Part shown: positions 1 through 64,000 of the stretch, one piece after another
Numbering within the stretch: the stretch's first letter is position 1
Layout: the number at the start of each line of letters is the position of its first letter
NCBI RefSeq assembly: GCF_013315695.1
Contig: NZ_CP054353.1
Source: Escherichia coli
Lineage (GTDB): Bacteria; Pseudomonadota; Gammaproteobacteria; Enterobacterales; Enterobacteriaceae
Reading direction: 5' to 3' (one strand)
DNA: 64,000 bases
Program-made: the position numbers and the translations under genes
Notes under the pieces: generated by a model
The model's database searches: none
What the model was told of the DNA's origin: nothing
Seen by the model: the letters and a program-made list of their open reading frames with translations, nothing else

Positions 1-4153
<4,153 letters not shown>

Positions 4154-4155
4154 CA

Positions 4156-4497
4156 ATGCGAATATTTGTCTACGGCAGTTTACGCCACAAACAAGGCAAC
4201 AGTCACTGGATGACCAATGCCCAGTTACTGGGCGATTTCAGTATCGATAACTACCAGTTGTATAGCCTGGGCCACTATCCAGGCGCAGTTCCGGGGAACG
4301 GAACGGTACACGGTGAAGTTTATCGTATTGACAACGCCACGCTGGCCGAACTTGATGCCTTGCGCACCAGGGGCGGTGAATACGCGCGCCAGTTGATTCA
4401 GACGCCGTACGGGAGTGCATGGATGTACGTTTATCAACGACCCGTCGATGGATTAAAGCTAATTGAAAGCGGCGACTGGTTAGACAGGGATAAGTAA
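4156..4497 (+). CDS. ytfP: Gamma-glutamylcyclotransferase-family protein YtfP (113 aa)
   Basis: ORF 2 nt after tamB stop; sequence recognised as YtfP. Confidence 0.9.
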   Translation: MRIFVYGSLRHKQGNSHWMTNAQLLGDFSIDNYQLYSLGHYPGAVPGNGTVHGEVYRIDNATLAELDALRTRGGEYARQLIQTPYGSAWMYVYQRPVDGLKLIESGDWLDRDK

Positions 4498-4505
4498 TAA
4501 TAAAA

Positions 4506-4534
4506 GCACGCCACCTTCGGGTGGCGTTGTTTTA
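4506..4534 (+). terminator. Rho-independent terminator after ytfP
   Basis: Hairpin acgccacc-ttcg-ggtggcgt followed by tgtttta. Confidence 0.7.
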
Positions 4535-4876
4535 TGCGATGTATCTCGCGATTTTTTTTTGTAACTTTTCCATCTTTTGCTTTTCTCTCCGAGCCGCTTT
4601 CCATATCTGCAATCGCATAAAAAACTCTGCTGGCGTTCACAAATGTGCAGGGGTAAAACGGGGGCACGCTTTGAACGGTGAGTATGAGTGAGGTCGGCTA
4701 ACTTCCAGCAAGTGGCTATGAACAGCAAAATGGTGGTCGGGTTTGCTTGTTCTTACCGTTCAAGCCTTGCAACCGCTGAGAATAATGATGGTGGAATAGA
4801 GAGTTTATTTATCGCGGGCATAAAAAAACCCTTACTAACCGAAGCCCGGCGTTCAGGGTTATTGCGCTAGAAGAAC

Positions 4877-5407
4877 TTATTTATTCTTTGCGCGCTCGAA
4901 GGAAGCAACGATTTCAGCTTTAGCGGCTTCTGCGTTTTCCCAACCTTCAACTTTCACCCACTTGCCTTTTTCGAGGTCTTTGTAGTGCTCGAAGAAGTGA
5001 GCGATTTGCGCTTTCAGCAGTTCAGGCAGATCGTTTACGTCTTTAATGTGATCGTATTCTTTGCTCAGCTTGCTGTGCGGAACCGCAACCAGTTTCGCAT
5101 CTTCACCGGCTTCGTCGGTCATTTTCAGAACGCCAACCGGACGGCAACGGATCACAGAACCAGGCTGCAGCGGGTACGGAGTCGGGACCAGTACGTCAAC
5201 CGGGTCACCGTCCAGAGACAGGGTGTGGTTGATGTAACCGTAGTTGCACGGATAGAACATCGCGGTGGACATGAAGCGGTCAACGAACAGTGCGCCGCTC
5301 TCTTTGTCGATTTCGTATTTGATCGGATCTGCGTTAGCCGGGATCTCAATAACAACGTAGATGTCTTCCGGCAGATCTTTACCCGCAGGGACGTTGAGTA
5401 AGCTCAT
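4877..5407 (-). CDS. ppa: Inorganic pyrophosphatase (176 aa)
   Basis: Protein [32 protein letters not shown]... recognised as E. coli Ppa. Confidence 0.97.
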
Positions 5408-5716
5408 GTCTGTTTCCTTTAAAAATATGTGGCAAACAAGTGCCGAGTATTATAGCCAACTCGCGCCGAATGTCTTTGCTTGTTTTCGTCTTCATTTTCC
5501 TTTTTCGCCAGTTTTAAGACGGTATACAGAGCAGGAAAATCCATAACCGTAGCCGCATTTTTCATAGTGAGATGAAAGCGATTACAAACTTGTGATTAAC
5601 GTTTTATTTACTTTTTTGAAGTGTGATGTAACGCAATCCGTTACATAACGAATTGTCTATAGTTTTTTCGCGAACATCTTTTCACCAATAATAATTACCC
5701 CGACGAGGACAACCCT

Positions 5717-6673
5717 ATGTGGAAACGCTTACTTGTAGTCTCTGCAGTCTCGGCAGCCATGTCGTCTATGGCGTTGGCCGCTCCATTAACCGTAGGATTT
5801 TCGCAGGTCGGATCGGAATCCGGCTGGCGCGCCGCAGAAACCAATGTGGCGAAAAGTGAGGCCGAAAAACGCGGAATTACGTTGAAAATTGCCGATGGTC
5901 AGCAAAAGCAGGAAAACCAGATTAAAGCGGTACGTTCCTTCGTTGCACAAGGGGTGGATGCGATCTTTATCGCTCCAGTGGTTGCGACGGGTTGGGAACC
6001 GGTATTAAAAGAGGCGAAAGATGCCGAAATCCCGGTCTTCTTGCTCGACCGTTCCATCGATGTGAAAGACAAATCTCTCTATATGACCACCGTTACTGCC
6101 GACAACATCCTCGAAGGTAAGTTGATCGGTGACTGGCTGGTAAAAGAAGTGAATGGCAAACCATGCAACGTGGTGGAGCTGCAGGGCACCGTTGGGGCCA
6201 GCGTCGCCATTGACCGTAAGAAAGGCTTTGCCGAAGCCATTAAGAATGCGCCAAATATCAAAATTATCCGCTCGCAGTCAGGTGACTTCACCCGCAGTAA
6301 AGGCAAAGAAGTCATGGAGAGCTTTATCAAAGCGGAAAACAACGGCAAAAACATCTGCATGGTTTACGCCCATAACGACGACATGGTGATTGGTGCAATT
6401 CAGGCAATTAAAGAAGCGGGCCTGAAACCGGGCAAAGATATCCTCACGGGTTCCATTGACGGTGTACCGGACATCTACAAAGCGATGATGGATGGCGAAG
6501 CGAACGCCAGTGTTGAACTGACGCCGAACATGGCGGGACCCGCTTTCGATGCGCTGGAGAAATACAAAAAAGACGGCACCATGCCTGAAAAGCTGACGTT
6601 AACCAAATCCACCCTTTACCTGCCTGATACCGCAAAAGAAGAGTTAGAGAAGAAGAAAAATATGGGGTATTGA
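5717..6673 (+). CDS. ytfQ: Galactofuranose ABC transporter periplasmic binding protein (318 aa)
   Basis: Signal peptide plus sugar-binding-protein fold ORF; first gene of ytfQRT-yjfF cluster. Confidence 0.92.
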   Translation: MWKRLLVVSAVSAAMSSMALAAPLTVGFSQVGSESGWRAAETNVAKSEAEKRGITLKIADGQQKQENQIKAVRSFVAQGVDAIFIAPVVATGWEPVLKEAKDAEIPVFLLDRSIDVKDKSLYMTTVTADNILEGKLIGDWLVKEVNGKPCNVVELQGTVGASVAIDRKKGFAEAIKNAPNIKIIRSQSGDFTRSKGKEVMESFIKAENNGKNICMVYAHNDDMVIGAIQAIKEAGLKPGKDILTGSIDGVPDIYKAMMDGEANASVELTPNMAGPAFDALEKYKKDGTMPEKLTLTKSTLYLPDTAKEELEKKKNMGY

Positions 6674-6683
6674 GGGTTGCTAT

Positions 6684-6780
6684 GCCTGATGCCGATTCGT
6701 AGGCCGGATAAGGCGCTCGCGCCGCATCCGGCGATGGTGCACTGAAGCCTGATTCGACGCTTACCGCGTCTTATCATGCC
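6684..6780. repeat. REP (repetitive extragenic palindrome) elements
   Basis: gccggataaggcgc...gcatccggc motifs typical of E. coli REP/PU units. Confidence 0.8.
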
Positions 6781-6812
6781 TACTGGGAGCACGCTTTACA
6801 CCGGGGGAAACC

Positions 6813-8315
6813 ATGACGACCGACCAACACCAGGAGATCCTCCGCACCGAAGGATTAAGTAAATTTTTCCCCGGCGTCAAAGCGTTAGACAACGTTGATT
6901 TCAGCCTGCGCCGTGGCGAAATCATGGCGCTGCTTGGTGAAAACGGGGCGGGAAAATCAACGCTAATCAAAGCATTAACTGGTGTATACCACGCCGATCG
7001 CGGCACCATCTGGCTGGAAGGCCAGGCTATCTCACCGAAAAATACCGCCCATGCACAACAACTCGGTATCGGCACCGTCTATCAGGAAGTCAACCTGCTA
7101 CCCAATATGTCGGTTGCTGATAATCTATTCATAGGTCGCGAACCCAAACGTTTCGGCCTTCTACGCCGTAAAGAGATGGAAAAGCGCGCCACCGAACTGA
7201 TGGCATCTTACGGTTTCTCCCTCGACGTGCGCGAACCGCTTAACCGTTTTTCGGTGGCGATGCAGCAAATCGTCGCCATTTGCCGGGCTATCGATCTCTC
7301 CGCCAAAGTGCTGATCCTCGATGAACCCACCGCCAGCCTCGACACCCAGGAAGTGGAGCTATTATTTGGCCTGATGCGTCAGTTGCGCGATCGCGGCGTC
7401 AGCCTGATCTTTGTCACTCACTTTCTCGATCAGGTCTATCAGGTCAGCGATCGGATCACCGTCTTACGCAACGGCAGTTTCGTAGGCTGTCGGGAAACGC
7501 GCGAGCTACCGCAGATCGAACTGGTAAAAATGATGCTGGGGCGCGAGCTGGATACCCACGCGCTACAGCGTGCCGGGCGAACATTGTTGAGCGACAAACC
7601 CGTTGCCGCGTTCAAAAATTACGGCAAAAAAGGAACGATAGCACCGTTTGATCTCGAAGTGCGCCCCGGCGAGATCGTCGGTCTGGCTGGCTTGCTGGGA
7701 TCCGGACGTACCGAAACCGCCGAAGTGATCTTCGGTATCAAACCTGCTGACAGCGGCACGGCGTTGATCAAAGGCAAACCGCAAACCCTGCGATCGCCAC
7801 ATCAGGCTTCAGTACTGGGCATCGGATTCTGCCCGGAAGACAGGAAAACCGATGGCATCATCGCCGCTGCCTCGGTGCGGGAAAATATCATCCTCGCTCT
7901 CCAGGCCCAGCGCGGCTGGCTACGACCCATTTCCCGCAAAGAGCAGCAAGAGATTGCCGAACGCTTTATCCGCCAGCTTGGCATTCGCACACCTTCAACT
8001 GAACAACCGATTGAATTTCTCTCCGGTGGCAATCAGCAAAAAGTGCTGCTTTCACGTTGGCTACTGACCCGACCGCAATTTCTGATCCTTGATGAGCCAA
8101 CCCGTGGCATTGATGTTGGTGCCCACGCCGAGATCATCCGCCTGATTGAAACGCTGTGTGCTGACGGTCTGGCGCTGCTGGTGATCTCCTCCGAACTGGA
8201 AGAGCTGGTGGGCTATGCCGACCGGGTGATCATCATGCGCGATCGCAAACAGGTGGCGGAGATCCCGCTGGCACAGCTTTCCGTTCCGGCGATCATGAAC
8301 GCCATTGCGGCGTAA
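6813..8315 (+). CDS. ytfR: Sugar ABC transporter ATP-binding protein, duplicated ATPase domains (500 aa)
   Basis: Two Walker A motifs (GENGAGKST; second domain GLLGSGRTE) and LSGG signature motifs. Confidence 0.93.
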   Translation: MTTDQHQEILRTEGLSKFFPGVKALDNVDFSLRRGEIMALLGENGAGKSTLIKALTGVYHADRGTIWLEGQAISPKNTAHAQQLGIGTVYQEVNLLPNMSVADNLFIGREPKRFGLLRRKEMEKRATELMASYGFSLDVREPLNRFSVAMQQIVAICRAIDLSAKVLILDEPTASLDTQEVELLFGLMRQLRDRGVSLIFVTHFLDQVYQVSDRITVLRNGSFVGCRETRELPQIELVKMMLGRELDTHALQRAGRTLLSDKPVAAFKNYGKKGTIAPFDLEVRPGEIVGLAGLLGSGRTETAEVIFGIKPADSGTALIKGKPQTLRSPHQASVLGIGFCPEDRKTDGIIAAASVRENIILALQAQRGWLRPISRKEQQEIAERFIRQLGIRTPSTEQPIEFLSGGNQQKVLLSRWLLTRPQFLILDEPTRGIDVGAHAEIIRLIETLCADGLALLVISSELEELVGYADRVIIMRDRKQVAEIPLAQLSVPAIMNAIAA

Positions 8316-8325
8316 GGAGAACAGT

Positions 8326-9351
8326 GTGATGCCTCAATCTCTCCCTGACACTACGCCGCCAAAAAGGCGTTTTCACTGGCCGACGGGGATGCCGCAGCTG
8401 GCGGCACTGTTGCTGGTGCTGCTGGTCGATAGCCTGGTAGCCCCGCATTTCTGGCAGGTGGTGCTTCAGGATGGGCGTTTGTTCGGTAGCCCTATCGACA
8501 TTCTTAACCGTGCAGCTCCCGTTGCGTTACTGGCGATTGGTATGACGCTGGTGATCGCCACCGGTGGTATCGATCTCTCTGTGGGGGCGGTGATGGCTAT
8601 CGCCGGAGCCACAACGGCTGCGATGACGGTCGCGGGATTCAGCCTGCCGATTGTTTTGTTAAGCGCCCTGGGCACCGGCATCCTGGCGGGATTGTGGAAC
8701 GGCATACTGGTAGCGATCCTCAAAATTCAGCCGTTTGTCGCCACCCTGATCCTGATGGTCGCCGGGCGCGGCGTGGCGCAACTGATCACCGCCGGGCAGA
8801 TCGTCACGTTTAACTCGCCGGATCTCTCATGGTTTGGCAGCGGATCGCTGTTGTTCCTGCCAACGCCGGTCATTATCGCGGTGCTGACGCTTCTCCTGTT
8901 CTGGCTGTTGACCCGCAAAACGGCGCTGGGGATGTTTATCGAAGCCGTTGGTATCAACATTCGGGCGGCAAAAAATGCCGGGGTAAACACGCGAATCATC
9001 GTCATGCTCACCTACGTGTTGAGCGGGCTATGTGCGGCGATTGCGGGCATTATCGTGGCGGCGGATATTCGCGGTGCCGATGCCAACAACGCCGGATTAT
9101 GGCTGGAGCTGGACGCCATTCTCGCGGTGGTGATTGGCGGCGGATCGCTGATGGGCGGGCGCTTTAACCTGCTGCTCTCGGTAGTGGGGGCGCTGATTAT
9201 TCAGGGGATGAACACCGGAATTTTGCTTTCGGGCTTTCCGCCGGAGATGAACCAGGTGGTGAAAGCGGTGGTGGTGCTTTGTGTGCTGATTGTTCAGTCG
9301 CAACGCTTTATCAGTCTGATTAAAGGAGTACGTAGCCATGATAAAACGTAA
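8326..9351 (+). CDS. ytfT: ABC transporter permease (341 aa from GTG start)
   Basis: Polytopic membrane ORF; GTG at 8326 gives the K-12 length; overlaps ytfR end. Confidence 0.88.
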   Translation: MMPQSLPDTTPPKRRFHWPTGMPQLAALLLVLLVDSLVAPHFWQVVLQDGRLFGSPIDILNRAAPVALLAIGMTLVIATGGIDLSVGAVMAIAGATTAAMTVAGFSLPIVLLSALGTGILAGLWNGILVAILKIQPFVATLILMVAGRGVAQLITAGQIVTFNSPDLSWFGSGSLLFLPTPVIIAVLTLLLFWLLTRKTALGMFIEAVGINIRAAKNAGVNTRIIVMLTYVLSGLCAAIAGIIVAADIRGADANNAGLWLELDAILAVVIGGGSLMGGRFNLLLSVVGALIIQGMNTGILLSGFPPEMNQVVKAVVVLCVLIVQSQRFISLIKGVRSHDKT

Positions 9352-10333
9352 CTTGCCGCTGATGATCACCATCGGCGTCTTTGTGCTGGGCTATCTCTAC
9401 TGCCTGACCCAGTTTCCCGGTTTTGCTTCCACAAGGGTGATCTGCAATATCCTGACCGATAACGCCTTTCTTGGGATAATCGCCGTTGGCATGACCTTTG
9501 TGATCCTATCTGGCGGTATCGATCTCTCCGTCGGTTCGGTGATCGCCTTTACTGGCGTGTTTCTGGCAAAAGTGGTTGGCGATTTCGGCCTCTCGCCGCT
9601 GCTGGCGTTTCCGCTAGTGCTGGTGATGGGCTGTGCCTTCGGCGCATTTATGGGGCTTCTGATCGACGCCCTGAAGATCCCGGCATTTATCATTACGCTT
9701 GCGGGGATGTTCTTTTTGCGCGGCGTCAGCTATCTCGTTTCGGAAGAGTCGATTCCGATAAACCATCCCATTTATGACACGCTCTCAAGCCTTGCGTGGA
9801 AAATCCCTGGCGGCGGTCGCTTAAGTGCGATGGGACTGCTGATGTTGGCGGTGGTGGTTATCGGCATATTCCTCGCGCATCGTACCCGTTTTGGTAATCA
9901 GGTATACGCCATTGGCGGCAACGCAACGTCGGCGAATCTGATGGGGATTTCCACTCGCAGCACCACTATTCGCATTTATATGCTCTCCACCGGACTGGCA
10001 ACGCTGGCGGGGATTGTCTTCTCGATTTATACCCAGGCCGGATATGCGCTGGCGGGCGTAGGTGTGGAACTGGATGCTATCGCCTCAGTGGTAATTGGCG
10101 GTACGCTTTTGAGCGGTGGCGTTGGAACGGTATTAGGGACGCTTTTTGGCGTGGCGATTCAGGGACTGATTCAGACTTACATAAACTTTGATGGCACGCT
10201 GAGTTCCTGGTGGACGAAAATCGCCATCGGTATTTTGTTGTTTATTTTTATAGCATTACAGCGTGGATTAACGGTGCTGTGGGAGAATCGTCAGAGTTCG
10301 CCAGTGACAAGAGTCAACATTGCGCAGCAATAA
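9338..10333 (+). CDS. yjfF: ABC transporter permease (331 aa)
   Basis: Polytopic membrane ORF overlapping ytfT end; paralogous to ytfT. Confidence 0.9.
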   Translation: MIKRNLPLMITIGVFVLGYLYCLTQFPGFASTRVICNILTDNAFLGIIAVGMTFVILSGGIDLSVGSVIAFTGVFLAKVVGDFGLSPLLAFPLVLVMGCAFGAFMGLLIDALKIPAFIITLAGMFFLRGVSYLVSEESIPINHPIYDTLSSLAWKIPGGGRLSAMGLLMLAVVVIGIFLAHRTRFGNQVYAIGGNATSANLMGISTRSTTIRIYMLSTGLATLAGIVFSIYTQAGYALAGVGVELDAIASVVIGGTLLSGGVGTVLGTLFGVAIQGLIQTYINFDGTLSSWWTKIAIGILLFIFIALQRGLTVLWENRQSSPVTRVNIAQQ

Positions 10334-10336
10334 AAA

Positions 10337-10358
10337 CGCCTCTCCGTGTGGAGAGGCG
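10337..10358 (-). terminator. Intrinsic terminator downstream of fbp
   Basis: Perfect hairpin cgcctctcc-gtgtg-gagaggcg with A-run on plus strand (U-run on minus). Confidence 0.7.
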
Positions 10359-10365
10359 CAGGAGA

Positions 10366-11364
10366 TTACGCGTCCGGGAACTCACGGATAAAGCGTTCGA
10401 CATCTTCAACCATATGGTCGTTGCCGACAAAGAACGAACGGCGCTGGTGCAGGGTTTCCGGGATAATATCCAGAATACGCTCTTTGCCATCGCTCGCTTT
10501 ACCGCCCGCTTGTTCCGCCAGGAATGCCATCGGGTTGCACTCATACAGTAAACGCAGTTTACCGTCCGGGTGGCTGGCGGTGCTTGGGTAGAGATAAATA
10601 CCGCCTTTCAGCAGGTTACGGTGGAAATCCGCAACCAGTGAACCGATATAACGTGAGGTATACGGGCGGTTGGTGGATTTATCTTCTTCCTGGCAGAATT
10701 TAATGTACTTCTTCACCCCGTTCGGAAACTTAATGTAGTTTCCTTCGTTGATGGAGTAGGTTTTGCCTTTCTCCGGGAAGCGCATCCGTTCCTGGCACAG
10801 GCAGAAAACGCCCAGCGAAGGATCGTAAGTAAAGGCGTGAACACCGCATCCGGTGGTGTAAACCAGCATGGTAGAGGAGCCGTATACCACGTAACCTGCC
10901 GCAACCTGTTTGTTACCAGGCTGGAGGAAATCTTCTTCCGTTACCGGCGTGCCAACAGGCGTAACGCGGCGGTAGATGGAGAAAATGGTACCGACAGAGA
11001 CGTTAACATCGATGTTGGACGAGCCATCCAGGGGGTCCATCAGCACCACGTATTTTGCGTGTTCACAGCCTTCAAAGACGACAATCTCATCTTCTTCTTC
11101 AGAGGCAATCCCCGCAACGATATCGCGTGCTTTCAGTGCGGCTTTCAGTTTTTCATTAGCGAACAAGTCGAGTTTCTGCTGAACCTCGCCCTGCACGTTC
11201 TCAGCACCGCTGGCACCCAGGATATCAACCAGTCCTGCTTTGTTGATATCGCGATGGATAATCTTGGCGCCCAGTTTTATTGCCGACAGCAAAGCAGTGA
11301 GCTCACCGGTAGCATGAGAAAACTCGTGCTGCTTTTCGACAATAAATTCACCTAACGTTTTCAT
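10366..11364 (-). CDS. fbp: Fructose-1,6-bisphosphatase class 1 (332 aa)
   Basis: Protein starts [12 protein letters not shown]...; the longer 393-aa ORF is an upstream in-frame extension. Confidence 0.95.
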
Positions 11365-11539
11365 AAAACTTTCCCTGCAATGTTTATGGAGTAAAGCGAC
11401 CGCAACAATCTTAACAAATAATCTCAATGTTGCGCTCAGGTGAATCGCGCCAGCAAATTGCGGATTATCCTGAAATGCGTTTCTCACTTGCCCGACATAT
11501 GCGTAAAATGAGCGGCAGATTAAAAAAGGATAGTGACGT

Positions 11540-12913
11540 ATGCGCATTCATATTTTAGGAATTTGTGGCACGTTTATGGGCGGTCTGGCGATGCTGGCGC
11601 GCCAGTTAGGCCATGAAGTAACGGGTTCGGACGCCAATGTGTATCCGCCGATGAGCACCTTACTTGAGAAGCAAGGCATTGAACTGATTCAGGGTTACGA
11701 TGCCAGCCAGCTCGAGCCGCAGCCGGATCTGGTGATTATTGGCAACGCCATGACCCGTGGAAATCCGTGTGTGGAAGCGGTACTGGAAAAAAACATCCCT
11801 TATATGTCAGGTCCACAGTGGCTGCACGATTTTGTGCTGCGCGACCGCTGGGTGCTGGCCGTTGCCGGTACACACGGCAAAACCACCACCGCGGGAATGG
11901 CGACCTGGATTCTGGAACAGTGTGGTTACAAACCGGGATTTGTGATCGGCGGTGTGCCGGGGAACTTTGAGGTTTCGGCGCGTCTGGGCGAAAGCGACTT
12001 CTTTGTTATCGAAGCGGATGAGTACGACTGCGCCTTCTTCGACAAACGCTCTAAATTTGTCCATTACTGCCCGCGTACGCTGATCCTCAACAACCTTGAG
12101 TTCGATCACGCCGATATCTTTGACGACCTGAAAGCGATCCAGAAACAGTTCCACCATCTGGTGCGTATCGTTCCGGGGCAGGGCCGTATTATCTGGCCGG
12201 AAAATGACATCAACCTGAAACAGACCATGGCGATGGGCTGCTGGAGCGAGCAGGAGCTGGTGGGTGAGCAGGGTCACTGGCAGGCGAAAAAGCTGACCAC
12301 CGATGCTTCCGAATGGGAAGTTTTGCTGGATGGCGAAAAAGTGGGCGAAGTGAAATGGTCGCTGGTAGGCGAACATAATATGCACAATGGCCTGATGGCG
12401 ATTGCAGCGGCTCGCCATGTTGGTGTAGCGCCGGCAGATGCCGCTAACGCGCTGGGTTCGTTTATTAATGCTCGTCGCCGTCTGGAGTTGCGTGGTGAAG
12501 CGAATGGCGTCACGGTATATGACGATTTTGCCCATCACCCGACGGCGATTCTGGCAACGCTGGCGGCGCTGCGTGGCAAAGTTGGTGGTACGGCGCGCAT
12601 TATTGCTGTGCTGGAACCGCGCTCGAATACCATGAAAATGGGGATCTGCAAAGACGATTTGGCACCTTCATTAGGTCGTGCCGATGAAGTCTTCCTGCTG
12701 CAACCGGCGCATATTCCGTGGCAGGTGGCAGAAGTGGCAGAAGCCTGCGTTCAGCCTGCACACTGGAGTGGCGATGTGGATACGCTGGCAGATATGGTGG
12801 TGAAAACCGCTCAGCCTGGCGACCATATTCTGGTGATGAGCAACGGCGGTTTTGGTGGGATCCATCAGAAACTGCTGGATGGTCTGGCGAAGAAGGCGGA
12901 AGCTGCGCAGTAA
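11540..12913 (+). CDS. mpl: UDP-N-acetylmuramate:L-alanyl-gamma-D-glutamyl-meso-diaminopimelate ligase (457 aa)
   Basis: Mur ligase family ORF (GTHGKTTT P-loop); divergent from fbp. Confidence 0.95.
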
Positions 12914-12921
12914 TTCGGCTT

Positions 12922-13045
12922 CAGCCTGATATAGCATTGCCGGATAAGGCGTTTACGCCGCATCCGGCATTTGAGCATAGTGCCTGATGCGACGCTTGAT
13001 GCGTCTTATCAGGCCTACAGGTGCACCGCATCCGGCAAACCATAC
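12922..13045. repeat. REP/BIME elements
   Basis: Multiple gccggataaggcg / gcctgatgcgacgc palindromic units. Confidence 0.8.
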
Positions 13046-13063
13046 TCACATCAACAACGAAAA

Positions 13064-13615
13064 TTACCCTTCGTTTTCCGCTAATTCGCGCAAATACTGG
13101 AAAATCTGGCGTGCGGATTTCGGCGGCTTATTCCCTTCTTTCTCTTTCTTCGCATTGCGGATCAGAGTACGCAGCTGCTGACGATCGGCATCGGGCCACA
13201 GATTCAATACTTCAGCGATAGCGTCATCTCCCTGGTCGATCAGACGATCGCGCAGGTTTTCCAGTTTATGGAACAGCACCACCTGCTGGTTATGACGGTT
13301 TTTCAGCTTATCCAGCGCCTGACGGATCGGTTCTACATCGCGCTGGCGCAGCATCTTACCGATGAGCTGCAACTGGCGGCGGCGACCTTCCATCTTAATA
13401 CGCTGGGCGAGCTCAATAGCCGCGCGCAGATCCGCATCTAACGGGATCTTATCCAGCGCGTTTTTCCCCAGATCAACAATTTCCGCGCCAAGGCGTTTTA
13501 GCTCCTCGGCATCACGTTTAATTTCACTTTTACTGACCCAGATAATTTCATCGTCTTCGTCTTCGATGTCATCACCGGGAACGTCGTCGAGCCAGTCTTC
13601 GGGCTGCTTAGTCAT
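13064..13615 (-). CDS. yjgA: Ribosome-associated protein YjgA (DUF615, 183 aa)
   Basis: Acidic N-terminus and conserved YjgA sequence; synteny. Confidence 0.9.
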
Positions 13616-13720
13616 CTCAGGCTCCTTAAAAAAAGAGGCTAATGTTACCAGTTAAGATGCGCACTGAAAAACGGTTCTCTGTTAGACTTCAGAGAAACTC
13701 TCTACATTATGGCACTTGCA

Positions 13721-15061
13721 ATGAAAGTAATCTCTCAAGTTGAAGCGCAGCGCAAGATTCTGGAAGAAGCAGTTTCCACTGCGCTGGAGTTGGCCTCAGG
13801 CAAATCGGACGGTGCGGAAGTTGCCGTCAGCAAGACCACCGGCATTAGCGTAAGCACGCGTTATGGTGAAGTGGAGAATGTTGAATTCAATAGCGATGGC
13901 GCGCTGGGGATCACTGTTTATCACCAGAACCGCAAAGGTAGCGCATCATCCACCGATTTAAGCCCGCAGGCCATTGCCCGTACTGTACAGGCGGCGCTGG
14001 ATATTGCCCGTTATACCTCGCCAGATCCCTGTGCCGGCGTGGCAGACAAAGAGCTGCTGGCCTTTGACGCACCAGATCTCGACTTGTTCCACCCTGCGGA
14101 AGTTTCCCCGGATGAAGCCATTGAACTGGCGGCCCGCGCAGAACAGGCGGCATTGCAGGCGGACAAACGCATCACCAATACCGAAGGTGGCAGCTTTAAC
14201 AGCCACTACGGTGTCAAAGTTTTTGGCAACAGCCACGGCATGTTGCAGGGTTACTGCTCAACGCGTCATTCGCTCTCCAGCTGTGTAATTGCCGAAGAAA
14301 ATGGCGATATGGAGCGTGATTACGCCTACACCATTGGCCGCGCGATGAGCGATCTGCAAACGCCAGAGTGGGTCGGGGCCGACTGTGCTCGCCGTACTTT
14401 ATCGCGCCTGTCACCGCGTAAACTCTCCACCATGAAAGCGCCGGTCATTTTTGCCAATGAAGTGGCAACCGGGCTTTTTGGCCATCTGGTGGGGGCGATA
14501 GCGGGTGGCTCGGTTTACCGTAAATCTACCTTTCTGCTGGATTCGCTGGGTAAACAAATTCTGCCGGACTGGCTGACCATTGAAGAGCATCCGCATCTGC
14601 TGAAAGGGCTGGCGTCGACGCCATTCGACAGCGAAGGTGTGCGCACCGAGCGTCGCGATATTATTAAAGATGGCATCCTGACTCAGTGGCTGCTGACCAG
14701 CTACTCGGCGCGGAAACTGGGGCTGAAAAGCACCGGACATGCGGGCGGTATTCACAACTGGCGGATTGCCGGACAAGGGCTAAGCTTCGAACAAATGCTC
14801 AAAGAGATGGGCACCGGGCTGGTGGTGACGGAGCTGATGGGCCAGGGCGTGAGTGCCATTACCGGTGATTATTCCCGTGGTGCAGCGGGCTTCTGGGTAG
14901 AGAATGGCGAAATTCAGTATCCCGTTAGTGAAATCACCATCGCAGGTAATTTAAAAGATATGTGGCGCAATATTGTCACCGTCGGTAACGATATTGAAAC
15001 ACGCAGTAATATACAGTGTGGTTCTGTGCTGTTGCCGGAGATGAAAATCGCCGGGCAGTAA
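13721..15061 (+). CDS. pmbA: Metalloprotease PmbA (TldE), 446 aa
   Basis: Sequence recognised; start taken at [12 protein letters not shown] (ORF track begins 4 codons upstream). Confidence 0.92.
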
Positions 15062-15240
15062 AAAACTGGCGCGACCTGCCGCGCTATAAACTAAAAAATT
15101 ACACAAAATCATTCGCACTGCATCGAGACGGAAAGTGAATGAGGGCCGGGGAGCGTACTCGCAGTACGTGACCCGGGCGAATGAGCGTAGCCGTCGATGA
15201 GGCAGTGTGAAGGATGAAGTGTAAATAAAAAAGGAAGTGA

Positions 15241-15630
<390 letters not shown>

Positions 15631-15674
15631 TTCCTCATTTCCCTGTTGCCTGCACTCAGGTAACAGGGAACTTA

Positions 15675-16139
15675 TCATCGCAAATGATGCACCACCTGAT
15701 TGCTGCTGCCGCGCCAGATCAGGGAAGGGTCTTTTAAATCCTGCACAAATTTGCCGTCGACCAGCACGTTAATCAAATCAACAACCTGCATTTGCGCAGC
15801 GTTGAGTTCGTCGAGTTTATAGCCTGTCCACACCCAGATGTCTTTACCCGGACACTCGGCGCGGATGCGTTTTACCAGTTTCAGAATATCCGGCACGTTT
15901 TGCGGATGCAGCGGATCGCCGCCGGAGAGGGAAATCCCCTGGCGTTTGATACGAGTGTCATTCAGATCTTTAATGATCTTGTCTTCCATTGCTTTGGTAA
16001 ATGGCTGACCAGAATTTACCCGCCATGTGCTTTTGTTATAGCAACCGGGGCATTCATGAACACACCCGGAGACAAACAGGGTGCAGCGAGTGCCGGGGCC
16101 GTTGACGATGTCGACAGGATAGTACTGATGATAATTCAT
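15675..16139 (-). CDS. nrdG: Anaerobic ribonucleotide reductase activating protein (154 aa)
   Basis: Radical-SAM Cys cluster (CxxxCxxC region GCVHECPGCYN); downstream of nrdD. Confidence 0.95.
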   Translation of the reverse strand: MNYHQYYPVDIVNGPGTRCTLFVSGCVHECPGCYNKSTWRVNSGQPFTKAMEDKIIKDLNDTRIKRQGISLSGGDPLHPQNVPDILKLVKRIRAECPGKDIWVWTGYKLDELNAAQMQVVDLINVLVDGKFVQDLKDPSLIWRGSSNQVVHHLR

Positions 16140-16149
16140 TATTTCGCCT

Positions 16150-16290
<141 letters not shown>

Positions 16291-16296
16291 TGAAGA

Positions 16297-18435
16297 TTAA
16301 CCTATCTGCCCATTCCCCAAATGTTTAACGCGGCGCTTAACTTCTTCCTGCTTACCAGCGTTAAACGGACGTGCATCCGGGCTACCTAAATATCCGCACA
16401 CGCGGCGAGTTACCGACACACGGGAGGCGTCATGGTTACCACATTTCGGGCAAGTGAAGCCTTTGCTGGTGCACTCGAACTCACCGGTAAAGCCACACTC
16501 GTAGCACTCATCAATCGGTGTATTGGTGCCGTAATACGGTACATGCTGATAGCTGTAATCCCAGACATCTTCCAGCGCTTTCAGGTTGTGCTGAATGTTT
16601 GGATACTCGCCGTAGCAAATGAAACCACCGTTCGCCAGCGGCGGGTAAGGCGCTTCAAAGTCGATCTTGTCGTACGGGTTCACCTTCTTCTCCACATCAA
16701 GGTGGAAACTGTTGGTGTAGTAACCTTTATCGGTCACGCCCGGCACCACGCCAAACTCAGCAGTATCGAGACGGCAGAAGCGGTCGCACAGGTTTTCACT
16801 CGGCGTGCTGTAGAGACTGAAACCATAACCCGTTTCTTCTTTCCACTGATCCACTGCCTGACGCAGACGTTCAACAATGGCGATACCTTTCGCGCGAAGC
16901 TGCTCGTTGTCGTAAACATGCTCGCCGCCGAACAGCGCGTTAATGGTTTCGTGGATGCCGATGTAACCCAGCGAAATAGACGCACGACCGTTTTTGAAGA
17001 TTTCAGAAACATCATCGTCAGCATTCAGACGTACGCCACAAGCACCTTCCATATAGAGGATCGGGGCGACGCGCGCTTTCACGCCTTCGAGACGAGCGAT
17101 ACGGGTCATCAGTGCCTTACGTGCCAGCACCAGACGTTCATCCAGCAGCTTCCAGAAGGTGGCTTCATCGCCTTTTGCTTCCAGAGCAATACGCGGCAGG
17201 TTCAGGCTGATCACGCCGAGGTTGTTACGACCATCGTGGATCTGCTCGCCGTTTTCATTTTCCCACACGCCGAGGAAGCTGCGGCAGCCCATCGGGGTTT
17301 TAAACGAACCGGTGACTTTCACTACCTGATCGTAGTTCAGGATATCCGGATACATGCGCTTGCTTGCGCACTCCAGCGCCAGCTGTTTGATGTCGTAGTT
17401 CGGATCGCCTTTTTTATGGTTCAGGCCATCGCGAATCGCAAACACCAGTTTCGGGAACACCGCAGTTTTACGGTTTTTACCGAGGCCTGCGATACGGTTA
17501 CGCAGGATCGATTCCTGAATCAGGCGCGATTCCCAGCTGGTGCCCAGACCAAAACCAAAGGTTACAAACGGCGTCTGACCGTTGGCGGTGTGCAGGGTGT
17601 TTACTTCGTACTCCAGCGACTGGAAGGCATCGTAGCACTCTTTGATGGTACGAGAGTTAGCGTAGCCTTCGGCGTCCGGGATGTTCCACTCTTCTGCGGT
17701 CTTGCGATGTTTGTTGTAGCTGGCGGTAACAAACGGCGCCAGCACTTCATCGATACGGTTAATGGTGGTGCCGCCATAAATATGGCTGGCGACCTGAGCA
17801 ATAATCTGCGCAGTTACCGCGGTTGCCGTAGAGATCGACTTCGGCGGTTCAATCTCGGCGTTCCCCATTTTAAAGCCCTGGGTCAGCATGCCTTTCAGGT
17901 CGATCAACATGCAGTTGAACATCGGGAAGAACGGCGAGTAATCGAGATCGTGATAGTGAATATCGCCACGCTCATGTGCCTGCACCACGTCACGCGGCAG
18001 CAGGTGCTGGCGTGCATAGTGTTTAGCCACGATCCCGGCCAGCAGGTCGCGCTGGGTTGGAATCACCTTGCTGTCTTTGTTGGCGTTTTCGTTGAGTAAC
18101 GAGGCGTTGGTCTGCTCGACCAGACCACGGATCTCCTGGTTCAGGCGACCGCGTTTTTCACGTTCAATGTCGCGATCGTGACGGTACTCGATGTAAGCAC
18201 GAGCCAGTTGTTTGTATGGACCCGACATCAGCTGGTTTTCAACTGCGGTCTGGATCTCGTTGATATCCACCTGGTTGCGGCCCTGCATCTGCTCGCTGAC
18301 AACCGCGGCAACAGTGGCGCAATAATCGGCATCATCGACTTCCGCTGCTTTAGCTGCACGCAGAATCGCTTCTTTGATGCGCTCTGATTTAAACGGCACT
18401 TTGCAGCCGTCTCGTTTCATCACATGCGGTGTCAT
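16297..18435 (-). CDS. nrdD: Anaerobic ribonucleoside-triphosphate reductase (712 aa)
   Basis: C-terminal glycyl-radical motif (RVCGYLG) and Zn-ribbon cysteines; length. Confidence 0.96.
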   Translation of the reverse strand: MTPHVMKRDGCKVPFKSERIKEAILRAAKAAEVDDADYCATVAAVVSEQMQGRNQVDINEIQTAVENQLMSGPYKQLARAYIEYRHDRDIEREKRGRLNQEIRGLVEQTNASLLNENANKDSKVIPTQRDLLAGIVAKHYARQHLLPRDVVQAHERGDIHYHDLDYSPFFPMFNCMLIDLKGMLTQGFKMGNAEIEPPKSISTATAVTAQIIAQVASHIYGGTTINRIDEVLAPFVTASYNKHRKTAEEWNIPDAEGYANSRTIKECYDAFQSLEYEVNTLHTANGQTPFVTFGFGLGTSWESRLIQESILRNRIAGLGKNRKTAVFPKLVFAIRDGLNHKKGDPNYDIKQLALECASKRMYPDILNYDQVVKVTGSFKTPMGCRSFLGVWENENGEQIHDGRNNLGVISLNLPRIALEAKGDEATFWKLLDERLVLARKALMTRIARLEGVKARVAPILYMEGACGVRLNADDDVSEIFKNGRASISLGYIGIHETINALFGGEHVYDNEQLRAKGIAIVERLRQAVDQWKEETGYGFSLYSTPSENLCDRFCRLDTAEFGVVPGVTDKGYYTNSFHLDVEKKVNPYDKIDFEAPYPPLANGGFICYGEYPNIQHNLKALEDVWDYSYQHVPYYGTNTPIDECYECGFTGEFECTSKGFTCPKCGNHDASRVSVTRRVCGYLGSPDARPFNAGKQEEVKRRVKHLGNGQIG

Positions 18436-18670
18436 GATCGCTCCATATTTTTAAGAACAGGTTATCCACAGAAATTGGGAAAGGCGTTTTCCGGTTTTTT
18501 CGTTTCGTTTTCCGGTGCTTTCCGCAATCGCCATCCGCTTATCCACAACGCCGCACCTTTTTCGTGGGGAGCTGTAGTAGCAATTATAGTCGATTAATAC
18601 AACATATTGGGTTGGGACGCATTTTAAAGTCTATATATAGTGCTTTGCATCAAGGATGTTTTAACTTTTT

Positions 18671-18684
18671 TTGATGTAGCTCAA
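18671..18684 (-). promoter_or_regulatory. Candidate FNR-type site upstream of nrdD
   Basis: TTGAT-gtag-CTCAA, 9/10 match to TTGAT-N4-ATCAA; nrdDG is known to be FNR-activated. Confidence 0.3.
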
Positions 18685-18828
18685 AGTAAAAAGCAGAGCG
18701 TACGGATGACGGGCGCTACAGCGTTATGTAAATTTTTTAATGAATTTGCTGGTTGAAAAATCAACAAAAACAACATGCTGACAGACAAAACCCCGGAATG
18801 ACCGGCATTACCGGGGCTTAGGGAAGAT

Positions 18829-20484
18829 TTACTTCTGTAACCACCAGACAGCCTCAAAAGGCCGTAAATTCATGGCACAGGGTTGTGGTGAGGCTTCTTC
18901 GTAGTTATGCATCACAAGCTGCCAGTTGCCGCGCATTTGCCCTGGCTGCCAGGGTTGGATCTCACGGCTAAGGTTGGCAATGACCAGCAAGGTTTGCCCC
19001 TTCCATTCACGGCGATAGCACCACAATACAGGGCTGTTTGGCAGCAGATCCTGGTAATTGCCCCATGTCAGGATGGCTTCTTGCTTACGCAGTGCGATTA
19101 ACTTTTGGTAGGTGTAAAACACCGAGGAGTCATCGGCCAGCGCGGCTTCTACGTTGATTTGTTGATAGTTATCGCCCAGGCCAATCCACGGTTCGCCAGC
19201 CGTAAACCCGGCATTATCGCCGTTGCTCCATTGCATGGGCGTGCGACTGTTGTCACGGGATTTACTGGCGAGGATTGCCAATAACTCGTCGGCATCACGC
19301 CCATCGTTGCGCAGCTCGGCAAACATATTGAGGCTCTCCACGTCGCGATAGTCAGTAATGCGCGTGAAATGCGGGTTGGTCATGCCAATCTCTTCGCCCT
19401 GGTAGATATACGGCGTTCCCTGCATGCCATGCAGCACCATCGCCAGCATTTTTGCCGCAGGCACGCGGTATTCACCTTCATCACCAAAGCGAGAAACAAT
19501 GCGCGGCTGATCGTGGTTACACCAGAACAAGGCATTCCATGCTACGTTGTGCATTCCTTGTTGCCAGTGGCGGAACAATGTTTTCAACGCCACAAAGTCA
19601 GGTTTAGCCAGCGTCCATTTTTCACCACCGGGATAATCGACCTTCAGGTGATGAAAATTAAAGGTCATCGATAATTCACTGCCTGTCAGTGCCGCGTATC
19701 GCTGGCAATGCTCAAGGCTGGTGGAGGACATTTCACCTACGGTCATTAACCCGCGTGGCGTAAACACATCGCGGTTCATCTCGTGCAAAAACTCGTGTGC
19801 TCGTGGCCCGTCGGTGTAGAAGCGACGCCCGTCGCCGTCCAGGTCTTCAGGGAAACGCGGGTCTTTGGAGATCAGATTCACCACATCCAGGCGCAACCCG
19901 TCGACCCCACGATCGGCCCAGAACTCACAGACTTTTTTCAGCTCTGCGCGTACCGCTGGATTCTCCCAGTTGAGATCCGCCTGTTCTGGTGCAAAGAGAT
20001 GCAAATAGTACTGTTCGCTTTCCGCATGCCAGCGCCACGCACTACCGCCAAATTTTGAACGCCAGTTGTTCGGTGGCGTTTCTGGTTCGCCATCGCGCCA
20101 GATATAAAACTGGCGGTAAGGGCTTTCTTTGTTCAGCGCCTCGCGAAACCAGGCATGTTGGGTAGAGGTATGGTTAAACACCATATCGAGAATGATACGA
20201 ATCCCGCGCGATTTTGCCTGCGTCACCAGTTCGTCAAAATCGTCCAGCGTGCCGTAGGTGGGATCAATCGCCGTATAGTTCGCTACATCGTAACCGTTAT
20301 CGACCTGCGGAGAGACATAAAAGGGGGTTAGCCAGATGGCATCAACGCCCAGTTTATGCAGATAGTCCAGGCGTTGGATAACGCCACGTAAATCGCCGGT
20401 GCCGCTACCCGTGGTGTCCTGAAAACTCTTTGGATAAATCTGGTAGATAACGCCGTTTTGCCACCAGTGGGGAAGATTAGTCAT
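18829..20484 (-). CDS. treC: Trehalose-6-phosphate hydrolase (551 aa)
   Basis: Alpha-amylase family ORF starting MTNLPHWWQNGVIYQIYPKSF; the 600-aa ORF is an upstream extension. Confidence 0.95.
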   Translation of the reverse strand: MTNLPHWWQNGVIYQIYPKSFQDTTGSGTGDLRGVIQRLDYLHKLGVDAIWLTPFYVSPQVDNGYDVANYTAIDPTYGTLDDFDELVTQAKSRGIRIILDMVFNHTSTQHAWFREALNKESPYRQFYIWRDGEPETPPNNWRSKFGGSAWRWHAESEQYYLHLFAPEQADLNWENPAVRAELKKVCEFWADRGVDGLRLDVVNLISKDPRFPEDLDGDGRRFYTDGPRAHEFLHEMNRDVFTPRGLMTVGEMSSTSLEHCQRYAALTGSELSMTFNFHHLKVDYPGGEKWTLAKPDFVALKTLFRHWQQGMHNVAWNALFWCNHDQPRIVSRFGDEGEYRVPAAKMLAMVLHGMQGTPYIYQGEEIGMTNPHFTRITDYRDVESLNMFAELRNDGRDADELLAILASKSRDNSRTPMQWSNGDNAGFTAGEPWIGLGDNYQQINVEAALADDSSVFYTYQKLIALRKQEAILTWGNYQDLLPNSPVLWCYRREWKGQTLLVIANLSREIQPWQPGQMRGNWQLVMHNYEEASPQPCAMNLRPFEAVWWLQK

Positions 20485-20533
20485 TACGTTATTCCTGCAA
20501 ATGCGAGGGGGCGCAATTGCGCCCCGAAGAAAA

Positions 20534-21955
20534 TTAAACAATGTCCAGCGTGCCCAGGCGGTATTTCCGCTGATAGATAAACGAGGTGAGTACAATCGGG
20601 ATGATGATGGCGATAGCCATTGCCAGCGCAAACACCTGCCAGTAGCTCGGTTGAATCGAGAGAATTCCCGGCAGGCCGCCTACGCCGATGCCATTCGCCA
20701 TAACGCCGTTCAGGCCACATAGCAATCCTGCCAGACCAGAACCAATCATCGCGCACAGCATCGGGAAGCGATATTTCAGGTTGATGCCGTACATTGCAGG
20801 CTCAGTGACCCCAAGCCAGGCGGAGATAGCGGCAGGAACGGAGATCTCGCGTTCATTGTGCTTGCGGCTGGAAATGATAATGCCTATCACGGCGGAGCCC
20901 TGAGCGATATTCGACAGCGCAATCAGCGGCCACACTGGCGTACCACCCATGCTTTGAATCATCTGCAAATCAATAGCAAGCGTGGTCTGGTGTACCCCGG
21001 TGATCACCAGCGGGGCGTACAGGAAGCCAAACAATGCCGCGCCAATCGGAGCAAAGCTGCCGGTCATCAGGTGACGTACCGCAAAGGCAACGCCATCGCC
21101 AATCATGCGACCAAACGGACCAATCAGCGCATGGGCGAGGAACACCGCGAGGATCAGCGAACAGACGGGCACCACCACCAGATAGAGGTAATCTGGCACG
21201 ATGCGTTTAAGGCGAGTTTCAATAACGCCCAGCGCCAGCCCGGCTAACAGTGCCGGGATCACCTGCGCCTGATAGCCCACTTTGGCGATGCTGAACATGC
21301 CAAAGTCCCACACTTCCGGCAGCTGCTGCCCGAGCAGATAAGCGTTCATCAGCTGGGGGGAAACCAGTGTCACGCCAAGTACGATACCAAGGATCGGCGT
21401 GCCGCCCATTTTTTTCACCGCCGACCAGCAAATCCCGACCGGCAGGTAGAAGAAGATCGCTTCACCGATCAACCACAGAAAATCGTAGATCGTTTGCAGG
21501 GAAGGGTACATTTGCGCCAGCGTTTGACCGTTGCTCATGGGCAAATCGCCGATCACATTGCGAAAACCGAGGATCAAACCGCCGCTAATCAACGCGGGCA
21601 GCAACGGGAAGAAGATCTCCGCGAAATGAGAGATCAACTGCTCATGCCATTTCATATTCTGCCGGGCGGCTTTTTTTACCTGCTCTTTATCAACCTGCGC
21701 CTGTCCGGTTGACGCTATCAGTGCTTGATAGTAATCACCCACGTTGGTGCCAATCACCACCTGAAATTGCCCGGCATTGGTGAAACAGCCTTTCACCATG
21801 GGGAGTTGCTCAATTTCTTTCGGTCTGGCATTGGCCGGTTGGTTGAGGACAAAGCGCAGGCGAGTAATACAGTAGCTCACCGTCGCAATATTGCCGCGCC
21901 CGCCGACCAGTTCAATCAACCGATCGATATCCGTTTGGTTTATTTTGCTCATCAT
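20534..21955 (-). CDS. treB: PTS trehalose-specific EIIBC component (473 aa)
   Basis: N-terminal EIIB cysteine motif (CITRLR) and polytopic EIIC domain; upstream of treC. Confidence 0.95.
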   Translation of the reverse strand: MMSKINQTDIDRLIELVGGRGNIATVSYCITRLRFVLNQPANARPKEIEQLPMVKGCFTNAGQFQVVIGTNVGDYYQALIASTGQAQVDKEQVKKAARQNMKWHEQLISHFAEIFFPLLPALISGGLILGFRNVIGDLPMSNGQTLAQMYPSLQTIYDFLWLIGEAIFFYLPVGICWSAVKKMGGTPILGIVLGVTLVSPQLMNAYLLGQQLPEVWDFGMFSIAKVGYQAQVIPALLAGLALGVIETRLKRIVPDYLYLVVVPVCSLILAVFLAHALIGPFGRMIGDGVAFAVRHLMTGSFAPIGAALFGFLYAPLVITGVHQTTLAIDLQMIQSMGGTPVWPLIALSNIAQGSAVIGIIISSRKHNEREISVPAAISAWLGVTEPAMYGINLKYRFPMLCAMIGSGLAGLLCGLNGVMANGIGVGGLPGILSIQPSYWQVFALAMAIAIIIPIVLTSFIYQRKYRLGTLDIV

Positions 21956-22073
21956 AAAGCCCCATGGCAGATGACATTTTTGGTTGGCTGCAGAATATAT
22001 TGCGCGGAAAAATTTAAAAACGGGAACGTTCCCGAAACGCAGCGAAGATCACAATTTATCGTTCAGGAAACGA

Positions 22074-23021
22074 TCAGGACAGGGTGGCGGGGATGATGAT
22101 TTGTTGCGGTTCGCTGCGTCCGGTTACCTGCGCGATCAACTGGTAGGCCGCCTGGCGTCCAGCTTCGGCGTAACCAGGATCTACGGTGACGATCTCCGGA
22201 TGAAGGAATTTCATTAATGGCGTATTACCGACGCTCGCCAGTTGCAAGGTGTCGATGCGTTGCTCTTGCAGGTATTTACTTGCGCCAAGTGCCAGCGTGT
22301 CGGTTGCGCACAGTAAGGCGGTAGTTTCAGGCGTAATCACTTTTACTACGTTCTCATAGCCTTGCTTCATAGCAAGGCCTGGCAGGGCGGCAACGGGATG
22401 CAGTTTATGCGCTTTGCAGAACGCCAGGTAGGCTTCGTGACGTCGCTTCCCGGTCGTCACGTCACTATGCGGCACGCCGAGATAACTGATATTGCGATGC
22501 CCCTGGTCATACAGCCGTTGCATCAGGATCTTGATTGCCCCTTCGTCGTCATAACAGACCGAAGCAAAGCCTTTTGCGTCACGCGCCAGCAGAACCAGCG
22601 ATGACTGCCAGTGGGCTAACATTTCTTCTGTTATGCCGGTAAAACCGAACAGCACTACGCCGTCGATATTACGCCGTTTCAGCACCCCCAAATGTTCGGC
22701 AACTAATTGCGGGGAAAACTGACTTTCCATCATGATTGGATCGTAACCTTGTTCATAGAACGCTGGCAGCATGGTTTGAACGGCGAGATTTTCTGACAAC
22801 GAATCCAGACGGGTGACAATGATGGCGACCACTTTATCGCTTTGCCCACGCATAGCGCGTGCAGAACGGGAAGGGGAAAATCCATGCTGATTCATCACTG
22901 CTTCAACACGCTCGCGCGTGCGCTGGCTCACGCCGCTTTCGTTATTCAGCACCCGGGAAACCGTAGATTTCCCCACGCCGCTTAAGCGCGCGATGTCTTT
23001 GATGGTCAGCCGATTTTGCAT
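22074..23021 (-). CDS. treR: Trehalose operon repressor, LacI family (315 aa)
   Basis: N-terminal HTH (LTIKDIARLSGVGKSTVSRVLNN) plus periplasmic-binding-like domain. Confidence 0.95.
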   Translation of the reverse strand: MQNRLTIKDIARLSGVGKSTVSRVLNNESGVSQRTRERVEAVMNQHGFSPSRSARAMRGQSDKVVAIIVTRLDSLSENLAVQTMLPAFYEQGYDPIMMESQFSPQLVAEHLGVLKRRNIDGVVLFGFTGITEEMLAHWQSSLVLLARDAKGFASVCYDDEGAIKILMQRLYDQGHRNISYLGVPHSDVTTGKRRHEAYLAFCKAHKLHPVAALPGLAMKQGYENVVKVITPETTALLCATDTLALGASKYLQEQRIDTLQLASVGNTPLMKFLHPEIVTVDPGYAEAGRQAAYQLIAQVTGRSEPQQIIIPATLS

Positions 23022-23094
23022 CCTGTTGTCCCGTAACGTGTTGTTTAATTATTTGAGGCTAACTTTACCCGTGCATTCAGCAATGGGTAAAGTC

Positions 23095-23112
23095 TGGTTT
23101 ATCGTTGGTTTA
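23095..23112 (+). promoter_or_regulatory. PhoP box upstream of mgtA
   Basis: Direct repeat tGGTTTA-tcgtt-GGTTTA matching the (T/G)GTTTA-N5-(T/G)GTTTA PhoP consensus. Confidence 0.6.
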
Positions 23113-23205
23113 GTTGCCAGCAGGTATTATATCGCCATAAATGCTACGAATATTATTGGATTCTCCTTATTATTTGCGGCGCTTTTTTCACTTACCGGAG
23201 GTTAT

Positions 23206-23259
23206 ATGGAACCTGATCCCACGCCTCTCCCTCGACGGAGATTAAAACTTTTCCGGTAA
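23206..23259 (+). CDS. mgtL: mgtA leader peptide MgtL (17 aa, proline-rich)
   Basis: ATG at 23206 encodes [17 protein letters not shown]; lies in the mgtA 5' leader. Confidence 0.85.
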
Positions 23260-23399
23260 GCCCGTCTTTTCACGGCGTTACCGGATGCGTAAGGCCGTGA
23301 CGTTTTAACGTCCCTGCTCAGCTTTATTACCTTCAGGTAAGGCTTCGCCACGCCTGAAGACATTTCTGTACTGTTTCAGACAGTGCGGAGGGACTCCTT

Positions 23400-26096
23400 A
23401 TGTTTAAAGAAATTTTTACCCGGCTCACTCGCCATTTACCTTCCCGTCTGGTTCATCGTGATCCATTGCCTGGCGTGCAGCAGACAGTGAATACGGTGGT
23501 CCCGCCGTCCTTAAGTGCGCAATGCCTGAAAATGGCGGTGATGCCCGAAGAAGAATTGTGGAAAACGTTCGACACCCATCCGGAAGGGTTACATCAGGCG
23601 GAAGTGGAATCTGCCCGCGAACAACATGGTGAAAATAAATTACCCGCACAACAACCGTCGCCGTGGTGGGTACATTTATGGGTCTGCTATCGCAACCCCT
23701 TTAATATTTTACTCACCATTCTCGGCGCTATTTCTTACGCCACGGAAGATTTATTTGCCGCGGGCGTTATCGCGCTAATGGTCGCTATTTCAACGTTGCT
23801 GAACTTTATTCAGGAAGCACGTTCCACTAAAGCGGCAGATGCCCTGAAAGCGATGGTCAGCAATACCGCGACGGTGCTGCGCGTAATTAACGACAAAGGC
23901 GAAAATGGCTGGCTGGAGATCCCGATCGACCAGCTGGTGCCCGGCGATATTATAAAACTGGCGGCGGGAGATATGATCCCGGCAGATTTACGTATCTTGC
24001 AGGCGCGGGATCTGTTCGTCGCTCAGGCGTCGTTAACCGGTGAGTCTCTGCCCGTGGAAAAAGCCGCTACCACTCGCCAGCCGGAGCACAGCAATCCGCT
24101 GGAGTGCGACACGCTGTGTTTTATGGGCACCACCGTGGTGAGCGGCACGGCACAAGCAATGGTGATTGCTACAGGTGCCAATACCTGGTTTGGTCAACTG
24201 GCGGGGCGTGTTAGTGAGCAGGAAAGCGAGCCGAATGCCTTTCAGCAAGGGATCAGCCGCGTCAGTATGCTGCTGATTCGCTTTATGCTGGTGATGGCAC
24301 CGGTGGTGCTGTTAATCAATGGCTACACCAAAGGCGACTGGTGGGAAGCGGCGCTGTTTGCGCTTTCGGTCGCGGTAGGCCTAACGCCGGAAATGTTGCC
24401 GATGATTGTTACCTCGACGCTGGCGCGCGGCGCAGTAAAGCTGTCGAAACAGAAAGTGATCGTCAAACATCTGGATGCTATTCAGAACTTTGGCGCAATG
24501 GATATTCTGTGCACTGATAAAACCGGCACCCTGACACAGGATAAAATTGTGCTGGAGAATCATACCGATATCTCCGGTAAAACCAGCGAACGCGTGCTGC
24601 ATAGCGCGTGGTTGAACAGTCATTACCAGACCGGGCTTAAAAACCTGCTCGATACAGCGGTGCTCGAAGGTACGGATGAAGAGTCAGCGCGCTCGCTGGC
24701 CAGTCGTTGGCAAAAAATCGATGAGATTCCGTTTGATTTCGAGCGTCGCCGGATGTCGGTGGTAGTGGCAGAAAATACCGAGCACCATCAGCTGGTTTGC
24801 AAAGGTGCATTGCAGGAAATCCTCAATGTGTGTTCGCAGGTGCGTCACAATGGCGAGATTGTGCCGCTCGATGACATCATGCTGCGTAAGATTAAGCGGG
24901 TTACTGATACGCTGAATCGTCAGGGGCTGCGCGTGGTTGCGGTGGCGACGAAATACCTGCCAGCGCGTGAAGGAGATTACCAGCGGGCGGATGAATCCGA
25001 CCTGATCCTCGAAGGATATATTGCTTTCCTTGATCCGCCAAAAGAGACAACCGCTCCGGCACTGAAGGCATTAAAAGCGAGTGGAATTACCGTAAAAATC
25101 CTTACTGGCGACAGTGAGTTAGTTGCAGCGAAAGTGTGCCATGAAGTGGGGCTGGACGCGGGAGAGGTGGTCATTGGTAGTGATATTGAAACGCTATCTG
25201 ACGACGAACTGGCAAATCTTGCACAGCGCACCACGCTGTTTGCCCGCCTGACGCCGATGCATAAAGAACGCATTGTGACCTTACTGAAGCGCGAAGGGCA
25301 TGTGGTTGGCTTTATGGGCGATGGTATTAATGATGCGCCCGCCTTACGCGCTGCGGATATCGGCATTTCTGTGGACGGCGCGGTAGATATTGCCCGTGAA
25401 GCGGCTGATATCATCCTGCTGGAAAAAAGCCTGATGGTGCTGGAAGAGGGGGTTATTGAGGGACGTCGCACTTTCGCCAACATGCTGAAATACATCAAAA
25501 TGACGGCGAGTTCTAACTTCGGTAATGTGTTCAGCGTGCTGGTGGCGAGTGCTTTCTTGCCCTTCCTGCCGATGTTGCCGTTACATTTGCTTATTCAGAA
25601 CCTGCTGTACGATGTGTCACAGGTGGCGATCCCGTTTGATAACGTCGACGACGAGCAAATTCAAAAGCCGCAGCGTTGGAATCCGGCGGATCTGGGGCGC
25701 TTTATGATCTTCTTCGGACCGATCAGCTCGATCTTCGATATTCTGACGTTTTGCCTGATGTGGTGGGTATTCCATGCCAACACGCCGGAAACACAAACGC
25801 TGTTCCAGTCGGGATGGTTTGTGGTGGGCTTACTGTCGCAAACGCTGATTGTGCATATGATCCGCACCCGCCGTGTGCCGTTTATTCAGAGCTGTGCATC
25901 GTGGCCGTTAATGATCATGACCGTGATCGTGATGATTGTCGGGATCGCATTGCCGTTTTCACCGCTGGCCAGTTATCTGCAATTACAGGCGCTGCCGTTA
26001 AGCTATTTCCCGTGGCTGGTTGCGATTCTGGCAGGGTATATGACATTAACCCAGTTGGTGAAAGGGTTCTATAGCCGTCGTTACGGCTGGCAGTAA
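23400..26096 (+). CDS. mgtA: Magnesium-transporting P-type ATPase (898 aa)
   Basis: P-type ATPase motifs DKTGTLT and GDGINDAPAL. Confidence 0.97.
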   Translation: MFKEIFTRLTRHLPSRLVHRDPLPGVQQTVNTVVPPSLSAQCLKMAVMPEEELWKTFDTHPEGLHQAEVESAREQHGENKLPAQQPSPWWVHLWVCYRNPFNILLTILGAISYATEDLFAAGVIALMVAISTLLNFIQEARSTKAADALKAMVSNTATVLRVINDKGENGWLEIPIDQLVPGDIIKLAAGDMIPADLRILQARDLFVAQASLTGESLPVEKAATTRQPEHSNPLECDTLCFMGTTVVSGTAQAMVIATGANTWFGQLAGRVSEQESEPNAFQQGISRVSMLLIRFMLVMAPVVLLINGYTKGDWWEAALFALSVAVGLTPEMLPMIVTSTLARGAVKLSKQKVIVKHLDAIQNFGAMDILCTDKTGTLTQDKIVLENHTDISGKTSERVLHSAWLNSHYQTGLKNLLDTAVLEGTDEESARSLASRWQKIDEIPFDFERRRMSVVVAENTEHHQLVCKGALQEILNVCSQVRHNGEIVPLDDIMLRKIKRVTDTLNRQGLRVVAVATKYLPAREGDYQRADESDLILEGYIAFLDPPKETTAPALKALKASGITVKILTGDSELVAAKVCHEVGLDAGEVVIGSDIETLSDDELANLAQRTTLFARLTPMHKERIVTLLKREGHVVGFMGDGINDAPALRAADIGISVDGAVDIAREAADIILLEKSLMVLEEGVIEGRRTFANMLKYIKMTASSNFGNVFSVLVASAFLPFLPMLPLHLLIQNLLYDVSQVAIPFDNVDDEQIQKPQRWNPADLGRFMIFFGPISSIFDILTFCLMWWVFHANTPETQTLFQSGWFVVGLLSQTLIVHMIRTRRVPFIQSCASWPLMIMTVIVMIVGIALPFSPLASYLQLQALPLSYFPWLVAILAGYMTLTQLVKGFYSRRYGWQ

Positions 26097-26100
26097 AGAA

Positions 26101-26300
26101 TAAACTGGGCATGGTGGCCCGGATTCAGATTGCAGACAAAGTGAGTTTTGTTCATGCCGGATGCGGCGTAAACGCCTAATCCGGTCTACAAATTCAATAA
26201 ATTGCAGGAATCACGTAGGCCTGATAAGCGTAGCGCATCAGGCGATTTTGCGTTTGTCATCAGACTTAATCCGGGCATGATAGCCCGGATTTCCATCAAG
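26101..26300. repeat. REP/BIME-like palindromic elements
   Basis: gccggatgcggcgtaaacgcctaatccgg and gtaggcctgataagcgtagcgcatcaggc units plus cccggat inverted repeats. Confidence 0.7.
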
Positions 26301-26301
26301 A

Positions 26302-26688
26302 TTAGCGACGAACAGCGATCGCTTCGATCTCAATCTTCACGTCTTTCGGCAGACGGGCAACTTCAACGCAAGAACGTGCCGGGAAGGTGGCGTTGTGTTC
26401 GGTGAAGAAGGCTTCGTAGGTAGCATTAACGGTTGCGAAGTCGTTCAGATCTTTTACAAACACGGTAGTTTTAACGATGTCGCCCACTTTCAGACCAGCG
26501 GCTTCGACGATCGCTTTTACGTTATCCAGCGACTGACGTGCCTGTGCAGCGACGTCTGCCGGTACTTCGCCCGTTTTCGGATTTACCGGGATCTGACCGG
26601 AGGTGATGATCATATTGCCCAGATCAACGCCCTGTACGTAAGGGCCGATAGCTGCCGGTGCATTTTCCGTCGCGATAGTTTTGCTCAT
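26302..26688 (-). CDS. ridA: Enamine/imine deaminase RidA (128 aa)
   Basis: Starts MSKTIATENAPAAIGPYVQG; YjgF/RidA family. Confidence 0.95.
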   Translation of the reverse strand: MSKTIATENAPAAIGPYVQGVDLGNMIITSGQIPVNPKTGEVPADVAAQARQSLDNVKAIVEAAGLKVGDIVKTTVFVKDLNDFATVNATYEAFFTEHNATFPARSCVEVARLPKDVKIEIEAIAVRR

Positions 26689-26760
26689 GATTTCTCCTTT
26701 ATTACAGCGGTAAAAAGTCTGGCTCATTATAGGGAGCCAGACTTTTATTACCAACCGCAA

Positions 26761-36651: not shown

Positions 36652-39507
36652 TTACAGCGCGGCGATAACAGCCTGCTGTTCAATCAGCTTAGCTTTCGCT
36701 TCTGCATAGCCTTCCAGCTTCTCACGCTCTTTCGCGATGACCGCTTCCGGTGCGCGGGCGACAAAGCCTTCATTCGCCAGCTTGTTCTCGATACGGCTGA
36801 TTTCGCCTTCGATCTTCGCCACTTCTTTCGCCAGACGCGCCAGCTCATCTTCTTTGTTGATGAGGCCAGCCATCGGGATCAGCAGCTCTGCGCCGTCGAT
36901 GATCTTCGTAACGGAAACCGGACCTTTGTCATCGGCAGGCAGCACGGTGATGCTTTCCAGACGCGCCAGGGTTTGCAGGAAGCCACGGTTTTCATTTACG
37001 CGACGTTCTGCATCCGCGCTGCAACCACGCAGCAGCAGCTCCAGCGGTTTGCCCGGCGCGATATTCATTTCTGCACGGATGTTACGTACGGCAACGATCG
37101 CCTGTTTCAGCCACTCGGTGTCGGCCAGCGCCGCTTCATCAACCTGAGACGCATCATACTGCGGGAACGGCTGCAGCATGATGGTGTCGGCAGTGATACC
37201 GCAAAGTACTTTCACACGCTGCCAGATGGTTTCGGTGATGAACGGAATGATCGGATGCGCGAGGCGCAGCAGACCTTCCAGTACAGTCACCAGCGTATGG
37301 CGAGTACCGCGCAGTTCGGCGTCTGTTCCACCGTTCATTACCGGCTTGGTCAGCTCCAGATACCAGTCGCAGAACTGGTTCCAGGTGAACTCATACAGAA
37401 TGCCTGCGGCGATATCGAAGCGGAAGCTGTCCAGCGCTTCGCGGTACGCTTTGATGGTCTGGTTGAACTCCGCCAGAATCCAGCGATCCGCCAGCGACAG
37501 CGTCATTTCACCGCCGTTAAAGCCGCAATCCTGACCTTCTGTGTTCATCAGCACAAAGCGGCTGGCGTTCCACAGCTTGTTACAGAAGTTACGGTAACCT
37601 TCCAGGCGCTTCATATCCCAGTTGATGTCACGACCGGTAGAAGCCAGTGCCGCCAGGGTGAAACGCAGCGCGTCAGTACCGTGCGGCTCAATACCGTTCG
37701 GGAACTGCTTCTCGGTGCGCTTACGGATTTTGTCCGCCAGCTGCGGCTGCATCATATTGCCGGTACGTTTCTCCAGCAGTTCCGGCAGCGAAATACCGTC
37801 AACCATATCCAGCGGGTCAATAACGTTACCCTTGGATTTGGACATCTTCTGACCTTCGTCATCACGAATCAGACCAGTCATGTAAACGGTGTGGAACGGC
37901 ACCTGCGGTTTGCCATTTTCATCTTTGATGAAGTGCATGGTCATCATGATCATGCGGGCAATCCAGAAGAAGATGATGTCGAAGCCGGATACCATCACGC
38001 TGGTTGGGTGGAACTGACGCAGGGCGTCGGTGTTTTCCGGCCAGCCAAGGGTAGAGAAGGTCCACAGCGCAGAAGAGAACCAGGTGTCGAGAACGTCTTC
38101 GTCCTGACGTAGAGCAACGTCGGCACCGAGGTTATTTTCTTTACGCACTTCATCTTCGTTGCGGCCAACATAAACGTTACCCGCTTCGTCGTACCATGCC
38201 GGGATACGGTGACCCCACCACAGCTGACGAGAGATACACCAGTCCTGAATATCGCGCATCCAGGAGAAGTACATGTTTTCGTACTGCTTCGGTACGAACT
38301 GAATGTCGCCGTTCTCAACCGCTTCAACCGCCGGTTTCGCCAGTACATCGGCACGCACGTACCACTGGTCGGTCAGCATTGGTTCGATAACTACGCCGCC
38401 ACGGTCGCCGTAAGGAACGGTCAGGTCGTGCGGTTTAATTTCTTCCAGCAGGCCGAGTGCGTCAACCGCAGCAACGACCGCTTTACGTGCAGCAAAACGC
38501 TCGAGTTTCTGGAACTCTGCCGGGATTTCGCTGGAATAAACGTCAGATTCGTTACCTTTGGTATCGAACACCTGGGCGCTTTCACGGATATCGCCGTCAA
38601 AGGTCAGGATGTTGATCATCGGCAGCGCGTGACGTTTACCCACTTCATAGTCGTTAAAGTCGTGCGCCGGAGTGATTTTCACGCAGCCGGTGCCTTTTTC
38701 CATGTCGGCGTGTTCGTCGCCAACGATCGGAATACGACGGTTAACCAGCGGCAGAATGACATATTTGCCAATCAGATCTTTGTAACGCGGATCTTCCGGG
38801 TTAACGGCTACGCCAGTATCGCCCAGCAGGGTTTCCGGACGGGTAGTCGCGACCACCAGATAATCTTTACCGTCTGCGGTTTTCGCACCGTCAGCCAGCG
38901 GATAGCGGATGTGCCACATCGAACCTTTCGATTCGCGGTTTTCCACTTCCAGGTCAGAGATAGCGGTGCGCAGTTTCGGGTCCCAGTTTACCAGGCGTTT
39001 GCCACGGTAAATCAGGTCTTCTTTATATAGACGAACGAAAACTTCTTTCACCGCATTGGACAGGCCTTCGTCCATCGTGAAGCGTTCACGCTCCCAGTCG
39101 ACGGAGTTGCCGAGACGGCGCATCTGACGGGTAATGGTGCCGCCGGACTCCGCTTTCCATTCCCAGATTTTGTCGATGAAAGCTTCGCGGCCGTAGTCGT
39201 GACGGGTTTTACCTTCTTCTGCGGCAATCTTGCGCTCAACGACCATCTGGGTAGCGATCCCAGCGTGGTCAGTACCGACCTGCCACAGGGTGTTTTTGCC
39301 CTGCATGCGCTGATAGCGGATCATGGTATCCATGATGGTTTGCTGGAAGGCGTGACCCATATGCAAACTGCCGGTGACGTTCGGCGGCGGGATCATGATG
39401 CAGAAACTCTCCTGGCTTTCATCGCCATTAGGCTTAAAGTAGCCCTGCTTTTCCCAGTGCTCGTAAAGCGGCTGTTCGATATCTTGTGGGTTATATGTCT
39501 TTTCCAT
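36652..39507 (-). CDS. valS: Valine--tRNA ligase (951 aa)
   Basis: Class I synthetase HIGH ([12 protein letters not shown]) and KMSKS motifs; C-terminal coiled coil. Confidence 0.98.
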
Positions 39508-39950
39508 TATTTCCAGGTTGCCGTATTCAGGTTGAAACCAGCCACGCGGTAGGCTTTATAGCGTTCGCGCGCCAGTTGTTTCAGAGAATCTTCATAAGGA
39601 ACGAAGTCTACCACTTCTGTGAAAGCGGTGGCAAAATCTGCAAAGCTTGTTCGCAGACTAATCAATATATCGTGCGGGCTGCTGCTGCGTTTTTGCGGCC
39701 AGGCGATCTCCACCGGCGCACCGCCGCGCGGTCCTTCTCCCGCTAAATTATGCGGAACAAAGCTTTCTGCCGGACGCGCCCATAGGGCTTCATCCAGCCG
39801 GTAAGCCTGCTTTTCATCTTCACAGGCGATGAGCACGCGCTTACCGCTGCGCCAACGTTCTGCGGCAATTTCACACACCAGTTGCTCAACGGCGCTTAAG
39901 CCATCGACGGTGGTGTCATTGTCCAGAAGGTAGAACGTCGCGTTTTTCAT
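39507..39950 (-). CDS. holC: DNA polymerase III chi subunit (147 aa)
   Basis: Sequence [46 protein letters not shown] recognised; upstream of valS. Confidence 0.95.
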
Positions 39951-40002
39951 AAATGGGGCTTCTTGTGGTGGATTTAAATACGCATCAGGTATACACCGCA
40001 GC

Positions 40003-41818
<1,816 letters not shown>

Positions 41819-42081
41819 CTACGCTCCTGAATCTTAAAGACAACGGCGGTGGCTACAGATAGAATTGCAAGCTTTCGTAACTCATGTCCGCTGTTGCGAT
41901 GACTTCGTGTTAATCTTAACGTTATTACGGCATTGGCACGTCAGAACAAAATCTGAGAGGTGAATCCGTTGAGTATAATTATCTTAGCGACGATTTCGAC
42001 GACTCAAGAGAATAAATGACGTTTAAGCCATGAAACAAGCTAAAATCCTGCAAAAGACGAGTTTTTACGGGCGTATTTAAA

Positions 42082-43182
42082 GTGATAATCATAAGATATC
42101 TGGTGCGGGAGACGCTCAAAAGCCAGCTGGCGATACTCTTCATCTTGCTTTTGATCTTCTTCTGTCAAAAGTTAGTGAGGATCCTCGGCGCAGCGGTTGA
42201 CGGCGATATTCCGGCGAATCTGGTGCTCTCCCTTCTCGGGTTGGGCGTGCCGGAAATGGCGCAGCTTATCCTGCCATTAAGCCTGTTCCTCGGGCTGCTG
42301 ATGACGCTGGGCAAACTGTATACCGAAAGTGAAATTACGGTAATGCATGCCTGCGGCCTGAGCAAAGCGGTTCTGGTGAAAGCGGCAATGATCCTTGCGG
42401 TATTCACGGCAATCGTCGCGGCGATTAACGTGATGTGGGCGGGACCGTGGTCATCGCGTCATCAGGATGAAGTGTTAGCAGAAGCGAAAGCGAACCCTGG
42501 CATGGCGGCGCTGGCGCAAGGGCAATTCCAGCAAGCGACTAATGGCAGTTCGGTGCTGTTCATCGAAAGCGTTGACGGCAGCGATTTCAAAGATGTGTTC
42601 CTCGCGCAAATTCGACCAAAAGGTAATGCACGTCCTTCTGTGGTGGTGGCCGATTCCGGACATTTAACCCAGCTGCGCGACGGCTCCCAGGTCGTCACTC
42701 TCAACCAGGGAACGCGCTTCGAAGGCACTGCACTGTTACGTGATTTCCGCATTACGGATTTCCAGGATTATCAGGCGATCATTGGTCACCAGGCGGTGGC
42801 GCTCGACCCGAACGATACCGACCAGATGGACATGCGCACATTGTGGAACACTGACACCGATCGTGCTCGCGCAGAACTGAACTGGCGTATCACGTTGGTA
42901 TTCACCGTGTTTATGATGGCACTTATGGTCGTACCGCTGAGCGTGGTTAACCCACGTCAGGGACGCGTACTGTCGATGCTGCCAGCCATGCTGCTGTATC
43001 TACTTTTCTTCCTGATCCAGACCTCCCTGAAATCGAACGGCGGTAAAGGTAAGCTGGACCCGACGCTGTGGATGTGGACCGTTAACCTGATTTATCTGGC
43101 TTTGGCGATTGTTCTCAACCTTTGGGACACCGTGCCGGTCCGCCGCCTGCGCGCCAGTTTTTCGCGTAAAGGAGCGGTGTGA
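42082..43182 (+). CDS. lptF: LPS export ABC transporter permease LptF (366 aa, GTG start)
   Basis: Starts (V)IIIRYLVRETLKSQ; divergent from pepA. Confidence 0.95.
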   Translation: MIIIRYLVRETLKSQLAILFILLLIFFCQKLVRILGAAVDGDIPANLVLSLLGLGVPEMAQLILPLSLFLGLLMTLGKLYTESEITVMHACGLSKAVLVKAAMILAVFTAIVAAINVMWAGPWSSRHQDEVLAEAKANPGMAALAQGQFQQATNGSSVLFIESVDGSDFKDVFLAQIRPKGNARPSVVVADSGHLTQLRDGSQVVTLNQGTRFEGTALLRDFRITDFQDYQAIIGHQAVALDPNDTDQMDMRTLWNTDTDRARAELNWRITLVFTVFMMALMVVPLSVVNPRQGRVLSMLPAMLLYLLFFLIQTSLKSNGGKGKLDPTLWMWTVNLIYLALAIVLNLWDTVPVRRLRASFSRKGAV

Positions 43183-44264
43183 TGCAACCTTTTGGCGTAC
43201 TTGACCGCTATATCGGTAAAACTATTTTCACCACCATCATGATGACGCTGTTCATGCTGGTGTCGCTGTCGGGCATTATCAAGTTTGTCGATCAGCTGAA
43301 AAAAGCCGGGCAGGGGAGTTACGACGCGTTAGGCGCAGGAATGTATACCTTGCTGAGCGTGCCGAAAGATGTGCAGATCTTCTTCCCGATGGCGGCTCTG
43401 CTTGGGGCGTTGCTTGGTCTTGGGATGCTGGCGCAGCGCAGCGAACTGGTGGTGATGCAGGCTTCTGGTTTTACCCGTATGCAGGTGGCGCTGTCGGTGA
43501 TGAAAACCGCCATTCCGCTGGTCTTACTGACGATGGCGATTGGCGAATGGGTCGCGCCGCAGGGCGAGCAGATGGCGCGTAACTACCGTGCGCAGGCGAT
43601 GTACGGCGGCTCGTTGCTCTCTACCCAGCAAGGCTTATGGGCGAAAGATGGCAACAACTTCGTCTACATTGAGCGGGTTAAAGGTGACGAAGAGTTAGGT
43701 GGCATCAGCATTTATGCCTTTAACGAGAATCGTCGTCTGCAATCCGTACGCTATGCCGCTACTGCGAAGTTTGACCCGGAACATAAAGTCTGGCGTCTGT
43801 CGCAGGTTGATGAATCTGATCTGACCAATCCGAAACAGATTACCGGTTCGCAGACGGTGAGCGGCACCTGGAAAACCAACCTCACGCCTGACAAACTGGG
43901 CGTGGTGGCGCTGGACCCGGATGCACTCTCTATCAGCGGTTTGCACAACTATGTGAAGTATCTGAAGTCGAGCGGTCAGGATGCCGGACGTTATCAGCTC
44001 AACATGTGGAGCAAAATCTTCCAGCCGCTATCTGTGGCGGTGATGATGCTGATGGCGCTGTCGTTCATCTTTGGCCCACTGCGTAGCGTACCGATGGGCG
44101 TGCGTGTGGTCACCGGTATCAGTTTCGGTTTTGTCTTCTACGTACTGGACCAGATCTTCGGCCCGCTGACGTTGGTTTATGGCATCCCGCCGATCATCGG
44201 CGCACTGTTGCCAAGCGCCAGCTTCTTCTTAATCAGCCTGTGGCTGTTAATGAGAAAATCGTAA
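43182..44264 (+). CDS. lptG: LPS export ABC transporter permease LptG (360 aa)
   Basis: Starts MQPFGVLDRYIGKTI; 1-nt overlap with lptF stop (TGATG). Confidence 0.95.
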   Translation: MQPFGVLDRYIGKTIFTTIMMTLFMLVSLSGIIKFVDQLKKAGQGSYDALGAGMYTLLSVPKDVQIFFPMAALLGALLGLGMLAQRSELVVMQASGFTRMQVALSVMKTAIPLVLLTMAIGEWVAPQGEQMARNYRAQAMYGGSLLSTQQGLWAKDGNNFVYIERVKGDEELGGISIYAFNENRRLQSVRYAATAKFDPEHKVWRLSQVDESDLTNPKQITGSQTVSGTWKTNLTPDKLGVVALDPDALSISGLHNYVKYLKSSGQDAGRYQLNMWSKIFQPLSVAVMMLMALSFIFGPLRSVPMGVRVVTGISFGFVFYVLDQIFGPLTLVYGIPPIIGALLPSASFFLISLWLLMRKS

Positions 44265-44278
44265 CCGAATGAACGAAT

Positions 44279-44308
44279 AAAGGGAGCGAAAGCTCCCTTT
44301 ATTATTGT
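44279..44308 (+). terminator. Intrinsic terminator after lptG
   Basis: Hairpin aaagggagc-gaaa-gctcccttt followed by attattgtt. Confidence 0.75.
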
Positions 44309-44398
44309 TAGCAAAGTGTGCTTCGTTCATTCCTGAAAAATAATTAAAATTCAATATATTGCAGTGGGGTGGGCATGATAAGACGCGCCAGCGTCGCA

Positions 44399-45928
44399 TC
44401 AGGCAAAGACAAATCTCGCCTGACTTACCTTCTTCTCCCCCCCCAGCAAACTCCCCAACATCCCGCGTACAATCTGATTCGTCACCTGGCGAGCGGCGCT
44501 TTTGGCCATTGTTTGCACCACACCATCTTTCTTCCCGCCGCGTGGTCCGGTAGTGCCGAACAAAATATCCTTCAATCCACCAAGAATGCCGTCATCCACC
44601 GCTACCTCTTTCCCTTTCGCGGGGGGATTATTTTGCTGCTCGGTACTGGCCTGAAAGCCTTTTTGCAACATCTCATAGGCGGATTCCCGGTCCACCTCAT
44701 CCTCATATTTGCCATACACCGGAGAGTGATTAATCAAGCCATTACGCTCATCTTCCGTCACCGGTCCCATCCGCGAACAAGGCGCAATCACCATCGCCCG
44801 TTCCACCACAGAAGGGCTTCCTTTCGCATCCAGAAAAGAGATCAACGCCTCGCCGGTGCCCAGTTTCTGAATCGCCTTTTCGGTATCAAATGCCGGATTG
44901 ACCCGCATGGTTTGCGCCGCAGCTTTTACCGCTTTCTGATCTTTGGGCGTAAAAGTCCGCAAAGCGTGTTGAACGCGATTACCGAGCTGGCCGAGCACGT
45001 TATCCGGAATATCGGACGGATTTTGCGAAACGAACCAGACGCCCACGCCTTTTGAGCGAATAAGCCTTATCACCTGCTCAATCTTATCCAGCAGTACCTG
45101 CGGTGCATCGTTAAACAGCAGATGTGCCTCGTCGAAGAAAAACACCAGTTTTGGTTTCTCCAGATCGCCCGCTTCCGGCAATTGTTCATACAACTCCGAG
45201 AGCATCCACAACAGGCTGGCGGCATACAGTTTCGGCATCTGATAAAGCTTCTCGGCGCTGAGGATATTGATAACGCCTTTACCGTTGGCATCGGTGCGCA
45301 TCCAGTCTTTGATATCCAGCATCGGCTCACCAAAGAAGTGTGCTGCGCCTTGCTGTTCCAGCGACAACAGCCCGCGCTGGATGGCACCAACCGATGCGCT
45401 ACTGATATTTCCGTACTGATTCTGGAAAGATTTGGCGTTATCGCCGATGTATTGGGTAATCGCCCGCAAATCTTTAAAGTCGAGCAGTAACAGCCCCTGA
45501 TCGTCAGCAATGCGGAAGATGATATTCAGCACGCCAGATTGCACATCGTTGAGATTCAACAGCCGCGCCAGCAACAGCGGCCCCAGATCCGAAACCGTCG
45601 CCCGCACCGGATGGCCTTTCTCGCCAAAGATATCCCACACCACCACCGGATTGGCATGCGGTTGCCAGTCATTGACGCCGATATTTTTAAGCCTTGTGAG
45701 CAGTTTTTCCGACGCCGTTCCTGCCTGCGCGATACCGGTCAGATCGCCTTTCACATCAGCCATAAACACCGGCACGCCGATTTCCGACAATGACTCTGCC
45801 AGTTTTTGCAGCGTAACGGTTTTACCCGTCCCCGTTGCGCCAGTAATCAGCCCGTGACGGTTAGCCATTCCCGGCAGTAAAAACAGTTCTGTGTCCGGCG
45901 TGCGGGCAATTAACAGGGGTTCGCTCAT
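44399..45928 (-). CDS. yjgR: Uncharacterised ATPase YjgR (DUF853), about 509 aa
   Basis: Walker A (GATGTGKT) and Walker B (FFFDEAH); start at [11 protein letters not shown] is uncertain. Confidence 0.85.
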
Positions 45929-46055
45929 GAGATTTCCTCCAGTTCCTGCCTGGAGTATAGGCAACGGCTGTGCACTCTTCACCGCTAAATTCAGCAGATT
46001 GCGAGACGCCTTCCAAAGAGATTTAAGTGCCGGGCGACAGCACCCGGCAAAGGGA

Positions 46056-47075
46056 TCAGAAGTCAGCTTTCAGGACTACTCGGTAGCGAGCTTTACCATC
46101 GCGTACATGCTGAATGGCGTCGTTAATTTTCGACATCGGGAACAGTTCGGTTGTCGGCGCAACCTTGCTGCGGGCGGCAAAGCGCATCAGCTTTCGCAGC
46201 TCATAAGGCGTGCCGGTAGCAGAACCAGAGATGCTGCGGTCGCCCGCAATTAACGTAAAGGCCGGAACAGACAGCGGCGTGAGAACCGCACCGACCGTAT
46301 GGAAATTACCGCCATAGGTCAGCGCCTCAAAATAAGGCTGCCAGTCGAGGCTGACGTTCACAGTATTGATAATGAGATCAAACTGCCCCGACAGGGCTTT
46401 CAGTGCCTGCGGATCGCGGCTATTCACCACTTTATCGGTACCCATCGCCAGTACTTCCTGCTCTTTCGCCGGATTAGAACTAAAGGCCGTCACCTCGCAT
46501 CCCATTGCGTGCAGAAGTTTTATAGCGATATGCCCCAGCCCGCCAATACCAATTACCCCAACGCGGCTGGTAGCAGTGATATGGTGCATCAACAGTGGTT
46601 TAAAGACCGTGATACCGCCGCACAACAGCGGCCCGGCGGACTCGATATCAATATTTTCTGGCAGTGGAATCACCCATTGCCAGTCCGCACGCAACTTCTC
46701 GGCAAAGCCACCGCGATTCATAATCGTCGGCACCGCACCTTGCTCGCAGTTGATCTGATTACCGCTAATACAGGCGTCGCAGTGACCACAGCTACGCGCC
46801 GTCCAGCCAATCCCGACACGCTGACCGACCTGCAAACCTTTATCCTGCGCGGCGCTCCCGAGTGCCACCACGCGCCCAATCACCTCATGCCCGGCAACCA
46901 GCGGATATTGTGAAAATCCCCATTCGTTATCGATCATCGACAGATCGGAATGACAAATCCCGCAGTAATCCACCTGCACTTCAACATCTTGTGGCTTCAG
47001 CTCACCGGGATCGTACTCATAAACTTCCAGTTCGCCGCCCGCTTCTTTTGCGGCATAGCTTTTTATCATCGACAT
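46056..47075 (-). CDS. ahr: NADPH-dependent aldehyde reductase Ahr (YjgB), Zn-dependent ADH family (339 aa)
   Basis: Zn-ligand motif GHEVIG, structural-Zn cysteines CGHCDAC, GIGGLG NADP motif; start at MSMIKSY. Confidence 0.95.
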
Positions 47076-47213
47076 TTTTGGGTCCTTCTCTGGTGTTGTT
47101 TGGGAAGTGTAGAGCATGGCAGGGCGGGGTGCCTGGAGTGTGACAAAGGTTACATATCGCTGAGTGTAATGCTGAAAATTTCAGCACTTAGCGAGGTGGG
47201 TGCAAGCTGGCGC

Positions 47214-47241
47214 TTGCATGGTGGCGTGCGACAGGTATAAT
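47214..47241 (+). promoter_or_regulatory. Candidate sigma70 promoter for leuX
   Basis: TTGCAT (-35), 16-nt spacer, TATAAT (-10), about 30 nt upstream of the tRNA. Confidence 0.5.
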
Positions 47242-47270
47242 CCACAACGTTTTCCGCATACCTCTTCAGT

Positions 47271-47355
47271 GCCGAAGTGGCGAAATCGGTAGACGCAGTT
47301 GATTCAAAATCAACCGTAGAAATACGTGCCGGTTCGAGTCCGGCCTTCGGCACCA
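47271..47355 (+). tRNA. leuX: tRNA-Leu (anticodon CAA), 85 nt with long variable arm
   Basis: Sequence gccgaagtggcgaaatcggtagacgcagttgattCAAaatcaaccgtagaaatacgtgccggttcgagtccggccttcggcacca. Confidence 0.95.
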
Positions 47356-47889
47356 TCTACATTTTCCTCTTGAAAAACAAGCGATTAAGTAAATTATTTT
47401 ACCTTTTTTGCCTATCTAATCTTCACTGATTCTTTCCCGTATAAAAGCCACTGTGATTGTTAATGGCTTTGGTATGTTAGCACGCAGTGGCAAGTAGTTA
47501 CCAGGCTCAACCTTGTACTGCATACGCCAGTATGCCCCCCTTTGAAGCAGGAAGACGCGCCGCCGTCTCTAAACCTATGCCAAGCACTTTTAACCGTTCC
47601 ACACTTAGTTCGGCGTTCCGTTCAAGCCTGTCGTGGTGACTTACCACGAATAAACAAGCAAATTCGCGGTATGGTATTCGTTACGAGAGCGGTTAACTGA
47701 CAAGACTCCTGTGATACGCCTAAGGTGCTTAAATTGATGCGTCCAACATGGCACAAAAGGCGGTCTATCGTTTAATTTTGCTCCATACATCAACTGGCAT
47801 TGCCAGCTGTATGGGGCTTGGTCTGCTGGTTCCGATGAACGGATTAAATTGCTAAGATGCAGACCATAAGCCATAAGGCGGAGATAAGT

Positions 47890-49098
47890 ATGAAATCTGT
47901 AGAACTATTTGCCGGTGCTGGTGGCTTGGCTATGGGTTGCGAAATTGCTGGTTTTGAGCATCTTGCAGTCGTTGAATGGGATAAATGGGCCTGTGATACC
48001 GTTAGAGAGAACAAAAAGAATGGCTTTCCGCTGTTGTCTGATTGGGATCTTTTTGAGGGTGATGTAAGAGAATTTGATTGGTCGAAAATCCCTAAAGGGA
48101 TTGACCTTCTTGCGGGAGGGCCACCTTGCCAGCCATTTTCAATCGGTGGTAAGCACAAGGCTAATTCTGATTCGCGGGACATGTTTCCAGCGACAGCAGA
48201 AGCGATCAGGCAAATTCGCCCTAAGGCTTTCATCGTCGAGAATGTGAAAGGCTTAACACGGGCAACCTTTGCGAGCTATTTCCAGTACATCCAGTTACAG
48301 CTTGAGTTTCCAGAAGTAGCCCCGCGAAATGGCGAAGACTGGAGCGAGCATTTAAAACGCTTGCAGGAAGAAAAAACCAGTGGAAAGAACAAAGGGAGAG
48401 GGCTGACGTATAACGTTCTGGCTACGTTAGTCAATGCAGCAGACTACGGCATCCCACAAAAACGTGAGCGTGTCTTCATTGTTGGCTTCCGCGATGATCT
48501 TGAAATTGAGTGGTCGTTCCCTAAACCGACACACAGTTATGATGCACTCGTTTATGATCAGTGGGTTACTGGTGATTACTGGAAACGACATGGTTTAGAA
48601 ATGCCAACTGTTCCAAGCCAGATGGTTAACCGTATCGCAAAATTGCGTAAAAATCCTCCCGATACACTTCCGTGGAAAACTGTTCGAGATGCAATCGCGG
48701 ATTTGCCAGATCCTGAAACAAAGGCGGCAAAGATGATCCGGAATCATGCGTTCCAGGCGGGGGCACGAACTTATCCCGGTCATACCGGAAGCCCCTTAGA
48801 TCTGCCAGCTAAAACGCTCAAAGCAGGTGCTCATGGCGTTCCTGGGGGCGAGAACATGCTTGTTCGTGATGATGGCTCAGTACGCTATTTTACTGTGCGA
48901 GAAAGTGCCAGAATTCAAACATTTCCCGATAGTTATCGTTTTCACGGGAGTTGGACTGAAACTATGAGGCAGTTAGGTAACGCTGTGCCGGTTCATTTGG
49001 CGTATTGCGTTGCCAGCAGTGTAGCGGAAAAGCTGCTGACCTCTGAAATTGGGAACATCCTTAAGCAGGGTGGCAATTATAAAAGGGCTTCTGCATGA
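47890..49098 (+). CDS. DNA (cytosine-5)-methyltransferase, Type II R-M modification subunit (~402 aa)
   Basis: C5-MTase motifs I FAGAGG, IV PPCQPFS, VI ENV, VIII QKRERVFIVG, X GNAV; SD GGAG upstream of ATG 47890 (ORF track starts at 47857). Confidence 0.85.
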   Translation: MKSVELFAGAGGLAMGCEIAGFEHLAVVEWDKWACDTVRENKKNGFPLLSDWDLFEGDVREFDWSKIPKGIDLLAGGPPCQPFSIGGKHKANSDSRDMFPATAEAIRQIRPKAFIVENVKGLTRATFASYFQYIQLQLEFPEVAPRNGEDWSEHLKRLQEEKTSGKNKGRGLTYNVLATLVNAADYGIPQKRERVFIVGFRDDLEIEWSFPKPTHSYDALVYDQWVTGDYWKRHGLEMPTVPSQMVNRIAKLRKNPPDTLPWKTVRDAIADLPDPETKAAKMIRNHAFQAGARTYPGHTGSPLDLPAKTLKAGAHGVPGGENMLVRDDGSVRYFTVRESARIQTFPDSYRFHGSWTETMRQLGNAVPVHLAYCVASSVAEKLLTSEIGNILKQGGNYKRASA

Positions 49099-49745
49099 CA
49101 GGAAAGGTCATACCATTTAATCCACTTGATAAACAAAATTTAGGTGCCAGCGTTGCGGAAGCCTTATTGAGCAAAGATGCTCATCCTCTGGAGGAGTTAA
49201 CCTCATTTCAAGGAGCAGGGATTTACGCAATTTATTACACTGGCGATCATCCTGCTTATAGGCAACTGGCAGAACTGAATCGTGACGGGCAATTTCGATT
49301 GCCTATCTACGTGGGTAAGGCCGTCCCAGCAGGGGCGAGAATGGGGCTTACCAACCCTGATAAGGTTGGTAACGTTCTGTTTAGGCGCTTGAAAGAACAT
49401 GCAGAAAGTATTCGCGCAGCGGAAAATCTTTCGATTGAAGATTTTTATTGTCGATTTTTGGTTGTTGATGACATCTGGATCCCATTGGGAGAATCGCTGG
49501 TTATCTCTCGCTTTAAACCGATTTGGAATTCGTCTATTGATGGTTTCGGTAATCATGACCCAGGTAAGCATCGCTACACTGGTTTACGTCCTCGCTGGGA
49601 CTTTATGCACCCGGGGAGAGGATGGGCTCAAAATTTACGTGAGCGTGATGAAACTGTGGATGAACTCATTCGTGATTCTATACAGTATCTTCAGAATTTA
49701 CCGCCTTGCTTGGCTCAGAAATTTATCGAAGCTGAAGGCGATTAA
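49095..49745 (+). CDS. GIY-YIG-family restriction endonuclease, Eco29kI/Cfr42I-like (216 aa)
   Basis: GIY...YVG motif (GIYAIYYTGD...RLPIYVGKA); start overlaps the MTase stop (ATGA). Confidence 0.65.
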   Translation: MTGKVIPFNPLDKQNLGASVAEALLSKDAHPLEELTSFQGAGIYAIYYTGDHPAYRQLAELNRDGQFRLPIYVGKAVPAGARMGLTNPDKVGNVLFRRLKEHAESIRAAENLSIEDFYCRFLVVDDIWIPLGESLVISRFKPIWNSSIDGFGNHDPGKHRYTGLRPRWDFMHPGRGWAQNLRERDETVDELIRDSIQYLQNLPPCLAQKFIEAEGD

Positions 49746-49866
49746 TCAGCAAATGATCATCGGAGGCATCTGCCTCCGAATGTGATTAAGCCTTGGTTGA
49801 CAAAGTGGTTGCTTAAAACATTAAGCGTTAATTTTCTGGCCCTCTACCTTCTGACGTGCATAATTC

Positions 49867-50442
49867 TCAAATATCAGGGAGTTGCAAGAACGACTTAAGT
49901 CGGTAGAAGGTTGCTTTGCTGATCTCTAACCTATCCTGGACCGCTGCTGGTGGTAATCCTCGTGCTAATAACTCACGTACTTGTTCAACGGTTGCTTTGA
50001 TCGGTCTGCCGCAATGCTTACCTTCCGACTGAGCTCGTTTGATTCCTGCGGCTCTACGCTCTGCGATTAGGTCTTTTTCCAGGCTGGCAAGTCCTGCCAT
50101 CATAGTGAGCATGGCTTTACCCACTGGTGTTGAAAGATCAAACCCCTCTCGCAAGCTGACAACCTTCACACCCTTCATTTGCAACATTTCAACAGTAGAT
50201 AGTACATCGATAGTGTTACGTCCCAAGCGGTTTATAGCAATCACGATCAGCGTATCGCCTTCTCGCACATAATTGAGTAGTTCAGCAAACCCTGGACGCT
50301 CTCCTGCCTTGATTGCACCACTCACCGCTTCATCACTAAACCAGCGAGTTACGCTATAACCAGCATCGGCTATCTGCTTCTTCTGGTTTTCAACGTTTTG
50401 ATCGCTGGTGGAAACTCGCACATATCCGATCACAGTTGTCAT
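49867..50442 (-). CDS. Serine recombinase, resolvase/invertase family (191 aa)
   Basis: N-terminal catalytic motif IGYVRVSTSDQ and C-terminal HTH. Confidence 0.85.
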   Translation of the reverse strand: MTTVIGYVRVSTSDQNVENQKKQIADAGYSVTRWFSDEAVSGAIKAGERPGFAELLNYVREGDTLIVIAINRLGRNTIDVLSTVEMLQMKGVKVVSLREGFDLSTPVGKAMLTMMAGLASLEKDLIAERRAAGIKRAQSEGKHCGRPIKATVEQVRELLARGLPPAAVQDRLEISKATFYRLKSFLQLPDI

Positions 50443-50454
50443 GATGTTCTCTAA

Positions 50455-50576
50455 GTCTCAAAAGGTAGTGTCAAAATAATAGCTGTCTCAAAATTAAAGA
50501 TCAACCTTTTGAGACAAGGCGAAGCCGCATTCTGTCGTTGCGTCGGTGTGGTCTTATAAGGAGATGGTTTTGAGAC
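50455..50576. promoter_or_regulatory. Candidate res/recombination site: GTCTCAAAA repeats upstream of the serine recombinase
   Basis: GTCTCAAAA at 50455 and 50485, GTGTCAAAA at 50468, inverted TTTTGAGAC at 50507 and 50568. Confidence 0.45.
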
Positions 50577-50681
50577 TGGATAGCAGCGGTTTAGGAATAG
50601 AGGCTTGGAACGAGAGTATGGGGAGAATGGAAATTCGGAATGGGCGGTCAACTTATTGGGCGTGATTGCTCACGCCTTTGT

Positions 50682-51033
50682 TTAGATCTCAGAACACAGG
50701 CTCAGCGTGTAGAGTGCCGTTTCACCATCGTTGTTAGTTGGGCGCATAACGAAAACTGGATCACTGCCGTTGTCGATGTAAGTAACCGCTATTCCACCGT
50801 CTGGGGTGGCGTACATCTTCGCAATACTTTTCTCTCCAATGAAACCCAGCCGCCAGGTTTTACCACCCATGCTCACTTTCATGATTTTGTCCCGCACATC
50901 GAGGCGAGTTTCGACAGACGATTTTTGGCTACCAGAATCTATCTGCCCTTCCTGAATGGCCTTACAGGTGAATGTGGTTGCACTTGAGGCGAAGGGGGGG
51001 GACGAGCAGCGCCGCGAGAATCAATTTTTTCAT
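50682..51033 (-). pseudogene. Small secreted protein gene interrupted by a G8/C8 homopolymer frameshift (possible phase-variable gene)
   Basis: ATG at 51033 encodes signal peptide MKKLILAALLV then 8 C at 50994..51001 shifts frame; 7 or 10 C would join it to the 71-aa ORF 50682..50897. Confidence 0.5.
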
Positions 51034-51213
51034 GGTCTTCCTTTTGGATACGAGTTAAGAGTTCGTCGGGAGACATTATAAAATCTTTAATTGATAAAAA
51101 CGATCAATTTCTATCGTATTGATCGATAAAATTGATCATAATTGAAACTATAAATCCTACGCTCAGTCGTTATGGATGAGGTTTTTTATAAGAGAACTCA
51201 ACGGGATGATGTT

Positions 51214-51420
51214 ATGAAAAGAGCAATGATGGTGATGTGTGGGCTACTGTTTTCACAGTTGGTAGCAGCAGGGCAGATCACAATGATCGATCCCCAGCAG
51301 GATACGACGGAGAATGGCAAGACGCTTTGCACCTACGAGAACAGCCAGTATGTTTTTACCTACGTCACTAAAGGGCAGTGCCCCTATGCAAAGACTTTCG
51401 ATACTCAGGATTCAGAGTAG
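51214..51420 (+). CDS. Small secreted cysteine-containing protein (68 aa from MKRAMM)
   Basis: Signal peptide MKRAMMVMCGLLFSQLVAAG; mature part has two Cys (TLCTY, GQCPY). Confidence 0.5.
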   Translation: MKRAMMVMCGLLFSQLVAAGQITMIDPQQDTTENGKTLCTYENSQYVFTYVTKGQCPYAKTFDTQDSE

Positions 51421-52604
51421 AGGCTGCATAAAATAGGAAGTGTTGTTTAACTTCATGAAAAGACAGGTGTGCTTAGCACAAGCCTCCAACGGATTGATTG
51501 TTAATTCTTCTGATAACGGCACAGCGCAAGGCTTTACGCAAAGAGAGTGATAGTTACTATCTTGATGACTATGGCAATTTTCCCCCTGTAACAACGGCAT
51601 TCATTACCTGCTAATTACCAGCGGATTACGCGCCAGTTTGATGGGAATTAACTCAGGGTTATTGCATGGGGTAGTGTGGAGTGAGCAGGGTGACAGTCTA
51701 CCGTTGGGTGAAGGGCTGATAGGTAATCGACGCGAAGCGCCGGAACCATACTGTTATGCGCTGGCCTTGGTGCCAGGCTCACGCCGCGCATGAAAGATAG
51801 CCATTACAGGAGAGATAATTTTTGACAAGTTACCTTCATCAAAGGTGCTTCTCCTGTATAAATGCTTGTTATGCTCGCTATGCTCCCAAACACAAACCCA
51901 TTAAACCCAACTAACTTAAGGTTAGTTAATTGGTTTTCTCTCTCTCTTGGGCTACTACCGCCCAAACTTTGCTTAATGCCATACAGCGACTACGCCGCCA
52001 TTAACAACACTCCACAATGATCCAATGGCATTCCTGCTTAATGTCATCCACCGATCTTGATTAGCCACCAACCAAACAACCACCCTAAATCTTTTAGGCT
52101 GTCTGTTTATCTGGTGCAAGGTAGCTATGACATTACCATACGTGCAAACATCCCAAGCCAATCATCACTGATTGGCTCGTGCTGATGCACTTCAGTGCAG
52201 AGAGAGAATCTCTCTACTATTATAGCGTATTTAGTAGGTCCCTGTATTTAAAGGAAAAATTAGGGTGAAAATCGCCATTGTTCACTTTTTTTCTCAAGAA
52301 ATGGCGAGATGCTGTTCGTAAATGGGAGGCATGGCTGTCTTCTCTGGTGGCAAGTTCTACCACAAATTTTGATTGACAGCAACCATCTATTTCTGGTATA
52401 AGAAGCACTAATTGCAAAGCAAAAATGCAACTAATTGAAAATGACCAAAAATATTTCATGAGATCACCGTTTGGGTATTGACAAACGTTAGTGGTCTATG
52501 GTATTCTTAATACTAAGAAGGGGAGAAAACCTTCTGAACTTTTCAGCCCTGGGCAGGGTAACTGCCTGGGGCTTTTTGCATCCAAAATCCGAAGGAGGCC
52601 ATTA

Positions 52605-52781
52605 TTGAAGTATTACAGCAGTGACCAGATTTTTAATGACCTGGTGAGCGGCGAAGTGAAACGCCACGTTATTTACGCATCTATGCAAGCAGCAAAATCG
52701 AGAGGGTATACAGACCGAATGGAAATGTTTCAATCTGCAATTATCCGTTATGACCAACACCGAAGGGAGAACACCAACTAA
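52605..52781 (+). CDS. Hypothetical small protein (58 aa, TTG start)
   Basis: Perfect SD AGGAGG 6 nt upstream of TTG 52605; stop overlaps the next gene's SD; function unknown. Confidence 0.4.
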   Translation: MKYYSSDQIFNDLVSGEVKRHVIYASMQAAKSRGYTDRMEMFQSAIIRYDQHRRENTN

Positions 52782-52790
52782 GGAGGAACA

Positions 52791-53711
52791 TTGATTCAAG
52801 CATACGAAGACGGCTATTTTTACAGAGATACCCCGCACCACGATCACTGCCCGCTTTCAGCATTTTCCAGACCATCCCAGCAATTCATCGTTATTGATAA
52901 TGTTCTGTACGTTGTCGAAGTGGAAAGTGGTGAAATTCTTCACTACGACTCGACAGAGTATTTGCTTGATGGTGGCATTGTTCAGGATCTGCATTTGAGT
53001 TACTCGACAGCAGACACCGCCAAATCAAAACAGGCTCACCGTGAATACGCTAATAAGCTGGGCGACCTTCCAGGGAATGCAGCCTATAACGGGATCAAGG
53101 AATACGCAGACGTATTAAGCAAGCCAGATTTCAAGAAAGTATTTGCATTGTGTCAGGAAGTAGATAGACGCAATGTAGTGTTTATAAAACGTGCGGATTT
53201 GAGCATAATACTGAACACCACGCCGGATCATCTCAATCGTGTATTATCTGCTCTTGAACGTAAGCACTACATCAAAGTTGATAAAGCTGAACACCAGAAA
53301 GGAGTATTAAAACTGTGGGTTAATCCTTCGTTTGTCTGGAAGGGTGATTCAGCTAACCGCTACTTATCTGGATATTTGCAGGGCTTCCCAATCTTGGAAC
53401 GTAAACGCTCCACAAAACGTTCTGACGTGCTCGACACGCTCACGGCTGCTGCAATGGTTGCCTTTGATACCTGGCACATTGAACACGGTTATAAGGCCAA
53501 TCAGCCTCATTCTAATGAATGGTATGCAGAGATCACGATGTACGAAAACGCCTACGGCGAAGGGGTGAGGCTTGCAGCAGAAAATAAGACATTGAACAAG
53601 TTATTGAACCCGGCAACATCTGAGGGGGATTTCGTTTATGAGCTATTCACTACGGCACAATACAGGGAATACCTGCAAACATTGGCAAAACAAGTAAGGA
53701 GATTACACTGA
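52791..53711 (+). CDS. Hypothetical protein (306 aa, TTG start) with possible winged-helix region
   Basis: SD AGGAGG at 52781..52786, TTG at 52791; N-terminal His/Cys cluster (HHDHCP); central helix-rich segment; no recognised catalytic motif. Confidence 0.6.
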   Translation: MIQAYEDGYFYRDTPHHDHCPLSAFSRPSQQFIVIDNVLYVVEVESGEILHYDSTEYLLDGGIVQDLHLSYSTADTAKSKQAHREYANKLGDLPGNAAYNGIKEYADVLSKPDFKKVFALCQEVDRRNVVFIKRADLSIILNTTPDHLNRVLSALERKHYIKVDKAEHQKGVLKLWVNPSFVWKGDSANRYLSGYLQGFPILERKRSTKRSDVLDTLTAAAMVAFDTWHIEHGYKANQPHSNEWYAEITMYENAYGEGVRLAAENKTLNKLLNPATSEGDFVYELFTTAQYREYLQTLAKQVRRLH

Positions 53712-53995
53712 ACCAATGTTTTGTAATAAAGAAGCCAGCACAATACTTATTTGAACTAAATTAAGCAACTCTCATACACACCGCTCTTTTGGTGAGTTAT
53801 TTATTACTATCTTTAAGGTGATGAGTGTTTATACTGTATTAAATTATTATAAATAAGGGGATGGTGTATGATTACAGCTCTTTATTGGTGTTTGTTCTTT
53901 CAGTTTGCGCTGTATTTTTTGTCTAAATTAAATTTAAATTGAAAATTAGCCCTGATCTTGAAATAGTTCAGGGCTGGAATTTCTAAAAAATAACA

Positions 53996-54955
53996 TCAGT
54001 GTGCTTTTAGTTCATCTTTAGCTAATGAGTCATAGAGTATTTTTGTGAGCGGAGACTCTAAATAATCATCACTAAGTAGTTTAATAAAATGCTTTTGGGA
54101 TTCTTTTGTTTTTACGAGCAATTGTGTGCCGTCTTCACTTACAATTAAAACTGTTGAAAGATAGGTATGCTTGCTTACATAATCGATAATTTCTGGCACA
54201 TCAATTTTCCCCAGTACAGGTGAGTGTTTGGCAATTTTGGCAAGCTTCCTTGAGAAAGAAATTTCTTTTGCACTCTTCTCAAGGTGAGTAAGATCTTCGA
54301 TAAGCAATGAAGCTTTCAATGCTTCCAAAGCCACCGTTGCTTGAGCTTCAATAACCTGATGGAACTGCATCGTTATTTCTAAAGTTTTTTGATTTTTTAT
54401 CAGGAATTCGTCGTCTATAAGAGCCAAGTCATAATTATAATCTAATCGGAACACTTGGGTTGGCAATTCTTTTAAATACCCGTCTGCGTCTGGTATCAAG
54501 TTAAACAATTTTCGGCTTTGCTCAAAAACCATGAGGTTTGTTTTGTTCTTATACAATGACAAACACTTATTGTTGCCTCTTAACTGAATTATTATCCCTT
54601 TCACGTCAGTAAATTTATTATTTAAATCATAATAATCCTGAGAGTTAGGCGGTATGGCTATTGCATTTTTTATAAAATCAAACTCTTTTGGATGTTCTTC
54701 ATAATCAAATGCAAACAAGGCATTTTTTCTATCATCAAAATTCGAAAGGAGAGGAATGGTTAAATCCTCATTTGTCACAATGTCGTCGTAAAGCCTAATT
54801 TTGAATCCTTCAACAATTTTTGGTAAAGCTTCAGCATCTATTTTAGATAATTTTAATTCATAATTATCTTCAGTTTTAACTATAAAGATAATTCTTATAC
54901 CTGAGAAATTATCGAAAATTTCGGTGATTTGATTTTTAAAATTCACAGGGGTCAT
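53996..54955 (-). CDS. Candidate Kiwa KwaB-like (DUF4868-like) defence protein (319 aa)
   Basis: AT-rich soluble ORF coupled by 1-nt TAATG overlap to the upstream 4-TM protein; assignment is by architecture only. Confidence 0.45.
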   Translation of the reverse strand: MTPVNFKNQITEIFDNFSGIRIIFIVKTEDNYELKLSKIDAEALPKIVEGFKIRLYDDIVTNEDLTIPLLSNFDDRKNALFAFDYEEHPKEFDFIKNAIAIPPNSQDYYDLNNKFTDVKGIIIQLRGNNKCLSLYKNKTNLMVFEQSRKLFNLIPDADGYLKELPTQVFRLDYNYDLALIDDEFLIKNQKTLEITMQFHQVIEAQATVALEALKASLLIEDLTHLEKSAKEISFSRKLAKIAKHSPVLGKIDVPEIIDYVSKHTYLSTVLIVSEDGTQLLVKTKESQKHFIKLLSDDYLESPLTKILYDSLAKDELKAH

Positions 54956-55542
54956 TATTTTTTCCTTGCTATGAAAACGTAGTCATCAAAAAAACTATAG
55001 AATACTTGATCGTCAACAGTCAGCACATCCATCGAGATTGCAATGACGTTTTTTACTTCACCACTTCCTGCATGAGAAATGTTAACTCTATACAACTTAT
55101 AACCGAAAAGCGCCAAAGTAGGATTCGCATAATACTTATCCGTTTTAATGAAAATTAAACCAATAACTACTATTAAGAGAAAGTACGCAATGTTTTTCTG
55201 AGGGTCATCAAAACTGAATCCCATAAAAGGTACTATGTAAGTTGCTAAGAAAGTCAAACTTTCATAGCTCTCACTTTGGCAAGCAGTGATTGTTACACAG
55301 TCAGCATTGTTGACCTTCGTCAATCCTTTAAACCTTCTATAGAAATAAAATGCTATTCCTATAAAAATTAAACAAATTATTGAGATTATGTTGCTGGAAG
55401 CTAATTGATAAAAACCTATAAAATGGCAGGAAGAGCCATAACAAAATGGGATTTTTGCGCTCAAAATGATAATAAAAACAAACAGCAACATTAAAGACAG
55501 TATGTATAGTCCCATCTTGTTGAATGTGCTTTTTCGTTTCAT
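54955..55542 (-). CDS. Candidate Kiwa KwaA-like membrane protein (~195 aa, four predicted TM helices)
   Basis: Four hydrophobic segments; start taken at MKRKSTF with GGGGGA SD (ORF track starts 10 codons upstream). Confidence 0.45.
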   Translation of the reverse strand: MKRKSTFNKMGLYILSLMLLFVFIIILSAKIPFCYGSSCHFIGFYQLASSNIISIICLIFIGIAFYFYRRFKGLTKVNNADCVTITACQSESYESLTFLATYIVPFMGFSFDDPQKNIAYFLLIVVIGLIFIKTDKYYANPTLALFGYKLYRVNISHAGSGEVKNVIAISMDVLTVDDQVFYSFFDDYVFIARKK

Positions 55543-55826
55543 GTTATCCCCCAGTGATGAAATCATAATCAAAACTTGATCATGTGAACATCAAAAGCAT
55601 ACCTTAAAGCACTGGTTTTTTGTACAGCAATCGGCAAATTCATGCGTACTATCGAACTTACAAGAGGACGCATAGTAGATTTTCTGATCCAAATTGCCAT
55701 CATGTACTTTTAATTCATGTAGAGTAGCCAATGAAGTATCAGCAATTACATGATTTTATTGTCTATTTTTTATGTTTTTTTGTAAAACACCAGAAGATTG
55801 AAAAGGGCCAATGAGGCCCCTTGGCG

Positions 55827-56078
55827 TTATTTACGGTTTTTGTTGGATTGAGCCAGCACGGAAGCAGCAAGCTGCTTGGTTAAAGTACTGGAACGTGGAT
55901 TATCCAGCGCCGCAGATGCTTTATGTTCCATTGCACCACTTGTCTGATTTGAGGAACCTTTTTGAGAGAGAGCTGAACCAGCAAGGCTCTTCTGAATTGC
56001 AGATGCGTTGGGGTTGTTTAGGGTTTGTGCTGCGACTGATGCGACTTTACTTGATGTTTGCTTTGAATTGTTAGCCAT
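55827..56078 (-). CDS. Hypothetical low-complexity Ser/Ala/Gln-rich small protein with ~20-aa internal repeats (83 aa)
   Basis: Repeats of A-[AS]-x-[LA]-x-Q (SVAAQTLNNP / SLAGSALSQK / SAALDNPRSS / LAASVLAQSN); no TM segment. Confidence 0.35.
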   Translation of the reverse strand: MANNSKQTSSKVASVAAQTLNNPNASAIQKSLAGSALSQKGSSNQTSGAMEHKASAALDNPRSSTLTKQLAASVLAQSNKNRK

Positions 56079-56309
56079 TCTCAACACCTATTCAAGAAGT
56101 GAATTATTGAACATCTTGTATTTAAATCAAGAATGAATACAAGATGTAGTGTTAATGATAATCCTCACCGCTTCGCTGTGCAACGATGAAAAATCTCTTT
56201 ACTGGATAAAACTACAGTTTTAAAAATGTGCGGTATTTCTGCTTTCAAATTGGCTTAATGTGCATACATTTAGATGATACCACTGCGTTTTCTGATCGTT
56301 ATTCGTTCA

Positions 56310-57587
56310 CTATTTATCAGTTTTCTCACGTTGGGGCTCCGTCTCTATCTCTGGGTAACGTAATAGCTCGATGTATGGCTGTAGTTCAATCGGAGATGCT
56401 GCATTCTTGCTGTACGTCTTGAAACTTTCTGTAGAGCCGCGCTCATGACCCAAGAGAAGTGCGATCCGGTCTTCTGTAACTGGTTTTAACTTACCTCGTC
56501 CAACCCCCCCACGATCCAGAATCTGCGCCACTGCATGGCGTAGACTGTGAAAAACTTTCAACTCTGATCCTACTTCCCCCAATGCCTTACGTTTAGCCCT
56601 CGTAAAACGCTGTGAATGCCACGTAGAGCGCTTTCCATCTGCGCGGTCAGCTATCGACGCACGATAGAATAAAAAGCCGTTATGGGGCTTCTCACGCAGC
56701 GACAAAACCAACGGAGTGATCAGGCTATGCACCGGAATAATACGGGCTGCTGATTTGGTCTTCCCCTCCGTCACTTCGAAACATAACACCCCTTCAATCT
56801 CTCGGATGTTGGCTGCACGTAATGAACAAATTTCATTCAGGCGCATACCGCTATACATCCCGATCAGCGTTACATTTTGCATCTCTTCATCATTCGCCAT
56901 CACAGCGAACACCTTCGCCAATTCTCCAGGCTCAAATACTTCATAACTCACCTTGCTACTTTTGGCCTCCAGCGCATGACCGCGCCAGATGTTTTCTTGC
57001 GGTGCATCGTGGTAGCGATTACGGGCCAGATCCCAGATTTGAGCCAGTGCGCTGACATAGTTTTGTATGGTCTGTGGTGCTTTCTCCGTCTTGAGCTGAT
57101 CAAGCCAGCCTGTAACGGTGGTTCGGTTAACGTCACGAAGCTGAACATCACGCTTTTTCAGATGTTCTAAGAGCACTTCAACAGCCTTGTTTGTCTTCGA
57201 TAGCGTAGTGAGTTTGCGCTTCTCGCTGAACTGCAATAGATAAAGATCACGCATTTTCAGGAGGGATGGCACTCCTTGGGATTGGGTATTGCTCATGACA
57301 TGCTGAACAGGTGTTTCATGAACTCGGGCGCTAACTCTGCGTAGCTCTGCAATTGCCTGCTCAATCTTACTCCCTTCTCTTGGTTTGACCTGTTCCCGTA
57401 AACGTATCCATTCAACAGCGATAGCATCTCTGAACAATCGCGCCTGACGTATGTCACTTGTGCCAGTGCTCTTGACGAAGTAGCGCTTGTTGCCAAAAAG
57501 CGAGCGCATGTAAGCTGGAACGGTAATCCTTACCAGATAGTTTCCGCATGGATCTAAAACTAAGTAACGATCTCTCTTGAAACTCAT
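56310..57587 (-). CDS. Tyrosine site-specific recombinase (island integrase), ~425 aa
   Basis: C-terminal catalytic region with conserved R...HxxR...Y (SLRHAVAQ ... ESFKTYSK); adjacent to island att repeat. Confidence 0.85.
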   Translation of the reverse strand: MSFKRDRYLVLDPCGNYLVRITVPAYMRSLFGNKRYFVKSTGTSDIRQARLFRDAIAVEWIRLREQVKPREGSKIEQAIAELRRVSARVHETPVQHVMSNTQSQGVPSLLKMRDLYLLQFSEKRKLTTLSKTNKAVEVLLEHLKKRDVQLRDVNRTTVTGWLDQLKTEKAPQTIQNYVSALAQIWDLARNRYHDAPQENIWRGHALEAKSSKVSYEVFEPGELAKVFAVMANDEEMQNVTLIGMYSGMRLNEICSLRAANIREIEGVLCFEVTEGKTKSAARIIPVHSLITPLVLSLREKPHNGFLFYRASIADRADGKRSTWHSQRFTRAKRKALGEVGSELKVFHSLRHAVAQILDRGGVGRGKLKPVTEDRIALLLGHERGSTESFKTYSKNAASPIELQPYIELLRYPEIETEPQREKTDK

Positions 57588-57707
57588 GTTCACCCCGGCT
57601 ATTTTGTAAGGGCTTTTACATGGGGAAGTTTCCTGTGTAGATTGTTGGAGCGGCGAATTATTAGCAGTTGATTCAATAGCTTAGATCAGCTTGCTGGACA
57701 AGCGAAC

Positions 57708-57750
57708 ACCGTAGAAATACGTGCCGGTTCGAGCCCGGCCTTCGGCACCA
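57708..57750 (+). repeat. Direct repeat of leuX 3' end (island attR), 43 bp with one mismatch
   Basis: accgtagaaatacgtgccggttcgagCccggccttcggcacca versus tRNA 47313..47355 (T in the tRNA). Confidence 0.9.
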
Positions 57751-57764
57751 TCGGAACATCAATA

Positions 57765-57788
57765 GACGTCAACGGACGTCTTTTTTTG
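57765..57788 (+). terminator. Intrinsic terminator after the displaced tRNA 3'-end copy
   Basis: Hairpin gacgtc-aacg-gacgtc followed by T7. Confidence 0.7.
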
Positions 57789-57948
57789 TGCCTAAAATCC
57801 AGTATCCGCAAGGCTTTCCTCGCTTTTTCACTCAACCTAAGTCAACCTGATTCAATCTACATCAACTTACTGATGCGGGTACAACTGCGGGTATTTCCCG
57901 GTTCGATAATGTTTGTACCCACACAGAACCCTTGAAAGGATACTCATC

Positions 57949-64000: not shown

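Follow-up and report, generated by a model that had tools for sequence, protein, structure and literature searches.

A probable decay scar of chpS-chpB between ytfP and ppa in Escherichia coli

The ytfP-ppa interval and its features

The window, meaning the whole 64-kb stretch of Escherichia coli DNA that was analyzed, carries ytfP and ppa as convergent neighbors, ytfP on the plus strand and ppa on the minus strand. The interval between them, as delimited by the open reading frames (ORFs) of the window, spans positions 4498-4876 and is exactly 379 bp long. In K-12 MG1655 the corresponding interval, 886 bp long, contains chpS (b4224) and chpB (b4225), the toxin-antitoxin (TA) pair ChpS-ChpB (ChpBI-ChpBK) of the MazEF/PemIK family. 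The original prediction had assigned this pair to the interval in K-12, had placed a gap of ~380 bp at these positions, and had seen no credible chpS-chpB ORF pair in it; all of this was confirmed. It had also held that the gap contains only the ytfP terminator. That terminator is indeed present, but it shares the interval with a second hairpin, a ppa terminator, ~120 bp of leader sequence, and a 125-bp fragment of chpB (Table 1).

Table 1. Features in and around the ytfP-ppa interval (positions in the window)
Feature	Positions	Strand	Basis and remarks
tamB	374-4153	+	ORF
ytfP (gamma-glutamylcyclotransferase family)	4156-4497	+	Upstream border; ORF; 100% identical to K-12 ytfP; annotated ytfP in strain KL53
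ytfP intrinsic terminator	4508-4534	both strands score	GC-rich hairpin ACGCCACCTTCGGGTGGCGT then T tract; terminator scan
Second small hairpin, then T9 run	4535-4559	+	Terminator scan and fold
Putative upstream leader remnant of chpSB cassette, non-coding	~4540-4660	+	Homology; ends at 5' deletion junction ...GGGGTAAAACG
Junction filler (GGGGCACGC), homology uncertain	4661-4669	+	Stands where K-12 has about 312 bp
chpB pseudogene fragment, codons 7-48 of 116	4670-4794	+	blastn, tblastn, local alignment
GGTGGAATAG, final chpB codons and stop	4789-4798	+	Joined to codon 48 via TGGTGG microhomology
ppa terminator	about 4821-4860	-	AACCCT...AGGGTT stem then U7; visible in sequence
ppa (inorganic pyrophosphatase)	4877-5407	-	Downstream border; ORF
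ytfQ	5717-6673	+	ORF

Over its first 25 kb, the window matches several complete genomes at 100% identity (EcPF7, HH107, and KL53) and UMNK88 at 99.4%. In the RefSeq annotation of KL53 (L002), the locus tags pass from CPT07_RS22715 to RS22725 across ytfP and ppa and skip RS22720, which suggests that a feature was formerly called between the two genes and later dropped from the annotation.

The ytfP terminator folds at -24.5 kcal/mol (z -4.7), and its core is kept in nearly all of 80 Enterobacteriaceae loci. The terminator-like repeat GCCACCTTCGGGTGGC occurs once in the window, at 4510; two copies flank the gene esiB in strain GN02323. On the opposite side of the gap, the fold of the ppa terminator is not significant against shuffles, and the element is 82-92% conserved in the compact ytfP-ppa sites of Citrobacter, Salmonella, and Raoultella. 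A scan for consensus matches found no promoter-like site in the gap. An Rfam scan of 4100-5800 (E<=1) likewise gave no match there, its sole match being a chance S15-leader inside ppa.

Remnants of chpB and its leader

What is left of the K-12 arrangement? When the K-12 interval is compared to the gap by blastn, three blocks align: an upstream flank (window 4462-4660, 86% identity), a middle block that corresponds to chpB, and a downstream flank (window 4789-4914, 94.5% identity). The 125 bp of the middle block match K-12 chpB nucleotides 19-145 at 92 of 127 positions (72%; blastn E=2e-14). When the K-12-specific cassette is aligned locally to window 4661-4788, the score is 48; none of 1000 dinucleotide shuffles reach that score (10.1 +/- 1.4, maximum 17), and the reverse strand yields 13 in the same alignment. 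The homology to chpB is significant, and the position, strand, and orientation are those expected of an ortholog. It was resolved by blastn, tblastn, and local alignment rather than by a global MAFFT alignment of the gap to K-12, which set the relic against chpS and masked its homology to chpB. A global pairwise alignment with cheap gap extension gave fragmentary output and was discarded.

At the protein level, a tblastn search of the entire window matches ChpB amino acids 15-42 to positions 4693-4776 (50% identity, E=0.002). This is technically the kind of hit that the original prediction had named as evidence against itself. The match, however, is a stop-riddled, frameshifted, doubly truncated fragment, so the genes are not restored by it. 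Read in the chpB frame, the fragment contains three stops (TGA, TGA, and TAA) and two 1-nt deletions. Its 35 differences from K-12 chpB are spread 12/11/12 over codon positions 1, 2, and 3 (chi-square p=0.97), and the changed codons comprise 18 non-synonymous or stop changes versus 4 synonymous ones. Because stops, frameshifts, and an even spread over codon positions together form the signature of a long-dead pseudogene, the fragment is probably one that has been drifting neutrally, not a diverged functional allele.

The antitoxin gene has left even less behind. Alignment to K-12 has chpS entirely deleted, and no tblastn match of K-12 ChpS goes below E=0.95 in the gap or E=2.4 in the whole window. 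The four longest ORFs of the gap and the conceptual translation of the relic have no Pfam match, while K-12 ChpB, used as a control, matches PF02452 (PemK_toxin) at 1.1e-25. An intact upstream antitoxin gene, an intact PF02452 toxin ORF of ~116 amino acids, and a promoter with a palindromic operator are the parts of a functional module, and none of them is found in the gap; of the toxin ORF, 42 of 116 codons remain, with the 3 stops and 2 frameshifts just described. Set beside ChpS-ChpB of K-12, the stretch at 4670-4798 is homologous to chpB in orthologous position and orientation, but the window lacks chpS, the promoter, and the operator, and the PemK_toxin profile fails on it; it is a remnant of that family rather than a member. 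The strain is predicted to lack both the endoribonuclease ChpB and its antitoxin ChpS.

The boundaries of the relic are defined by two junctions. At the 5' junction, the window departs from both K-12 and the O111:H2 strain 12A right after GGGGTAAAACG (4660). The ~312 bp of K-12 sequence missing at the filler comprise the chpS promoter with its operator palindrome, chpS itself, and the first 18 nt of chpB. Among the segments absent from the window is GTTTCCTGTAGCACCGTGAGTTATACTTTGTATAACTTAAGGAGG, which lies just upstream of chpS in K-12 and whose palindrome marks it as the putative chpS operator. The hexamer GGTAAA is found on both sides of the 5' junction, one occurrence being at the start of chpB; this microhomology is short and may be a coincidence. 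The exact junction is ambiguous within 4661-4669. At the 3' junction, the window sequence GATGGTGGAATAG passes from codon 48 (..CTGGTGG) straight into the end of the gene, its final codons and stop (..GGTGGTGGAATAA), with ~195-200 bp of chpB missing in between. K-12 chpB has TGGTGG at nt 140 and again at nt 341, so the 3' loss looks like a microhomology-mediated internal deletion.

Upstream of the 5' junction lies the leader. It aligns to ~1280-1398 of the K-12 locus (L001) at 86-92% identity and has homologs at the chpSB loci of Lelliottia (66%), Enterobacter asburiae (67%), and Pseudocitrobacter (63%), as well as at a small chpB relic in Citrobacter sedlakii (72%). No homolog occurs in the compact, 93- to 160-bp ytfP-ppa sites among the 80 species representatives of the Enterobacteriaceae. 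This distribution argues that the segment belongs to the chpSB cassette. Since its homologs are found only at loci with chpSB or a small chpB relic, ~260 of the 379 bp in the gap would be cassette derived, which would make the site a scar rather than an empty site.

In strain 12A, the upstream flank is 100% identical to the window up to 4660 (12A locus L003 3001-3215 versus window 4498-4660) and then runs directly into the chpS promoter and chpSB; the K-12 flank, by comparison, is 86% identical to the window. A chpSB-positive strain thus shares its upstream flank with the window, and not with K-12, which indicates two deep leader haplotypes that appear to have been shuffled relative to chpSB presence by recombination within the locus.

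Alleles of the site in E. coli and other Enterobacteriaceae

How common is the scar? Among 5426 complete E. coli genomes, chpSB is present in 3098 (57.1%; at least 80% coverage, 95-100% identity), and the 379-bp scar gap is found in 2320 (42.8%) at a coverage of at least 80%, 1994 of these at an identity of at least 99%. The two classes together account for 5418 genomes. At megablast sensitivity, genomes without chpSB at ytfP-ppa have no copy of it elsewhere. The esiB gene is present in 188 genomes (3.5%), all of them within the scar class, leaving scar only in about 39%. In these strains, two ytfP-terminator repeats flank esiB, and the leader and chpB relic already described follow downstream of it; the esiB allele would therefore have arisen on a scar background. 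In GN02323 (L006), the repeats that bracket esiB lie at 13343-13372 and 14998-15030 and read GCCACCTTCGGGTGGC and GCCACCTGCGGGTGGC. The window itself has no tblastn match to EsiB and carries neither esiB nor chpBS, with a single copy of the repeat.

A few rare alleles also occur at the locus. In H85 (strain HH45), all that remains of chpB is a stretch of ~101 bp, 100% identical, to which the annotation gives the name PemK/MazF family toxin. In H60 (GDSC2227PM), H29 (SCU-301), and H30 (N50), matches to the ytfP-ppa query are split or partial.

The presence/absence polymorphism as such is ordinary and has been published. The relevant passage of Pastorello et al. (2013, mBio, PMC3735183) describes three states of the locus in E. 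coli, namely, esiB (as in CFT073), ChpBS (as in MG1655), and neither, with esiB bracketed by direct repeats, of which a single copy is present at loci without the gene. The window falls at the same locus, with the same flanking genes, in the "neither" class (Fig. 1C of that paper) and has the single terminator-like repeat. The frequencies in that passage, from 47 genomes, are 53% chpBS, 15% esiB, and 32% neither, versus 57.1%, 3.5%, and about 39% (scar only) in the 5426 genomes examined here. In the same passage the genes are simply absent from the "neither" class. Here, in contrast, the "neither" and "esiB" alleles both carry the leader and the chpB fragment, and because they share these, both probably derive from an occupied site. 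What is added to the published polymorphism is that the "absent" allele appears to be an ancient scar of chpSB decay, shared with Escherichia albertii. No explicit description of the chpB remnant was found in the accessible literature, though an earlier one is possible.

Beyond E. coli, the ytfP neighborhoods of 80 species-representative Enterobacteriaceae genomes were compared, and their ytfP-ppa intervals range from 93 bp to >3.8 kb. Compact sites of 93-160 bp are found in many Citrobacter, Klebsiella, Enterobacter, and Kluyvera genomes, and these share with the window only the ytfP terminator (4508-4533) and, in some, the ppa terminator (~4813-4860). Intact chpSB in synteny is found in Escherichia whittamii, two further Escherichia species, and E. 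coli E69 (ChpB 91-97% identical in amino acids). More distant syntenic orthologs occur in Lelliottia, Enterobacter asburiae, Kluyvera genomosp. 1, Pseudocitrobacter, and strain RIT691, with 64-78% amino acid identity for ChpB and 63-75% for ChpS.

Fragments have turned up in other genera as well. The ytfP-ppa interval of C. sedlakii, 341 bp in length, keeps part of the leader together with a fragment of ChpB amino acids 63-76 (L031 4430-4471; 71% identity, E=2e-4). In Enterobacter cloacae DSM 26481, a fragment of ChpS amino acids 9-31 lies beside ppa (L037 6100-6168; 65% identity, E=2e-5). Their boundaries differ, and the two small relics look like independent events, which suggests that chpSB decay has been recurrent at this site.

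The interval is also a cargo hotspot across the Enterobacteriaceae, its contents including chpSB, esiB, a TonB-dependent receptor, an Hcp-domain protein, and a chemoreceptor. In Citrobacter portucalensis, for instance, the TonB-dependent receptor is accompanied by a beta-propeller protein, and in Enterobacter soli the cargo is a methyl-accepting chemotaxis protein. Salmonella enterica subsp. arizonae carries a 403-amino-acid protein whose N-terminal type VI secretion system (T6SS) Hcp domain is extended by a long C-terminal region. Behind it comes a 93-amino-acid ORF that has no Pfam match; possibly, the two form an Hcp-toxin and immunity pair. Example coordinates for such cargo (in L009-L088, where the interval starts from ~4343) are L022 4403-7567, L021 4734-6227, and L049 4393-5973.

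Origin of the scar and competing explanations

Taken together, the gap is best read as the decayed remnant of a chpS-chpB cassette, a type II TA system of the MazEF/PemIK family, that once stood at this site (probability of roughly 0.9). The site would have been occupied and then lost its cassette, and what lies between the genes today would be more than a bare terminator. Two deletions would account for most of the loss. (i) A 5' deletion would have taken chpS in its entirety, together with its autoregulated promoter and operator and codons 1-6 of chpB. (ii) A 3' deletion between the TGGTGG repeats would have removed chpB codons ~49-114. The leader (about 4540-4660), the 125-bp fragment, and the terminal codons would be the leftovers, the fragment having drifted neutrally ever since. 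The homology, the lesions, the junctions, the frequency among genomes, and the occurrence of the scar in E. albertii were observed; the order of events, the microhomology-mediated mechanism of deletion, and a scar without transcription are the parts that we infer.

How old is the scar? Six alleles were compared: those of the window, FDAARGOS_1287, FDAARGOS_144, GN02323 (the esiB strain), SCPM-O-B-8794 (a cryptic-clade genome labeled E. coli; L012), and E. albertii NBRC 107761 (L014). At both junctions all six agree, and they have the first 1-nt deletion and the TGA and TAA stops in common. Such agreement among divergent alleles implies that the scar probably had a single origin. Between E. albertii and the window, identity is 87.7% in the relic and 90% in the neighboring tamB and ytfQ. 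Because relic and flanks have diverged to a similar degree, the E. albertii scar was probably inherited vertically, at species depth, and not recently imported. The relic is 70-74% identical to Escherichia chpB and 47-60% identical to chpB of other genera. Its distance from chpB, about 27%, is about twice the distance between the E. coli and E. albertii relics (about 12%), and a simple, recent loss from the current allele fails to explain this. The distances suggest either a very old pseudogene that has persisted alongside intact copies or descent from an older, more divergent cassette, alternatives that the 127 nt of the relic, on which estimates of distance and date are noisy, cannot separate.

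Both states of the locus may have outlived the splitting of species. The scar is found in E. albertii, a cryptic clade, and 43% of E. coli; E. whittamii, other cryptic clades, and 57% of E. coli genomes have chpSB intact; and about 27% divergence separates the scar from each of the intact copies. One tentative proposal, and a rather less than even bet, is that intact and decayed chpSB form an ancient trans-species polymorphism in Escherichia, kept by balancing selection or by continual recombination between lineages. Phage defense set against the cost of the toxin may be an example of such balancing selection.

The second of the two alternatives, in which the relic traces back to an earlier, divergent version of the cassette and modern chpSB was brought back later by horizontal transfer, with homologous recombination in the ytfP and ppa flanks, is the least improbable of the competing explanations, though still unlikely. 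It would account for the gap between the ~27% distance of relic to chpB and the ~12% distance between relics. Intact chpB is also strikingly uniform, with 97-98% identity between Escherichia species in the stretch covered by the relic (tamB, about 91%) and 95-100% identity of modern chpSB across the 3098 genomes, and the flank haplotypes are mosaic, as in 12A with its window-like flank and chpSB. However, purifying selection on intact chpB would be enough to account for the high identity between species. Moreover, the relic is nearest to Escherichia chpB rather than to that of any other genus sampled, its differences lack the third-position excess of a gene that diverged while functional and resemble drift after inactivation, and the sample is just 127 nt.

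Could the relic instead have been retained for a new function? The long hairpin into which window 4660-4800 folds has an energy of -49.1 kcal/mol (z -3.05), a stability that none of 200 shuffles match, and the scar persists in E. albertii as well as in 43% of E. coli. A structured RNA of this sort might act as a transcription barrier or a small RNA between ytfP and ppa. But the same hairpin is already present inside the intact chpB of K-12 (L001 1700-1840; -51 kcal/mol, z -2.2) and is hence inherited. In the E. albertii relic, the fold is no better than shuffles (z 0.08) and two stem pairs are broken; compensatory covariation in the main stem is absent among the relic alleles; and the hairpin is not conserved in the chpB of other genera. 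Nor does the gap offer an Rfam match or a promoter-like site. The hairpin, which pairs chpB codons ~7-17 with codons ~30-40, is therefore treated as a probably inherited and incidental fold; the structured-RNA reading was rejected, its chances being slim.

Two further explanations fare worse still. An ancestral, never-occupied site, into which chpSB was inserted in K-12-like strains, would suit the view that TA systems are usually horizontally acquired accessory genes (as stated in a passage of PMC7167474) and the many Enterobacteriaceae without chpSB at this site, but a chpB fragment and the cassette leader sit in the gap, and truly empty sites elsewhere are 93-160 bp with two terminators only; the homology of the relic to chpB refutes this explanation, and it is highly improbable. 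An assembly or sequencing artifact that collapsed the interval is excluded, with a probability next to nil, by the recurrence of the 379-bp interval in so many complete genomes and by the 100% match of the surrounding 25 kb to several independent ones.

The decayed-cassette reading places the locus among other chromosomal TA systems in the process of being lost. Strains of E. coli reportedly differ in the state of the chromosomal ccdO157 system, the subject of work by Mine et al. in Genetics in 2009: in some it is intact, and in others deletions and nonsense mutations have degraded it. Like ccdO157, chpSB is a chromosomal type II TA system that occupies a fixed intergenic position and is intact or degraded depending on the strain. 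Unlike ccdO157, which is a CcdAB system at another locus with many independent lesions, it is MazEF-like and has a single old scar that is shared with E. albertii. More generally, chromosomal TA loci of E. coli occupy conserved locations, with decay by deletion and nonsense mutation under way in some, according to a passage in PMC7167474 (citing Fiedoruk 2015 and Mine 2009).

The overall significance of the scar is small. It adds one more well-resolved case of a chromosomal type II TA system at a fixed intergenic hotspot that has decayed by deletion and then drift, and it illustrates that a very old scar can pass for an "empty" allele, which is useful to bear in mind when TA gain is being distinguished from TA loss. 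In practical terms, strains of this kind are to be annotated as chpSB negative with a chpB pseudogene remnant, and PCR or gene-presence surveys of "chpBIK" rightly score them as negative.

Follow-up and report, generated by a model that had tools for sequence, protein, structure and literature searches.

Enterobacterial repetitive intergenic consensus (ERIC) elements, also known as IRU or RU-1, are non-autonomous repeats whose presence/absence variation and RNA-level compensatory evolution in Escherichia coli have already been described. They have reportedly been known since 1990-91, through the work of Sharples and Lloyd in 1990 and of Hulton, Higgins, and Sharp in 1991, and are said to have been treated again by Wilson and Sharp in 2006. 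The published accounts characterize ERIC as an imperfect palindrome of the MITE type, found in enterobacteria, about 127 bp long, with short terminal inverted repeats and a terminal TA (PMC2229807 Table 1; PMC3184786; PMC10969869). A DNA motif is not known for these elements (PMC2229807 Table 1). According to the passages of these reviews that summarize De Gregorio et al. 2005, ERICs of Yersinia are cotranscribed with their flanking genes and exert orientation-dependent, RNase E-linked effects on mRNA stability (PMC2229807, PMC3184786, PMC10969869).

Here, we analyzed a palindrome in the 182-nt spacer between pmbA and cybC, both on the plus strand, within a 64,000-nt stretch of E. coli DNA, to which we refer as the window. 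On the 3' side of cybC lie nrdG and then nrdD, both on the minus strand. We consider it roughly 90% probable that the spacer carries an ERIC copy at 15100-15223, an old insertion relative to an ERIC-free allele, which is transcribed and constitutes a generic structured-RNA module. The palindrome is the apex of this ordinary, already known ERIC/IRU element and not a new signal. The features on which the argument draws are collected in Table 1.

Table 1. Positions of the ERIC element, its parts, and neighboring features in the window
Feature	Position	Strand	Remark
pmbA (tldE), upstream gene	13709..15061	+	stop codon 38 nt before ERIC
G+C-rich hairpin GCGCGACCTGCCGCGC	15069..15084		8 nt past pmbA stop, outside ERIC; T-run on minus strand only
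Complete ERIC/IRU element	15100..15223	+ (as pmbA, cybC)	124 bp; single imperfect palindrome, TACAC...GTGTA
Left terminal arm	15100..15124	+	pairs with 15199-15223; near-invariant TACACAAAATCATTC among copies
Left GAATGAG	15137..15143	+	part of ERIC left arm; family consensus GAATGAA/GAATGAG
GGCCGGGG	15144..15151		
Apical nested hairpin	15146..15176	+	outer CCGGG/CCCGG; inner GCGUACU/AGUACGU; loop CGC
AG	15152..15153		
CGTACT	15154..15159		
Loop CGC	15160..15162		
AGTACG	15163..15168		
TGA	15169..15171		
CCCGGGC	15172..15178		
Right GAATGAG	15179..15185	+	specific to pmbA-cybC copy
Right terminal arm	15199..15223	+	carries family-conserved TGAAGGATGAAGTGTA
cybC Shine-Dalgarno AAGGAAG	15231..15237	+	7 nt after ERIC, outside ERIC hairpin
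cybC (cytochrome b562), downstream gene	15244..15630	+	intact 128-aa precursor
REP sites in window	16190, 40003, 40101, 40197, 44369		consensus match

The assignment to ERIC/IRU follows from full-length similarity, from the primer sequences in the cores of paralogous copies, and from copy number. In sensitive blastn searches with 15095-15230 as the query, genomes that lack the pmbA-cybC copy yielded the copies at queA-acpH, puuR-puuC, and rhlB-gppA, which align end to end at 70 to 77% identity over 91 to 96% of the query. Each of these matches runs from query position 6 (15100) to somewhere within 15223-15229, and the ends TACACAAAATCATTC...TGAAGGATGAAGTGTA are common to the aligned copies. 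The cores of the three paralogues contain the ERIC1R (as its reverse complement) and ERIC2 primer sequences (PMC3696847) almost exactly. With a typical ERIC copy as the query, 5425 of 5426 complete E. coli genomes gave matches, at a median of 10 places each and at most 16; the diverged pmbA-cybC copy, used as 15095-15230, recovers a median of 3. By nhmmer, the latter is the sole ERIC in the 64-kb window.

The core of the pmbA-cybC copy, aligned in register with the ERIC primer consensus, is only about 64% identical to it, and ERIC1R does not match anywhere in this copy even when three mismatches are allowed. The copy is thus a diverged ERIC, to which ERIC-PCR primers would anneal poorly. Its differences from the primer sites are mostly paired and compensatory: relative to the family core, CGTAC/GTACG replaces CTTAC/GTAAG and GCCGGG/CCCGGG replaces CCCCAG/CTGGGG, so that the stem of the apex is kept. 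The family identity holds: the similarity spans the whole element and not the core alone, and the three paralogous copies are themselves ERICs. The element is unannotated in the MG1655 RefSeq record, and readers therefore keep rediscovering its core as an odd palindrome; furthermore, our literature search retrieved no paper containing both "enterobacterial repetitive intergenic consensus" and cybC.

One such rediscovery is the preliminary description of this locus, which saw only the middle of the larger palindrome; it got the kind of element partly right and the family wrong. The string that it quoted is present where it was placed, apart from an AG (15152-15153) that was left out. The inner hairpin is indeed perfect, with 6 bp, or 7 bp counting the closing G·U. 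Of the outer stem, five perfect pairs hold (CCGGG at 15146-15150 with CCCGG at 15172-15176), but the quoted 7- to 8-mers do not match perfectly. The palindrome itself is real, and a 76-nt stretch folds at -35.1 kcal/mol (z = -4.9), far better than chance; the limits given for it, 15136-15187, are nonetheless too narrow, as pairing extends out to 15100 and 15223. The terminal arms form an inverted repeat of 26 nt (I1) that is 77% complementary, and the arms of the element were found as inverted repeats I1, I2 (the apical hairpin), and I5. The terminal repeats TACAC/GTGTA include the terminal TA. Outside them, the TA of the two sides does not form a clean duplication, and the mismatch between the left flank and that of the empty allele prevents a clean TA target duplication from being demonstrated.

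The direct repeat GAATGAG that was described as flanking the palindrome also exists, but at chance level and without conservation. At least one 7-mer direct repeat occurs in 84% of dinucleotide-preserving shuffles of 15060-15250, the same interval contains a second one, GAGCGTA, and neither the E. albertii orthologue nor the paralogous copies have the GAATGAG pair. The flanking repeats are coincidental, without a role, and are not a target-site duplication. We had considered GAATGAG as the target-site duplication of a 36-bp mini-insert, a candidate that is ruled out by the true indel, which measures 128 bp and has its right junction at 15223/15224.

Folding points to the plus-strand RNA as the form in which the element is maintained. 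The interval 15098-15225 folds as one continuous bulged hairpin of -63.8 kcal/mol on the plus strand (z = -9.0; 0 of 200 shuffles were as good), and the minus strand reaches -44.7 kcal/mol (z = -5.3). In seven of eight ERIC copies the plus strand is the more stable one, with four to nine G·U pairs on the plus strand and none or one on the minus strand; the rhlB-gppA copy has decayed to -25.9 kcal/mol. RNAalifold, applied to six sequences from four loci, predicted the same long hairpin, and among the paralogues 15 of 42 pairs show double compensatory changes. The orthologues form a small sample of five (the window, K-12, E. coli E69, Escherichia sp. E1V33, and E. albertii), in which nine stem pairs vary: seven are kept via G·U or U·G on the plus strand, two break, and none shows a double change. 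If roughly one quarter to one third of random single substitutions within a pair keep wobble pairing, the binomial probability of seven pair-preserving changes in nine is about 0.01, a hand estimate on this small sample. Because these substitutions keep pairing via G·U on the sense strand only, the RNA hairpin appears to be the constrained form, and the data indicate that constraint probably acts on the plus-strand RNA rather than on the DNA. Selection on RNA is not the only source of compensatory changes in quasi-palindromes, as mutation templated by the hairpin can produce them too. In folds that include its flanks, the ERIC hairpin stays an independent domain, with the Shine-Dalgarno sequence of cybC outside it.

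The presence of the element varies among E. coli genomes. Of 5426 complete genomes, 5424 were matched by a 221-nt query that spans the spacer; the match was full length, corresponding to an ERIC-filled site, in 3884 of the 5426 (72%), and in the remaining genomes it came in two pieces spanning 93 nt instead of 221. This empty allele, carried by about 28% of E. coli genomes, is 128 bp shorter in the alignment, leaves a spacer of 54 nt, and joins the filled allele on the right exactly after 15223. With about 28% of genomes lacking it, the copy is dispensable. At the same time, it is old, since E. albertii and two divergent Escherichia lineages, E. coli E69 and Escherichia sp. E1V33, carry it at this very position. 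The palindrome is thus conserved outside the source strain, both within E. coli (72% of genomes) and in other species of the genus, so that the lack of conservation named in the preliminary description as a refutation is not seen. Among the orthologues, identity to the window copy is 90 to 97% for the ERIC versus 88 to 96% for flanking coding DNA, and so is similar or higher; for E. albertii, the ERIC is 90% identical (12 differences in 124 nt), and the flanking coding DNA is 91% and 88% identical.

Loci from other species were collected with a degenerate cybC pattern on species-representative genomes, which gave only five loci and hence a thin sampling of other genera. In Citrobacter amalonaticus, the site has no ERIC, and the Citrobacter spacer (GCGCCAAAACAATAAAAAAGAGGAAG) is nearer to the empty E. 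coli allele (GCGCCAAATCTTCATAATAAAAAAGGAAG) than to the filled allele minus its ERIC. The empty allele therefore looks ancestral rather than like the product of a recent deletion, and filled and empty alleles look to have coexisted, or to have been exchanged, for a long time. A deletion between TAAAAAA repeats had been considered as the origin of the short allele and is ruled out, as its left flank reads GCGCCAAATCTTCATAA versus GCGCTATAAACTAAAAAAT in the filled allele and is closer to that of Citrobacter. Furthermore, several substitutions and indels separate the 15 nt just left of the ERIC (TATAAACTAAAAAAT) from the corresponding part of the empty allele (CAAATCTTCATAA), with flanking genes that can be up to 100% identical. 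Either the insertion site would have diverged far more than its surroundings, or the alleles would have been swapped by very short recombination tracts. Divergence of the flanking genes was also tried as a marker of the allele and was uninformative: in strain FAH, the empty allele is accompanied by a cybC with 100% identity to the window's. That the flanking genes do not separate the alleles is as expected with recombination.

Several observations concern the surroundings of the element. The G+C-rich hairpin GCGCGACCTGCCGCGC, 15 nt upstream of the ERIC, is kept in Citrobacter as well as in alleles without ERIC. With AAAAAA just before it on the plus strand, it scores as an intrinsic terminator of the minus strand, which is predicted to halt antisense transcription entering pmbA from the cybC side. 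On the right, the bases just 3' of the ERIC are AAATAAAAAAGG, with the A/U-rich stretch AAAUAAAAAA at 15224-15232. K-12 strains lack 26 bp (GTGAGCAATGCGTAAAAGCCTGTTAG; window 15237-15262) that include the last Shine-Dalgarno base and the ATG of cybC, and it is because of this deletion that cybC is a pseudogene in K-12. The junction of the K-12 deletion, AAGGAACTATTCTTGCA, is exactly the sigma-54 binding site "IS52" that has been reported at cybC in K-12 (PMC4591121); it is not contiguous in the window, and the sigma-54 site therefore appears to have been created by the K-12 deletion. The 396-bp contig NZ_AEJF01000297.1, assigned to Caballeronia mineralivorans, contains the pmbA-ERIC-cybC spacer of E. 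coli, complete with the two substitutions specific to K-12 and the 26-bp K-12 deletion; almost certainly, DNA of E. coli K-12 has contaminated this Burkholderiales assembly.

At two other ERIC loci, those at acpH and gppA, the conserved right ERIC arm (GAAGGATGAAGTGTA) places AGGA 8 to 10 nt before the annotated downstream ATG, which overlaps or directly follows the end of the ERIC. This arrangement raises the possibility that ERIC may supply the ribosome-binding site at these two genes, which the hairpin would then mask. The orientation of the ERIC relative to the downstream gene is identical at all four loci examined.

How the element should be read depends on several alternatives. A strong hairpin between two codirectional genes might be a rho-independent terminator of pmbA or an attenuator of cybC, but there is no U-run: the stems are followed by GAAUGAG and AAAUAAAAAA and the whole element by AAATAAAAAAGG, so that the preliminary description was correct in finding no U-tract, whether after the apical hairpin or after the entire element. 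As a terminator scan of 14900-15400 likewise reported no site on the plus strand, we regard this function as very unlikely. The dyad symmetry close to the cybC start, together with a core that is an unusual G+C-rich variant, would suit a palindromic protein operator controlling cybC specifically, in line with the protein-binding site that was also proposed for the palindrome. Against such a locus-specific operator speaks that many unrelated loci have a palindrome of this architecture; in addition, cybC is intact, and its ribosome-binding site unchanged, in the ERIC-free allele, our scan found no promoter-like site near the ERIC, and the family has no known DNA motif (PMC2229807 Table 1). The proposal of a protein-binding site is thus not supported, and an operator of this kind appears highly improbable. 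The description of the palindrome as an unusual REP-like unit came closest, in that it is part of a dispersed intergenic palindromic repeat, but this repeat is ERIC/IRU and not REP, and it measures 124 bp and not 52 bp. A unit of the REP/BIME type that stabilizes the 3' end of the upstream mRNA, or binds gyrase or IHF, would also be an intergenic G+C-rich palindrome after a gene end; nevertheless, the REP consensus is absent from 15060-15250, and the 124-bp unit has ERIC termini. The consensus found five sites in the window versus none expected by chance. Membership in the REP family is refuted, which leaves a REP/BIME-type function with next to no credibility, and an exonuclease barrier resembling that of REP is possible for any stable hairpin. 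As for the REPs themselves, the one at 16190-16225 lies between nrdG and nrdD, those at 40003-40232 are three units in a BIME-like cluster with a spacing of about 97 nt, and that at 44369-44404 is on the minus strand.

A weightier alternative is that the copy is a neutral or selfish relic, an immobile MITE remnant without function at this locus, which owes the persistence of its hairpin to a palindromic origin and to templated (quasi-palindrome) correction and not to selection on RNA. This reading stays reasonable because 28% of E. coli genomes do without the ERIC, their flanking genes being not obviously disrupted, and it is consistent with the decayed rhlB-gppA copy (-25.9 kcal/mol) and with the complete lack of double compensatory changes among orthologues. 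However, templated correction at the DNA level is strand symmetric and predicts neither the strand-specific wobble that keeps seven of the nine varying pairs nor the greater stability of the sense strand. Furthermore, the copy has been retained since before the split of E. coli and E. albertii at 90% identity and is no more diverged than the flanking coding DNA. On balance, we hold a functionless relic to be possible but somewhat unlikely, and return to the transcribed structured-RNA module.

If the ERIC has a role at all, it is most likely that of a structured RNA stability or processing module in the pmbA-cybC transcript, a proposal modeled on the effects of Yersinia ERICs recounted in the reviews. 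The RNA processing signal suggested in the preliminary description would be in keeping with those effects. Since the spacer of the empty allele is only 54 nt long and contains no recognizable promoter, cybC is probably transcribed at least partly together with pmbA, which would make the ERIC part of the RNA. In this scenario, the element would be transcribed within a pmbA-cybC read-through transcript or in a 5' leader of cybC and would fold as a single long bulged hairpin. As a generic structured-RNA module, this hairpin could act as a barrier to 3' exonucleases for the pmbA mRNA and/or as a processing or stability determinant beside the A/U-rich spacer that precedes the cybC ribosome-binding site. 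The hairpin might mark a cleavage within the A/U-rich 15224-15232, or it might leave the cybC message with a structured 5' end, and the net effect would be to uncouple the levels of the pmbA and cybC messages. A paper on RNase III targets that we checked makes no mention of ERIC, pmbA, cybC, gppA, or puuC.

It is also conceivable, if rather doubtful, that the ERIC has been co-opted, either to serve cybC as a regulatory RNA leader or to uncouple pmbA from cybC. What speaks for this idea is that the copy has been kept since before the E. coli/E. albertii split, that pairing is preserved on the sense strand only, and that the apex has been remodeled to be G+C rich. If co-option were true, the split into 72% filled and 28% empty sites would represent a long-lived and possibly selected expression polymorphism, not drift, with an empty allele that resembles the outgroup and has flanks up to 100% identical to those of filled ones.

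As a discovery, the element carries little weight, with ERIC, its variation, and its compensatory evolution already known. The filled/empty polymorphism directly upstream of cybC nevertheless constitutes a natural allele pair for the effect of an ERIC on the stability or translation of a neighboring message, and the experiments that we found on such effects of ERIC hairpins were mainly in Yersinia.

Among known systems, the REP/BIME units of E. coli share with this locus an intergenic palindromic repeat able to form an RNA hairpin after a gene, but they belong to an unrelated sequence family and have units of 35 to 40 bp. In Rfam, no family was matched at threshold, and the only match was RF02818 V_AS5 (Vibrio RNA AS5), at 25.7 to 44.8 bits versus a gathering score of 96; the pmbA-cybC copy scored 25.7 bits (E = 0.003), and the puuR-puuC copy had an E value of 9e-8. 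Positions 1-129 of the V_AS5 model align end to end with E. coli ERIC copies in the same long-hairpin architecture, but scores so far below the gathering score mark ERIC as related to this family and not as a member of it. The alignment spans 15097-15221 of the window, and the queA-acpH, puuR-puuC, and rhlB-gppA copies align likewise. V_AS5 itself looks like an ERIC-type repeat of Vibrio rather than a dedicated antisense RNA gene.

The closest relatives remain the ERIC/IRU elements as a family, with which the pmbA-cybC copy shares its length (124 versus about 127 bp), the imperfect palindrome, the terminal arms TACACAAAATCATTC ... TGAAGGATGAAGTGTA with the terminal TA, an intergenic position between codirectional genes, many dispersed copies, presence/absence variation, and compensatory changes that keep the hairpin. 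It differs in a more G+C-rich core, GCCGGGGAGCGTAC...GTACGTGACCCGGG versus the typical CCCCAGGAGCTTAC...GTAAGTGACTGGGG, and in a left flank that is several changes away from the empty allele. Among ERICs with a tested effect on mRNA, those of Yersinia reportedly act when ribosomes open the hairpin of an ERIC close to the stop codon and thereby unmask an RNase E site. At our locus, 38 nt and a further hairpin separate the element from the pmbA stop codon, and this ribosome-dependent unmasking may therefore not apply. In other respects, the pmbA-cybC copy resembles the Yersinia elements in its family, its cotranscribable neighbors, its defined orientation, and a long hairpin followed by single-stranded A/U-rich sequence.

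Follow-up and report, generated by a model that had tools for sequence, protein, structure and literature searches.

The closest described relative of the region analysed here is the control region of Salmonella Typhimurium mgtA. Its promoter has been assigned to architecture I, with a class II activation site that overlaps the -35 region (PMC3335776); the PhoP box reads TGGTTTATCGTTGGTTTAA, the -10 element follows at a distance of 12 nt, -10 and +1 are 7 nt apart and the leader is 264 nt long (Zwir et al., PMC3335776). Binding of phosphorylated PhoP and PhoP/PhoQ-dependent induction at low Mg2+ have been described for mgtA of both E. coli and Salmonella (PMC11552253, PMC3335776). At high Mg2+, efficient translation of the leader open reading frame, mgtL, keeps the leader RNA in an OFF fold, which results in termination; when Mg2+ is low, the EPDP segment of the peptide makes the translating ribosome intrinsically unstable, an effect that is modulated by bL31 and EttA and visible as a toeprint at Pro3, and the ON fold is adopted (PMC11282234, PMC11552253). 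In E. coli, reporter assays and toeprinting showed that translation of mgtL is inversely coupled to mgtA expression (PMC11282234); proline limitation and hyperosmotic stress work via the proline codons of mgtL (PMC3641672). The mgtA leader is a textbook case of two combined signals: periplasmic Mg2+ acts on the promoter via PhoQ/PhoP, and cytoplasmic Mg2+, proline and the stability of the ribosome act on the leader via mgtL. PhoP binding, responsiveness to Mg2+ and proline, ribosome destabilisation on MgtL and the action of Rho are all taken here from the literature (PMC3335776, PMC11552253, PMC11282234, PMC3641672, PMC12360218).

The corA/corL leader of Salmonella and E. coli resembles that of mgtA in having an upstream open reading frame inside a stem A that forms a three-way junction, in using stems A and B together as the OFF state and an alternative fold as the ON state, and in having pyrimidine-rich rut regions on both sides of stem B and termination at about position 220 (PMC11552253). 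Unlike the mgtA leader, it is of unrelated sequence and is transcribed from a constitutive promoter without a PhoP box, and corL, unlike mgtL, starts with UUG and encodes a single proline (PMC11552253). In the trpL, pheL and pyrL attenuators, as at mgtA, the point that a ribosome has reached in a short leader open reading frame determines which hairpin forms, and with it read-through or termination. The mgtA leader differs from these three in that an intrinsic terminator is missing and the read-out is exposure of rut regions and Rho; its stall signal, too, is composed of proline and acidic codons and of Mg2+-dependent ribosome stability rather than of the shortage of one amino acid alone (PMC11282234).

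The sequence studied here belongs to a 64,000-nt stretch of DNA (hereafter, the window) that is E. coli chromosome with the gene order treB-treR / mgtL-mgtA / ridA-pyrI-pyrB; the order treR / mgtL-mgtA is common to the window and E. coli K-12 MG1655 (mgtL-mgtA, b4702-b4242). An initial annotation, which was produced from the raw sequence, had described positions 23095-23399, a span that contains the entire leader, as the mgtA leader with all components of the known Mg2+/proline-responsive control region visible. Each of these components was found at the place assigned to it, and Rfam family RF01056, RefSeq and TIGR01524 agree with the assignment. We are nearly certain that the region controls E. 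coli mgtA in response to Mg2+ at two layers, and nothing in the sequence is at odds with this identification. It is intact and ordinary, and it shows no departure from the described system; the annotation was correct in judging it to be known biology. The region is of value as a positive control only, in that a complex regulatory region of several parts was recognised by the first-stage reader from raw sequence, with coordinates that are correct to the base. For each sequence element, the present analysis established presence, position, integrity and conservation, and it also established both alternative folds. The regulated gene, the leader open reading frame and the leader transcript are as follows.

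23400-26096 (+): mgtA, the regulated gene, encoding a Mg2+-importing P-type ATPase of 898 aa (open reading frame, TIGR01524, RefSeq)
23206-23259 (+): mgtL, leader open reading frame of 17 codons, peptide MEPDPTPLP... (open reading frame, RefSeq)
23197-23201 (+): mgtL Shine-Dalgarno sequence GGAGG, within the 5' arm of stem A (sequence, fold)
23137-23399 (+): mgtA 5' leader RNA, about 263 nt, with a presumed start placed to within about 2 nt

The mgtA open reading frame scored 1606 bits against the equivalog model TIGR01524 (cut-off, 611), and in strain KL53 RefSeq annotates a 'magnesium-translocating P-type ATPase' at positions equal to 23400 onwards; the K-12 counterpart is b4242. The 17-aa MgtL that had been proposed at 23206-23259 is an uninterrupted frame from ATG to TAA, with 17 codons and a stop, and its coordinates coincide with those of mgtL in RefSeq, where the product 'mgtA regulatory leader peptide MgtL' is annotated at matching coordinates in KL53 and as b4702 in K-12. 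Its four proline codons are found at positions 3, 5, 7 and 9 and its acidic residues at positions 2 and 4 (the EPDP motif), and the peptide conforms to the pattern M-E/D-P-D/E-P-T-P with at least three prolines. The UAA stop codon (23257-59) is located inside the 3' arm of stem A, in CCGGUAAG.

Since the 7-nt spacing between -10 and +1 of Salmonella was applied, and the Salmonella leader is 264 nt long, we infer that transcription starts at about 23137, ca. 69 nt upstream of mgtL, and that the leader measures ca. 263 nt; the window would agree with Salmonella Typhimurium both in the ~7-nt spacing and in leader length (264 versus ~263 nt). The ~140 nt of leader that had been noted in front of mgtA do correspond to positions 23260-23399 (140 nt), but this is only the part that follows mgtL and not the whole leader. 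Salmonella mgtA is also alike in having a 17-codon mgtL in stem A, a stop codon in CCGGUAA, the same alternative A/B/C helices and, probably, a termination site at leader position ~215-220. Differences between the two species include the paralogous mgtCBR system of Salmonella, which is absent from E. coli.

Relatives of the leader were gathered by scanning a genome collection with the pattern ATGGANCCNGANCCCNCNCCNC, which was too degenerate: among the matches listed, 70 of at least 120 loci were unrelated GC-rich matches. The alignment used below consists of the window and 48 usable Enterobacteriaceae loci among the matches listed, i.e., 49 sequences, from genera including Citrobacter, Enterobacter, Klebsiella, Kluyvera, Kosakonia, Atlantibacter, Lelliottia and Leclercia, and it also includes Salmonella arizonae, E. 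albertii and E. whittamii. Among the matches listed, Salmonella is represented by subsp. arizonae (L112) only, with no S. enterica subsp. enterica; the MgtL peptide of this subsp. arizonae locus, MDPEPTPLPRWRVFLFR, differs from that of E. coli. The first eight mgtL codons were fixed by the search pattern throughout the 49-sequence set, and their conservation is partly imposed. In all 49 sequences, the mgtL frame is 15-17 codons long, its last residue is R and its stop is the UAA of CCGGUAA; CCGGAGG at the mgtL Shine-Dalgarno sequence is invariant in the same set.

The leader folds with a minimum free energy (MFE) of -86.9 kcal/mol (z = -4.4 relative to shuffled sequences). Positions 23191-23306 (+) match Rfam family RF01056 (Magnesium-II, magnesium-responsive RNA element) with 125.8 bits (gathering score, 40); the match is full-length (model positions 1-115 of 115; E = 5.5e-25), and the downstream open reading frame, 23400-26096, is of the mgtA type (TIGR01524), as the context of this family calls for. 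The structural elements were as follows.

23191-23260 (+): stem-loop A, a three-way junction enclosing nearly the whole of mgtL together with its ribosome-binding site (MFE, Rfam structure, RNAalifold)
23191-23199 with 23252-23260 (+): outer helix of stem A (MFE)
23208-23210 with 23217-23219 and 23226-23230 with 23237-23241 (+): inner hairpins of stem A (MFE)
23270-23300 (+): stem-loop B, which belongs to the OFF conformation of high Mg2+ (MFE, covariation, RNAalifold)
23252-23285 (+): alternative stem-loop C, the ON conformation (constrained fold)

Stem-loops A and B are the main elements of the MFE structure, and both were returned when RNAalifold was run on the alignment without a supplied structure. 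Across the 49 sequences, 98.4% of cells in the outer helix of stem A are paired and seven of its nine pairs never vary, while stem B is paired in 97.8% and has compensatory changes in 7 of 11 pairs. In a control, sliding the 3' partners by one to three columns lowered pairing from 87% to ~42%. A hairpin at 23143-23180, which is present in the E. coli MFE structure, is paired in only 60% across species and was rejected as a conserved element.

Stem C was formed in a fold in which positions 23191-23235 were blocked, mimicking a ribosome that is stalled or lost early in mgtL. It pairs UCCGGUAA (23252-59) with UUACCGGA (23278-85) and 23262-65 with 23272-75, and cannot coexist with stem A or stem B. 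Its pairs are kept in 88.3% of cells in the 49 sequences, most of them by invariance, and covariation support for it is weak. An extended 'stem D', in which the 3' arm of stem B pairs with 23316-23327 in a constrained fold, was also considered and rejected: its outer helices are 25-60% paired, and the inner hairpin alone is conserved.

As modelled from these folds, the leader has the classic 1:2 / 2:3 / 3:4 attenuator arrangement with the mgtL stop codon inside segment 2. At the elongation layer of control, it would take one of two mutually exclusive folds. In the OFF state, a ribosome would translate mgtL to its stop codon, CCGGUAAG would be occupied or re-paired as stem A, and stem B would form and leave the flanking pyrimidine-rich stretches exposed; transcription would then end prematurely near 23351, through Rho in the Salmonella model. 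In the ON state, the ribosome would stall or drop off early on the Glu-Pro-Asp-Pro / proline codons when cytoplasmic Mg2+ or Pro-tRNA is low, or when EF-P, EttA or bL31 is impaired. CCGGUAA (23253-59) would then pair with UUACCGG (23278-84) as stem C and prevent stem B, the rut regions would be masked, and RNA polymerase would read into mgtA.

What is sensed directly is still debated, the choice being between binding of Mg2+ to the RNA and Mg2+- and proline-dependent translation of mgtL (PMC11552253). Direct sensing of Mg2+ by the leader RNA has also been proposed, and structural probing of the response of the leader to Mg2+ is available in the literature (PMC11552253). Sequence analysis does not separate these two modes of Mg2+ sensing. 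It is conceivable, if somewhat unlikely, that the leader is primarily a riboswitch that binds Mg2+ directly, which stabilises A and B, and that mgtL serves only the proline and osmotic signals. In Rfam, the element is classed among the riboswitch aptamers, conservation of stems A and B is strong, and Mg2+-dependent folding of the RNA alone was sufficient to modulate Rho termination at Salmonella mgtA in vitro (PMC11552253). However, work in E. coli and Salmonella ascribes the Mg2+ response to the ribosome, which is destabilised on the EPDP/proline codons of MgtL to an extent that bL31 and EttA modulate (PMC11552253, PMC11282234), and stem A shows near-invariance instead of covariation. Such invariance would be expected if the sequence is under constraint as coding DNA and as a ribosome-binding site in addition to structure.

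In the reading that we prefer, with mgtL translation as the switch, the leader RNA downstream of mgtL should house the site at which transcription ends prematurely. The scan of positions 22950-23500 returned no terminator-like sites; the mgtA leader is known to lack an intrinsic terminator. Three elements of this part of the leader bear on termination.

23261-23271 (+): candidate rut region R1, CCCGUCUUUUC, rich in pyrimidines and located 5' of stem B (composition)
23305-23334 (+): candidate rut region R2, rich in C (33%), poor in G (10%) and located 3' of stem B (composition)
23331-23359 (+): conserved hairpin containing the 3' end at 23351 (85% paired, seven compensatory pairs)

The rut site has been described as pyrimidine-rich regions flanking stem B (PMC11552253), and the stretches on either side of stem B in the window fit this description. 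We converted the K-12 Term-seq 3' ends of Adams et al. (PMC7815308) to window coordinates with an offset of 4444225. The 3' end at 4467576 corresponds to position 23351, i.e., -49 relative to mgtA and ~215 in the leader (Term-seq, PMC7815308); it was reported with a Rho score of 1.56, with the entry 'significant Rho termination region: Yes', as bicyclomycin-sensitive, and with an intrinsic-terminator score of 1.46 (PMC7815308). The hairpin at 23331-23359 is the likely site of premature termination or pausing. A second K-12 3' end, 4467490 ('primary' for mgtL), falls at position 23265, 6 nt past the mgtL stop codon (Term-seq, PMC7815308); it sits in the loop of stem C and in the R1 stretch and could be a pause, termination or processing site.

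A role of Rho has been shown for Salmonella mgtA and is disputed for E. coli (PMC11552253, PMC12360218): ChIP gave no sign that Rho terminates transcription at mgtA of E. coli, and it was stated that the mechanism 'may not be conserved' (PMC11552253, PMC12360218). Term-seq (PMC7815308) and the ChIP reports (PMC11552253, PMC12360218) stand on opposite sides in this dispute, which concerns the E. coli leader in general and whether it works through Rho as in Salmonella, and is not specific to the window. Further elements, located between stem B and mgtA, are pertinent to it.

23297-23317 (+): small hairpin GACGU-UUUA-ACGUC (23299-23303 with 23308-23312), followed by a near-invariant GUCCCUG (covariation)
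23366-23388 (+): conserved hairpin directly upstream of the mgtA Shine-Dalgarno sequence (92% paired, compensatory changes in 6 of 10 pairs)
23387-23392 (+): mgtA Shine-Dalgarno sequence GGAGGG (sequence)

The small hairpin (23299-23312) is paired in 94.3% of cells in the 49 sequences, with compensatory changes in three of its five pairs. In the full-length MFE structure, the mgtA Shine-Dalgarno region (23389-94) is predicted to pair with GUCCCU at 23310-23315. This anti-Shine-Dalgarno pairing (23310-15/23389-94) is kept in 91.7% of cells in the 49 sequences, nearly all through conservation of the two motifs, and because almost no compensatory change was seen, we treat the helix as unproven.

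We regard it as unlikely that the E. coli leader works without Rho and that control is instead exerted by mRNA decay (RNase E) and/or by occlusion of the mgtA ribosome-binding site, for example through pairing of GUCCCU (23310-15) with AGGGAC (23389-94). The ChIP reports, in which E. coli mgtA showed no sign of termination by Rho (PMC11552253, PMC12360218), speak for such control, as do the targeting of the Salmonella mgtA transcript by RNase E (cited in PMC11552253) and the MFE pairing of the mgtA Shine-Dalgarno sequence with the near-invariant GUCCCU, 92% of which is kept across the 49 sequences. On the other hand, the bicyclomycin Term-seq 3' end at -49 is in a significant Rho region (Rho score 1.56; PMC7815308), and position 23351 is close to the site of Salmonella termination at leader position ~220 (PMC11552253). 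Northern data for E. coli, too, show a transcript level that follows mgtL translation (PMC11282234). As to the anti-Shine-Dalgarno helix, compensatory change amounts to one cell in each of two pairs, and the GUCCCU and mgtA Shine-Dalgarno motifs could be conserved for other reasons.

Apart from premature termination governed by mgtL, the hairpin at 23299-23312 and the GUCCCUG that follows may, in a model that we put forward as speculation with long odds against it, form an extra switch that couples the state of the attenuator to initiation of mgtA translation. The two elements lie outside the classical A/B/C description, and we did not find them discussed in the mgtA-leader papers cited here. 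If true, an extra translational switch would help explain why Rho dependence has been hard to demonstrate in E. coli.

Transcription of the leader would depend on two elements upstream of it.

23095-23112 (+): PhoP box, direct repeat TGGTTTA-TCGT-TGGTTTA, a class II activator site overlapping the -35 region (sequence, consensus scan)
23125-23130 (+): -10 hexamer TATTAT, 12 nt downstream of the end of the PhoP box (23112)

At 23095-23112, where a PhoP direct repeat had been annotated, we read TGGTTTATCGTTGGTTTA, with TGGTTTA occurring twice at a spacing of 11 bp. The PhoP consensus KGTTTA-N5-KGTTTA has a single match in the 64-kb window, GGTTTATCGTTGGTTTA at 23096-23112 (+), compared with 0.02 matches expected from dinucleotide shuffles, only 2 of 100 of which contained any match. 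In the 49-sequence Enterobacteriaceae alignment, the half-site cores G-T..A and G-T-T.A are invariant, as are three bases of the -10 hexamer (T, A and the final T). No sigma-70 consensus promoter was found in the scan of 22950-23500, and TATTAT is not accompanied by a -35 consensus. An activator-dependent promoter would be expected to lack one, and the empty scan is not evidence against a promoter, because PhoP-dependent promoters lack a -35 element. With a direct-repeat box that overlaps the -35 region, ~12 nt between box and -10, and a poor -35, the mgtA promoter of the window has the features of architecture I. Compared with the experimentally characterised box of Salmonella mgtA, 18 of 19 positions of the E. 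coli box are identical, and the 12-nt spacing to -10 is shared (PMC3335776). At this initiation layer, low periplasmic Mg2+ would be sensed by PhoQ, and phosphorylated PhoP would bind the repeat at 23095-23112; the bound protein, overlapping the missing -35 element, would activate the promoter with its -10 at 23125-23130.

That the PhoP-like repeat and the short open reading frame are chance features of an AT-rich intergenic region has a vanishingly small probability in our view: a 17-codon frame and a degenerate 17-nt motif are each small, but the motif is expected only 0.02 times in shuffles, the half-site cores, the -10 core and the frame with its stop are conserved across 49 sequences, the Rfam match has E = 5.5e-25, the frame is annotated by RefSeq and the region is shared by 5423 of 5426 E. 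coli genomes, so that conservation and the Rfam score already refute this explanation.

Comparison with the characterised mgtA leaders of Salmonella and E. coli, the check that the initial annotation had suggested, bore it out: 18 of 19 positions are shared with the Salmonella PhoP box, as given above, and 23141-23420 is identical to K-12 MG1655. Relative to K-12, five single-base differences are found in the treR-mgtL intergenic region, at 23032, 23058, 23064, 23117 and 23140. Position 23117 belongs to the spacer between the PhoP box and the -10 hexamer and 23140 is at about +4 of the leader; all five fall outside the PhoP box, the -10 hexamer, mgtL and the three stems (A, B and C). The 401 bases from 23020 to 23420 are 100% identical to strain KL53; of 5426 complete E. 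coli genomes, 5425 contain a match to them, and in 5423 the match covers 80% or more. In E. coli GCU-H1 (NZ_CP178558.1), the match is confined to the initial 120 nt of the query (the treR end); judging by this match, the mgtA promoter and leader appear to be disrupted or replaced in this strain, one of three complete genomes without an intact control region.

Elsewhere in the window, a second classical leader-peptide attenuator is found ~5 kb from mgtL, where the pyrL leader peptide of the pyrBI attenuator was located at 28174-28308 (-) by collinearity with KL53. Between 31794 and 40202, identity to KL53 drops from 99.7% to 96.2% and a small indel is present at ~31794-31946. The drop and the indel together suggest a recombination patch covering a hypothetical gene, argF, rraB, yjgM, yjgN, valS and holC.

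The Rfam search of the window also returned four matches to naRNA4, all on the (+) strand, at 6702-6780, 12938-13015, 40058-40133 and 40154-40229; a tandem duplication relative to KL53 includes the pair near 40.0-40.3 kb. A full-length match to Ysr276 (Yersinia sRNA 276, antisense type; 180 bits) was obtained at 41063-41257 (+). It would be antisense to pepA, since the aligned KL53 block has pepA on the opposite strand.

A tRNA-Leu(CAA) gene is present at 47271-47355, where KL53 annotates a tRNA-Leu, and is followed by an integrated island (47356-64000) that differs from the island of the otherwise collinear KL53. According to annotation in matching genomes, the island carries two tyrosine integrases, a DNA cytosine methyltransferase, an Eco29kI-family restriction endonuclease, the defence protein KwaB of the Kiwa system and a number of IS elements; among 5426 complete E. 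coli genomes, one (EcPF7) covers 80% or more of the island.

Follow-up and report, generated by a model that had tools for sequence, protein, structure and literature searches.

The window, i.e., the whole 64,000-nucleotide stretch of Escherichia coli DNA analyzed here, contains the genes yjgR and ahr, which are directly adjacent to each other and lie next to a leucine tRNA gene. The junction comprises the following features.

44399-45928, minus strand: yjgR, encoding a DUF853/HerA-like ATPase of 509 amino acids, the left anchor of the junction (open reading frame list)
45929-46055: ahr-yjgR spacer, 127 bp
45929-45966, minus strand: yjgR-proximal part of the spacer, 38 bp common to idn-minus and idn-plus haplotypes; homology to K-12 runs to 45966
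45967-46055: segment specific to the idn-less allele, 89 bp, at the position of the K-12 idnR-T-O-D-K block (5,087 bp)
46015-46045, minus strand: intrinsic-terminator-like hairpin of ahr, GCCGGGTG-CTGT-CGCCCGGC followed by a T-rich tail (terminator scan)
46056-47075, minus strand: ahr (yjgB), encoding an NADPH-dependent aldehyde reductase of 339 amino acids, the right anchor (RefSeq annotation)
47271-47355, plus strand: leuX tRNA-Leu, which fixes the synteny yjgR-ahr-leuX (Rfam tRNA match at 47271-47352)

The name yjgR is that given by RefSeq to the identical sequence in strains UMNK88 and EcPF7. The encoded protein shares 98.2% amino acid identity with K-12 YjgR, of which it is an ortholog, and the HerA_C domain (PF05872) precomputed on near-identical homologs places it in the YjgR family. 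On the minus strand, the gene extends from an ATG at 45926-45928 to a stop codon at 44399-44401. This ATG is also the start annotated by RefSeq, and a Shine-Dalgarno sequence, GGAGG (45936-45940), is located 7 nt upstream of it; the longest yjgR open reading frame starts at an upstream in-frame GTG at 45982, at a distance of 73 bp from ahr. The Ahr protein is 98.8% identical to its K-12 counterpart, and its whole-protein score of 550.5 bits against NCBIfam NF047908 (cutoff of 470) assigns it to this family. The stop codon of ahr is at 46056-46058 on the minus strand. A tRNA-Leu is annotated at the aligned positions of K-12 and EcPF7, which map to 47271-47355.

Two minor observations concern the 3' end of yjgR. 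A poly-C run at 44437-44444 contains eight residues here and seven in K-12, so that the final yjgR codons are frame-shifted; the protein has 509 amino acids with C8, compared with 500 amino acids and a C-terminal LLGGRRR with C7. The C8 variant is also present in UMNK88 and EcPF7. Downstream of yjgR, REP-type repeats were noted at 44369-44406, with a subthreshold naRNA4 match at 44373-44405.

In the MG1655 annotation, the gene order is lptF-lptG-yjgR-idnR-idnT-idnO-idnD-idnK-ahr-leuX, as a previous reading of the window made from its sequence only had stated. The genes of the K-12 GntII/L-idonate locus (idnK and idnDOTR) correspond to b4264-b4268. The K-12 locus occupies the same slot, with the same flanks (lptFG-yjgR ... 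ahr-leuX), as the junction in the window, but contains all five idn genes, whereas the window lacks all five. BLAST aligned positions 41001-45966 of the window with positions 1138-6103 of the K-12 locus L001, and positions 46056-47355 with positions 11191-12490. The breakpoints with respect to K-12 are thus located 38 bp upstream of the yjgR ATG on the left and at the ahr stop codon on the right, and 89 bp (45967-46055) are found here in place of 5,087 bp in K-12. No IdnK, IdnD, IdnO, IdnT, or IdnR is encoded between yjgR and ahr, where the 127-bp spacer is too small for a gene. Furthermore, a tblastn search with the K-12 Idn proteins retrieved no idn ortholog in the window, the only matches being the distant paralogs treR, bdcA, and ahr at 21 to 28% identity.

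The five-gene GntII cluster is consequently missing from the ahr/yjgR slot of the window. The sequence-only reading had claimed this absence, which is borne out by both the K-12 alignment and the tblastn search, and the interval to which it was assigned coincides exactly with the ahr-yjgR spacer. Its estimate of about 70 bp for the distance between both genes needs correction, since the gap measures 127 bp and a value of 73 bp results solely when counting from the GTG at 45982. The two alleles also differ in the sequences next to the breakpoints. Beyond position -39, the yjgR upstream region of K-12 is the idnR 3' flank and differs from that of the window. Similarly, the ahr terminator hairpin of K-12, where 3 bp separate the end of idnK from the ahr stop codon, differs from that of the window and sits inside the idnK 3' end.

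The frequency of both states was determined in 5,426 complete E. coli genomes. The yjgR and ahr genes were contiguous as in the window in 3,212 genomes (59%), and the full 127-bp spacer was found in 3,211. Idn DNA was detected in 2,055 genomes (38%), with a median of 1 and a maximum of 2 places per idn-bearing genome, and about 160 genomes (~3%) had neither the contiguous junction nor idn and contained other rearrangements. The junction query matched 7,481 places in 5,425 genomes, which corresponds to 2,056 extra places and nearly equals the number of idn-bearing genomes. Split junctions and the presence of idn therefore go together, which argues against idn being hidden elsewhere in genomes with a contiguous junction. 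The idn-plus genomes matched the spacer query only at positions 1 to 38, and the cluster was found in the ahr/yjgR slot in every idn-plus genome inspected.

Both slot states were found within phylogroups. The slot is empty in UMNK88, EcPF7, O157:H7, and ST131 O25:H4, and it is filled in K-12, B-strain derivatives, UM146, and ABU 83972. The four idn-less lineages share the junction architecture of the window, with spacers that are 96 to 100% identical to its spacer; the junction of UMNK88 is 100% identical. Published data agree with this variability: the ST131 strains JJ1886 and S250 lack idnK, which was found in SE15 (PMC5369007), and in a pangenome study, the five idn genes were accessory, occurring at frequencies of 83% and ~31% in its two genome sets (PMC8545132). 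The idn-less allele is hence the majority state in E. coli and an ordinary, already documented difference in gene content.

These data support the statement of the sequence-only reading that the locus is known to be variable. The alignments it had suggested, to MG1655, B-strain, and pathogenic genomes, showed the slot to be filled in K-12 and in the B-strain derivatives Nico21(DE3) and NEBExpress and empty in O157:H7 and ST131 O25:H4. The non-K-12 background that it had deduced from the absence of idn is confirmed, the window being ~99.95% identical to the urinary isolate EcPF7 (NZ_CP054232.1) and having a different leuX island; however, the empty slot, as the majority state, says little about the background beyond "not K-12 or B."

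As a separate observation, most of ahr is deleted in E. coli CKJ_1000_3.1 (L004 6098-6333), which belongs to the class of ~160 genomes with neither state. This strain forms part of a minority of Escherichia genomes (also loci L095-L097) in which ahr is mostly or wholly lost beside leuX and yjgR is kept. Some of these ahr-less flanks hold other cargo, namely, Dsr1/SIR2 defense genes or a PLD-helicase gene.

The spacer has orthologs in Escherichia albertii, an Escherichia fergusonii-type genome, Citrobacter koseri, and Citrobacter werkmanii. In these four, the junction is empty and measures 127 to 139 bp, with the same hairpin and the same block upstream of yjgR; the differences are limited to species-level substitutions, most of which fall within the ahr-proximal half and the loop of the terminator. 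We generated an eight-taxon alignment that also included E. coli O157, ST131, and CB7453, in which the mean column identity of the spacer was 86%. By comparison, E. coli and Citrobacter share ~82% identity over ahr itself. Approximately 75 bp on the yjgR side were nearly invariant over the eight taxa, following the pattern ...CGCAATCT.C..AATTTA.CGGTGAAGAGT......GTTGCCTATACTCCAGGCAGGA...GGAG..ATCTCATG, and the block GTTGCCTATACTCCAGGCAGGA was invariant from E. coli through Citrobacter. A -10-like hexamer, TATACT, is present at 45954-45959, within the yjgR-proximal 38 bp. Even in Enterobacter cloacae, where the slot holds another gene, the core GTTGCCTATACTCCA is kept upstream of yjgR. Outside this core, the sequence upstream of yjgR in E. 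cloacae shares just the short blocks CGCAA and GAATTTA with the 89-bp segment, a likeness too weak to be given weight.

On the ahr side, the terminator scan returned a match at 46045-46025, which identifies a rho-independent terminator at the ahr 3' end. Its stem was 98.4% paired over the eight taxa, and two base pairs carried compensatory changes; 40 of 500 shuffles equalled this result, and the support is therefore modest. Folding of the entire spacer was no better than that of shuffled sequence (z = -1.0). The spacer matched no Rfam 15 family, the scan of positions 44000-48000 having returned only the leuX tRNA and the subthreshold REP/naRNA4 match at 44373-44405. A strict scan of the spacer for sigma-70 consensus promoters was negative, and the role of this region as the yjgR promoter is deduced from the conservation around TATACT. 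Read in the direction of transcription, the spacer looks like the ahr terminator, followed by a putative yjgR promoter, a leader, and the ribosome-binding site. It is probably an intact ancestral intergenic region rather than the scar of a deletion.

The idn block, in turn, differs from its surroundings. The idn genes have GC contents of 43 to 51% (GC3 of 36 to 54%), compared with 54 to 56% (GC3 of 61 to 69%) for lptG, yjgR, and ahr. The block is 98.7 to 100% identical among K-12, UM146 (B2), Eco_24-2013, and 2014C-3655, and 1,973 of the 2,055 idn-bearing genomes show an identity of at least 99% to K-12 across it. With respect to K-12, both flanks are ~95.5% identical in UM146 and Eco_24-2013 (yjgR, ~95.5%; ahr, ~95.6%), and 2014C-3655 shows values of 95.7% for yjgR and 99.0% for ahr. 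Where the junction is contiguous, the identity of its 1.2-kb flank goes down to 93.6%. As whole genes, yjgR and ahr are unusually diverse within E. coli, with ~95% identity between lineages.

The last 150 bp of ahr track the idn state, being at least 97.3% identical among idn-plus genomes, 90 to 97% among idn-minus genomes, and 89 to 95% between the two classes. In the window, ahr shares 99.4% identity with K-12 over its first 620 bp, whereas its last ~150 bp (46056-46205) are 89% identical to K-12 and 90 to 94% identical to other idn-less E. coli, making this segment unusually divergent even among idn-less lineages. The ends of the idn block in K-12 (L001 6104 and 11190) were searched for direct repeats, inverted repeats, and target-site duplications, all of which were lacking. 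Mobility genes were likewise missing at these borders, and the block consists of the five idn genes alone. The block accordingly does not qualify as a genomic island or mobile element, the lower GC content being its sole island-like trait.

The low GC content, the uniform identity of the block, and the pattern in its flanks, together with the empty junctions of E. albertii and the E. fergusonii-type genome, fit an empty Escherichia ancestor, and the presence of the idn block appears to be derived in E. coli. From these data we infer the following order of states and mode of spread. The ahr/yjgR slot would have been empty in the Escherichia ancestor. A lower-GC idn block of 5.09 kb would then have replaced the 89 bp, giving rise to the K-12-type allele, and this comparatively young haplotype would have been disseminated in E. 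coli via homologous recombination of its flanking genes and not as a mobile element. We have good confidence that this is the best explanation overall, i.e., that the window carries the empty, probably ancestral allele and that the K-12-type allele results from a later block moved by flank recombination; the ancestral status of the empty state in this lineage, taken by itself, is judged likely, with marginally less assurance. The word "absent" would then most likely mean that this haplotype never acquired idn in the slot rather than that idn was deleted.

The main alternative is that an idn-bearing ancestor lost the five genes in one or more deletions and that the 89 bp are what was left over. 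The presence of idn in the identical slot of two genera, with a roughly core-like divergence, speaks for such a loss, and the spacer resembles the 5' end of idnT in a patch of 14 positions, 12 of which match (GCGAGACGCCTTCC). However, this patch is the lone likeness between spacer and idnT, and past these 14 bp, the identity drops to chance according to our own count on that alignment. When the junction was compared with the idn block of K-12 by blastn (word size of 7), no significant idn remnants were detected, the best stray match having an E value of 0.26. Furthermore, a leftover would hardly be expected to look like the junction actually observed, which is conserved across Escherichia and Citrobacter, with a seemingly functional terminator and almost no variation upstream of yjgR. 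The slot is also empty in both E. albertii and the E. fergusonii-type genome. We consider a deletion scar unlikely.

One genome, strain MLI104K2 (NZ_CP116925.1), appeared to bear on this alternative. It contains 928 bp between yjgR and ahr (L003 8395-9322), in which pieces of idnR (84%) and of the 5' portion of idnT (87.5%) are followed by sequence of the empty type and then by the last ~20 bp of idnK, an arrangement that would fit stepwise decay. This haplotype is, however, unique among the 5,426 genomes. The interval includes homopolymer runs of A9 and G10 and an annotated "hypothetical protein," and its fragments are 12 to 16% diverged, yet the adjacent ahr 3' end is 98 to 100% identical to that of idn-plus strains. 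Considering its single occurrence, the homopolymer runs, and the diverged fragments beside a near-identical flank, we rejected its interpretation as a frozen decay intermediate; the hybrid interval is probably an assembly problem or a recombinant. This strain had also suggested an idnT relic in the spacer of the window, a candidate that was dropped when the direct similarity shrank to the 12-of-14 patch.

A second alternative, that the idn genes lie elsewhere in the genome and only their position differs from K-12, draws on the fact that the window spans just 64 kb of the genome. It is very improbable in view of the approximately one place per genome at which idn occurs in the 2,055 carriers, the agreement of this number with that of split junctions, and the location of the cluster in this slot wherever idn-plus genomes were inspected. 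An assembly or sequencing artefact that collapsed the region can practically be dismissed, as the identical junction is present in UMNK88 and EcPF7, and other species as well as 3,212 complete E. coli genomes share the architecture.

To return to the reading that we favor, an empty allele with a later idn block, the comparison with other genera adds a further dimension. A YjgR scan of genome contigs yielded, among the matches listed, mostly distant Betaproteobacteria and 5 usable Enterobacteriaceae loci; further taxa were added via contigs that encode homologs, and the comparison covers Escherichia, Citrobacter, and Enterobacter. In Citrobacter sp. FP75 and the Citrobacter amalonaticus group, the idn cluster is present at the same two breakpoints. 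These Citrobacter idn genes share 77.5 to 83% nucleotide identity with K-12, close to the 81.5 to 88% of the flanks, which indicates that the filled allele is also old; one ancient deletion with subsequent spread of the empty allele is a less likely course of events. Both alleles are thus old and occur in two genera, with one or both having either passed between genera or been maintained as a polymorphism over long periods. In Enterobacter, the same slot holds cargo in the order ahr-dak-yjgR, and the core motif upstream of yjgR is kept. This cargo is a single gene and not idn:

L008 8217-9863, L009 8224-9930, and L108 5226-6863, on the strand opposite to both neighbors: Dak1/Dak2 dihydroxyacetone-kinase-like gene of Enterobacter

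The ahr/yjgR boundary may be an old, fixed cargo slot of the Enterobacteriaceae that is empty or occupied by idn or dak; its presence/absence polymorphism would either predate the genera or result from repeated exchange by homologous recombination. This proposal is based on the fact that in both Escherichia and Citrobacter, empty and idn-filled slots share the same breakpoints to the nucleotide, and the hyper-diverse flanks and the young idn haplotype apparently spreading in E. coli fit it as well. We put it forward tentatively, rating its chances at slightly below even.

The absence of idn predicts that this strain does not use L-idonate or 5-ketogluconate via the GntII pathway and is devoid of IdnK, the second gluconate kinase, and of the IdnT transporter. 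Gluconate use through GntI is predicted to be unaffected; ST131 strains without idnK still grow on gluconate (PMC5369007). The regulation of yjgR could also differ between the alleles, given the conserved, presumably ancestral upstream region in the window and the idnR 3' flank beyond -39 in K-12. Metabolic models and annotations carried over from K-12 should drop the idn reactions for this strain. At this locus, K-12 represents the minority state, and "missing relative to K-12" is not to be taken as gene loss. The locus would illustrate, on a small and clear scale, how an accessory operon can be moved by recombination in its flanks in the absence of mobile-element machinery, although its importance is limited to little beyond strain typing and metabolic prediction.

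Several other variable regions were observed in the window. A leuX island of 10.4 kb (47313-57752) has 45-nt direct repeats corresponding to the 3' end of the tRNA at its two borders (47313-47357 and 57708-57752; 98% identical). Among its genes are those for an Eco29kI-family restriction endonuclease and a DNA cytosine methyltransferase (~47890-49745), kwaA and kwaB of Kiwa (~53996-55542), and a tyrosine integrase (~56310-57587), together with a gene of the recombinase family. This insert is absent from UMNK88. Beyond the second att repeat, positions 57949-64000 correspond to an older, degraded island, in which an integrase pseudogene with an internal stop is followed by fragments of IS3, IS66/ISEc23, IS110/ISEc45, and IS21/IS100. 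The holC-pepA spacer (40003-40298) is expanded and contains REP-related copies, with two stretches of ~200 bp that are offset by 98 bp and 93% identical. Similarly, repeats of ~180 to 200 bp with 87 to 89% identity are present in the interior of yjgL (31767-31998), where their offsets are multiples of 18 bp, which suggests a repetitive protein segment in YjgL.

Follow-up and report, generated by a model that had tools for sequence, protein, structure and literature searches.

The window analysed here, a stretch of 64,000 nucleotides of the Escherichia coli chromosome, very probably carries an intact two-gene Type II restriction–modification (R-M) operon of the Eco29kI/Cfr42I family, with CCGCGG as its likely target. 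A C5-cytosine DNA methyltransferase gene (M) is followed by the gene for a GIY-YIG endonuclease (R). The pair is a standard, intact system of a well described family. It has already been annotated identically in RefSeq, and a PADLOC model covers the subfamily of 216-residue enzymes to which R belongs. Its significance beyond correct annotation is slight. What is new is that the M-then-R operon extends across the subfamily, that the pair forms a 1.93 kb cassette with sharp edges, that R matches Cfr42I circumstantially and that the pair shares its leuX islet with Kiwa.

In the mechanism that we propose, M would methylate the host chromosome at C5 of a cytosine within the target, most likely CCGCGG. 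R would cut unmethylated sites in phage or plasmid DNA entering the cell (CCGC/GG, with 2 nt 3' overhangs), presumably by the chemistry described for Eco29kI, which employs one metal and a tyrosine-activated water. One promoter just upstream of M would serve both genes. M would be translated first and R would start in an ATGA overlap, such that R synthesis is coupled to, and comes after, that of M, with neither a controller (C) protein nor a DNA-binding arm on M taking part in regulation. The promoter–M–R cassette of 1.93 kb would act from the tRNA-proximal edge of a 10.4 kb islet that also holds Kiwa.

The methyltransferase and endonuclease genes

By its profile matches, M (47890–49098, + strand, 402 amino acids) is a member of the C5-cytosine DNA methyltransferases (Pfam PF00145/TIGR00675). 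The TIGR00675 score is 180.9 bits (cut-off 100.65), PADLOC MTase_II matches with E=4.7e-135, and Pfam PF00145 (DNA_methylase) is matched by two segments (E=5e-34 and E=5e-26) that together cover model positions 1–322 of 324. The identical protein is named `DNA cytosine methyltransferase' in RefSeq (WP_000843538.1). The initial annotation had credited this reading frame with a full set of C5-methyltransferase motifs, and all are present: ELFAGAGG (motif I), GPPCQPFS (IV), ENVKGL (VI), QKRERV (VIII) and GNAVPV (X), with FAGAGG at residues 7–12, PPCQ at 78–81 (Cys80), ENV at 117–119, QKRER at 190–194 and GNAV at 363–366. Pfam and TIGR00675 agree with that reading. The catalytic motifs are invariant across an alignment of seven sequences. 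M is 50% identical to M.Eco29kI end to end; similarity to M.HhaI and M.HaeIII is confined to the catalytic motifs. The PF00145 match is split around the variable region.

The M reading frame runs from an ATG at 47890 (MKSVELFAGAGG...) to a stop codon at 49096–49098, and the protein begins directly at motif I, with no N-terminal regulatory or DNA-binding arm. We place the start at 47890 because a Shine–Dalgarno sequence, GGAG, precedes it at 47880–47883, because it corresponds to residue 1 of all aligned homologues and because the RefSeq coding sequence starts there. A mechanical list of open reading frames gives an earlier ATG at 47857, which would extend M to 413 amino acids. This candidate was rejected, as no homologue reaches upstream of MKSVEL and the GGAG serves 47890. 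Two minus-strand reading frames, 47844–48233 and 49203–49571, were set aside as spurious, being antisense to M and R, for which the support is strong.

The second gene (49095–49745, + strand, 216 amino acids) had been proposed to encode a GIY-YIG nuclease from its motifs and size. On sequence, R clearly belongs to the Eco29kI family of GIY-YIG nucleases. It carries the GIY and YVG motifs (GAGIYAIYY and LPIYVGKA), matches Pfam PF09517 (RE_Eco29kI) with E=4.9e-66 over model positions 2–160 of 164, and matches the solved Eco29kI structures (PDB 3mx4, 3nic and 3mx1) with E~2e-39. The PADLOC model REase_II PDLC03452 covers it at full length (1–216 of 216, E=1.1e-153), and the RefSeq name of the identical protein is `Eco29kI family restriction endonuclease' (WP_000147098.1). 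Modelling and mutagenesis have defined the active site of Eco29kI as Tyr49, Tyr76, Arg104, His108, Glu142 and Asn154 (PMC1952068). All six residues are kept in R, as Tyr44, Tyr72, Arg98, His102, Glu133 and Asn145, and they are invariant in a five-member alignment with Eco29kI and the gonococcal, Deinococcus and Paraburkholderia homologues.

Operon layout and the leuX islet

M and R are separate, adjacent and co-oriented genes, as in a Type II system, here Type IIP or, should R be tetrameric, Type IIF. Both frames are intact, neither protein is truncated when set beside its homologues, and M precedes R, as the initial annotation gave it. The 4 nt overlap between the M stop and the R start, an ATGA at 49095–49098 (+ strand), is read directly from the sequence and is likewise where it had been placed. 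An A/GTGA overlap is found also in the Paraburkholderia, Pseudomonas aeruginosa, Dickeya and other enteric homologues. Such an overlap suggests translational coupling of R to M.

DNA homology with related enteric loci begins exactly at 47819, 71 nt before the start codon of M, and ends at 49746, one base past the R stop. The upstream block, M and R form a discrete, self-contained cassette of 1.93 kb (47819–49746). The upstream block (47819–47889, + strand) is conserved in loci L012–L014 and in the Dickeya locus L010. Besides the GGAG, it contains a candidate extended -10 element, TGcTAAGAT, at 47850–47858 and a weak -35 element, TTCCGA, at 47830–47835, from which we propose that a single promoter upstream of M serves both genes. 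The proposal for 47850–47858 is built on conservation across loci and not on a generic promoter scan, which made no call there. That scan, which also covered terminators, returned a single weak promoter-like site, 490 nt ahead of M, and its terminator-like sites all fell within genes; this yield is at or below the shuffled expectation. A hairpin, CGGAGGCA-TC-TGCCTCCG, lies 16 nt past the R stop (49761–49778, + strand), outside the conserved cassette, and is a possible transcript end or stabilizer. The terminator scan made no call on it because it has no T-run. Rfam gave no match in or beside the R-M pair.

Between leuX and M there is no reading frame with any family match. Since a controller gene is absent and M has no N-terminal HTH arm, we have filed the system neither as controlled by a C protein nor as autoregulated by its methylase.

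In comparisons with relatives at 60–90% amino-acid identity, pS for M and R is 0.83–0.92 (saturated) and pN is 0.06–0.29. That pN lies far below pS indicates purifying selection on both genes.

The pair begins 535 nt downstream of leuX, the tRNA-Leu(CAA) gene (47271–47355, + strand; ARAGORN and Rfam tRNA), which is the integration site of the islet. A repeat search located two copies of a 45 nt direct repeat: attL (47313–47357), forming the 3' part of leuX, and attR (57708–57752), 98% identical to it. These repeats bound an islet of 10.4 kb with the R-M pair at its tRNA-proximal edge. The order within it is M and R, a small serine recombinase (49867–50442, - strand), short hypothetical genes, a winged-helix protein (52791–53711), the Kiwa genes kwaB and kwaA (kwaB at 53996–54955; PADLOC E=1e-116 for kwaB) and a tyrosine integrase adjoining attR (56310–57587, - strand). 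The integrase is assigned from the annotation of the identical region of EcPF7. The GC fraction falls from ~0.53 in core genes to 0.32–0.48 in the islet. Beyond the islet comes another leuX island, which is decayed and holds a pseudo-integrase and IS fragments.

A search of 5,426 complete E. coli genomes showed the 2 kb around the pair to be 100% identical in six (EcPF7, MS15047, JSWP006, MINF_7C, NCTC9080 and CEA106S) and 96.6% identical in a seventh; the copies in these seven genomes all carry the same annotation. The whole islet is equally rare (7/5,426). The proteins are found more widely, the exact M on 707 and the exact R on 610 public contigs. Klebsiella and Enterobacter have copies that are 92–98% identical, and Cronobacter also has the exact M.

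Target specificity and alternative explanations

Eco29kI, MraI, NgoMIII and Cfr42I all cut CCGC/GG (PMC2241918, PMC4081073), and Cfr42I does so while being only 32% identical to Eco29kI (PMC2241918). R.DraR1 of Deinococcus radiodurans likewise cuts CCGC/GG, and every single C/G-to-T change tested in this site abolished cleavage (PMC10855626). Within M, the core of the variable target-recognition region (TRD), residues 286–331 (HTGSPLDLPAKTLKAGAHGVPGGENM...), shares 74% identity with M.Eco29kI and 67% with the gonococcal methylase, in both cases above the identity of the whole proteins. The initial annotation had offered CCGCGG as a guess from family resemblance. That guess is strengthened by the characterized family members, every one of which cuts CCGC/GG, and by the TRD core of M, and from these we infer CCGCGG as the likely target of the pair. 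We found no experiment or methylome on this locus in the literature. A survey of REBASE lists 310 putative m5C CCGCGG systems of varied organization (PMC10855626). Counts of the hexamer are drawn from too little sequence to weigh, both in the window (none in the 10.4 kb islet against ~1 expected, and five against ~13 in 47 kb of core) and in the related cassettes (none or one). A strain carrying the pair would probably be resistant to SacII and Cfr42I and would restrict unmodified DNA bearing CCGCGG on entry, which bears on transformation or phage typing of these clinical E. coli lineages.

The closest characterized relative of R is probably Cfr42I rather than Eco29kI. Cfr42I, from Citrobacter freundii RFL42 (GenBank EU262735), is a GIY-YIG enzyme that cuts CCGC/GG and is a homotetramer with Type IIF behaviour (PMC2241918). 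Its published extinction coefficient is 132,960 for the tetramer (33,240 for each monomer), and its calculated tetramer mass is 97.3 kg/mol (PMC2241918). With values of 5690/1280/120 (120 per Cys being assumed), the composition of R, with four Trp, eight Tyr and two Cys, gives 33,240 exactly, the published monomer coefficient. The mass of R is 24,321 Da without the initiator Met, and so 97.28 kg/mol for a tetramer, which fits Cfr42I if the Met is removed. The two enzymes are also alike in their identity to Eco29kI (34% global for R; 32% as published for Cfr42I). Among 124 family proteins checked, some of them 92–98% identical to R, the R of this window alone fits both coefficient and mass, and the Eco29kI, gonococcal and Deinococcus enzymes do not fit the pair of values. 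That sole fit suggests that Cfr42I belongs to the same subfamily of 216-residue enzymes. R may be Cfr42I or a near-identical relative; the match is circumstantial, drawn from published parameters with removal of Met and 120 per Cys assumed. The sequence or name of Cfr42I was not found among the cluster members, in other papers or in a supplement. If the link is true, R is a characterized commercial reagent, a tetramer acting on two sites, and this locus shows the setting of that enzyme in a natural genome, namely a leuX defence islet with Kiwa. A bolder reading holds that the cassette (47819–49746) is independently mobile, hopping between unrelated islands and prophages with the aid of the small serine recombinases that adjoin it in this and other enteric loci, and that it is also the natural genomic form of Cfr42I. 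We consider that combination improbable.

Several other explanations deserve to be weighed. The subfamily might belong to the family and share its mechanism and yet have drifted to a recognition sequence or methylation sensitivity other than CCGCGG/m5C. R is indeed only 34–42% identical to the characterized enzymes Eco29kI, NgoMIII and R.DraR1, and R.DraR1 demonstrates how sensitivity to methylation and preference for a metal can vary within the family (PMC10855626). Characterized members with as little as 32% identity nevertheless all cut CCGC/GG (PMC2241918, PMC10855626), the TRD core stays 74% identical to that of M.Eco29kI, and R reproduces the coefficient of Cfr42I exactly, and its tetramer mass as well if Met is removed. 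Drift of this kind seems to us very unlikely. We think it about equally unlikely that R is silent or inactive in this strain, which would leave M in effect as a solitary epigenetic enzyme. There is no strong consensus promoter or ribosome-binding site directly before R, merely a weak AAGGG 7 nt upstream, as a silent R would have it. R is, on the other hand, full length with its catalytic residues intact, six unrelated isolates share its sequence at 100% identity, and the overlap that would couple it to M is conserved. That R is under strong purifying selection throughout the subfamily also makes a decayed or silenced endonuclease less likely. That M might be an orphan methylase with a Vsr-like repair partner draws on related loci that do carry vsr (vsr–M–R in Paraburkholderia, and nearby in P. 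aeruginosa). Here the downstream reading frame is an Eco29kI-family nuclease with no Vsr domain, and tblastn searches of the window with two Vsr proteins, one from Paraburkholderia and one from P. aeruginosa, returned none (best E=0.08 over 28 amino acids). The PF09517 match of R and the negative Vsr search rule this explanation out to the point where we give it a vanishingly small chance, and the initial reading of the locus as a Type II pair is upheld.

The remaining alternative is compatible with the operon that we describe and differs from it in selective role alone. The pair could be an addiction module that stabilizes the leuX islet by post-segregational killing, more than a defence against phage. 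It lies at the edge of a mobile islet, the cassette occurs in several unrelated mobile contexts, and in the related DraI system cells die when M is lost (PMC10855626). Set against these points, the pair adjoins Kiwa in a defence-type islet, and Eco29kI restricts phage lambda vir in vivo (PMC3039593); addiction and defence are, moreover, not exclusive roles. We regard a mainly addictive role as possible and the most credible of the alternatives, yet still the less likely view. The preferred explanation remains an intact Eco29kI/Cfr42I-family operon that would modify and restrict CCGCGG.

Comparison with known systems

Eco29kI, encoded on plasmid pECO29 and represented by PDB entries 3mx1, 3mx4 and 3nic, belongs to the same Pfam family as R and has the six catalytic residues in common with it. 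Its partner is a C5-methyltransferase 50% identical to M, and that system too has a start/stop overlap and no C protein (PMC3039593). The two nucleases are 34% (global) or 42% (local) identical; the N-terminal region of R is unlike that of Eco29kI, and R is without the three-residue and two-residue insertions of the latter. The plasmid of Eco29kI is 3.9 kb in size and its gene order is R then M, whereas the pair described here is M then R in a chromosomal tRNA islet. Eco29kI is a monomer that dimerizes on one site. Cfr42I resembles R in its enteric host and in its membership of the Eco29kI family, but its tetrameric state and two-site mechanism would be transferable to R only through a link in sequence.

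The NgoMIII-type (gonococcal) and MraI/DraI endonucleases are 38–39% identical to R and have the same invariant core, with CCGC/GG established experimentally as their target (PMC2241918, PMC10855626). The gonococcal locus has R then M with a stop/start overlap, in contrast to M then R here. DraI of Deinococcus radiodurans has an unlinked m4C methylase, and its endonuclease tolerates m5C (PMC10855626).

The nearest relatives make up the subfamily of 216-residue enzymes (PDLC03452), with hosts in Pseudomonas, Stenotrophomonas, Burkholderia, Xanthomonas, Dickeya, Klebsiella and Enterobacter. R is 66–98% identical to its relatives among the best 120 matches and the cluster members read, and 60% identical in Paraburkholderia. 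Length, M-then-R operon, 4 nt overlap and type of methylase are all as in the window. The neighbouring genes vary: some loci have vsr or another, divergent gene with an Eco29kI domain, and neither is present here. All of the subfamily loci that we inspected have M then R with an ATGA or GTGA overlap; they come from Paraburkholderia, P. aeruginosa, Dickeya and several enteric contigs of metagenomes or assemblies. Because of this conservation we take the order to be a trait of the subfamily and not a peculiarity of this locus. The locus makes plain that the two gene orders, R–M in pECO29 and the gonococcus and M–R here, mark two deep subfamilies of Eco29kI-type systems.

Organization of the leuX islet

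The islet that carries the restriction–modification (R–M) pair is integrated at leuX, the tRNA-Leu(CAA) gene (47271–47355, plus strand). It is 10.4 kb in length (47313–57752), its ends are formed by a 45-nt direct repeat, and a tyrosine integrase is encoded at its distal end (56310–57587, minus strand). The entire islet is present in only seven of 5,426 complete E. coli genomes.

The R–M pair, comprising the C5-cytosine methyltransferase gene (M; 47890–49098, plus strand) and the Eco29kI-family GIY-YIG endonuclease gene (R; 49095–49745, plus strand), shares this islet with the Kiwa anti-phage genes kwaB and kwaA, which occupy 53996–55543 on the minus strand. The assignment of kwaB (53996–54955, minus strand) is given by a match to the PADLOC KwaB model with an E value of 1e-116. 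The Kiwa segment is also the GC minimum of the islet, at 0.32–0.36. Between the R–M pair and Kiwa lies a gene (52791–53711, plus strand) for a protein of 306 amino acids annotated as a winged helix-turn-helix protein; comparison of this protein with NCBIfam and PADLOC gave no match in either.

Sequence flanking the islet

Past the right repeat is an older, decayed leuX island (57949–64000), which is described here from the annotation of the identical region of EcPF7, a complete E. coli genome. The island holds a tyrosine integrase pseudogene, interrupted by an internal stop, and after it pieces of IS3, IS66 (ISEc23), IS110 (ISEc45) and IS21-family elements. In the core-genome part of the window, Rfam matches at 40058–40229 and 41063–41257 comprise two copies of the REP-derived naRNA4, together with Ysr276.

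The serine recombinase and the neighbours of related cassettes

A small serine recombinase of the resolvase/invertase type (191 amino acids; 49867–50442, minus strand) is encoded on the downstream side of R, at a distance of 121 nt. Many E. coli genomes, for example that of strain C, hold a separate copy of this recombinase segment elsewhere, with 89% identity. A hypothetical gene (50682–51033, minus strand), frameshifted according to the EcPF7 annotation, belongs to the stretch of DNA that accompanies the recombinase in other E. coli genomes.

Related M–R cassettes on other enteric contigs (L012–L015) also have a resolvase downstream. These resolvases are only 40% identical to the recombinase of the window, and they lie outside the block of DNA that is homologous between the cassettes.

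In the P. aeruginosa loci L006–L009 the related M–R pair is immediately followed by a second ORF with an RE_Eco29kI domain, encoding 255 amino acids at about 5772–6541 of those loci. This ORF is very divergent, with 27% identity across 139 amino acids. Vsr, an HNH_2 protein and a BrxR_CTD protein are encoded near the P. aeruginosa pair.

Follow-up and report, generated by a model that had tools for sequence, protein, structure and literature searches.

A conserved three-subsite, res-like array upstream of a small serine recombinase gene on a leuX island of Escherichia coli

Upstream of a small serine recombinase gene that adjoins a restriction-modification (R-M) pair on an E. coli leuX island, a short sequence recurs in both orientations, raising the question of what this array does and whether, as a sequence-only reading had suggested, it makes the R-M genes part of a resolvable or invertible cassette. 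Throughout the window (the whole 64,000-nucleotide stretch analysed, 64 kb) there are four exact copies of GTCTCAAAA, every one inside 50455-50576 (Table 1), against a chance expectation of 0.71 copies in 64 kb; four copies were reached in 0 of 100 dinucleotide shuffles, and the clustering is real and non-random. The repeat array reported upstream of the recombinase is confirmed by these exact copies and the degenerate ones that accompany them. The reported number, five copies within 120 bp, is right if one mismatch to GTCTCAAAA is allowed in the fifth (GTGTCAAAA, 50468-50476), whereas the reported extent is slightly too small, the array covering 122 bp, from 12 bp to 134 bp upstream of the recombinase ATG.

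A sixth, degenerate half-site (GTCTTATAA, 50551-50559; GTCTTAAAA, nearer the consensus, in E. coli C) is the partner of the copy at 50568, and the four exact and two degenerate half-sites make up three dimer-sized subsites upstream of the gene. Subsite I reads GTCTCAAAACCA-TC-TCCTTATAAGAC, with its central dinucleotide at 50564-50563, and is followed after 35 bp by subsite II and, after a further 8 bp, by subsite III, which ends 12 bp from the recombinase start codon. When the window was scanned for inverted pairs (spacers of 4-16) with a position-weight matrix derived from 90 half-sites, subsite I scored 29.1 bits and subsite II 33.7 bits, the best dimer site of the 64 kb. A predicted sigma-70-like promoter of the recombinase gene overlaps the array, its -35 hexamer (TTGATC, 50504-50499) lying within the subsite II spacer and its -10 hexamer (TATTAT, 50481-50476) between subsites II and III; both hexamers are kept in diverged loci.

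Table 1 Positions of the array, the recombinase gene and the main island features in the window.
Feature	Position	Strand	Details
res subsite I, putative crossover site	50576-50551	-	GTCTCAAAA-N8-TTATAAGAC; 9-N8-9, inverted, 26 bp
res subsite II	50515-50485	-	GTCTCAAAA-N13-TTTTGAGAC; 9-N13-9, inverted, 31 bp
res subsite III	50476-50455	-	TTTTGACAC-TACC-TTTTGAGAC; 9-N4-9, direct repeat, 22 bp
GTCTCAAAA, exact copies	50455-50463, 50485-50493	+	
GTCTCAAAA, exact copies	50507-50515, 50568-50576	-	
Sigma-70-like promoter of recombinase (predicted)	50504-50476	-	Consensus scan, 9/12 matches, 17-nt spacer
Small serine recombinase, 191 aa	49867-50442	-	Pfam Resolvase 4.4e-41, residues 4-142
Asn71 codon AAC (GAC to AAC)	50230-50232	-	Replaces invariant Asp of DRLGR; equivalent of Tn3/gamma-delta D67
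One-sided pseudo-site	51404-51379	-	GTATCGAAAGTC-TT-TGCATAGGGGCA; three-way alignment
Eco29kI-family R-M pair	47857-49745	+	Pfam DNA_methylase 9.4e-63, RE_Eco29kI 4e-66
tRNA-Leu(CAA) leuX	47271-47355		
attL, 3' 45 nt of leuX, island left boundary	47313-47357	+	45-nt direct repeat, 98% identical to 57708-57752
attR, duplicated leuX 3' end, island right boundary	57708-57752	+	
Island tyrosine integrase	56310-57593	-	PGAP annotation of identical EcPF7 region; PHROG integrase 1.3e-27

Related loci were drawn from a scan of 100,044 species genomes, which yielded 12 usable Enterobacterales loci (66-92% protein identity), and from complete E. coli genomes and a plasmid collection (a K. pneumoniae record). 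All six half-sites and all spacer lengths are kept in at least 15 Enterobacterales loci, where the gap between subsites I and II alone varies (34 or 35 bp); across 15 loci mean pairwise identity is 0.82-0.96 in the half-sites versus 0.61-0.73 in the spacers and gaps. The spacer of subsite I occurs as three sequence types (CCATCTCC, GGACTTCC and GGAAGTGG) of constant length, and the most symmetrical version of this subsite, GTCTTAAAAGGA-CT-TCCTTTTGAGAC, has a 12+2+12 organisation. Array layout is identical in the E. coli O111, M19 and MS115-1 and K. pneumoniae loci, and subsite III is a direct repeat in every related locus. Conservation of this kind indicates a protein-binding array under geometric constraint, and the adjacent recombinase would be its obvious ligand, because the two always occur together and the array accompanies nothing else. 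The earlier description of a res-like, multi-subsite region thus holds, with three subsites, fixed spacing in at least 15 loci and overlap with the promoter.

When 5,426 complete E. coli genomes were searched by sensitive blastn with the 140-bp res, 225 proved to have a res-like region. A more distant case is a 3.6-kb Halomonas plasmid, which encodes a recombinase of 56.5% identity with roughly the same inverted-inverted-direct array, here of GGNTCAAAA half-sites. In Selenomonas ruminis (L017), a site of perfect geometry, GTCTCATAA-N8-TTTTGAGAC (10781-10806), lies ~220 bp downstream of a recombinase gene of 28% identity; an identical half-site is therefore known far beyond the Enterobacterales. 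In Pantoea dispersa (L011) an IS3-family element has inserted in res (~9800-9965), with loss of subsite I and the left half of subsite II, and subsite III and the recombinase gene are all that remain of the module.

The encoded protein has the architecture of a small serine recombinase, namely an N-terminal domain with catalytic Ser11 (in YVRVSTSDQ), which aligns with the nucleophile of Gin and gamma-delta resolvase, a GRP linker and a C-terminal HTH (HTH_7, 22.4 bits, residues 145-183, just below the 23.8-bit cutoff). Among PDB entries it matches Gin best (1.6e-28), followed by gamma-delta resolvase (2.7e-23) and Sin (6.9e-15), and it matches PHROG 125, labelled ‘DNA invertase’, at 2.3e-57. 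In sequence it is slightly nearer to two invertases, Gin and Hin, than to the gamma-delta enzyme, and subsite I, at 26 bp (12+2+12) with an asymmetric, non-palindromic core dinucleotide, is like hix and gix sites. These properties would suit a DNA invertase of the Hin/Gin/Pin type for which subsite I is one of two inverted sites, switching the R-M genes or the small genes; prophage invertases PinQ and PinR are reported to affect phage adsorption.

Inversion would call for a second crossover site, and none was found. In the 64-kb window the matrix scan revealed no further dimer site, the next best candidate (12.7 bits) equalling the mean shuffle maximum (12.8 bits) as against 29-34 bits for the real sites. 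Scanned with the same matrix for inverted and direct pairs, 0 of 20 related loci had a partner site within 10 kb, so that no second sequence like subsite I, in either orientation, accompanies the first. There is one res per element in 21 of 21 loci, and blastn with the 140-bp res located one res place, and no second, in the source genome. When the whole island was used as query, the leuX island copies proved collinear in seven of seven E. coli genomes, save for one IS100 insertion. Strictly spaced accessory subsites such as II and III are moreover a feature of resolvases and not of invertases, and an invertase is accordingly a very improbable identity for this enzyme. As a separate observation, 14 of the 225 res-carrying E. 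coli genomes (e.g. MRE162, 2013C-3492 and FCI1) have two res-like places.

The same results bear on the R-M genes. These lie on the 3' side of the recombinase gene, opposite to res, and are not bracketed by sites; a second repeat set, which the sequence-only reading had proposed to seek in island and genome, is missing from the window, the source genome and the 20 loci, and the structural variants it had looked to are absent from the seven island copies, bar the IS100 insertion. The cassette idea is not supported, and in this genome it fails; the R-M genes are ordinary cargo of the island and do not form a cassette that can be switched. Also rejected was a connection of the repeat with the specificity of the adjacent R-M system, the Eco29kI family recognising CCGCGG and not GTCTC. 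For a resolution system a lone res is normal, the substrate coming into being only with a dimer, concatemer or cointegrate. The single res place per element fits such a system and counts for the array being a res site.

The window allele of the recombinase carries a substitution, D71N, in the active site (Table 1). The Asp of DRLGR is present in 15 of 15 homologues and in Gin, Hin and gamma-delta resolvase, and 15 of the 16 family members retain this and all other catalytic motifs; the window protein (INRLGR) lacks the full set of active-site residues that the family has. Sister islands of JSWP006, MINF_7C and CEA106S encode recombinases that differ from that of the window only by D at position 71, E1739 likewise has D71, and D71N is private to the sub-lineage of EcPF7, MS15047 and NCTC9080. 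The D71 protein has the accession WP_000214246.1 and the N71 protein WP_000214247.1. In Tn3 resolvase the equivalent change, D67N, gave zero resolution in vivo and a cleavage rate 0.018 of that of the parent, so not a fully inert enzyme (PMC2794168, Table 2). By analogy, D71N probably cripples the window recombinase, leaving it poor at recombination, while DNA binding and autorepression may persist.

The 116-aa signal-peptide/lipoprotein-like gene that adjoins res (50682-51033, minus strand) has a +1 frameshift in a C8 run near 50994-51001 in the same sub-lineage, and E1739, JSWP006 and E. coli C have an intact copy; the frameshift could reflect decay, a slippage-prone tract or a sequencing error common to the three assemblies. 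Because D71N and the frameshift of the adjacent gene occur in the same sub-lineage, the recombinase-res module appears to be decaying there.

Such an allele, next to a frameshifted gene, is what might be expected if the module were a domesticated DNA-binding regulator, with the repeats serving as operators of its own and perhaps neighbouring promoters and recombination being irrelevant; the embedding of the promoter in subsites II and III and the presence of one site per genome would agree with this. However, subsite I, although more than 45 bp upstream of the -35 hexamer, has a fixed, conserved geometry, the catalytic motifs including DRLGR are intact in all but one of the 16 members, with D71N confined to one sub-lineage, and a junction in Erwinia, described below, falls on the subsite I core. 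A purely regulatory role is thus considered unlikely.

The window region is 100% identical to E. coli EcPF7. The host island (10,395 bp, 47358-57752) is bounded by 45-nt repeats at leuX (Table 1), and its tyrosine integrase is likely to be the enzyme of both integration and excision. From left to right it carries the R-M pair, the serine recombinase gene, the frameshifted 116-aa gene, an 82-aa gene, an ORF-poor stretch of 1.4 kb, a gene for a 306-aa winged-HTH protein, Kiwa genes kwaB and kwaA, and the integrase gene. The Kiwa anti-phage system is complete (kwaB, 53996-54955; kwaA, 54955-55572; GC ~0.29-0.37) and occupies a second cargo slot of the leuX island, beside the integrase (53996-55572). 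Within the ORF-poor stretch (51420-52790), the right part (from ~52038) is ~87% conserved in Buttiauxella and the whole stretch is conserved in Kosakonia; it contains no iterons and no Rfam family was found in it. Neither PHROG nor NCBIfam gives a match for the 306-aa protein, and in the window island no replication protein was recognised; the HTH protein of the E. coli C island, a different protein, gives a weak match (4e-9) to phage replication initiators. A second leuX-type island follows in tandem (57753-63500) and is degraded, comprising an integrase pseudogene with an internal stop and fragments of IS3, IS66 (ISEc23), IS110 (ISEc45) and IS21. Searching the literature on this island family (thiM or leuX) gave nothing relevant.

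Direct repeats near a promoter can be iteron-like, and as the island encodes a winged-HTH protein the repeats might be iterons or operators of that or another island protein, the recombinase being an incidental neighbour. Against this, array and recombinase occur together without the winged-HTH gene in ETEC1732, Erwinia, the O111 prophage and the Halomonas plasmid, that gene lies outside the conserved 720-bp module, and inverted repeats of dimer size fit serine recombinases; little credence can be given to another island protein as the ligand.

Comparison of the elements shows that recombinase gene and array together form a module of ~720 bp. On the R-M side, homology with other islands is lost 8-10 bp past the stop codon of the recombinase gene (~49857-49859), and on the other side homology with elements of Erwinia (L005), Citrobacter (L007), Mixta (L013) and E. 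coli ETEC1732 stops at subsite I (~50577). Three settings were recognised. The first comprises tyrosine-integrase islands of ~10-11 kb at leuX or the thiM TPP riboswitch, in which the DNA between the integrase/att end and the recombinase gene's 3' end is a cargo hot spot containing, depending on the host, Eco29kI R-M, SIR2/ImmA/HigB, TIR, AIPR+HNH or Hachiman genes. With a thiM island as query, replacement of cargo was seen and no rearrangement anchored at res. In E. coli B strains, as in BL21(DE3) (L024, 3001-6733), only the right ~3.7 kb of the thiM-riboswitch island is kept, 100% identical to E. coli C; because this E. coli B/BL21 remnant abuts a copy of IS1A at its left edge, it suggests an IS1-mediated deletion of integrase, cargo and recombinase genes, unrelated to res.

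In the second setting the module is found at the ends of prophage-like elements that carry tape-measure and Dit genes or else early genes of lambdoid type, ~340 bp from the element end in E. coli O111 11128 (L020), MS115-1 (L021), M19 (L022), L010 and the Mixta locus. These elements are integrated between tonB and yciI or beside ymdF and have, on the 3' side of the small recombinase gene, ~1.8 kb of DNA without annotation; in M19 and MS115-1 the opposite end encodes a large ‘recombinase family protein’ (547 aa, or truncated), taken to be a putative serine integrase. The third, more distant setting is the 3.6-kb Halomonas plasmid. A role for the small recombinase as the integrase of these elements was rejected in view of the att duplications, the dedicated integrases and the prophage-type homology that extends past subsite I.

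One locus preserves a junction within the array. In Erwinia typographi (L005) the sequence reads GTGTCGAAAGTC-TC-TCCTTATAAGAC and the join falls on the central dinucleotide, the right half of subsite I being identical to that of the window and the left half, which matches the left half of the window pseudo-site, and the sequence beyond corresponding to window 51392 upward (BLAST breakpoints at window positions 50577 and 51392). Relative to the window, ~828 bp (50564-51391) with two small genes is absent. This junction is the trace to be expected of a recombinase-mediated deletion or insertion at the subsite I core, and it is the only direct hint, a single case, of subsite I acting as crossover site.

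It also raises the possibility that subsite I is an attachment or exchange site, at which the small recombinase inserts, deletes or swaps segments and so creates the adjacent mosaicism. Homology repeatedly stops at subsite I (in L018 as well as in the Erwinia, Citrobacter and Mixta loci), the Erwinia locus joins a foreign left half to the right half of subsite I exactly at the core, and the triplets on the inner side of the half-sites (CCA/GGA) are found in reassorted combinations. Small serine recombinases are used by the Ralstonia RSM phages to establish prophage. More generally, a review (PMC3816273) describes some filamentous phages as establishing prophage through host- or phage-encoded integrases or recombinases. 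On the other hand, each of the elements possesses a tyrosine or large serine integrase and an att duplication of its own, prophage-type homology runs ~340 bp past subsite I, the variable defence cargo is on the other (3') side of the recombinase gene and the pseudo-site of the window has one recognisable half-site only; ordinary mosaicism would also give breaks at a functionally conserved half-site. Exchange at subsite I as the source of the mosaicism is therefore regarded as rather unlikely.

Slightly less doubtful, though still speculative, is that integrative elements with no other relationship share the recombinase-res unit as a portable hot spot of recombination. Backbone and cargo would then be actively reshuffled by crossovers at the subsite I core, whether these involve pseudo-sites or two elements that are co-resident or in tandem, and the Erwinia junction would be a fossil left by one of them. 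If true, resolvases would be drivers of defence-island mosaicism and not mere housekeeping resolvers of multimers.

The best explanation of the array, from its sequence and arrangement, is that it is the res site of the adjacent, resolvase-type small serine recombinase, and this we hold to be probable. Three recombinase dimers, by extension from the family, would bind subsites I, II and III, and two res sites in direct repeat on one supercoiled molecule would synapse, candidate substrates being the excised island as a dimer or concatemer, a cointegrate, or a tandem of two related elements. Exchange of strands at the central 2 bp of subsite I would resolve the molecule, and the integrated, single-copy state would undergo no recombination. 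Binding at subsites II and III, which bracket the -35 and -10 hexamers, would in addition repress the recombinase promoter. The unit would thus be a portable module of ~720 bp of small tyrosine-integrase defence islands and prophage-like elements, of which the window sub-lineage has a D71N version that probably still binds and autoregulates and recombines poorly. Resolution of two-copy substrates together with autoregulation is the function we favour, with about the same moderate confidence. Besides the invertase-like traits of protein and subsite I, some points run counter to this: multimer resolution gives no obvious reason for the module to sit at the ends of integrated prophages, the window island, with no iterons found and a 306-aa winged-HTH protein that lacks a PHROG match, gives no sign of replicating or forming multimers, and there is one historic junction at the subsite I core, with no others found.

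Recombinase genes of defence islands are usually dismissed as mobile-element debris; here one is accompanied by a cleanly defined, conserved and tractable res site. Its occurrence on defence islands and prophages makes the module a model for the role of resolvases on integrative elements and for the shuffling of cargo. For annotation of this genome, the R-M genes are to be treated as ordinary cargo and the local recombinase allele as probably impaired in catalysis.

Among known systems, the Hin/Gin/Cin/Pin invertases share with the present one the best match among solved structures (Gin), the GRP linker, the 26-bp length of the crossover site and its asymmetric 2-bp core. Invertases, however, work with a pair of inverted crossover sites that flank a segment and with an enhancer bound by Fis, and lack accessory recombinase sites, whereas here one crossover-type site without a partner is combined with two accessory subsites. 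The likeness to Tn3/gamma-delta lies in the three dimer subsites just upstream of the gene (binding here being predicted), with the crossover site distal and the accessory sites near the gene, in the size order of the subsites (III < I < II), in overall length (122 bp as compared with a 114-bp res) and in the single res per element; the half-site, which starts (T)GTCT, recalls the TGTCY motif of the Tn3 family. Unlike Tn3/gamma-delta, where all subsites are inverted, subsite III is a direct repeat, the centre-to-centre distance between subsites I and II is ~63.5 bp (~53 bp in Tn3 res), the subsite I core is non-palindromic (TC, CT or AG), neither transposase nor terminal inverted repeats are present, the host being an integrase-borne island or a prophage, and the proteins are distantly related (86 bits to gamma-delta resolvase).

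A direct-repeat accessory site bound by a recombinase dimer is known from the 86-bp res of Sin, which acts in plasmid dimer resolution on Staphylococcus plasmids (PMC2428073); its counterpart to subsite III is Sin site II. Sin nevertheless has two recombinase sites and an HU/IHF site, as against three recombinase-type subsites here, the inverted-repeat subsite II being extra to the two-site arrangement of the Sin/beta type, and sequence similarity is weaker (58.8 bits). By sequence the protein falls between these groups (Gin 103 bits, gamma-delta 86, Sin 59), and the inverted-inverted-direct layout is intermediate between the Tn3 and Sin types and slightly unusual.

The closest biological precedent, likened by layout and setting, is the Res/res system of SGI1, in which a three-box res of 107 bp that includes the res promoter, on a tyrosine-integrase island, eliminates island multimers (PMC12217951). 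SGI1 differs in having known replication and mobilisation functions, of which none were found in the leuX island; what the two have in common is a three-subsite res directly upstream of a serine resolvase gene, with the -35 and -10 hexamers inside it, on an island with a tyrosine integrase.

Follow-up and report, generated by a model that had tools for sequence, protein, structure and literature searches.

A small minus-strand gene of Escherichia coli is interrupted near its 5' end by a run of eight cytosines, at the point where a signal peptide would otherwise lead into an exported protein. The question raised by this locus is whether the run is a reversible switch, an error of sequencing or an inherited loss of the reading frame. 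The first-pass annotation of the window (the whole stretch of 64,000 nucleotides from contig NZ_CP054353.1 that was analysed) had put forward slipped-strand phase variation and sequencing artefact as the two candidate explanations. Based on a comparison with public assemblies carrying the same island, we consider it probable, at roughly 80%, that the window holds a lineage-fixed frameshift pseudogene allele located at a young slippage hotspot, and neither an error nor a fast switch.

The small gene, its product and its island

Reading of the sequence bore out that the minus-strand ATG at 51033 opens MKKLILAALLV and that the tract consists of exactly eight C, corresponding to G8 at 50994-51001 on the plus strand. 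The features of the gene are as follows.

50682..51033, minus strand: the whole frameshifted gene, a pseudogene in the present allele (repaired translation and PGAP annotation)
50994..51001, minus strand: the C8 homopolymer (G8 on the plus strand) in codons 11-14, GTC CCC CCC CTT, one base over the in-frame C7
50962..51033, minus strand: the truncated 5' ORF, MKKLILAALLVPPLRLKCNHIHL up to its stop, with the n- and h-region of the signal peptide followed by out-of-frame residues
50682..50897, minus strand: the 3' remainder, a 71-aa GTG ORF in the mechanical listing, for which gene callers give a 66-aa ATG ORF (P0044)
51037..51043, minus strand: AAGGAAG as Shine-Dalgarno sequence, separated from the ATG by 3 nt, read from the sequence
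51075..51080, minus strand: TATAAT hexamer, probably the -10 box of the small gene
50658..50677, no strand assigned: GC-rich, terminator-like hairpin just downstream of the stop, from a sequence scan

The C8 frame reads ...VPPLRLKCNHIHL, with the residues LRLKCNHIHL following the tract, and it ends at the stop 50962-50964 after 23 aa in total. The early stop had been described correctly but not its distance, which was given as 14 more codons: the Val codon leading into the tract is followed by 12 more sense codons, of which 10 come after the two Pro. When the tract length was changed in silico, C7 and C10 restored the frame as proposed and shared the stop at 50682-50684, but the single figure of ~117 aa did not hold for both, the product being 116 aa with C7 and 117 aa with C10. 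With C5, C6, C8, C9 or C11 the sequence is out of frame from the ATG at 51033. The C7-repaired product is a 116-aa pre-protein identical to WP_000733505.1 (P0001). The ORF of the 3' remainder is without a signal peptide and has no obvious Shine-Dalgarno sequence. A consensus promoter scan of the minus strand found no -35/-10 pair for the small gene, the TATAAT hexamer standing alone. Two G/C runs of at least 8 nt were observed in the window against 0.86 expected (first-order Markov, analytical estimate), so the bare run is not beyond chance; it is the position within a conserved ORF that gives the run its meaning.

The region 51090-51140 (minus strand) between the small gene and a divergent 68-aa gene contains three GATC (Dam) sites in 36 bp (51102, 51121 and 51134). 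An inverted repeat with perfect 8-bp arms, CGATCAAT-N9-ATTGATCG, also occurs there, shortly before the TATAAT box. This might be an operator, or else a site sensitive to methylation. A 1-bp deletion around window position 51111 is present in some genomes of haplotype B (see below).

The repaired protein had no match at E <= 1 in Pfam or NCBIfam. It belongs to a narrow family, with 13 cluster representatives among 1.84 billion proteins and members in Escherichia, Enterobacter, Klebsiella, Buttiauxella and Raoultella. It matches the unannotated phrog_35183 over its full length, and despite this a tblastn search of phage genomes (INPHARED) with the repaired protein gave no match. A search of plasmids returned a single paralogue of 41% identity, in DNA that is really chromosomal. 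This 115-aa paralogue is encoded at 5001-5348 of NZ_CP114132.1 (the "plasmid" pNJS001-2), between thiM and rcnR, with a gene for a 104-aa "outer membrane protein" after it; the molecule of 438 kb looks like a chromosome fragment or a misassembly, given that the ordinary chromosomal genes yegW, yegX, thiD/M, rcnRAB and yehB are present on it.

The N-terminus has the make-up of a typical Sec signal (MKK, then the hydrophobic core, then SSA followed by T), the database name is "Secreted protein", and the gene would accordingly encode a small Sec-exported periplasmic protein, probably cleaved to a mature form of about 97 aa. Cys23 and Cys113 are invariant in the family alignment, and dN/dS in the mature part is 0.05-0.09 among intact alleles; the small gene is real and its intact alleles are under strong purifying selection. 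AlphaFold2 returned an eight-stranded all-beta model (best pLDDT 77, core 85-93, with the five models disagreeing), and the protein is thus predicted to be an 8-strand periplasmic beta-barrel. Its weak resemblance to the PliC/MliC fold may serve as a lead only: there is no sequence similarity to the PliC/MliC periplasmic lysozyme inhibitors or to the PhiA and ACP barrels, and unrelated and de novo barrels score almost equally. By sequence the protein does not fall within PliC/MliC (Pfam family MliC, PF09864), and a search of the PDB with the family profile matched no PliC/MliC chain.

The small gene sits in a roughly 9.5-kb defence island adjoining tRNA-Leu(CAA) (47271-47355). The gene order in this island is cytosine methyltransferase, Eco29kI-family endonuclease, 191-aa serine recombinase and the small gene, and then the divergent 68-aa gene, a winged-helix protein, KwaB and KwaA (Kiwa) and a tyrosine integrase. 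Two neighbours of the small gene and one distant run in the window are needed below.

49867..50442, minus strand: the 191-aa serine recombinase (resolvase/invertase family; PF00239, E = 4e-41; phrog_125)
51214..51420, plus strand: the divergent 68-aa gene with a signal-peptide-like N-terminus (phrog_4641), part of a conserved three-gene module
44437-44444, minus strand: a second G/C8 run (C8 on the plus strand, G8 in yjgR), within the final codons of yjgR, a core gene

The serine recombinase lies directly downstream of the small gene on the same strand and accompanies it in other islands. The module formed by the 68-aa gene, the small gene and the serine recombinase recurs beside HigB/ImmA genes in a different island, which E. 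coli C shares with about 40 more genomes. PADLOC recognised no known defence components (0) among the module proteins. The possibility that the recombinase acts as an invertase of the small gene or its promoter was considered and rejected, there being no convincing inverted repeats; the best flanking pairs are short and imperfect.

Just upstream of the recombinase start, the segment 50455-50515 of the window contains a perfect 12-bp inverted repeat, GTCTCAAAAGGT / ACCTTTTGAGAC, with arms 37 nt apart and an extra copy of TTTTGAGAC between the arms, an arrangement reminiscent of a res-like or autoregulatory site to which the recombinase might bind. One SNP diagnostic of haplotype A falls in the repeat region, about 28 nt upstream of the recombinase ATG.

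The window practically matches EcPF7, a urinary isolate of ST2279 (PMC7427188), with 100.0% identity over 24 kb. The sole substitution between the two in 12.9 kb is a T at window position 52888 (plus strand), in codon 33 of the 306-aa winged-helix gene (52791-53711), which reads ATC (Ile) here and ACC (Thr) in every related locus examined, EcPF7 included. Two non-coding repeats vary in length among the relatives: a (CT/GA)n dinucleotide repeat at ~51932-51948 is 2 bp shorter in seven of them and an A-run at ~52292 is 1 bp shorter in four others.

Origin and inheritance of the C8 allele

The first-pass annotation had named the lack of any intact full-length homologue as a refutation of its reading, and such homologues were in fact abundant. 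C7 together with an intact 116-aa CDS (WP_000733505.1) is present in the complete genomes JSWP006, CEA106S and MINF_7C, which are 99.4-99.6% identical to the window over 901 bp around the small gene, and C7 is the state of the tract in the intact relatives L002-L004 and L022-L029. The C7 allele reads GTC CCC CCC TTC (VPPF) at the tract. The corresponding sequence is GTC CTC TCC TTC (VLSF, tract site CCTCTCC) in E. coli C, GTC CTC CCC TTC (VLPF, tract site CCTCCCC) in E1739 and one other contig (L055), and GTC ATC CCA TTC in one further allele. In a family alignment of 17 sequences only the tract allele departs from L, I or F at position 12, and the tract was not seen in any other allele or genus carrying the gene. 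With a variable hydrophobic residue at position 12 and no tract elsewhere in the family, the run is best regarded as a recent accident of one allele. A scan of metagenomes for the left flank followed by at least six C gave only two contigs, both C7, which is a small sample.

The frequency of each tract length was examined using the fact that each length predicts a distinct gene-caller product; the products were looked up by exact sequence and counted by contig.

C7: intact 116 aa, 307 contigs
Frameshifted copies: truncated 66-aa call, 168 contigs
C6: 130-aa read-through from an upstream out-of-frame ATG at 51076, 6 contigs
C9: 131 aa, 6 contigs

The products predicted for C5 and C10 were absent from this exact-sequence look-up, and C6, C7, C8 and C9 were each confirmed in contig DNA. 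The slipped-strand origin suggested by the first-pass annotation is supported by these results, given that the intact ancestor is C7 and that C6, C7, C8 and C9 versions of one allele exist.

Different laboratories produced the three complete genomes with C8 (EcPF7, MS15047 and NCTC9080, the latter two with the same sequence as EcPF7 at the locus), and C8 was also read in every further haplotype-A contig examined (L007, L009, L032, L033, L040 and L042-L046). Over 8-13 kb no other indel separates the C8 contigs from the window. The EcPF7 assembly is a hybrid of 74x Illumina and ONT reads made with Unicycler and polished with Pilon (PMC7427188). PGAP/RefSeq labels the EcPF7 locus as a pseudogene, "hypothetical protein, frameshifted"; the frameshift is already flagged in RefSeq and is, in our reading, an ordinary lineage-fixed pseudogene. 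C8, and with it C9, is in complete linkage with three SNPs that define haplotype A, one at 51086, one in the spacer before the recombinase and one that is nonsynonymous within the recombinase, of which the first lies next to the likely -10 box and the recombinase allele WP_000214247.1 serves as the marker of the haplotype.

51086, minus strand: SNP diagnostic of haplotype A, with A here and C in the C7/C6 genomes, 6 nt upstream of TATAAT

In the set of 21 contigs that remained after the indel check, all C8 and C9 tracts lay on haplotype A and all C7 and C6 tracts on haplotype B. Contigs were also sampled independently of the tract state by picking them via the haplotype-specific recombinase alleles. 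The haplotype-A recombinase is found in 602 index blocks, and the 7 distinct places that were read (26 contigs) were all C8. The haplotype-B recombinase is found in 691 index blocks, compared to 693 for the intact product, and its 10 places comprised five C7, three C6, one CCTCCCC and one without a tract. Neither a C7 revertant on haplotype A nor a C8 on haplotype B was found among the 7 + 10 sampled places, a sample of 7-10 places per haplotype out of about 600-700 index blocks each from which rare revertants could escape. About one in two public copies of this type of island now has the C8 allele.

The tract-less place in the haplotype-B sample is L054 (GCA_041227305.1, 2411-2761), where the haplotype-B recombinase stands beside a different small-gene allele, MKRLILAAMLVIPF..., with no C-run; this combination indicates recombination within the three-gene module. 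A private SNP common to the C9 contigs and the C8 contig L033 places C9 as a subclade derived from C8; 13 samples contain one and the same C9 contig.

The island has also changed its chromosomal setting. The C8 island of L007 (GCA_006234815.1) is separated from that of the window by one substitution and a single 2-bp indel, but the core gene ahr in its flank shows about 6% divergence, and the gene after ahr is a shikimate-kinase-like one in place of yjgR. For L032 (SRR32468520) the homology ends inside tRNA-Leu, with an M78-peptidase / Beta_protein cluster beyond. The C8 islands of these two differ from the window by 1-3 substitutions, and near-identical islands in such divergent flanks argue for recent horizontal movement of the island during which C8 was kept.

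The C6 class is of mixed quality. Four assemblies of about 4.947 Mb (GCA_020556505/615/595/585), evidently of one strain, have C6 twice and C7 twice, disagree with one another at many homopolymers and CCWGG (Dcm) sites, and contain indels that split the integrase, KwaA/B, wHTH and methyltransferase genes; three other contigs (L012, L018 and L019) have private indels too. Part of the C6 signal is demonstrably a long-read artefact. Five C6 contigs (L013-L017) have no private indel beyond the tract and represent three sub-haplotypes, and one complete genome (L050) is C6, from which real recurrent C7-to-C6 events appear likely. Recurrent C6 would mark the run as a slippage hotspot and not as a switch.

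Taken in sequence, these alleles suggest how the present state may have arisen. Two T>C substitutions in the h-region of the signal peptide changed VLSF to VLPF and then to VPPF (Leu-Ser to Pro-Pro), and the C7 run came about by accident through these two changes. Replication slippage would then have added one C in the ancestor of haplotype A (C7 to C8), shifting the frame after codon 13, with translation expected to stop at codon 24. The exported protein would thereby be lost from the C8 allele, save for a possible trace made by ribosomal +1 slippage. From then on the C8 allele has been inherited vertically and has travelled with the tRNA-Leu-associated island from one chromosome to another, and the C-run has stayed a mutational hotspot, with C9 arising from C8 and C6 from C7.

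The proposed fixed frameshift weighed against other readings

The two properties by which a frameshifted pseudogene is recognised, a disrupted frame set against constrained orthologues and a heritable, real change in the DNA, were both found. The allele shares with slippage pseudogenes in mononucleotide runs the single-base insertion, the constrained orthologues, the clonal inheritance and the PGAP label "frameshifted". It differs from ordinary examples in that the stepwise origin can be traced (CCTCTCC to CCTCCCC to C7 to C8 to C9) and in that the broken allele is unusually common, about half of the island type. The downstream ORF of the C8 allele has no secondary disabling mutation, an observation that has no power either way since only about 0.25 mutations are expected in 350 bp on so shallow a tree.

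A comparator is available within the window. The G8 run of yjgR gives a 509-aa protein in the window and in UMNK88, and with G7, in O157:H7 7636 and CNR65D6, the protein has 500 aa and ends in LLGGRRR; the annotations treat either form as intact. Here too, 6.5 kb away, a one-base difference in a G/C run between E. coli lineages alters a reading frame. The yjgR slip is in the last codons and alters the C-terminal tail alone, unlike that in the small gene. Given this G7/G8 polymorphism, one-base slips in G/C runs are ordinary in E. coli. A past mutator episode behind the two nearby G/C 7-to-8 changes was considered and rejected, as the G8 of yjgR is common to the unrelated UMNK88.

The alternative that survives best is a true contingency locus, that is, a reversible high-frequency switch in which C7 is ON and C6, C8 and C9 are OFF and which controls a periplasmic or surface-exposed protein. 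Poly-G/C phase variation is known from Neisseria, Haemophilus, Campylobacter and Bordetella; PMC1891110 and PMC5084427 are examples of papers on such loci. The locus resembles such systems in having a G/C run at the 5' end of an exported-protein gene, the classic position, with a length that toggles the frame (C7 and C10 in; C6, C8 and C9 out) and several natural lengths. Four tract lengths on one allele, the recurrence of C6 on at least three sub-haplotypes in contigs without another private indel, the derivation of C9 from C8 and the fact that ON and OFF are both common (691 versus 602 index blocks) all speak for a switch. Against it, the state tracks phylogeny, being perfectly nested in haplotype with C8 in 7/7 haplotype-A places, C9 in a single subclade and 0 revertants in the state-independent samples, and C8 was kept across different chromosomal backgrounds. 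Moreover, the tract was built by two recent substitutions and is not conserved across orthologues (CCTCTCC, CCTCCCC and ATC CCA elsewhere), being absent from every other allele and genus, and part of the C6 signal is long-read error (C6 in two and C7 in two of the four assemblies of one strain). E. coli is also mismatch-repair proficient, and a run of 8 nt does not exceed the length usual for functional switches. The comparison of tract lengths in homologous islands, which the first-pass annotation had named as a check, in this way told against the phase-variable switch, and we regard such a switch as unlikely.

A comparative estimate of the rate points in the same direction. The haplotype-A tree contains a single tract event and about 7 substitutions in 9.7 kb, from which the run would be roughly 1000 times as mutable as an average site. 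With a substitution rate in E. coli of roughly 2e-10 per site per generation, known from mutation-accumulation results, the tract rate would be about 1e-7 to 1e-6 per generation with a wide error. This is well below classical phase variation, orders of magnitude lower than the rates of about 1e-5 to 1e-2 per generation at which contingency loci switch. No usable figure for run-length-specific indel rates in E. coli was found among the accessible papers and the rate argument therefore rests on the comparative estimate. The run is more mutable than a plain site, since C6 to C9 all exist and C6 is found on at least three sub-haplotypes, and some would call such mutability low-rate phase variation.

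A variant of the above, somewhat less likely still, is that of an incipient contingency locus, recently born in a mismatch-repair-proficient enterobacterium, where C7 (ON) and C8 (OFF) of a new slippery tract would be held near-equal by alternating selection (e.g. from a phage or host factor that either targets the protein or depends on it) and slippage now and then would supply the variants C6 and C9 and perhaps reversions as well.

It is more doubtful again that the C8 allele is recoded, i.e. that a low-level or regulated 116-aa protein is made by ribosomes shifting +1 at CCC-CCC-C (tRNA-Pro) or by slippage of the RNA polymerase. The shift that C8 requires is precisely +1. Of the +1-shifty sites of E. 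coli, CCC-C is the best known, with shifting of as much as about 1% at codon 2 (PMC4519876), and a shift at either of the two overlapping CCC-C sites would give the exact wild-type protein. Ordinary, non-programmed frameshifting is however far below 1% (PMC4519876), no stimulatory RNA structure was found around the tract (fold z-score +1.16 compared to shuffled controls), the same region had no Rfam match, and the run is followed by an ordinary CUU codon, neither a stop nor rare. The shifted arrangement is also not conserved, all other alleles being in frame. In comparison with a programmed +1 frameshift of the prfB type, the slippery CCC-CCC-C is present and both the stimulators and the conservation are absent. 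Programmed recoding of the C8 allele is not plausible, while a trace leak by +1 slippage at C8 is plausible from the sequence of the run.

The reading as a sequencing or assembly artefact, with a true C7 and an intact gene, is already effectively refuted and by far the least probable: homopolymers are error-prone in long-read data and seven relatives carry artefact-like indels, some at the tract itself, but the same C8 is seen in independent assemblies from several laboratories and platforms (EcPF7, MS15047, NCTC9080 and more than ten draft or short-read-type contigs without other indels), the truncated product is found on 168 contigs, and the perfect co-segregation of C8 with three substitutions rules out a random homopolymer error. 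The lineage-fixed frameshift at a slippage hotspot is accordingly the reading we prefer.

Meaning for annotation and for the family

The frameshift has little significance beyond good annotation. It may serve as an illustration of how public assemblies alone allow a homopolymer frameshift to be sorted as inherited, artefactual or switching, with the tract-length-specific ORF products together with a linked protein allele as look-up keys. The spurious C6 and C7 calls that long-read-only assemblies give at this tract call for caution in automated screens for phase variation. The frameshift itself adds nothing on the function of the family. The narrow and strongly constrained enterobacterial family of predicted beta-barrels to which the small protein belongs, and which travels with a serine recombinase, may merit a functional look.

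Follow-up and report, generated by a model that had tools for sequence, protein, structure and literature searches.

Here we report that an uncharacterised two-gene operon next to the Kiwa defence genes of Escherichia coli is a conserved module in the backbone of small, satellite-like integrative elements (~10-13 kb) that make up a rare family, and not part of their cargo. The operon was analysed within a 64,000-nucleotide stretch of contig NZ_CP054353.1 (assembly GCF_013315695.1), which is referred to below as the window. Both of its genes, encoding proteins of 58 and 306 aa, are real, selected and arranged for translational coupling, and in the lineage of the window a strong promoter runs directly into an intrinsic terminator. 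With a probability of about 0.45, we read the operon as a module for replication initiation in a satellite-like element, with tightly throttled expression.

Results

The integrative island at leuX and its cargo

The locus in the window corresponds to leuX of E. coli, where a 10.4-kb integrative island is inserted at the tRNA-Leu gene (Table 1). The assignment as an integrative island is based on a recombinase gene, direct repeats of the tRNA 3' end and occurrence in several genera with differing flanks; the same layout was found, again with differing flanks, in many Enterobacteriaceae. Contigs of ~10.4 kb from other samples (for example from the public read sets DRR294255 and ERR1415650) carry the att repeat at both ends, a pattern that assembly breaks at the repeat would also give. 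Strains carrying the island include EcPF7 and NCTC9080. The cargo comprises an Eco29kI-type restriction-modification system and a complete Kiwa system, identified by NCBIfam (KwaB, 245 bits, and KwaA, 192 bits, both over the cut-offs) and by PADLOC (E 1e-116 and 2e-79). The island itself has no helicase gene, no primase gene and no structural genes. Its small serine recombinase shows 37-40% identity to the resolvases of the related loci L005 and L021 and represents a second backbone gene common to them. A literature search on the integrase domain DUF6538, and on Kiwa in connection with leuX, returned nothing relevant.

Table 1. Features of the island and of the two-gene operon, with positions counted from the first letter of the window.
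Feature	Position	Strand	Basis or remark
tRNA-Leu(CAA)	47271-47355		3' end repeated at 57708-57750
attL, 3' part of tRNA-Leu(CAA)	47313-47355	+	Left edge of the 10.4-kb island containing the operon
Small serine recombinase (resolvase/invertase type)	49867-50442	-	PHROG DNA invertase, E 2e-57
19-mer box GTGCAAGGTAGCTATGACA	52114-52132	+	Most conserved word of the upstream element
Structured non-coding element, ~190 nt	52119-52307	+	~170-360 nt upstream of the promoter
Sigma-70-type promoter, TTGACA-18 nt-TATTCT, extended -10 TG	52478-52507	+	10/12, best match in the region
Leader hairpin 1, stem AGAAGG/CCTTCT, loop GGAGAAAA	52516-52535	+	In the minimum-free-energy fold; predicted 5' end of the transcript
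Intrinsic terminator, 12-bp stem (8 G-C), loop GGTAA, then TTTTT	52545-52578	+	Terminator scan and fold
SD AGGAGG of the small gene	52593-52598	+	Read from the sequence; 6 nt upstream of TTG
Small gene, TTG start, 58 aa, three-helix protein	52605-52781	+	Homologues, selection, model
SD AGGAGG of the large gene	52781-52786	+	1-nt overlap with the small-gene stop
Large gene, TTG start, 306 aa	52791-53711	+	Identical 306-aa CDS annotated by RefSeq/PGAP in identical copies
Kiwa cargo (kwaB 53996-54955, kwaA 54955-55572)	53996-55572	-	Convergent with the operon
Tyrosine integrase (DUF6538 + Phage_integrase)	56310-57593	-	NCBIfam tyrosine-recombinase matches, RefSeq annotation, Pfam matches on orthologues
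attR, partial copy of the tRNA-Leu 3' end	57708-57750	+	Right island edge; repeat search

Promoter and leader of the operon

An initial annotation of the window had pointed to two consecutive ORFs with TTG starts behind AGGAGG sites, preceded by a consensus -35 with a weaker -10 and by two leader hairpins. All of these sequence features were found where it had placed them, and the uncharacterised two-gene operon proved to be genuine, with both ORFs under purifying selection; its interpretation as a whole is partly supported. The promoter is near-consensus, matching at 10 of 12 positions. Promoter-like sites in the region show no excess over chance (5 observed versus 6.8 +/- 2.5 expected), and support for this promoter comes from its conservation, with no change in the -35 and with a -10 that is rewritten yet still promoter-like in other alleles (TACTAT, TAAGAT). 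Two direct repeats of ACTAATTG precede the -35 by 40-70 nt.

Between the end of the -10 at 52507 and the SD at 52593, the leader contains a G+C-rich stem-loop (52545-52573) followed by a U-run, that is, the arrangement of a Rho-independent terminator between the promoter and the first start codon. Both hairpins described earlier are thus present, and the second, with a stem of 12 bp including 8 G-C pairs, is far stronger than the description suggested. The leader folds at -35.9 kcal/mol (z = -2.85), and none of 200 shuffled sequences was as stable. Among the enterobacterial island variants, the terminator is invariant except for one A-U to G-U change; loci L018 and L024 have a non-homologous terminator at the equivalent position, and L026, L003 and L005 have a leader without a terminator. 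In the first hairpin, three compensatory pairs were observed in L009 and L010 (GAAGG/CCTTC to GGTAG/CTACC), with the loop kept.

The leader terminator probably acts as an attenuator, a possibility raised in the initial annotation that the structured, terminator-bearing leader supports. No conserved alternative (antiterminator) pairing was found in the leader, and a search for a countertranscript revealed no convincing minus-strand promoter, the candidates reaching only 8/12. Sequestration of the SD by the 3' arm of hairpin 1 was ruled out, as the CCUUC:GAAGG complementarity is lost in L009. A 96-aa in-frame extension from GTG 52491 was likewise ruled out as coding, because this start lies upstream of the likely transcription start and a 2-nt indel breaks the frame in L009.

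The small gene and the coupling junction

The final A of the small-gene TAA (52779-52781) is the first base of the second AGGAGG, which confirms the overlap of the first stop with the second SD noticed at the outset, with one nucleotide shared (52781). This overlap forms a translational coupling junction between the small and large genes. The junction, AACTAAGGAGGAACATTG, is identical even in L026, where the small ORF is of another type, and the SD of the small gene is kept in the variants, with AGGAAG in L023. In all lineages with a large protein of 37% identity or more, a homologous small ORF precedes the large gene by 9-15 nt.

Selection on the small gene is evident from a dN/dS of 0.21 at dS 0.76 between L003 and L005, and from six synonymous and no non-synonymous changes between L018 and L024; RefSeq/PGAP annotates the 58-aa CDS in a diverged copy. 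The AlphaFold2 model of the protein consists of three helices (pLDDT 94). BLASTP of the 58-aa protein against the small protein of L005 gave no match, and their homology is deduced from the intermediate L018 (E 8e-6), the alignment and the mosaic L026.

Sequence and predicted structure of the large protein

The large gene evolves with a dN/dS of 0.24-0.31 at dS up to 0.45. Its product has a poorly modelled N-terminal region with a family-conserved (E/D)xGEI motif, a central winged helix (~residues 100-185) that terminates in the motif VNPSFVWKG, and a C-terminal helical domain. The N-terminal His/Cys cluster reported in the initial annotation is present (HHDHC), but its residues are not conserved, the Cys being replaced by Arg or deleted in close relatives; a metal site is therefore unlikely, and the cluster was discarded as a metal-binding motif.

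Neither operon protein has a significant match in PHROGs, NCBIfam or PADLOC. The only significant Pfam match of the 306-aa protein is HTH_Crp_2 (residues 129-163, E 1.8e-4), and the PDB sequence match is MarR 3nrv (E 0.005); the likeness to MarR and Crp extends no further than the ~40-residue HTH, where the rmsd is high. The combination expected of the MarR family, an HMM match with N- and C-terminal dimerisation helices flanking the winged helix, was not found in the 306-aa protein. As for Crp/FNR, no cNMP-binding domain was detected, and the HTH is central, not C-terminal. The Pfam RepL model (PF05732) gave no match to the 306-aa protein at E <= 10, and among 23 family members one match at E = 0.016 and none at E <= 0.001. 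A profile search of a set of 5.8 billion proteins returned only the family itself and no RepL-labelled proteins. In hhalign comparisons of the family alignment, the probability was 0.35% for P1 RepL and 0.2% for the P1 RepL family alignment, against 15% for an approximate MarR sequence. A relationship to P1 RepL was rejected on this negative profile comparison and on its placement in a separate Pfam family (PF26868).

The structure model of the 306-aa protein has a mean pLDDT of 67 and is confident only at ~residues 70-200. In a Foldseek search of AFDB50, the best matches after the family's own member were mostly RepL-domain plasmid replication proteins, aligned over ~200-280 columns at 17-23% identity (E 2.4e-9 to 1e-7), with further matches to Bartonella RepA and plasmidome proteins. 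The named matches in BFVD at E <= 1e-3 were RepL, replication initiator, Replication initiator A and replisome organizer. By its predicted model, the 306-aa protein shares a fold with the RepL-domain proteins (mean pLDDT 67, TM-scores 0.3-0.6). This structure search, which the initial annotation had proposed, revealed a likeness to plasmid and phage replication proteins that is seen by predicted fold and by none of the sequence models; the annotation had named homology to such proteins as evidence against its own reading. Remote family members have weak PHROG matches to DnaD-like loader and replication initiation families.

A structured element upstream of the promoter

The non-coding element upstream of the operon consists of an outer helix (52119-52129 with 52221-52232) enclosing hairpin A (52186-52199) and hairpin B (52199-52215), which are followed on the 3' side by an AT/A-rich linker and by hairpin C, the inverted repeat TCGCCA-N24-TGGCGA (52272-52307). 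It can be aligned over four lineages, whose large proteins are 37-54% identical, and is kept in most lineages. RNAalifold gave a consensus structure for the element, in which 93.8% of cells are paired versus 87.1% in shuffles (0/500) and 7 compensatory pairs are observed versus 2.5 in shuffles; slid controls were 37-57% paired. The G-U pairs favour the plus strand, and no match to the element was found in Rfam.

The 19-mer box is present in a single copy in the window (0.01 expected by chance). Of the 25 loci, 19 have one exact copy in the same orientation, and L029 and L026 show 1-3 mismatches; the box is a likely protein-binding site. The element as a whole is a candidate for the origin or a regulatory RNA of the module. 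No iterons were found: k-mers in the gene and on either side of it were no more enriched than in dinucleotide shuffles, and the 'TGAACA' words were rejected as iterons, being within the chance range. Consensus searches for DnaA boxes and IHF sites found none.

Distribution of the family

The family is rare, with 13 members among 1.84 billion representative proteins and an occurrence in 3 of ~100,000 species genomes, and its setting is always a small recombinase-bearing element. Comparison of the 306-aa protein and one remote member with plasmid and phage records by tblastn gave no match, and no relative was found among the IMG/VR viral contigs. The gene pair is constant while the cargo varies between Kiwa with restriction-modification genes, Gabija, reverse transcriptases, and capsid/tail-like genes; whatever the cargo, a recombinase accompanies the pair in every complete element examined. 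These recombinases differ by lineage, including the DUF6538-type tyrosine integrase, other tyrosine integrases and a large serine recombinase.

A large protein of 78% identity heads a capsid/Dit-like element without Kiwa, another of 83% identity is found with a different integrase and also without Kiwa, and a third of 54% identity belongs to another capsid-bearing element. One remote member is accompanied by Gabija and a large serine recombinase, and another by two reverse transcriptases, a resolvase and an integrase. In an all-against-all comparison of five elements, the winged-helix protein was the only one common to all five, the small ORF being present in four (it is absent in the remote L021) and the resolvase in three. 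The capsid-bearing relatives, among them an Enterobacter kobei element in L027, encode a Phage_cap_E capsid and Dit-like and tape-measure-like genes, and in them the pair opens a long rightward block of co-directional genes. Between the island alleles, strong divergence is limited to one patch, made up of the 3' part of the 306-aa gene and kwaB, and the decayed copy L019 retains a truncated gene beside kwaBA.

Discussion

Our preferred reading of the operon is a replication-initiation module. The 306-aa winged-helix protein would be the replication initiator or origin-binding organiser of the element, and a very distant structural relative of the RepL-domain plasmid Rep proteins. It would act after excision on a cis site in or beside the module, for which the upstream element is the leading candidate, and the 58-aa three-helix protein may serve as its partner or autoregulator. 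Expression would be throttled at three levels, namely by termination of most transcripts in the leader, by the TTG starts of both genes, and by dependence of the large gene on translation of the small one. Synthesis of the initiator would therefore stay low, or await a signal allowing read-through, possibly from a helper phage. Against an initiator, no sequence model backs the Rep assignment, and winged helices are common to initiators and regulators. Also on that side are the lack of iterons and of DnaA and IHF sites, an island without helicase or primase, and the lack of family members on the plasmid and phage records and viral contigs searched.

Several characterised systems share parts of this organisation. 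In RepL-domain proteins (PF05732), as in the model of the 306-aa protein, a winged helix is followed by a short beta-hairpin, and VNPSFVWKG may be compared with a motif resembling NP-x-F-x-W-K-G, which we take to be characteristic of RepL. This Pfam family is named after small Firmicute plasmids and is also annotated on Pseudomonas and plasmidome proteins. The family of the window differs from it in having an ETGEI-bearing N-terminal region, a C-terminal helical domain and an obligatory small upstream partner, and in residing in integrated elements, with none seen in the plasmid records searched. A leader terminator in the rep mRNA limits initiator synthesis in pT181 (repC), pIP501 (copR-repR) and pMV158 (copG-repB), and pMV158 has a small regulator gene directly before rep in the same transcript. 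These attenuated Gram-positive rep operons rely on a countertranscript, whereas for the operon of the window no minus-strand promoter above 8/12 was found and no antiterminator fold was identified; the proteins are also unrelated.

The P1 lytic replicon (PkilA/P53 - kilA - repL, with oriL inside repL) is likewise a two-gene operon with a tightly controlled promoter, and in both operons the distal gene would be the initiator. Replication by P1 RepL needs an AT-rich region, mutations in the DnaA and IHF sites have little effect, and excess of the protein may be toxic (PMC9948254). The two systems differ in the initiator family (PF26868 for P1 RepL, with a profile probability of 0.2% against the window family), in the proximal gene product (KilA has 266 aa and is unrelated to the 58-aa protein), and in the mode of control, which is a repressor operator in P1 and a leader terminator in the window operon.

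By analogy, the closest functional counterpart of the proposed life style would be SGI1, also a cargo-carrying integrative island, whose helper-induced rep gene and oriV are silent when integrated and are switched on for transient replication after excision (PMC7433901). SGI1 differs in its RepA_C-type Rep, its iteron origin and its activation by helper plasmid AcaCD; the window island has no known iterons, activator site or helper, and its replication is only proposed. Phage satellites (PICI/cfPICI, P4-like) resemble the family in being small integrase-bearing elements, and the relatives of the window island have capsid-E, Dit-like and tape-measure-like genes, with the module heading their rightward block. 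None of the satellite hallmarks (AlpA, Pri-Rep, Psu/Delta/Sid, terminase small subunit) was seen in the elements of the family, and no match to viral contigs was found.

A more far-reaching version, which we consider rather unlikely, would combine a new replicon type, consisting of a RepL-like initiator, an obligatory three-helix partner and a structured RNA or ssDNA origin, with a new satellite family and a silencing small RNA. The elements would then form a new family of phage satellites or hitchers in Enterobacteriaceae and Vibrionaceae that swaps capsid/tail genes for defence cargo (Kiwa with restriction-modification genes, Gabija, reverse transcriptases). Until the arrival of a helper phage, the element would be kept silent by the ~65-nt leader-terminated transcript, serving as an immunity-type small RNA.

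Among the alternatives to an initiator, it is possible, if doubtful, that the 306-aa protein is the master transcriptional regulator of the element, acting as an activator or repressor of the rightward block or of excision, with the 58-aa protein as a co-regulator and the upstream element providing operators or a regulatory RNA. The regulator proposed in the initial annotation thus survives as a live rival, since the only significant sequence-level matches are to Crp/MarR-type HTHs (E 1.8e-4 and E 0.005) and the hhalign probability is 15% for the approximate MarR sequence and 0.2-0.35% for P1 RepL. The position of the pair at the head of a co-directional block in the capsid-bearing relatives is the usual place of an early regulator, the ACTAATTG repeats upstream of the -35 could be operators, and the lack of iterons, helicase and primase is in keeping with this role. 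Against a regulator, the best structural matches in two independent libraries were to replication proteins, with no named regulators among them, and the dimerisation and effector domains of MarR and Crp are absent from the 306-aa protein. Moreover, the downstream genes change completely while the pair and the cis element persist, although one would expect a regulator to vary along with its regulon.

The constant company of a site-specific recombinase would also fit a pair that controls excision and integration, consisting of a recombination directionality factor (RDF) and an accessory protein for the island integrase, and the small protein is basic, helical and of a size seen in known RDFs. 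Such factors evolve together with their recombinase and att sites, whereas here the recombinase family varies by lineage with the pair and the upstream element constant, and the conserved cis element is internal to the island and not at att; we regard this role as improbable.

An additional defence component or a dedicated Kiwa regulator, the former also suggested in the initial annotation, is very unlikely. The operon directly adjoins kwaBA in convergent orientation, the sole strongly diverged allele patch joins the 3' part of the 306-aa gene to kwaB, and the decayed L019 keeps the truncated gene beside kwaBA, but one recombination tract can explain the shared divergence. Neither operon protein has a PADLOC match, Kiwa is complete and is defined by KwaA, a membrane protein, and KwaB (DUF4868) alone, and the family is extremely rare (13 of 1.84e9 representatives), with relatives of 78-83% identity that lack Kiwa and others that accompany unrelated cargo.

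Equally hard to credit is a toxin-antitoxin-like addiction module stabilising the island, another early suggestion, for although the operon is compact and tightly limited in expression, its first stop overlapping the second ribosome-binding site, no match to a toxin or antitoxin family was found in TA, PADLOC, Pfam, NCBIfam or PHROG searches, the large protein is predicted to be built round a DNA-binding winged helix with replication-protein neighbours, and the pair travels with a conserved cis-acting element several hundred nucleotides upstream, which an autonomous TA cassette would not need.

For annotation, these results warn that genes adjoining defence systems should not be counted as defence components, and a replication module would offer a name for proteins that are now labelled 'MarR family' or 'helix-turn-helix domain-containing'. 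If this reading is true, the large proteins would represent a new unclassified branch of winged-helix initiators, and the upstream sequence a new conserved structured non-coding element. Small islands without known means of movement carry many of the defence systems, and the module described here is the one constant part of a rare island family with varied cargo. If it is a replication module, these islands would be excisable, transiently replicating satellite-like elements, which would explain the spread of Kiwa among Enterobacteriaceae.

Two TTG-initiated genes in an integrative island at leuX

The window covers the leuX locus of the E. coli chromosome. The last 43 nt of its sole tRNA gene, tRNA-Leu(CAA) (47271-47355), recur at 57708-57750, thus bounding a 10.4-kb island that carries the two-gene operon, the Kiwa defense genes kwaA and kwaB beside it, and small hypothetical genes between the serine recombinase and the operon. 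The coordinates and features of the operon in the initial annotation proved accurate on re-reading the sequence.

Features of the operon and the surrounding island in window coordinates
Feature	Position	Strand	Description
C5 methyltransferase and Eco29kI-family endonuclease	47857-49745		
Small serine recombinase	49867-50442		
Most conserved word, GTGCAAGGTA(G/T)CTATGACA	52114-52132		single copy in the window (0.01 expected)
Upstream element	52119-52307		conserved patches align into a ~190-nt module
Promoter -35, TTGACA	52478-52483	+	18-nt spacer, then TATTCT with TG before it
Leader hairpin 1	52516-52535	+	6-bp stem, loop GGAGAAAA
Leader terminator	stem 52545-52573	+	12 bp, 8 G-C pairs, then TTTTT
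Small-gene SD, AGGAGG	52593-52598	+	6 nt 5' of TTG 52605
Small ORF, 58 aa	TTG 52605 to TAA 52779-52781	+	read from sequence
Large-gene SD, AGGAGG	52781-52786	+	4 nt 5' of TTG 52791
Large ORF, 306 aa	TTG 52791 to 53711	+	read from sequence
kwaB, kwaA	53996-55572	opposite to operon	NCBIfam above cut-off; PADLOC E 1e-116, 2e-79
86-aa gene	between kwaA and tyrosine integrase		
Tyrosine integrase	56310-57593		

Both operon genes are real. Across the enterobacterial island variants, neither the TTG starts nor the two AGGAGG sites vary, except that the first site reads AGGAAG in the Buttiauxella copy (L023). N-terminal residues align with those of homologs started by ATG or GTG, which confirms the TTG starts. 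The small ORF's TAA and the second AGGAGG overlap by one base, the A that ends the former and begins the latter; this coupling junction, AACTAAGGAGGAACATTG, is identical in the related element L026, and all the closer lineages have the gene pair and its junction. Among the island alleles, the large ORF has a dN/dS of 0.24-0.31 at dS up to 0.45, its winged-helix third being the most constrained (0.15). Changes in the small ORF of enterobacterial islands are too few to judge selection; its dN/dS is 0.21 at a dS of 0.76 between the more distant elements L003 and L005, and six synonymous and no non-synonymous changes separate another related pair, L018 and L024. The small protein is more conserved than the large one (78% versus 48% identity between L003 and L005), and its AlphaFold2 model is a confident three-helix structure (pLDDT 94). 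The N-terminal His/Cys cluster (HHDHC) that had been singled out in the 306-aa protein is not conserved among its relatives.

Distribution and genomic context of the gene pair

The 306-aa protein matches 13 of 1.84 billion representative proteins, one of which (P0007), a eukaryote-like repeat protein, looks spurious, and is present in 3 of ~100,000 species-representative genomes; no match was found in plasmid records, phage records, or IMG/VR contigs. Many Enterobacteriaceae harbor relatives with 78-99% identity, in most cases within the same island set between different flanking sequences. At L026 and L027 (78% identity to the window protein), the gene stands at the head of an element that also has Phage_cap_E, Dit-like, and 619-aa genes, and at L029 (83%) it accompanies a resolvase and a different integrase. 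As these relatives lack Kiwa and the cargo varies, the earlier suggestion of an additional defense component finds no support. More distant relatives reside in a ~13-kb element with integrase, capsid, tail-fibre/Dit-like, and tape-measure-like genes (L018 and L024, 54%) and in the integrase-bearing elements L003 and L005 (37-40%), the latter additionally encoding a resolvase and a DUF5906 protein. Remote members adjoin Gabija genes and a large serine recombinase (L021), or two reverse transcriptases, a resolvase, and an integrase (L030). In an all-against-all comparison of five elements, the large protein was the only one common to all; the small protein was shared by four (it is absent from the remote L021) and the small resolvase by three, and the integrases differ. 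With cargo and integrases variable around a shared pair, we conclude that the pair does not belong to Kiwa and forms a backbone module of small integrative elements that make up a family and are in part satellite-like.

Two decayed copies share one chromosomal neighborhood, near a GntR-aminotransferase gene: the remnant L019 (154-2521) has a 5'-truncated 306-aa gene beside intact kwaBA and lacks an integrase, and L028 (116-1036) retains an intact 306-aa gene without Kiwa. The island seems to decay where it sits, and different parts of it survive. TPP riboswitches and a Trp leader detected with Rfam (L005 1124-1220 and 14257-14352; L018 2633-2728) are ordinary host features flanking related elements and are unrelated to the operon.

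Upstream element, promoter, and leader

In every lineage, a gene-free stretch of 0.8-2.3 kb precedes the small ORF, and inside it otherwise unalignable lineages have nucleotide-conserved patches in common. Of the 25 loci compared, 19 have an exact, same-strand copy of the most conserved word; L029 and L026 deviate from it at 1-3 positions. In the RNAalifold prediction, an outer helix encloses two hairpins, and an inverted repeat, TCGCCA-N24-TGGCGA, comes after them. Pairing was found in 93.8% of cells versus 87.1% in shuffles (0/500), with the structure derived from the same small alignment of six sequences; there are seven compensatory pairs versus 2.5 expected, and slid controls were 37-57% paired. 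The stem of hairpin B is wholly different in three lineages, and the G-U pairs favor the + strand. These comparisons show that a conserved, structured non-coding element accompanies the gene pair. In the module region, neither DnaA nor IHF sites turned up, and no words were enriched in the manner of iterons. The missing DnaA and IHF boxes are not decisive, since RepL-driven replication in phage P1 depends on an AT-rich segment and is little affected by mutation of DnaA/IHF sites (PMC9948254).

The operon promoter is the top sigma-70-like match of the region (10/12). Promoter-like sites there are not in excess (5 versus 6.8 +/- 2.5 by chance), so support for this promoter has to come from conservation: the -10/transcription-start segment has been rewritten twice among enterobacterial islands and is promoter-like each time. 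The transcript is predicted to start at ~52514, immediately before hairpin 1, which shows three compensatory pairs and a retained loop in the island relatives L009 and L010. The second hairpin of the initial annotation (ggcag...ctgcc) is a terminator, and a considerably stronger one than described, with a 12-bp stem; its sole change in enterobacterial islands is one A-U to G-U. For the 101-nt leader, the folding energy is -35.9 kcal/mol (z = -2.85; 0/200 shuffles as good); neither a countertranscript promoter nor an alternative antiterminator fold was found. In the 54%-identity lineage, a promoter, a 5' hairpin, and a terminator are arranged as in the window but are not homologous to those there; L026, L003, and L005 have good promoters without a leader terminator; the putative attenuator is thus a recurrent yet lineage-specific control layer.

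Two repeats were noted in this region. The loop and stem of hairpin 1, GAAGGGGAGAAAACC (52517-52533, +), reappear as GAAGGGAGAACACC (52762-52778, +; repeat D15) at the 3' end of the small ORF, directly 5' of the second ribosome-binding site. Both copies are retained in variants and might serve as a common contact site for a protein or the ribosome. The direct repeat ACTAATTGCAAA/ACTAATTGAAAA (52407-52441, +; 23 nt apart) flanks a TTGCA...TGCAA palindrome in an AT-rich stretch 40-70 nt 5' of the -35, is partly conserved in L009, and is a possible operator or UP-like element.

Island alleles and neighboring genes

Among 5,426 complete E. coli genomes, only 8 contain a match to the region, and in six of these the match spans 80% or more of the query. 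A diverged allele is 87.7% identical over the query, with divergence concentrated at 52800-55000. Outside that patch, the window and the allele L002 are 95-100% identical; inside it, the 3' two-thirds of the 306-aa gene fall to 76-90% and kwaB to 68-76%, and the divergence ends near the kwaB/kwaA boundary. The patch looks like a single recombination tract or diversifying selection centered on KwaB.

A 116-aa hypothetical gene (50682-51033, -) is frameshifted in the window, intact in other island copies, and marked as a pseudogene in an identical RefSeq copy. The 82-aa protein at 51172-51420 (+), with a signal-peptide-like N-terminus, belongs to PHROG 4641 (function unknown) and is 52% identical to one in the capsid-bearing relative L018 (7283-7522), where its orientation relative to the operon is reversed; it is a third backbone gene. 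The AT-rich spacer between the 306-aa gene and kwaB contains a 24-aa hydrophobic mini-ORF (53868-53942, +; MITALYWCLFFQFALYFLSKLNLN) with the RBS AAGGGGA, followed by a bidirectional terminator-like hairpin (~53950-53977). Unannotated in RefSeq copies, it encodes MIIALYWYLFFSFALYFISK in the diverged allele, its character unchanged despite many nucleotide changes, and possibly specifies a small membrane peptide or a type-I-like toxin. Directly beyond attR (the 57708-57750 repeat), from 57913 onward (+), begins another integrase gene, of P4 type, indicating that the 10.4-kb island integrated next to an older island at leuX, in tandem with it; an internal stop interrupts this integrase in the identical RefSeq copy, where debris of IS3, IS66, IS110, and IS21 follows it.

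Predicted fold of the large protein

Sequence models assign the 306-aa protein only a generic HTH (Pfam HTH_Crp_2, E 1.8e-4, residues 129-163; PDB MarR, E 0.005 over 41 residues). Its AlphaFold2 model, built from a 23-sequence alignment, has a mean pLDDT of 67 and is confident at approximately residues 70-200. Past the family's own member, Foldseek matches in AFDB50 are mostly annotated "Plasmid replication protein RepL domain-containing protein" (E 2.4e-9 to 1e-7, ~200-280 aligned columns), with Bartonella RepA and plasmidome proteins also among the hits. Named hits in a viral structure library (E <= 1e-3) are RepL, replication initiator, Replication initiator A family, and replisome organizer, and weak PHROG hits of remote members point to replication proteins too. 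The Pfam RepL model did not hit the window protein, and the best of 23 members reached E = 0.016 (1/23). Kinship with phage P1 RepL was rejected, as that protein belongs to another Pfam family (PF26868; profile comparison probability 0.2%). Given fold-level matches without sequence-level membership, we limit the claim to a predicted fold structurally closest to RepL-type initiators, and do not call the protein a RepL.

Discussion

The most economical reading, to which we assign a probability of about 0.45, is that the operon is the replication-initiation module of an excisable element. The parts of such a module would be an initiator-like protein with a winged helix, a small partner, and a cis element, all passed on together with a recombinase and in many cases a resolvase too. 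The leader terminator, two TTG starts, and translational coupling would hold expression very low, which fits the reported possible toxicity of excess RepL (PMC9948254). The main rival, in which the 306-aa protein is a master transcriptional regulator, is favored by the Crp/MarR HTHs being the only significant sequence hits; we consider it somewhat less likely than the replication reading. Control of excision by the pair is improbable, and a Kiwa-linked or defense role and a toxin-antitoxin pair, the latter also proposed initially, are both very improbable, in view of the varying recombinases, varying cargo, and lack of family matches.

Neither operon protein falls into a Pfam, NCBIfam, or PHROG family, Rfam has no family for the upstream element, and our literature search found no paper on the island. 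The proposed replication module would fit the behavior of SGI1 and similar integrative islands, which undergo helper-induced, transient replication (PMC7433901). Small integrative elements that carry defense cargo around a core for replication or regulation are a known kind; novel here, as variants of that kind, are the particular proteins, the structured element, and the attenuated TTG-TTG architecture.
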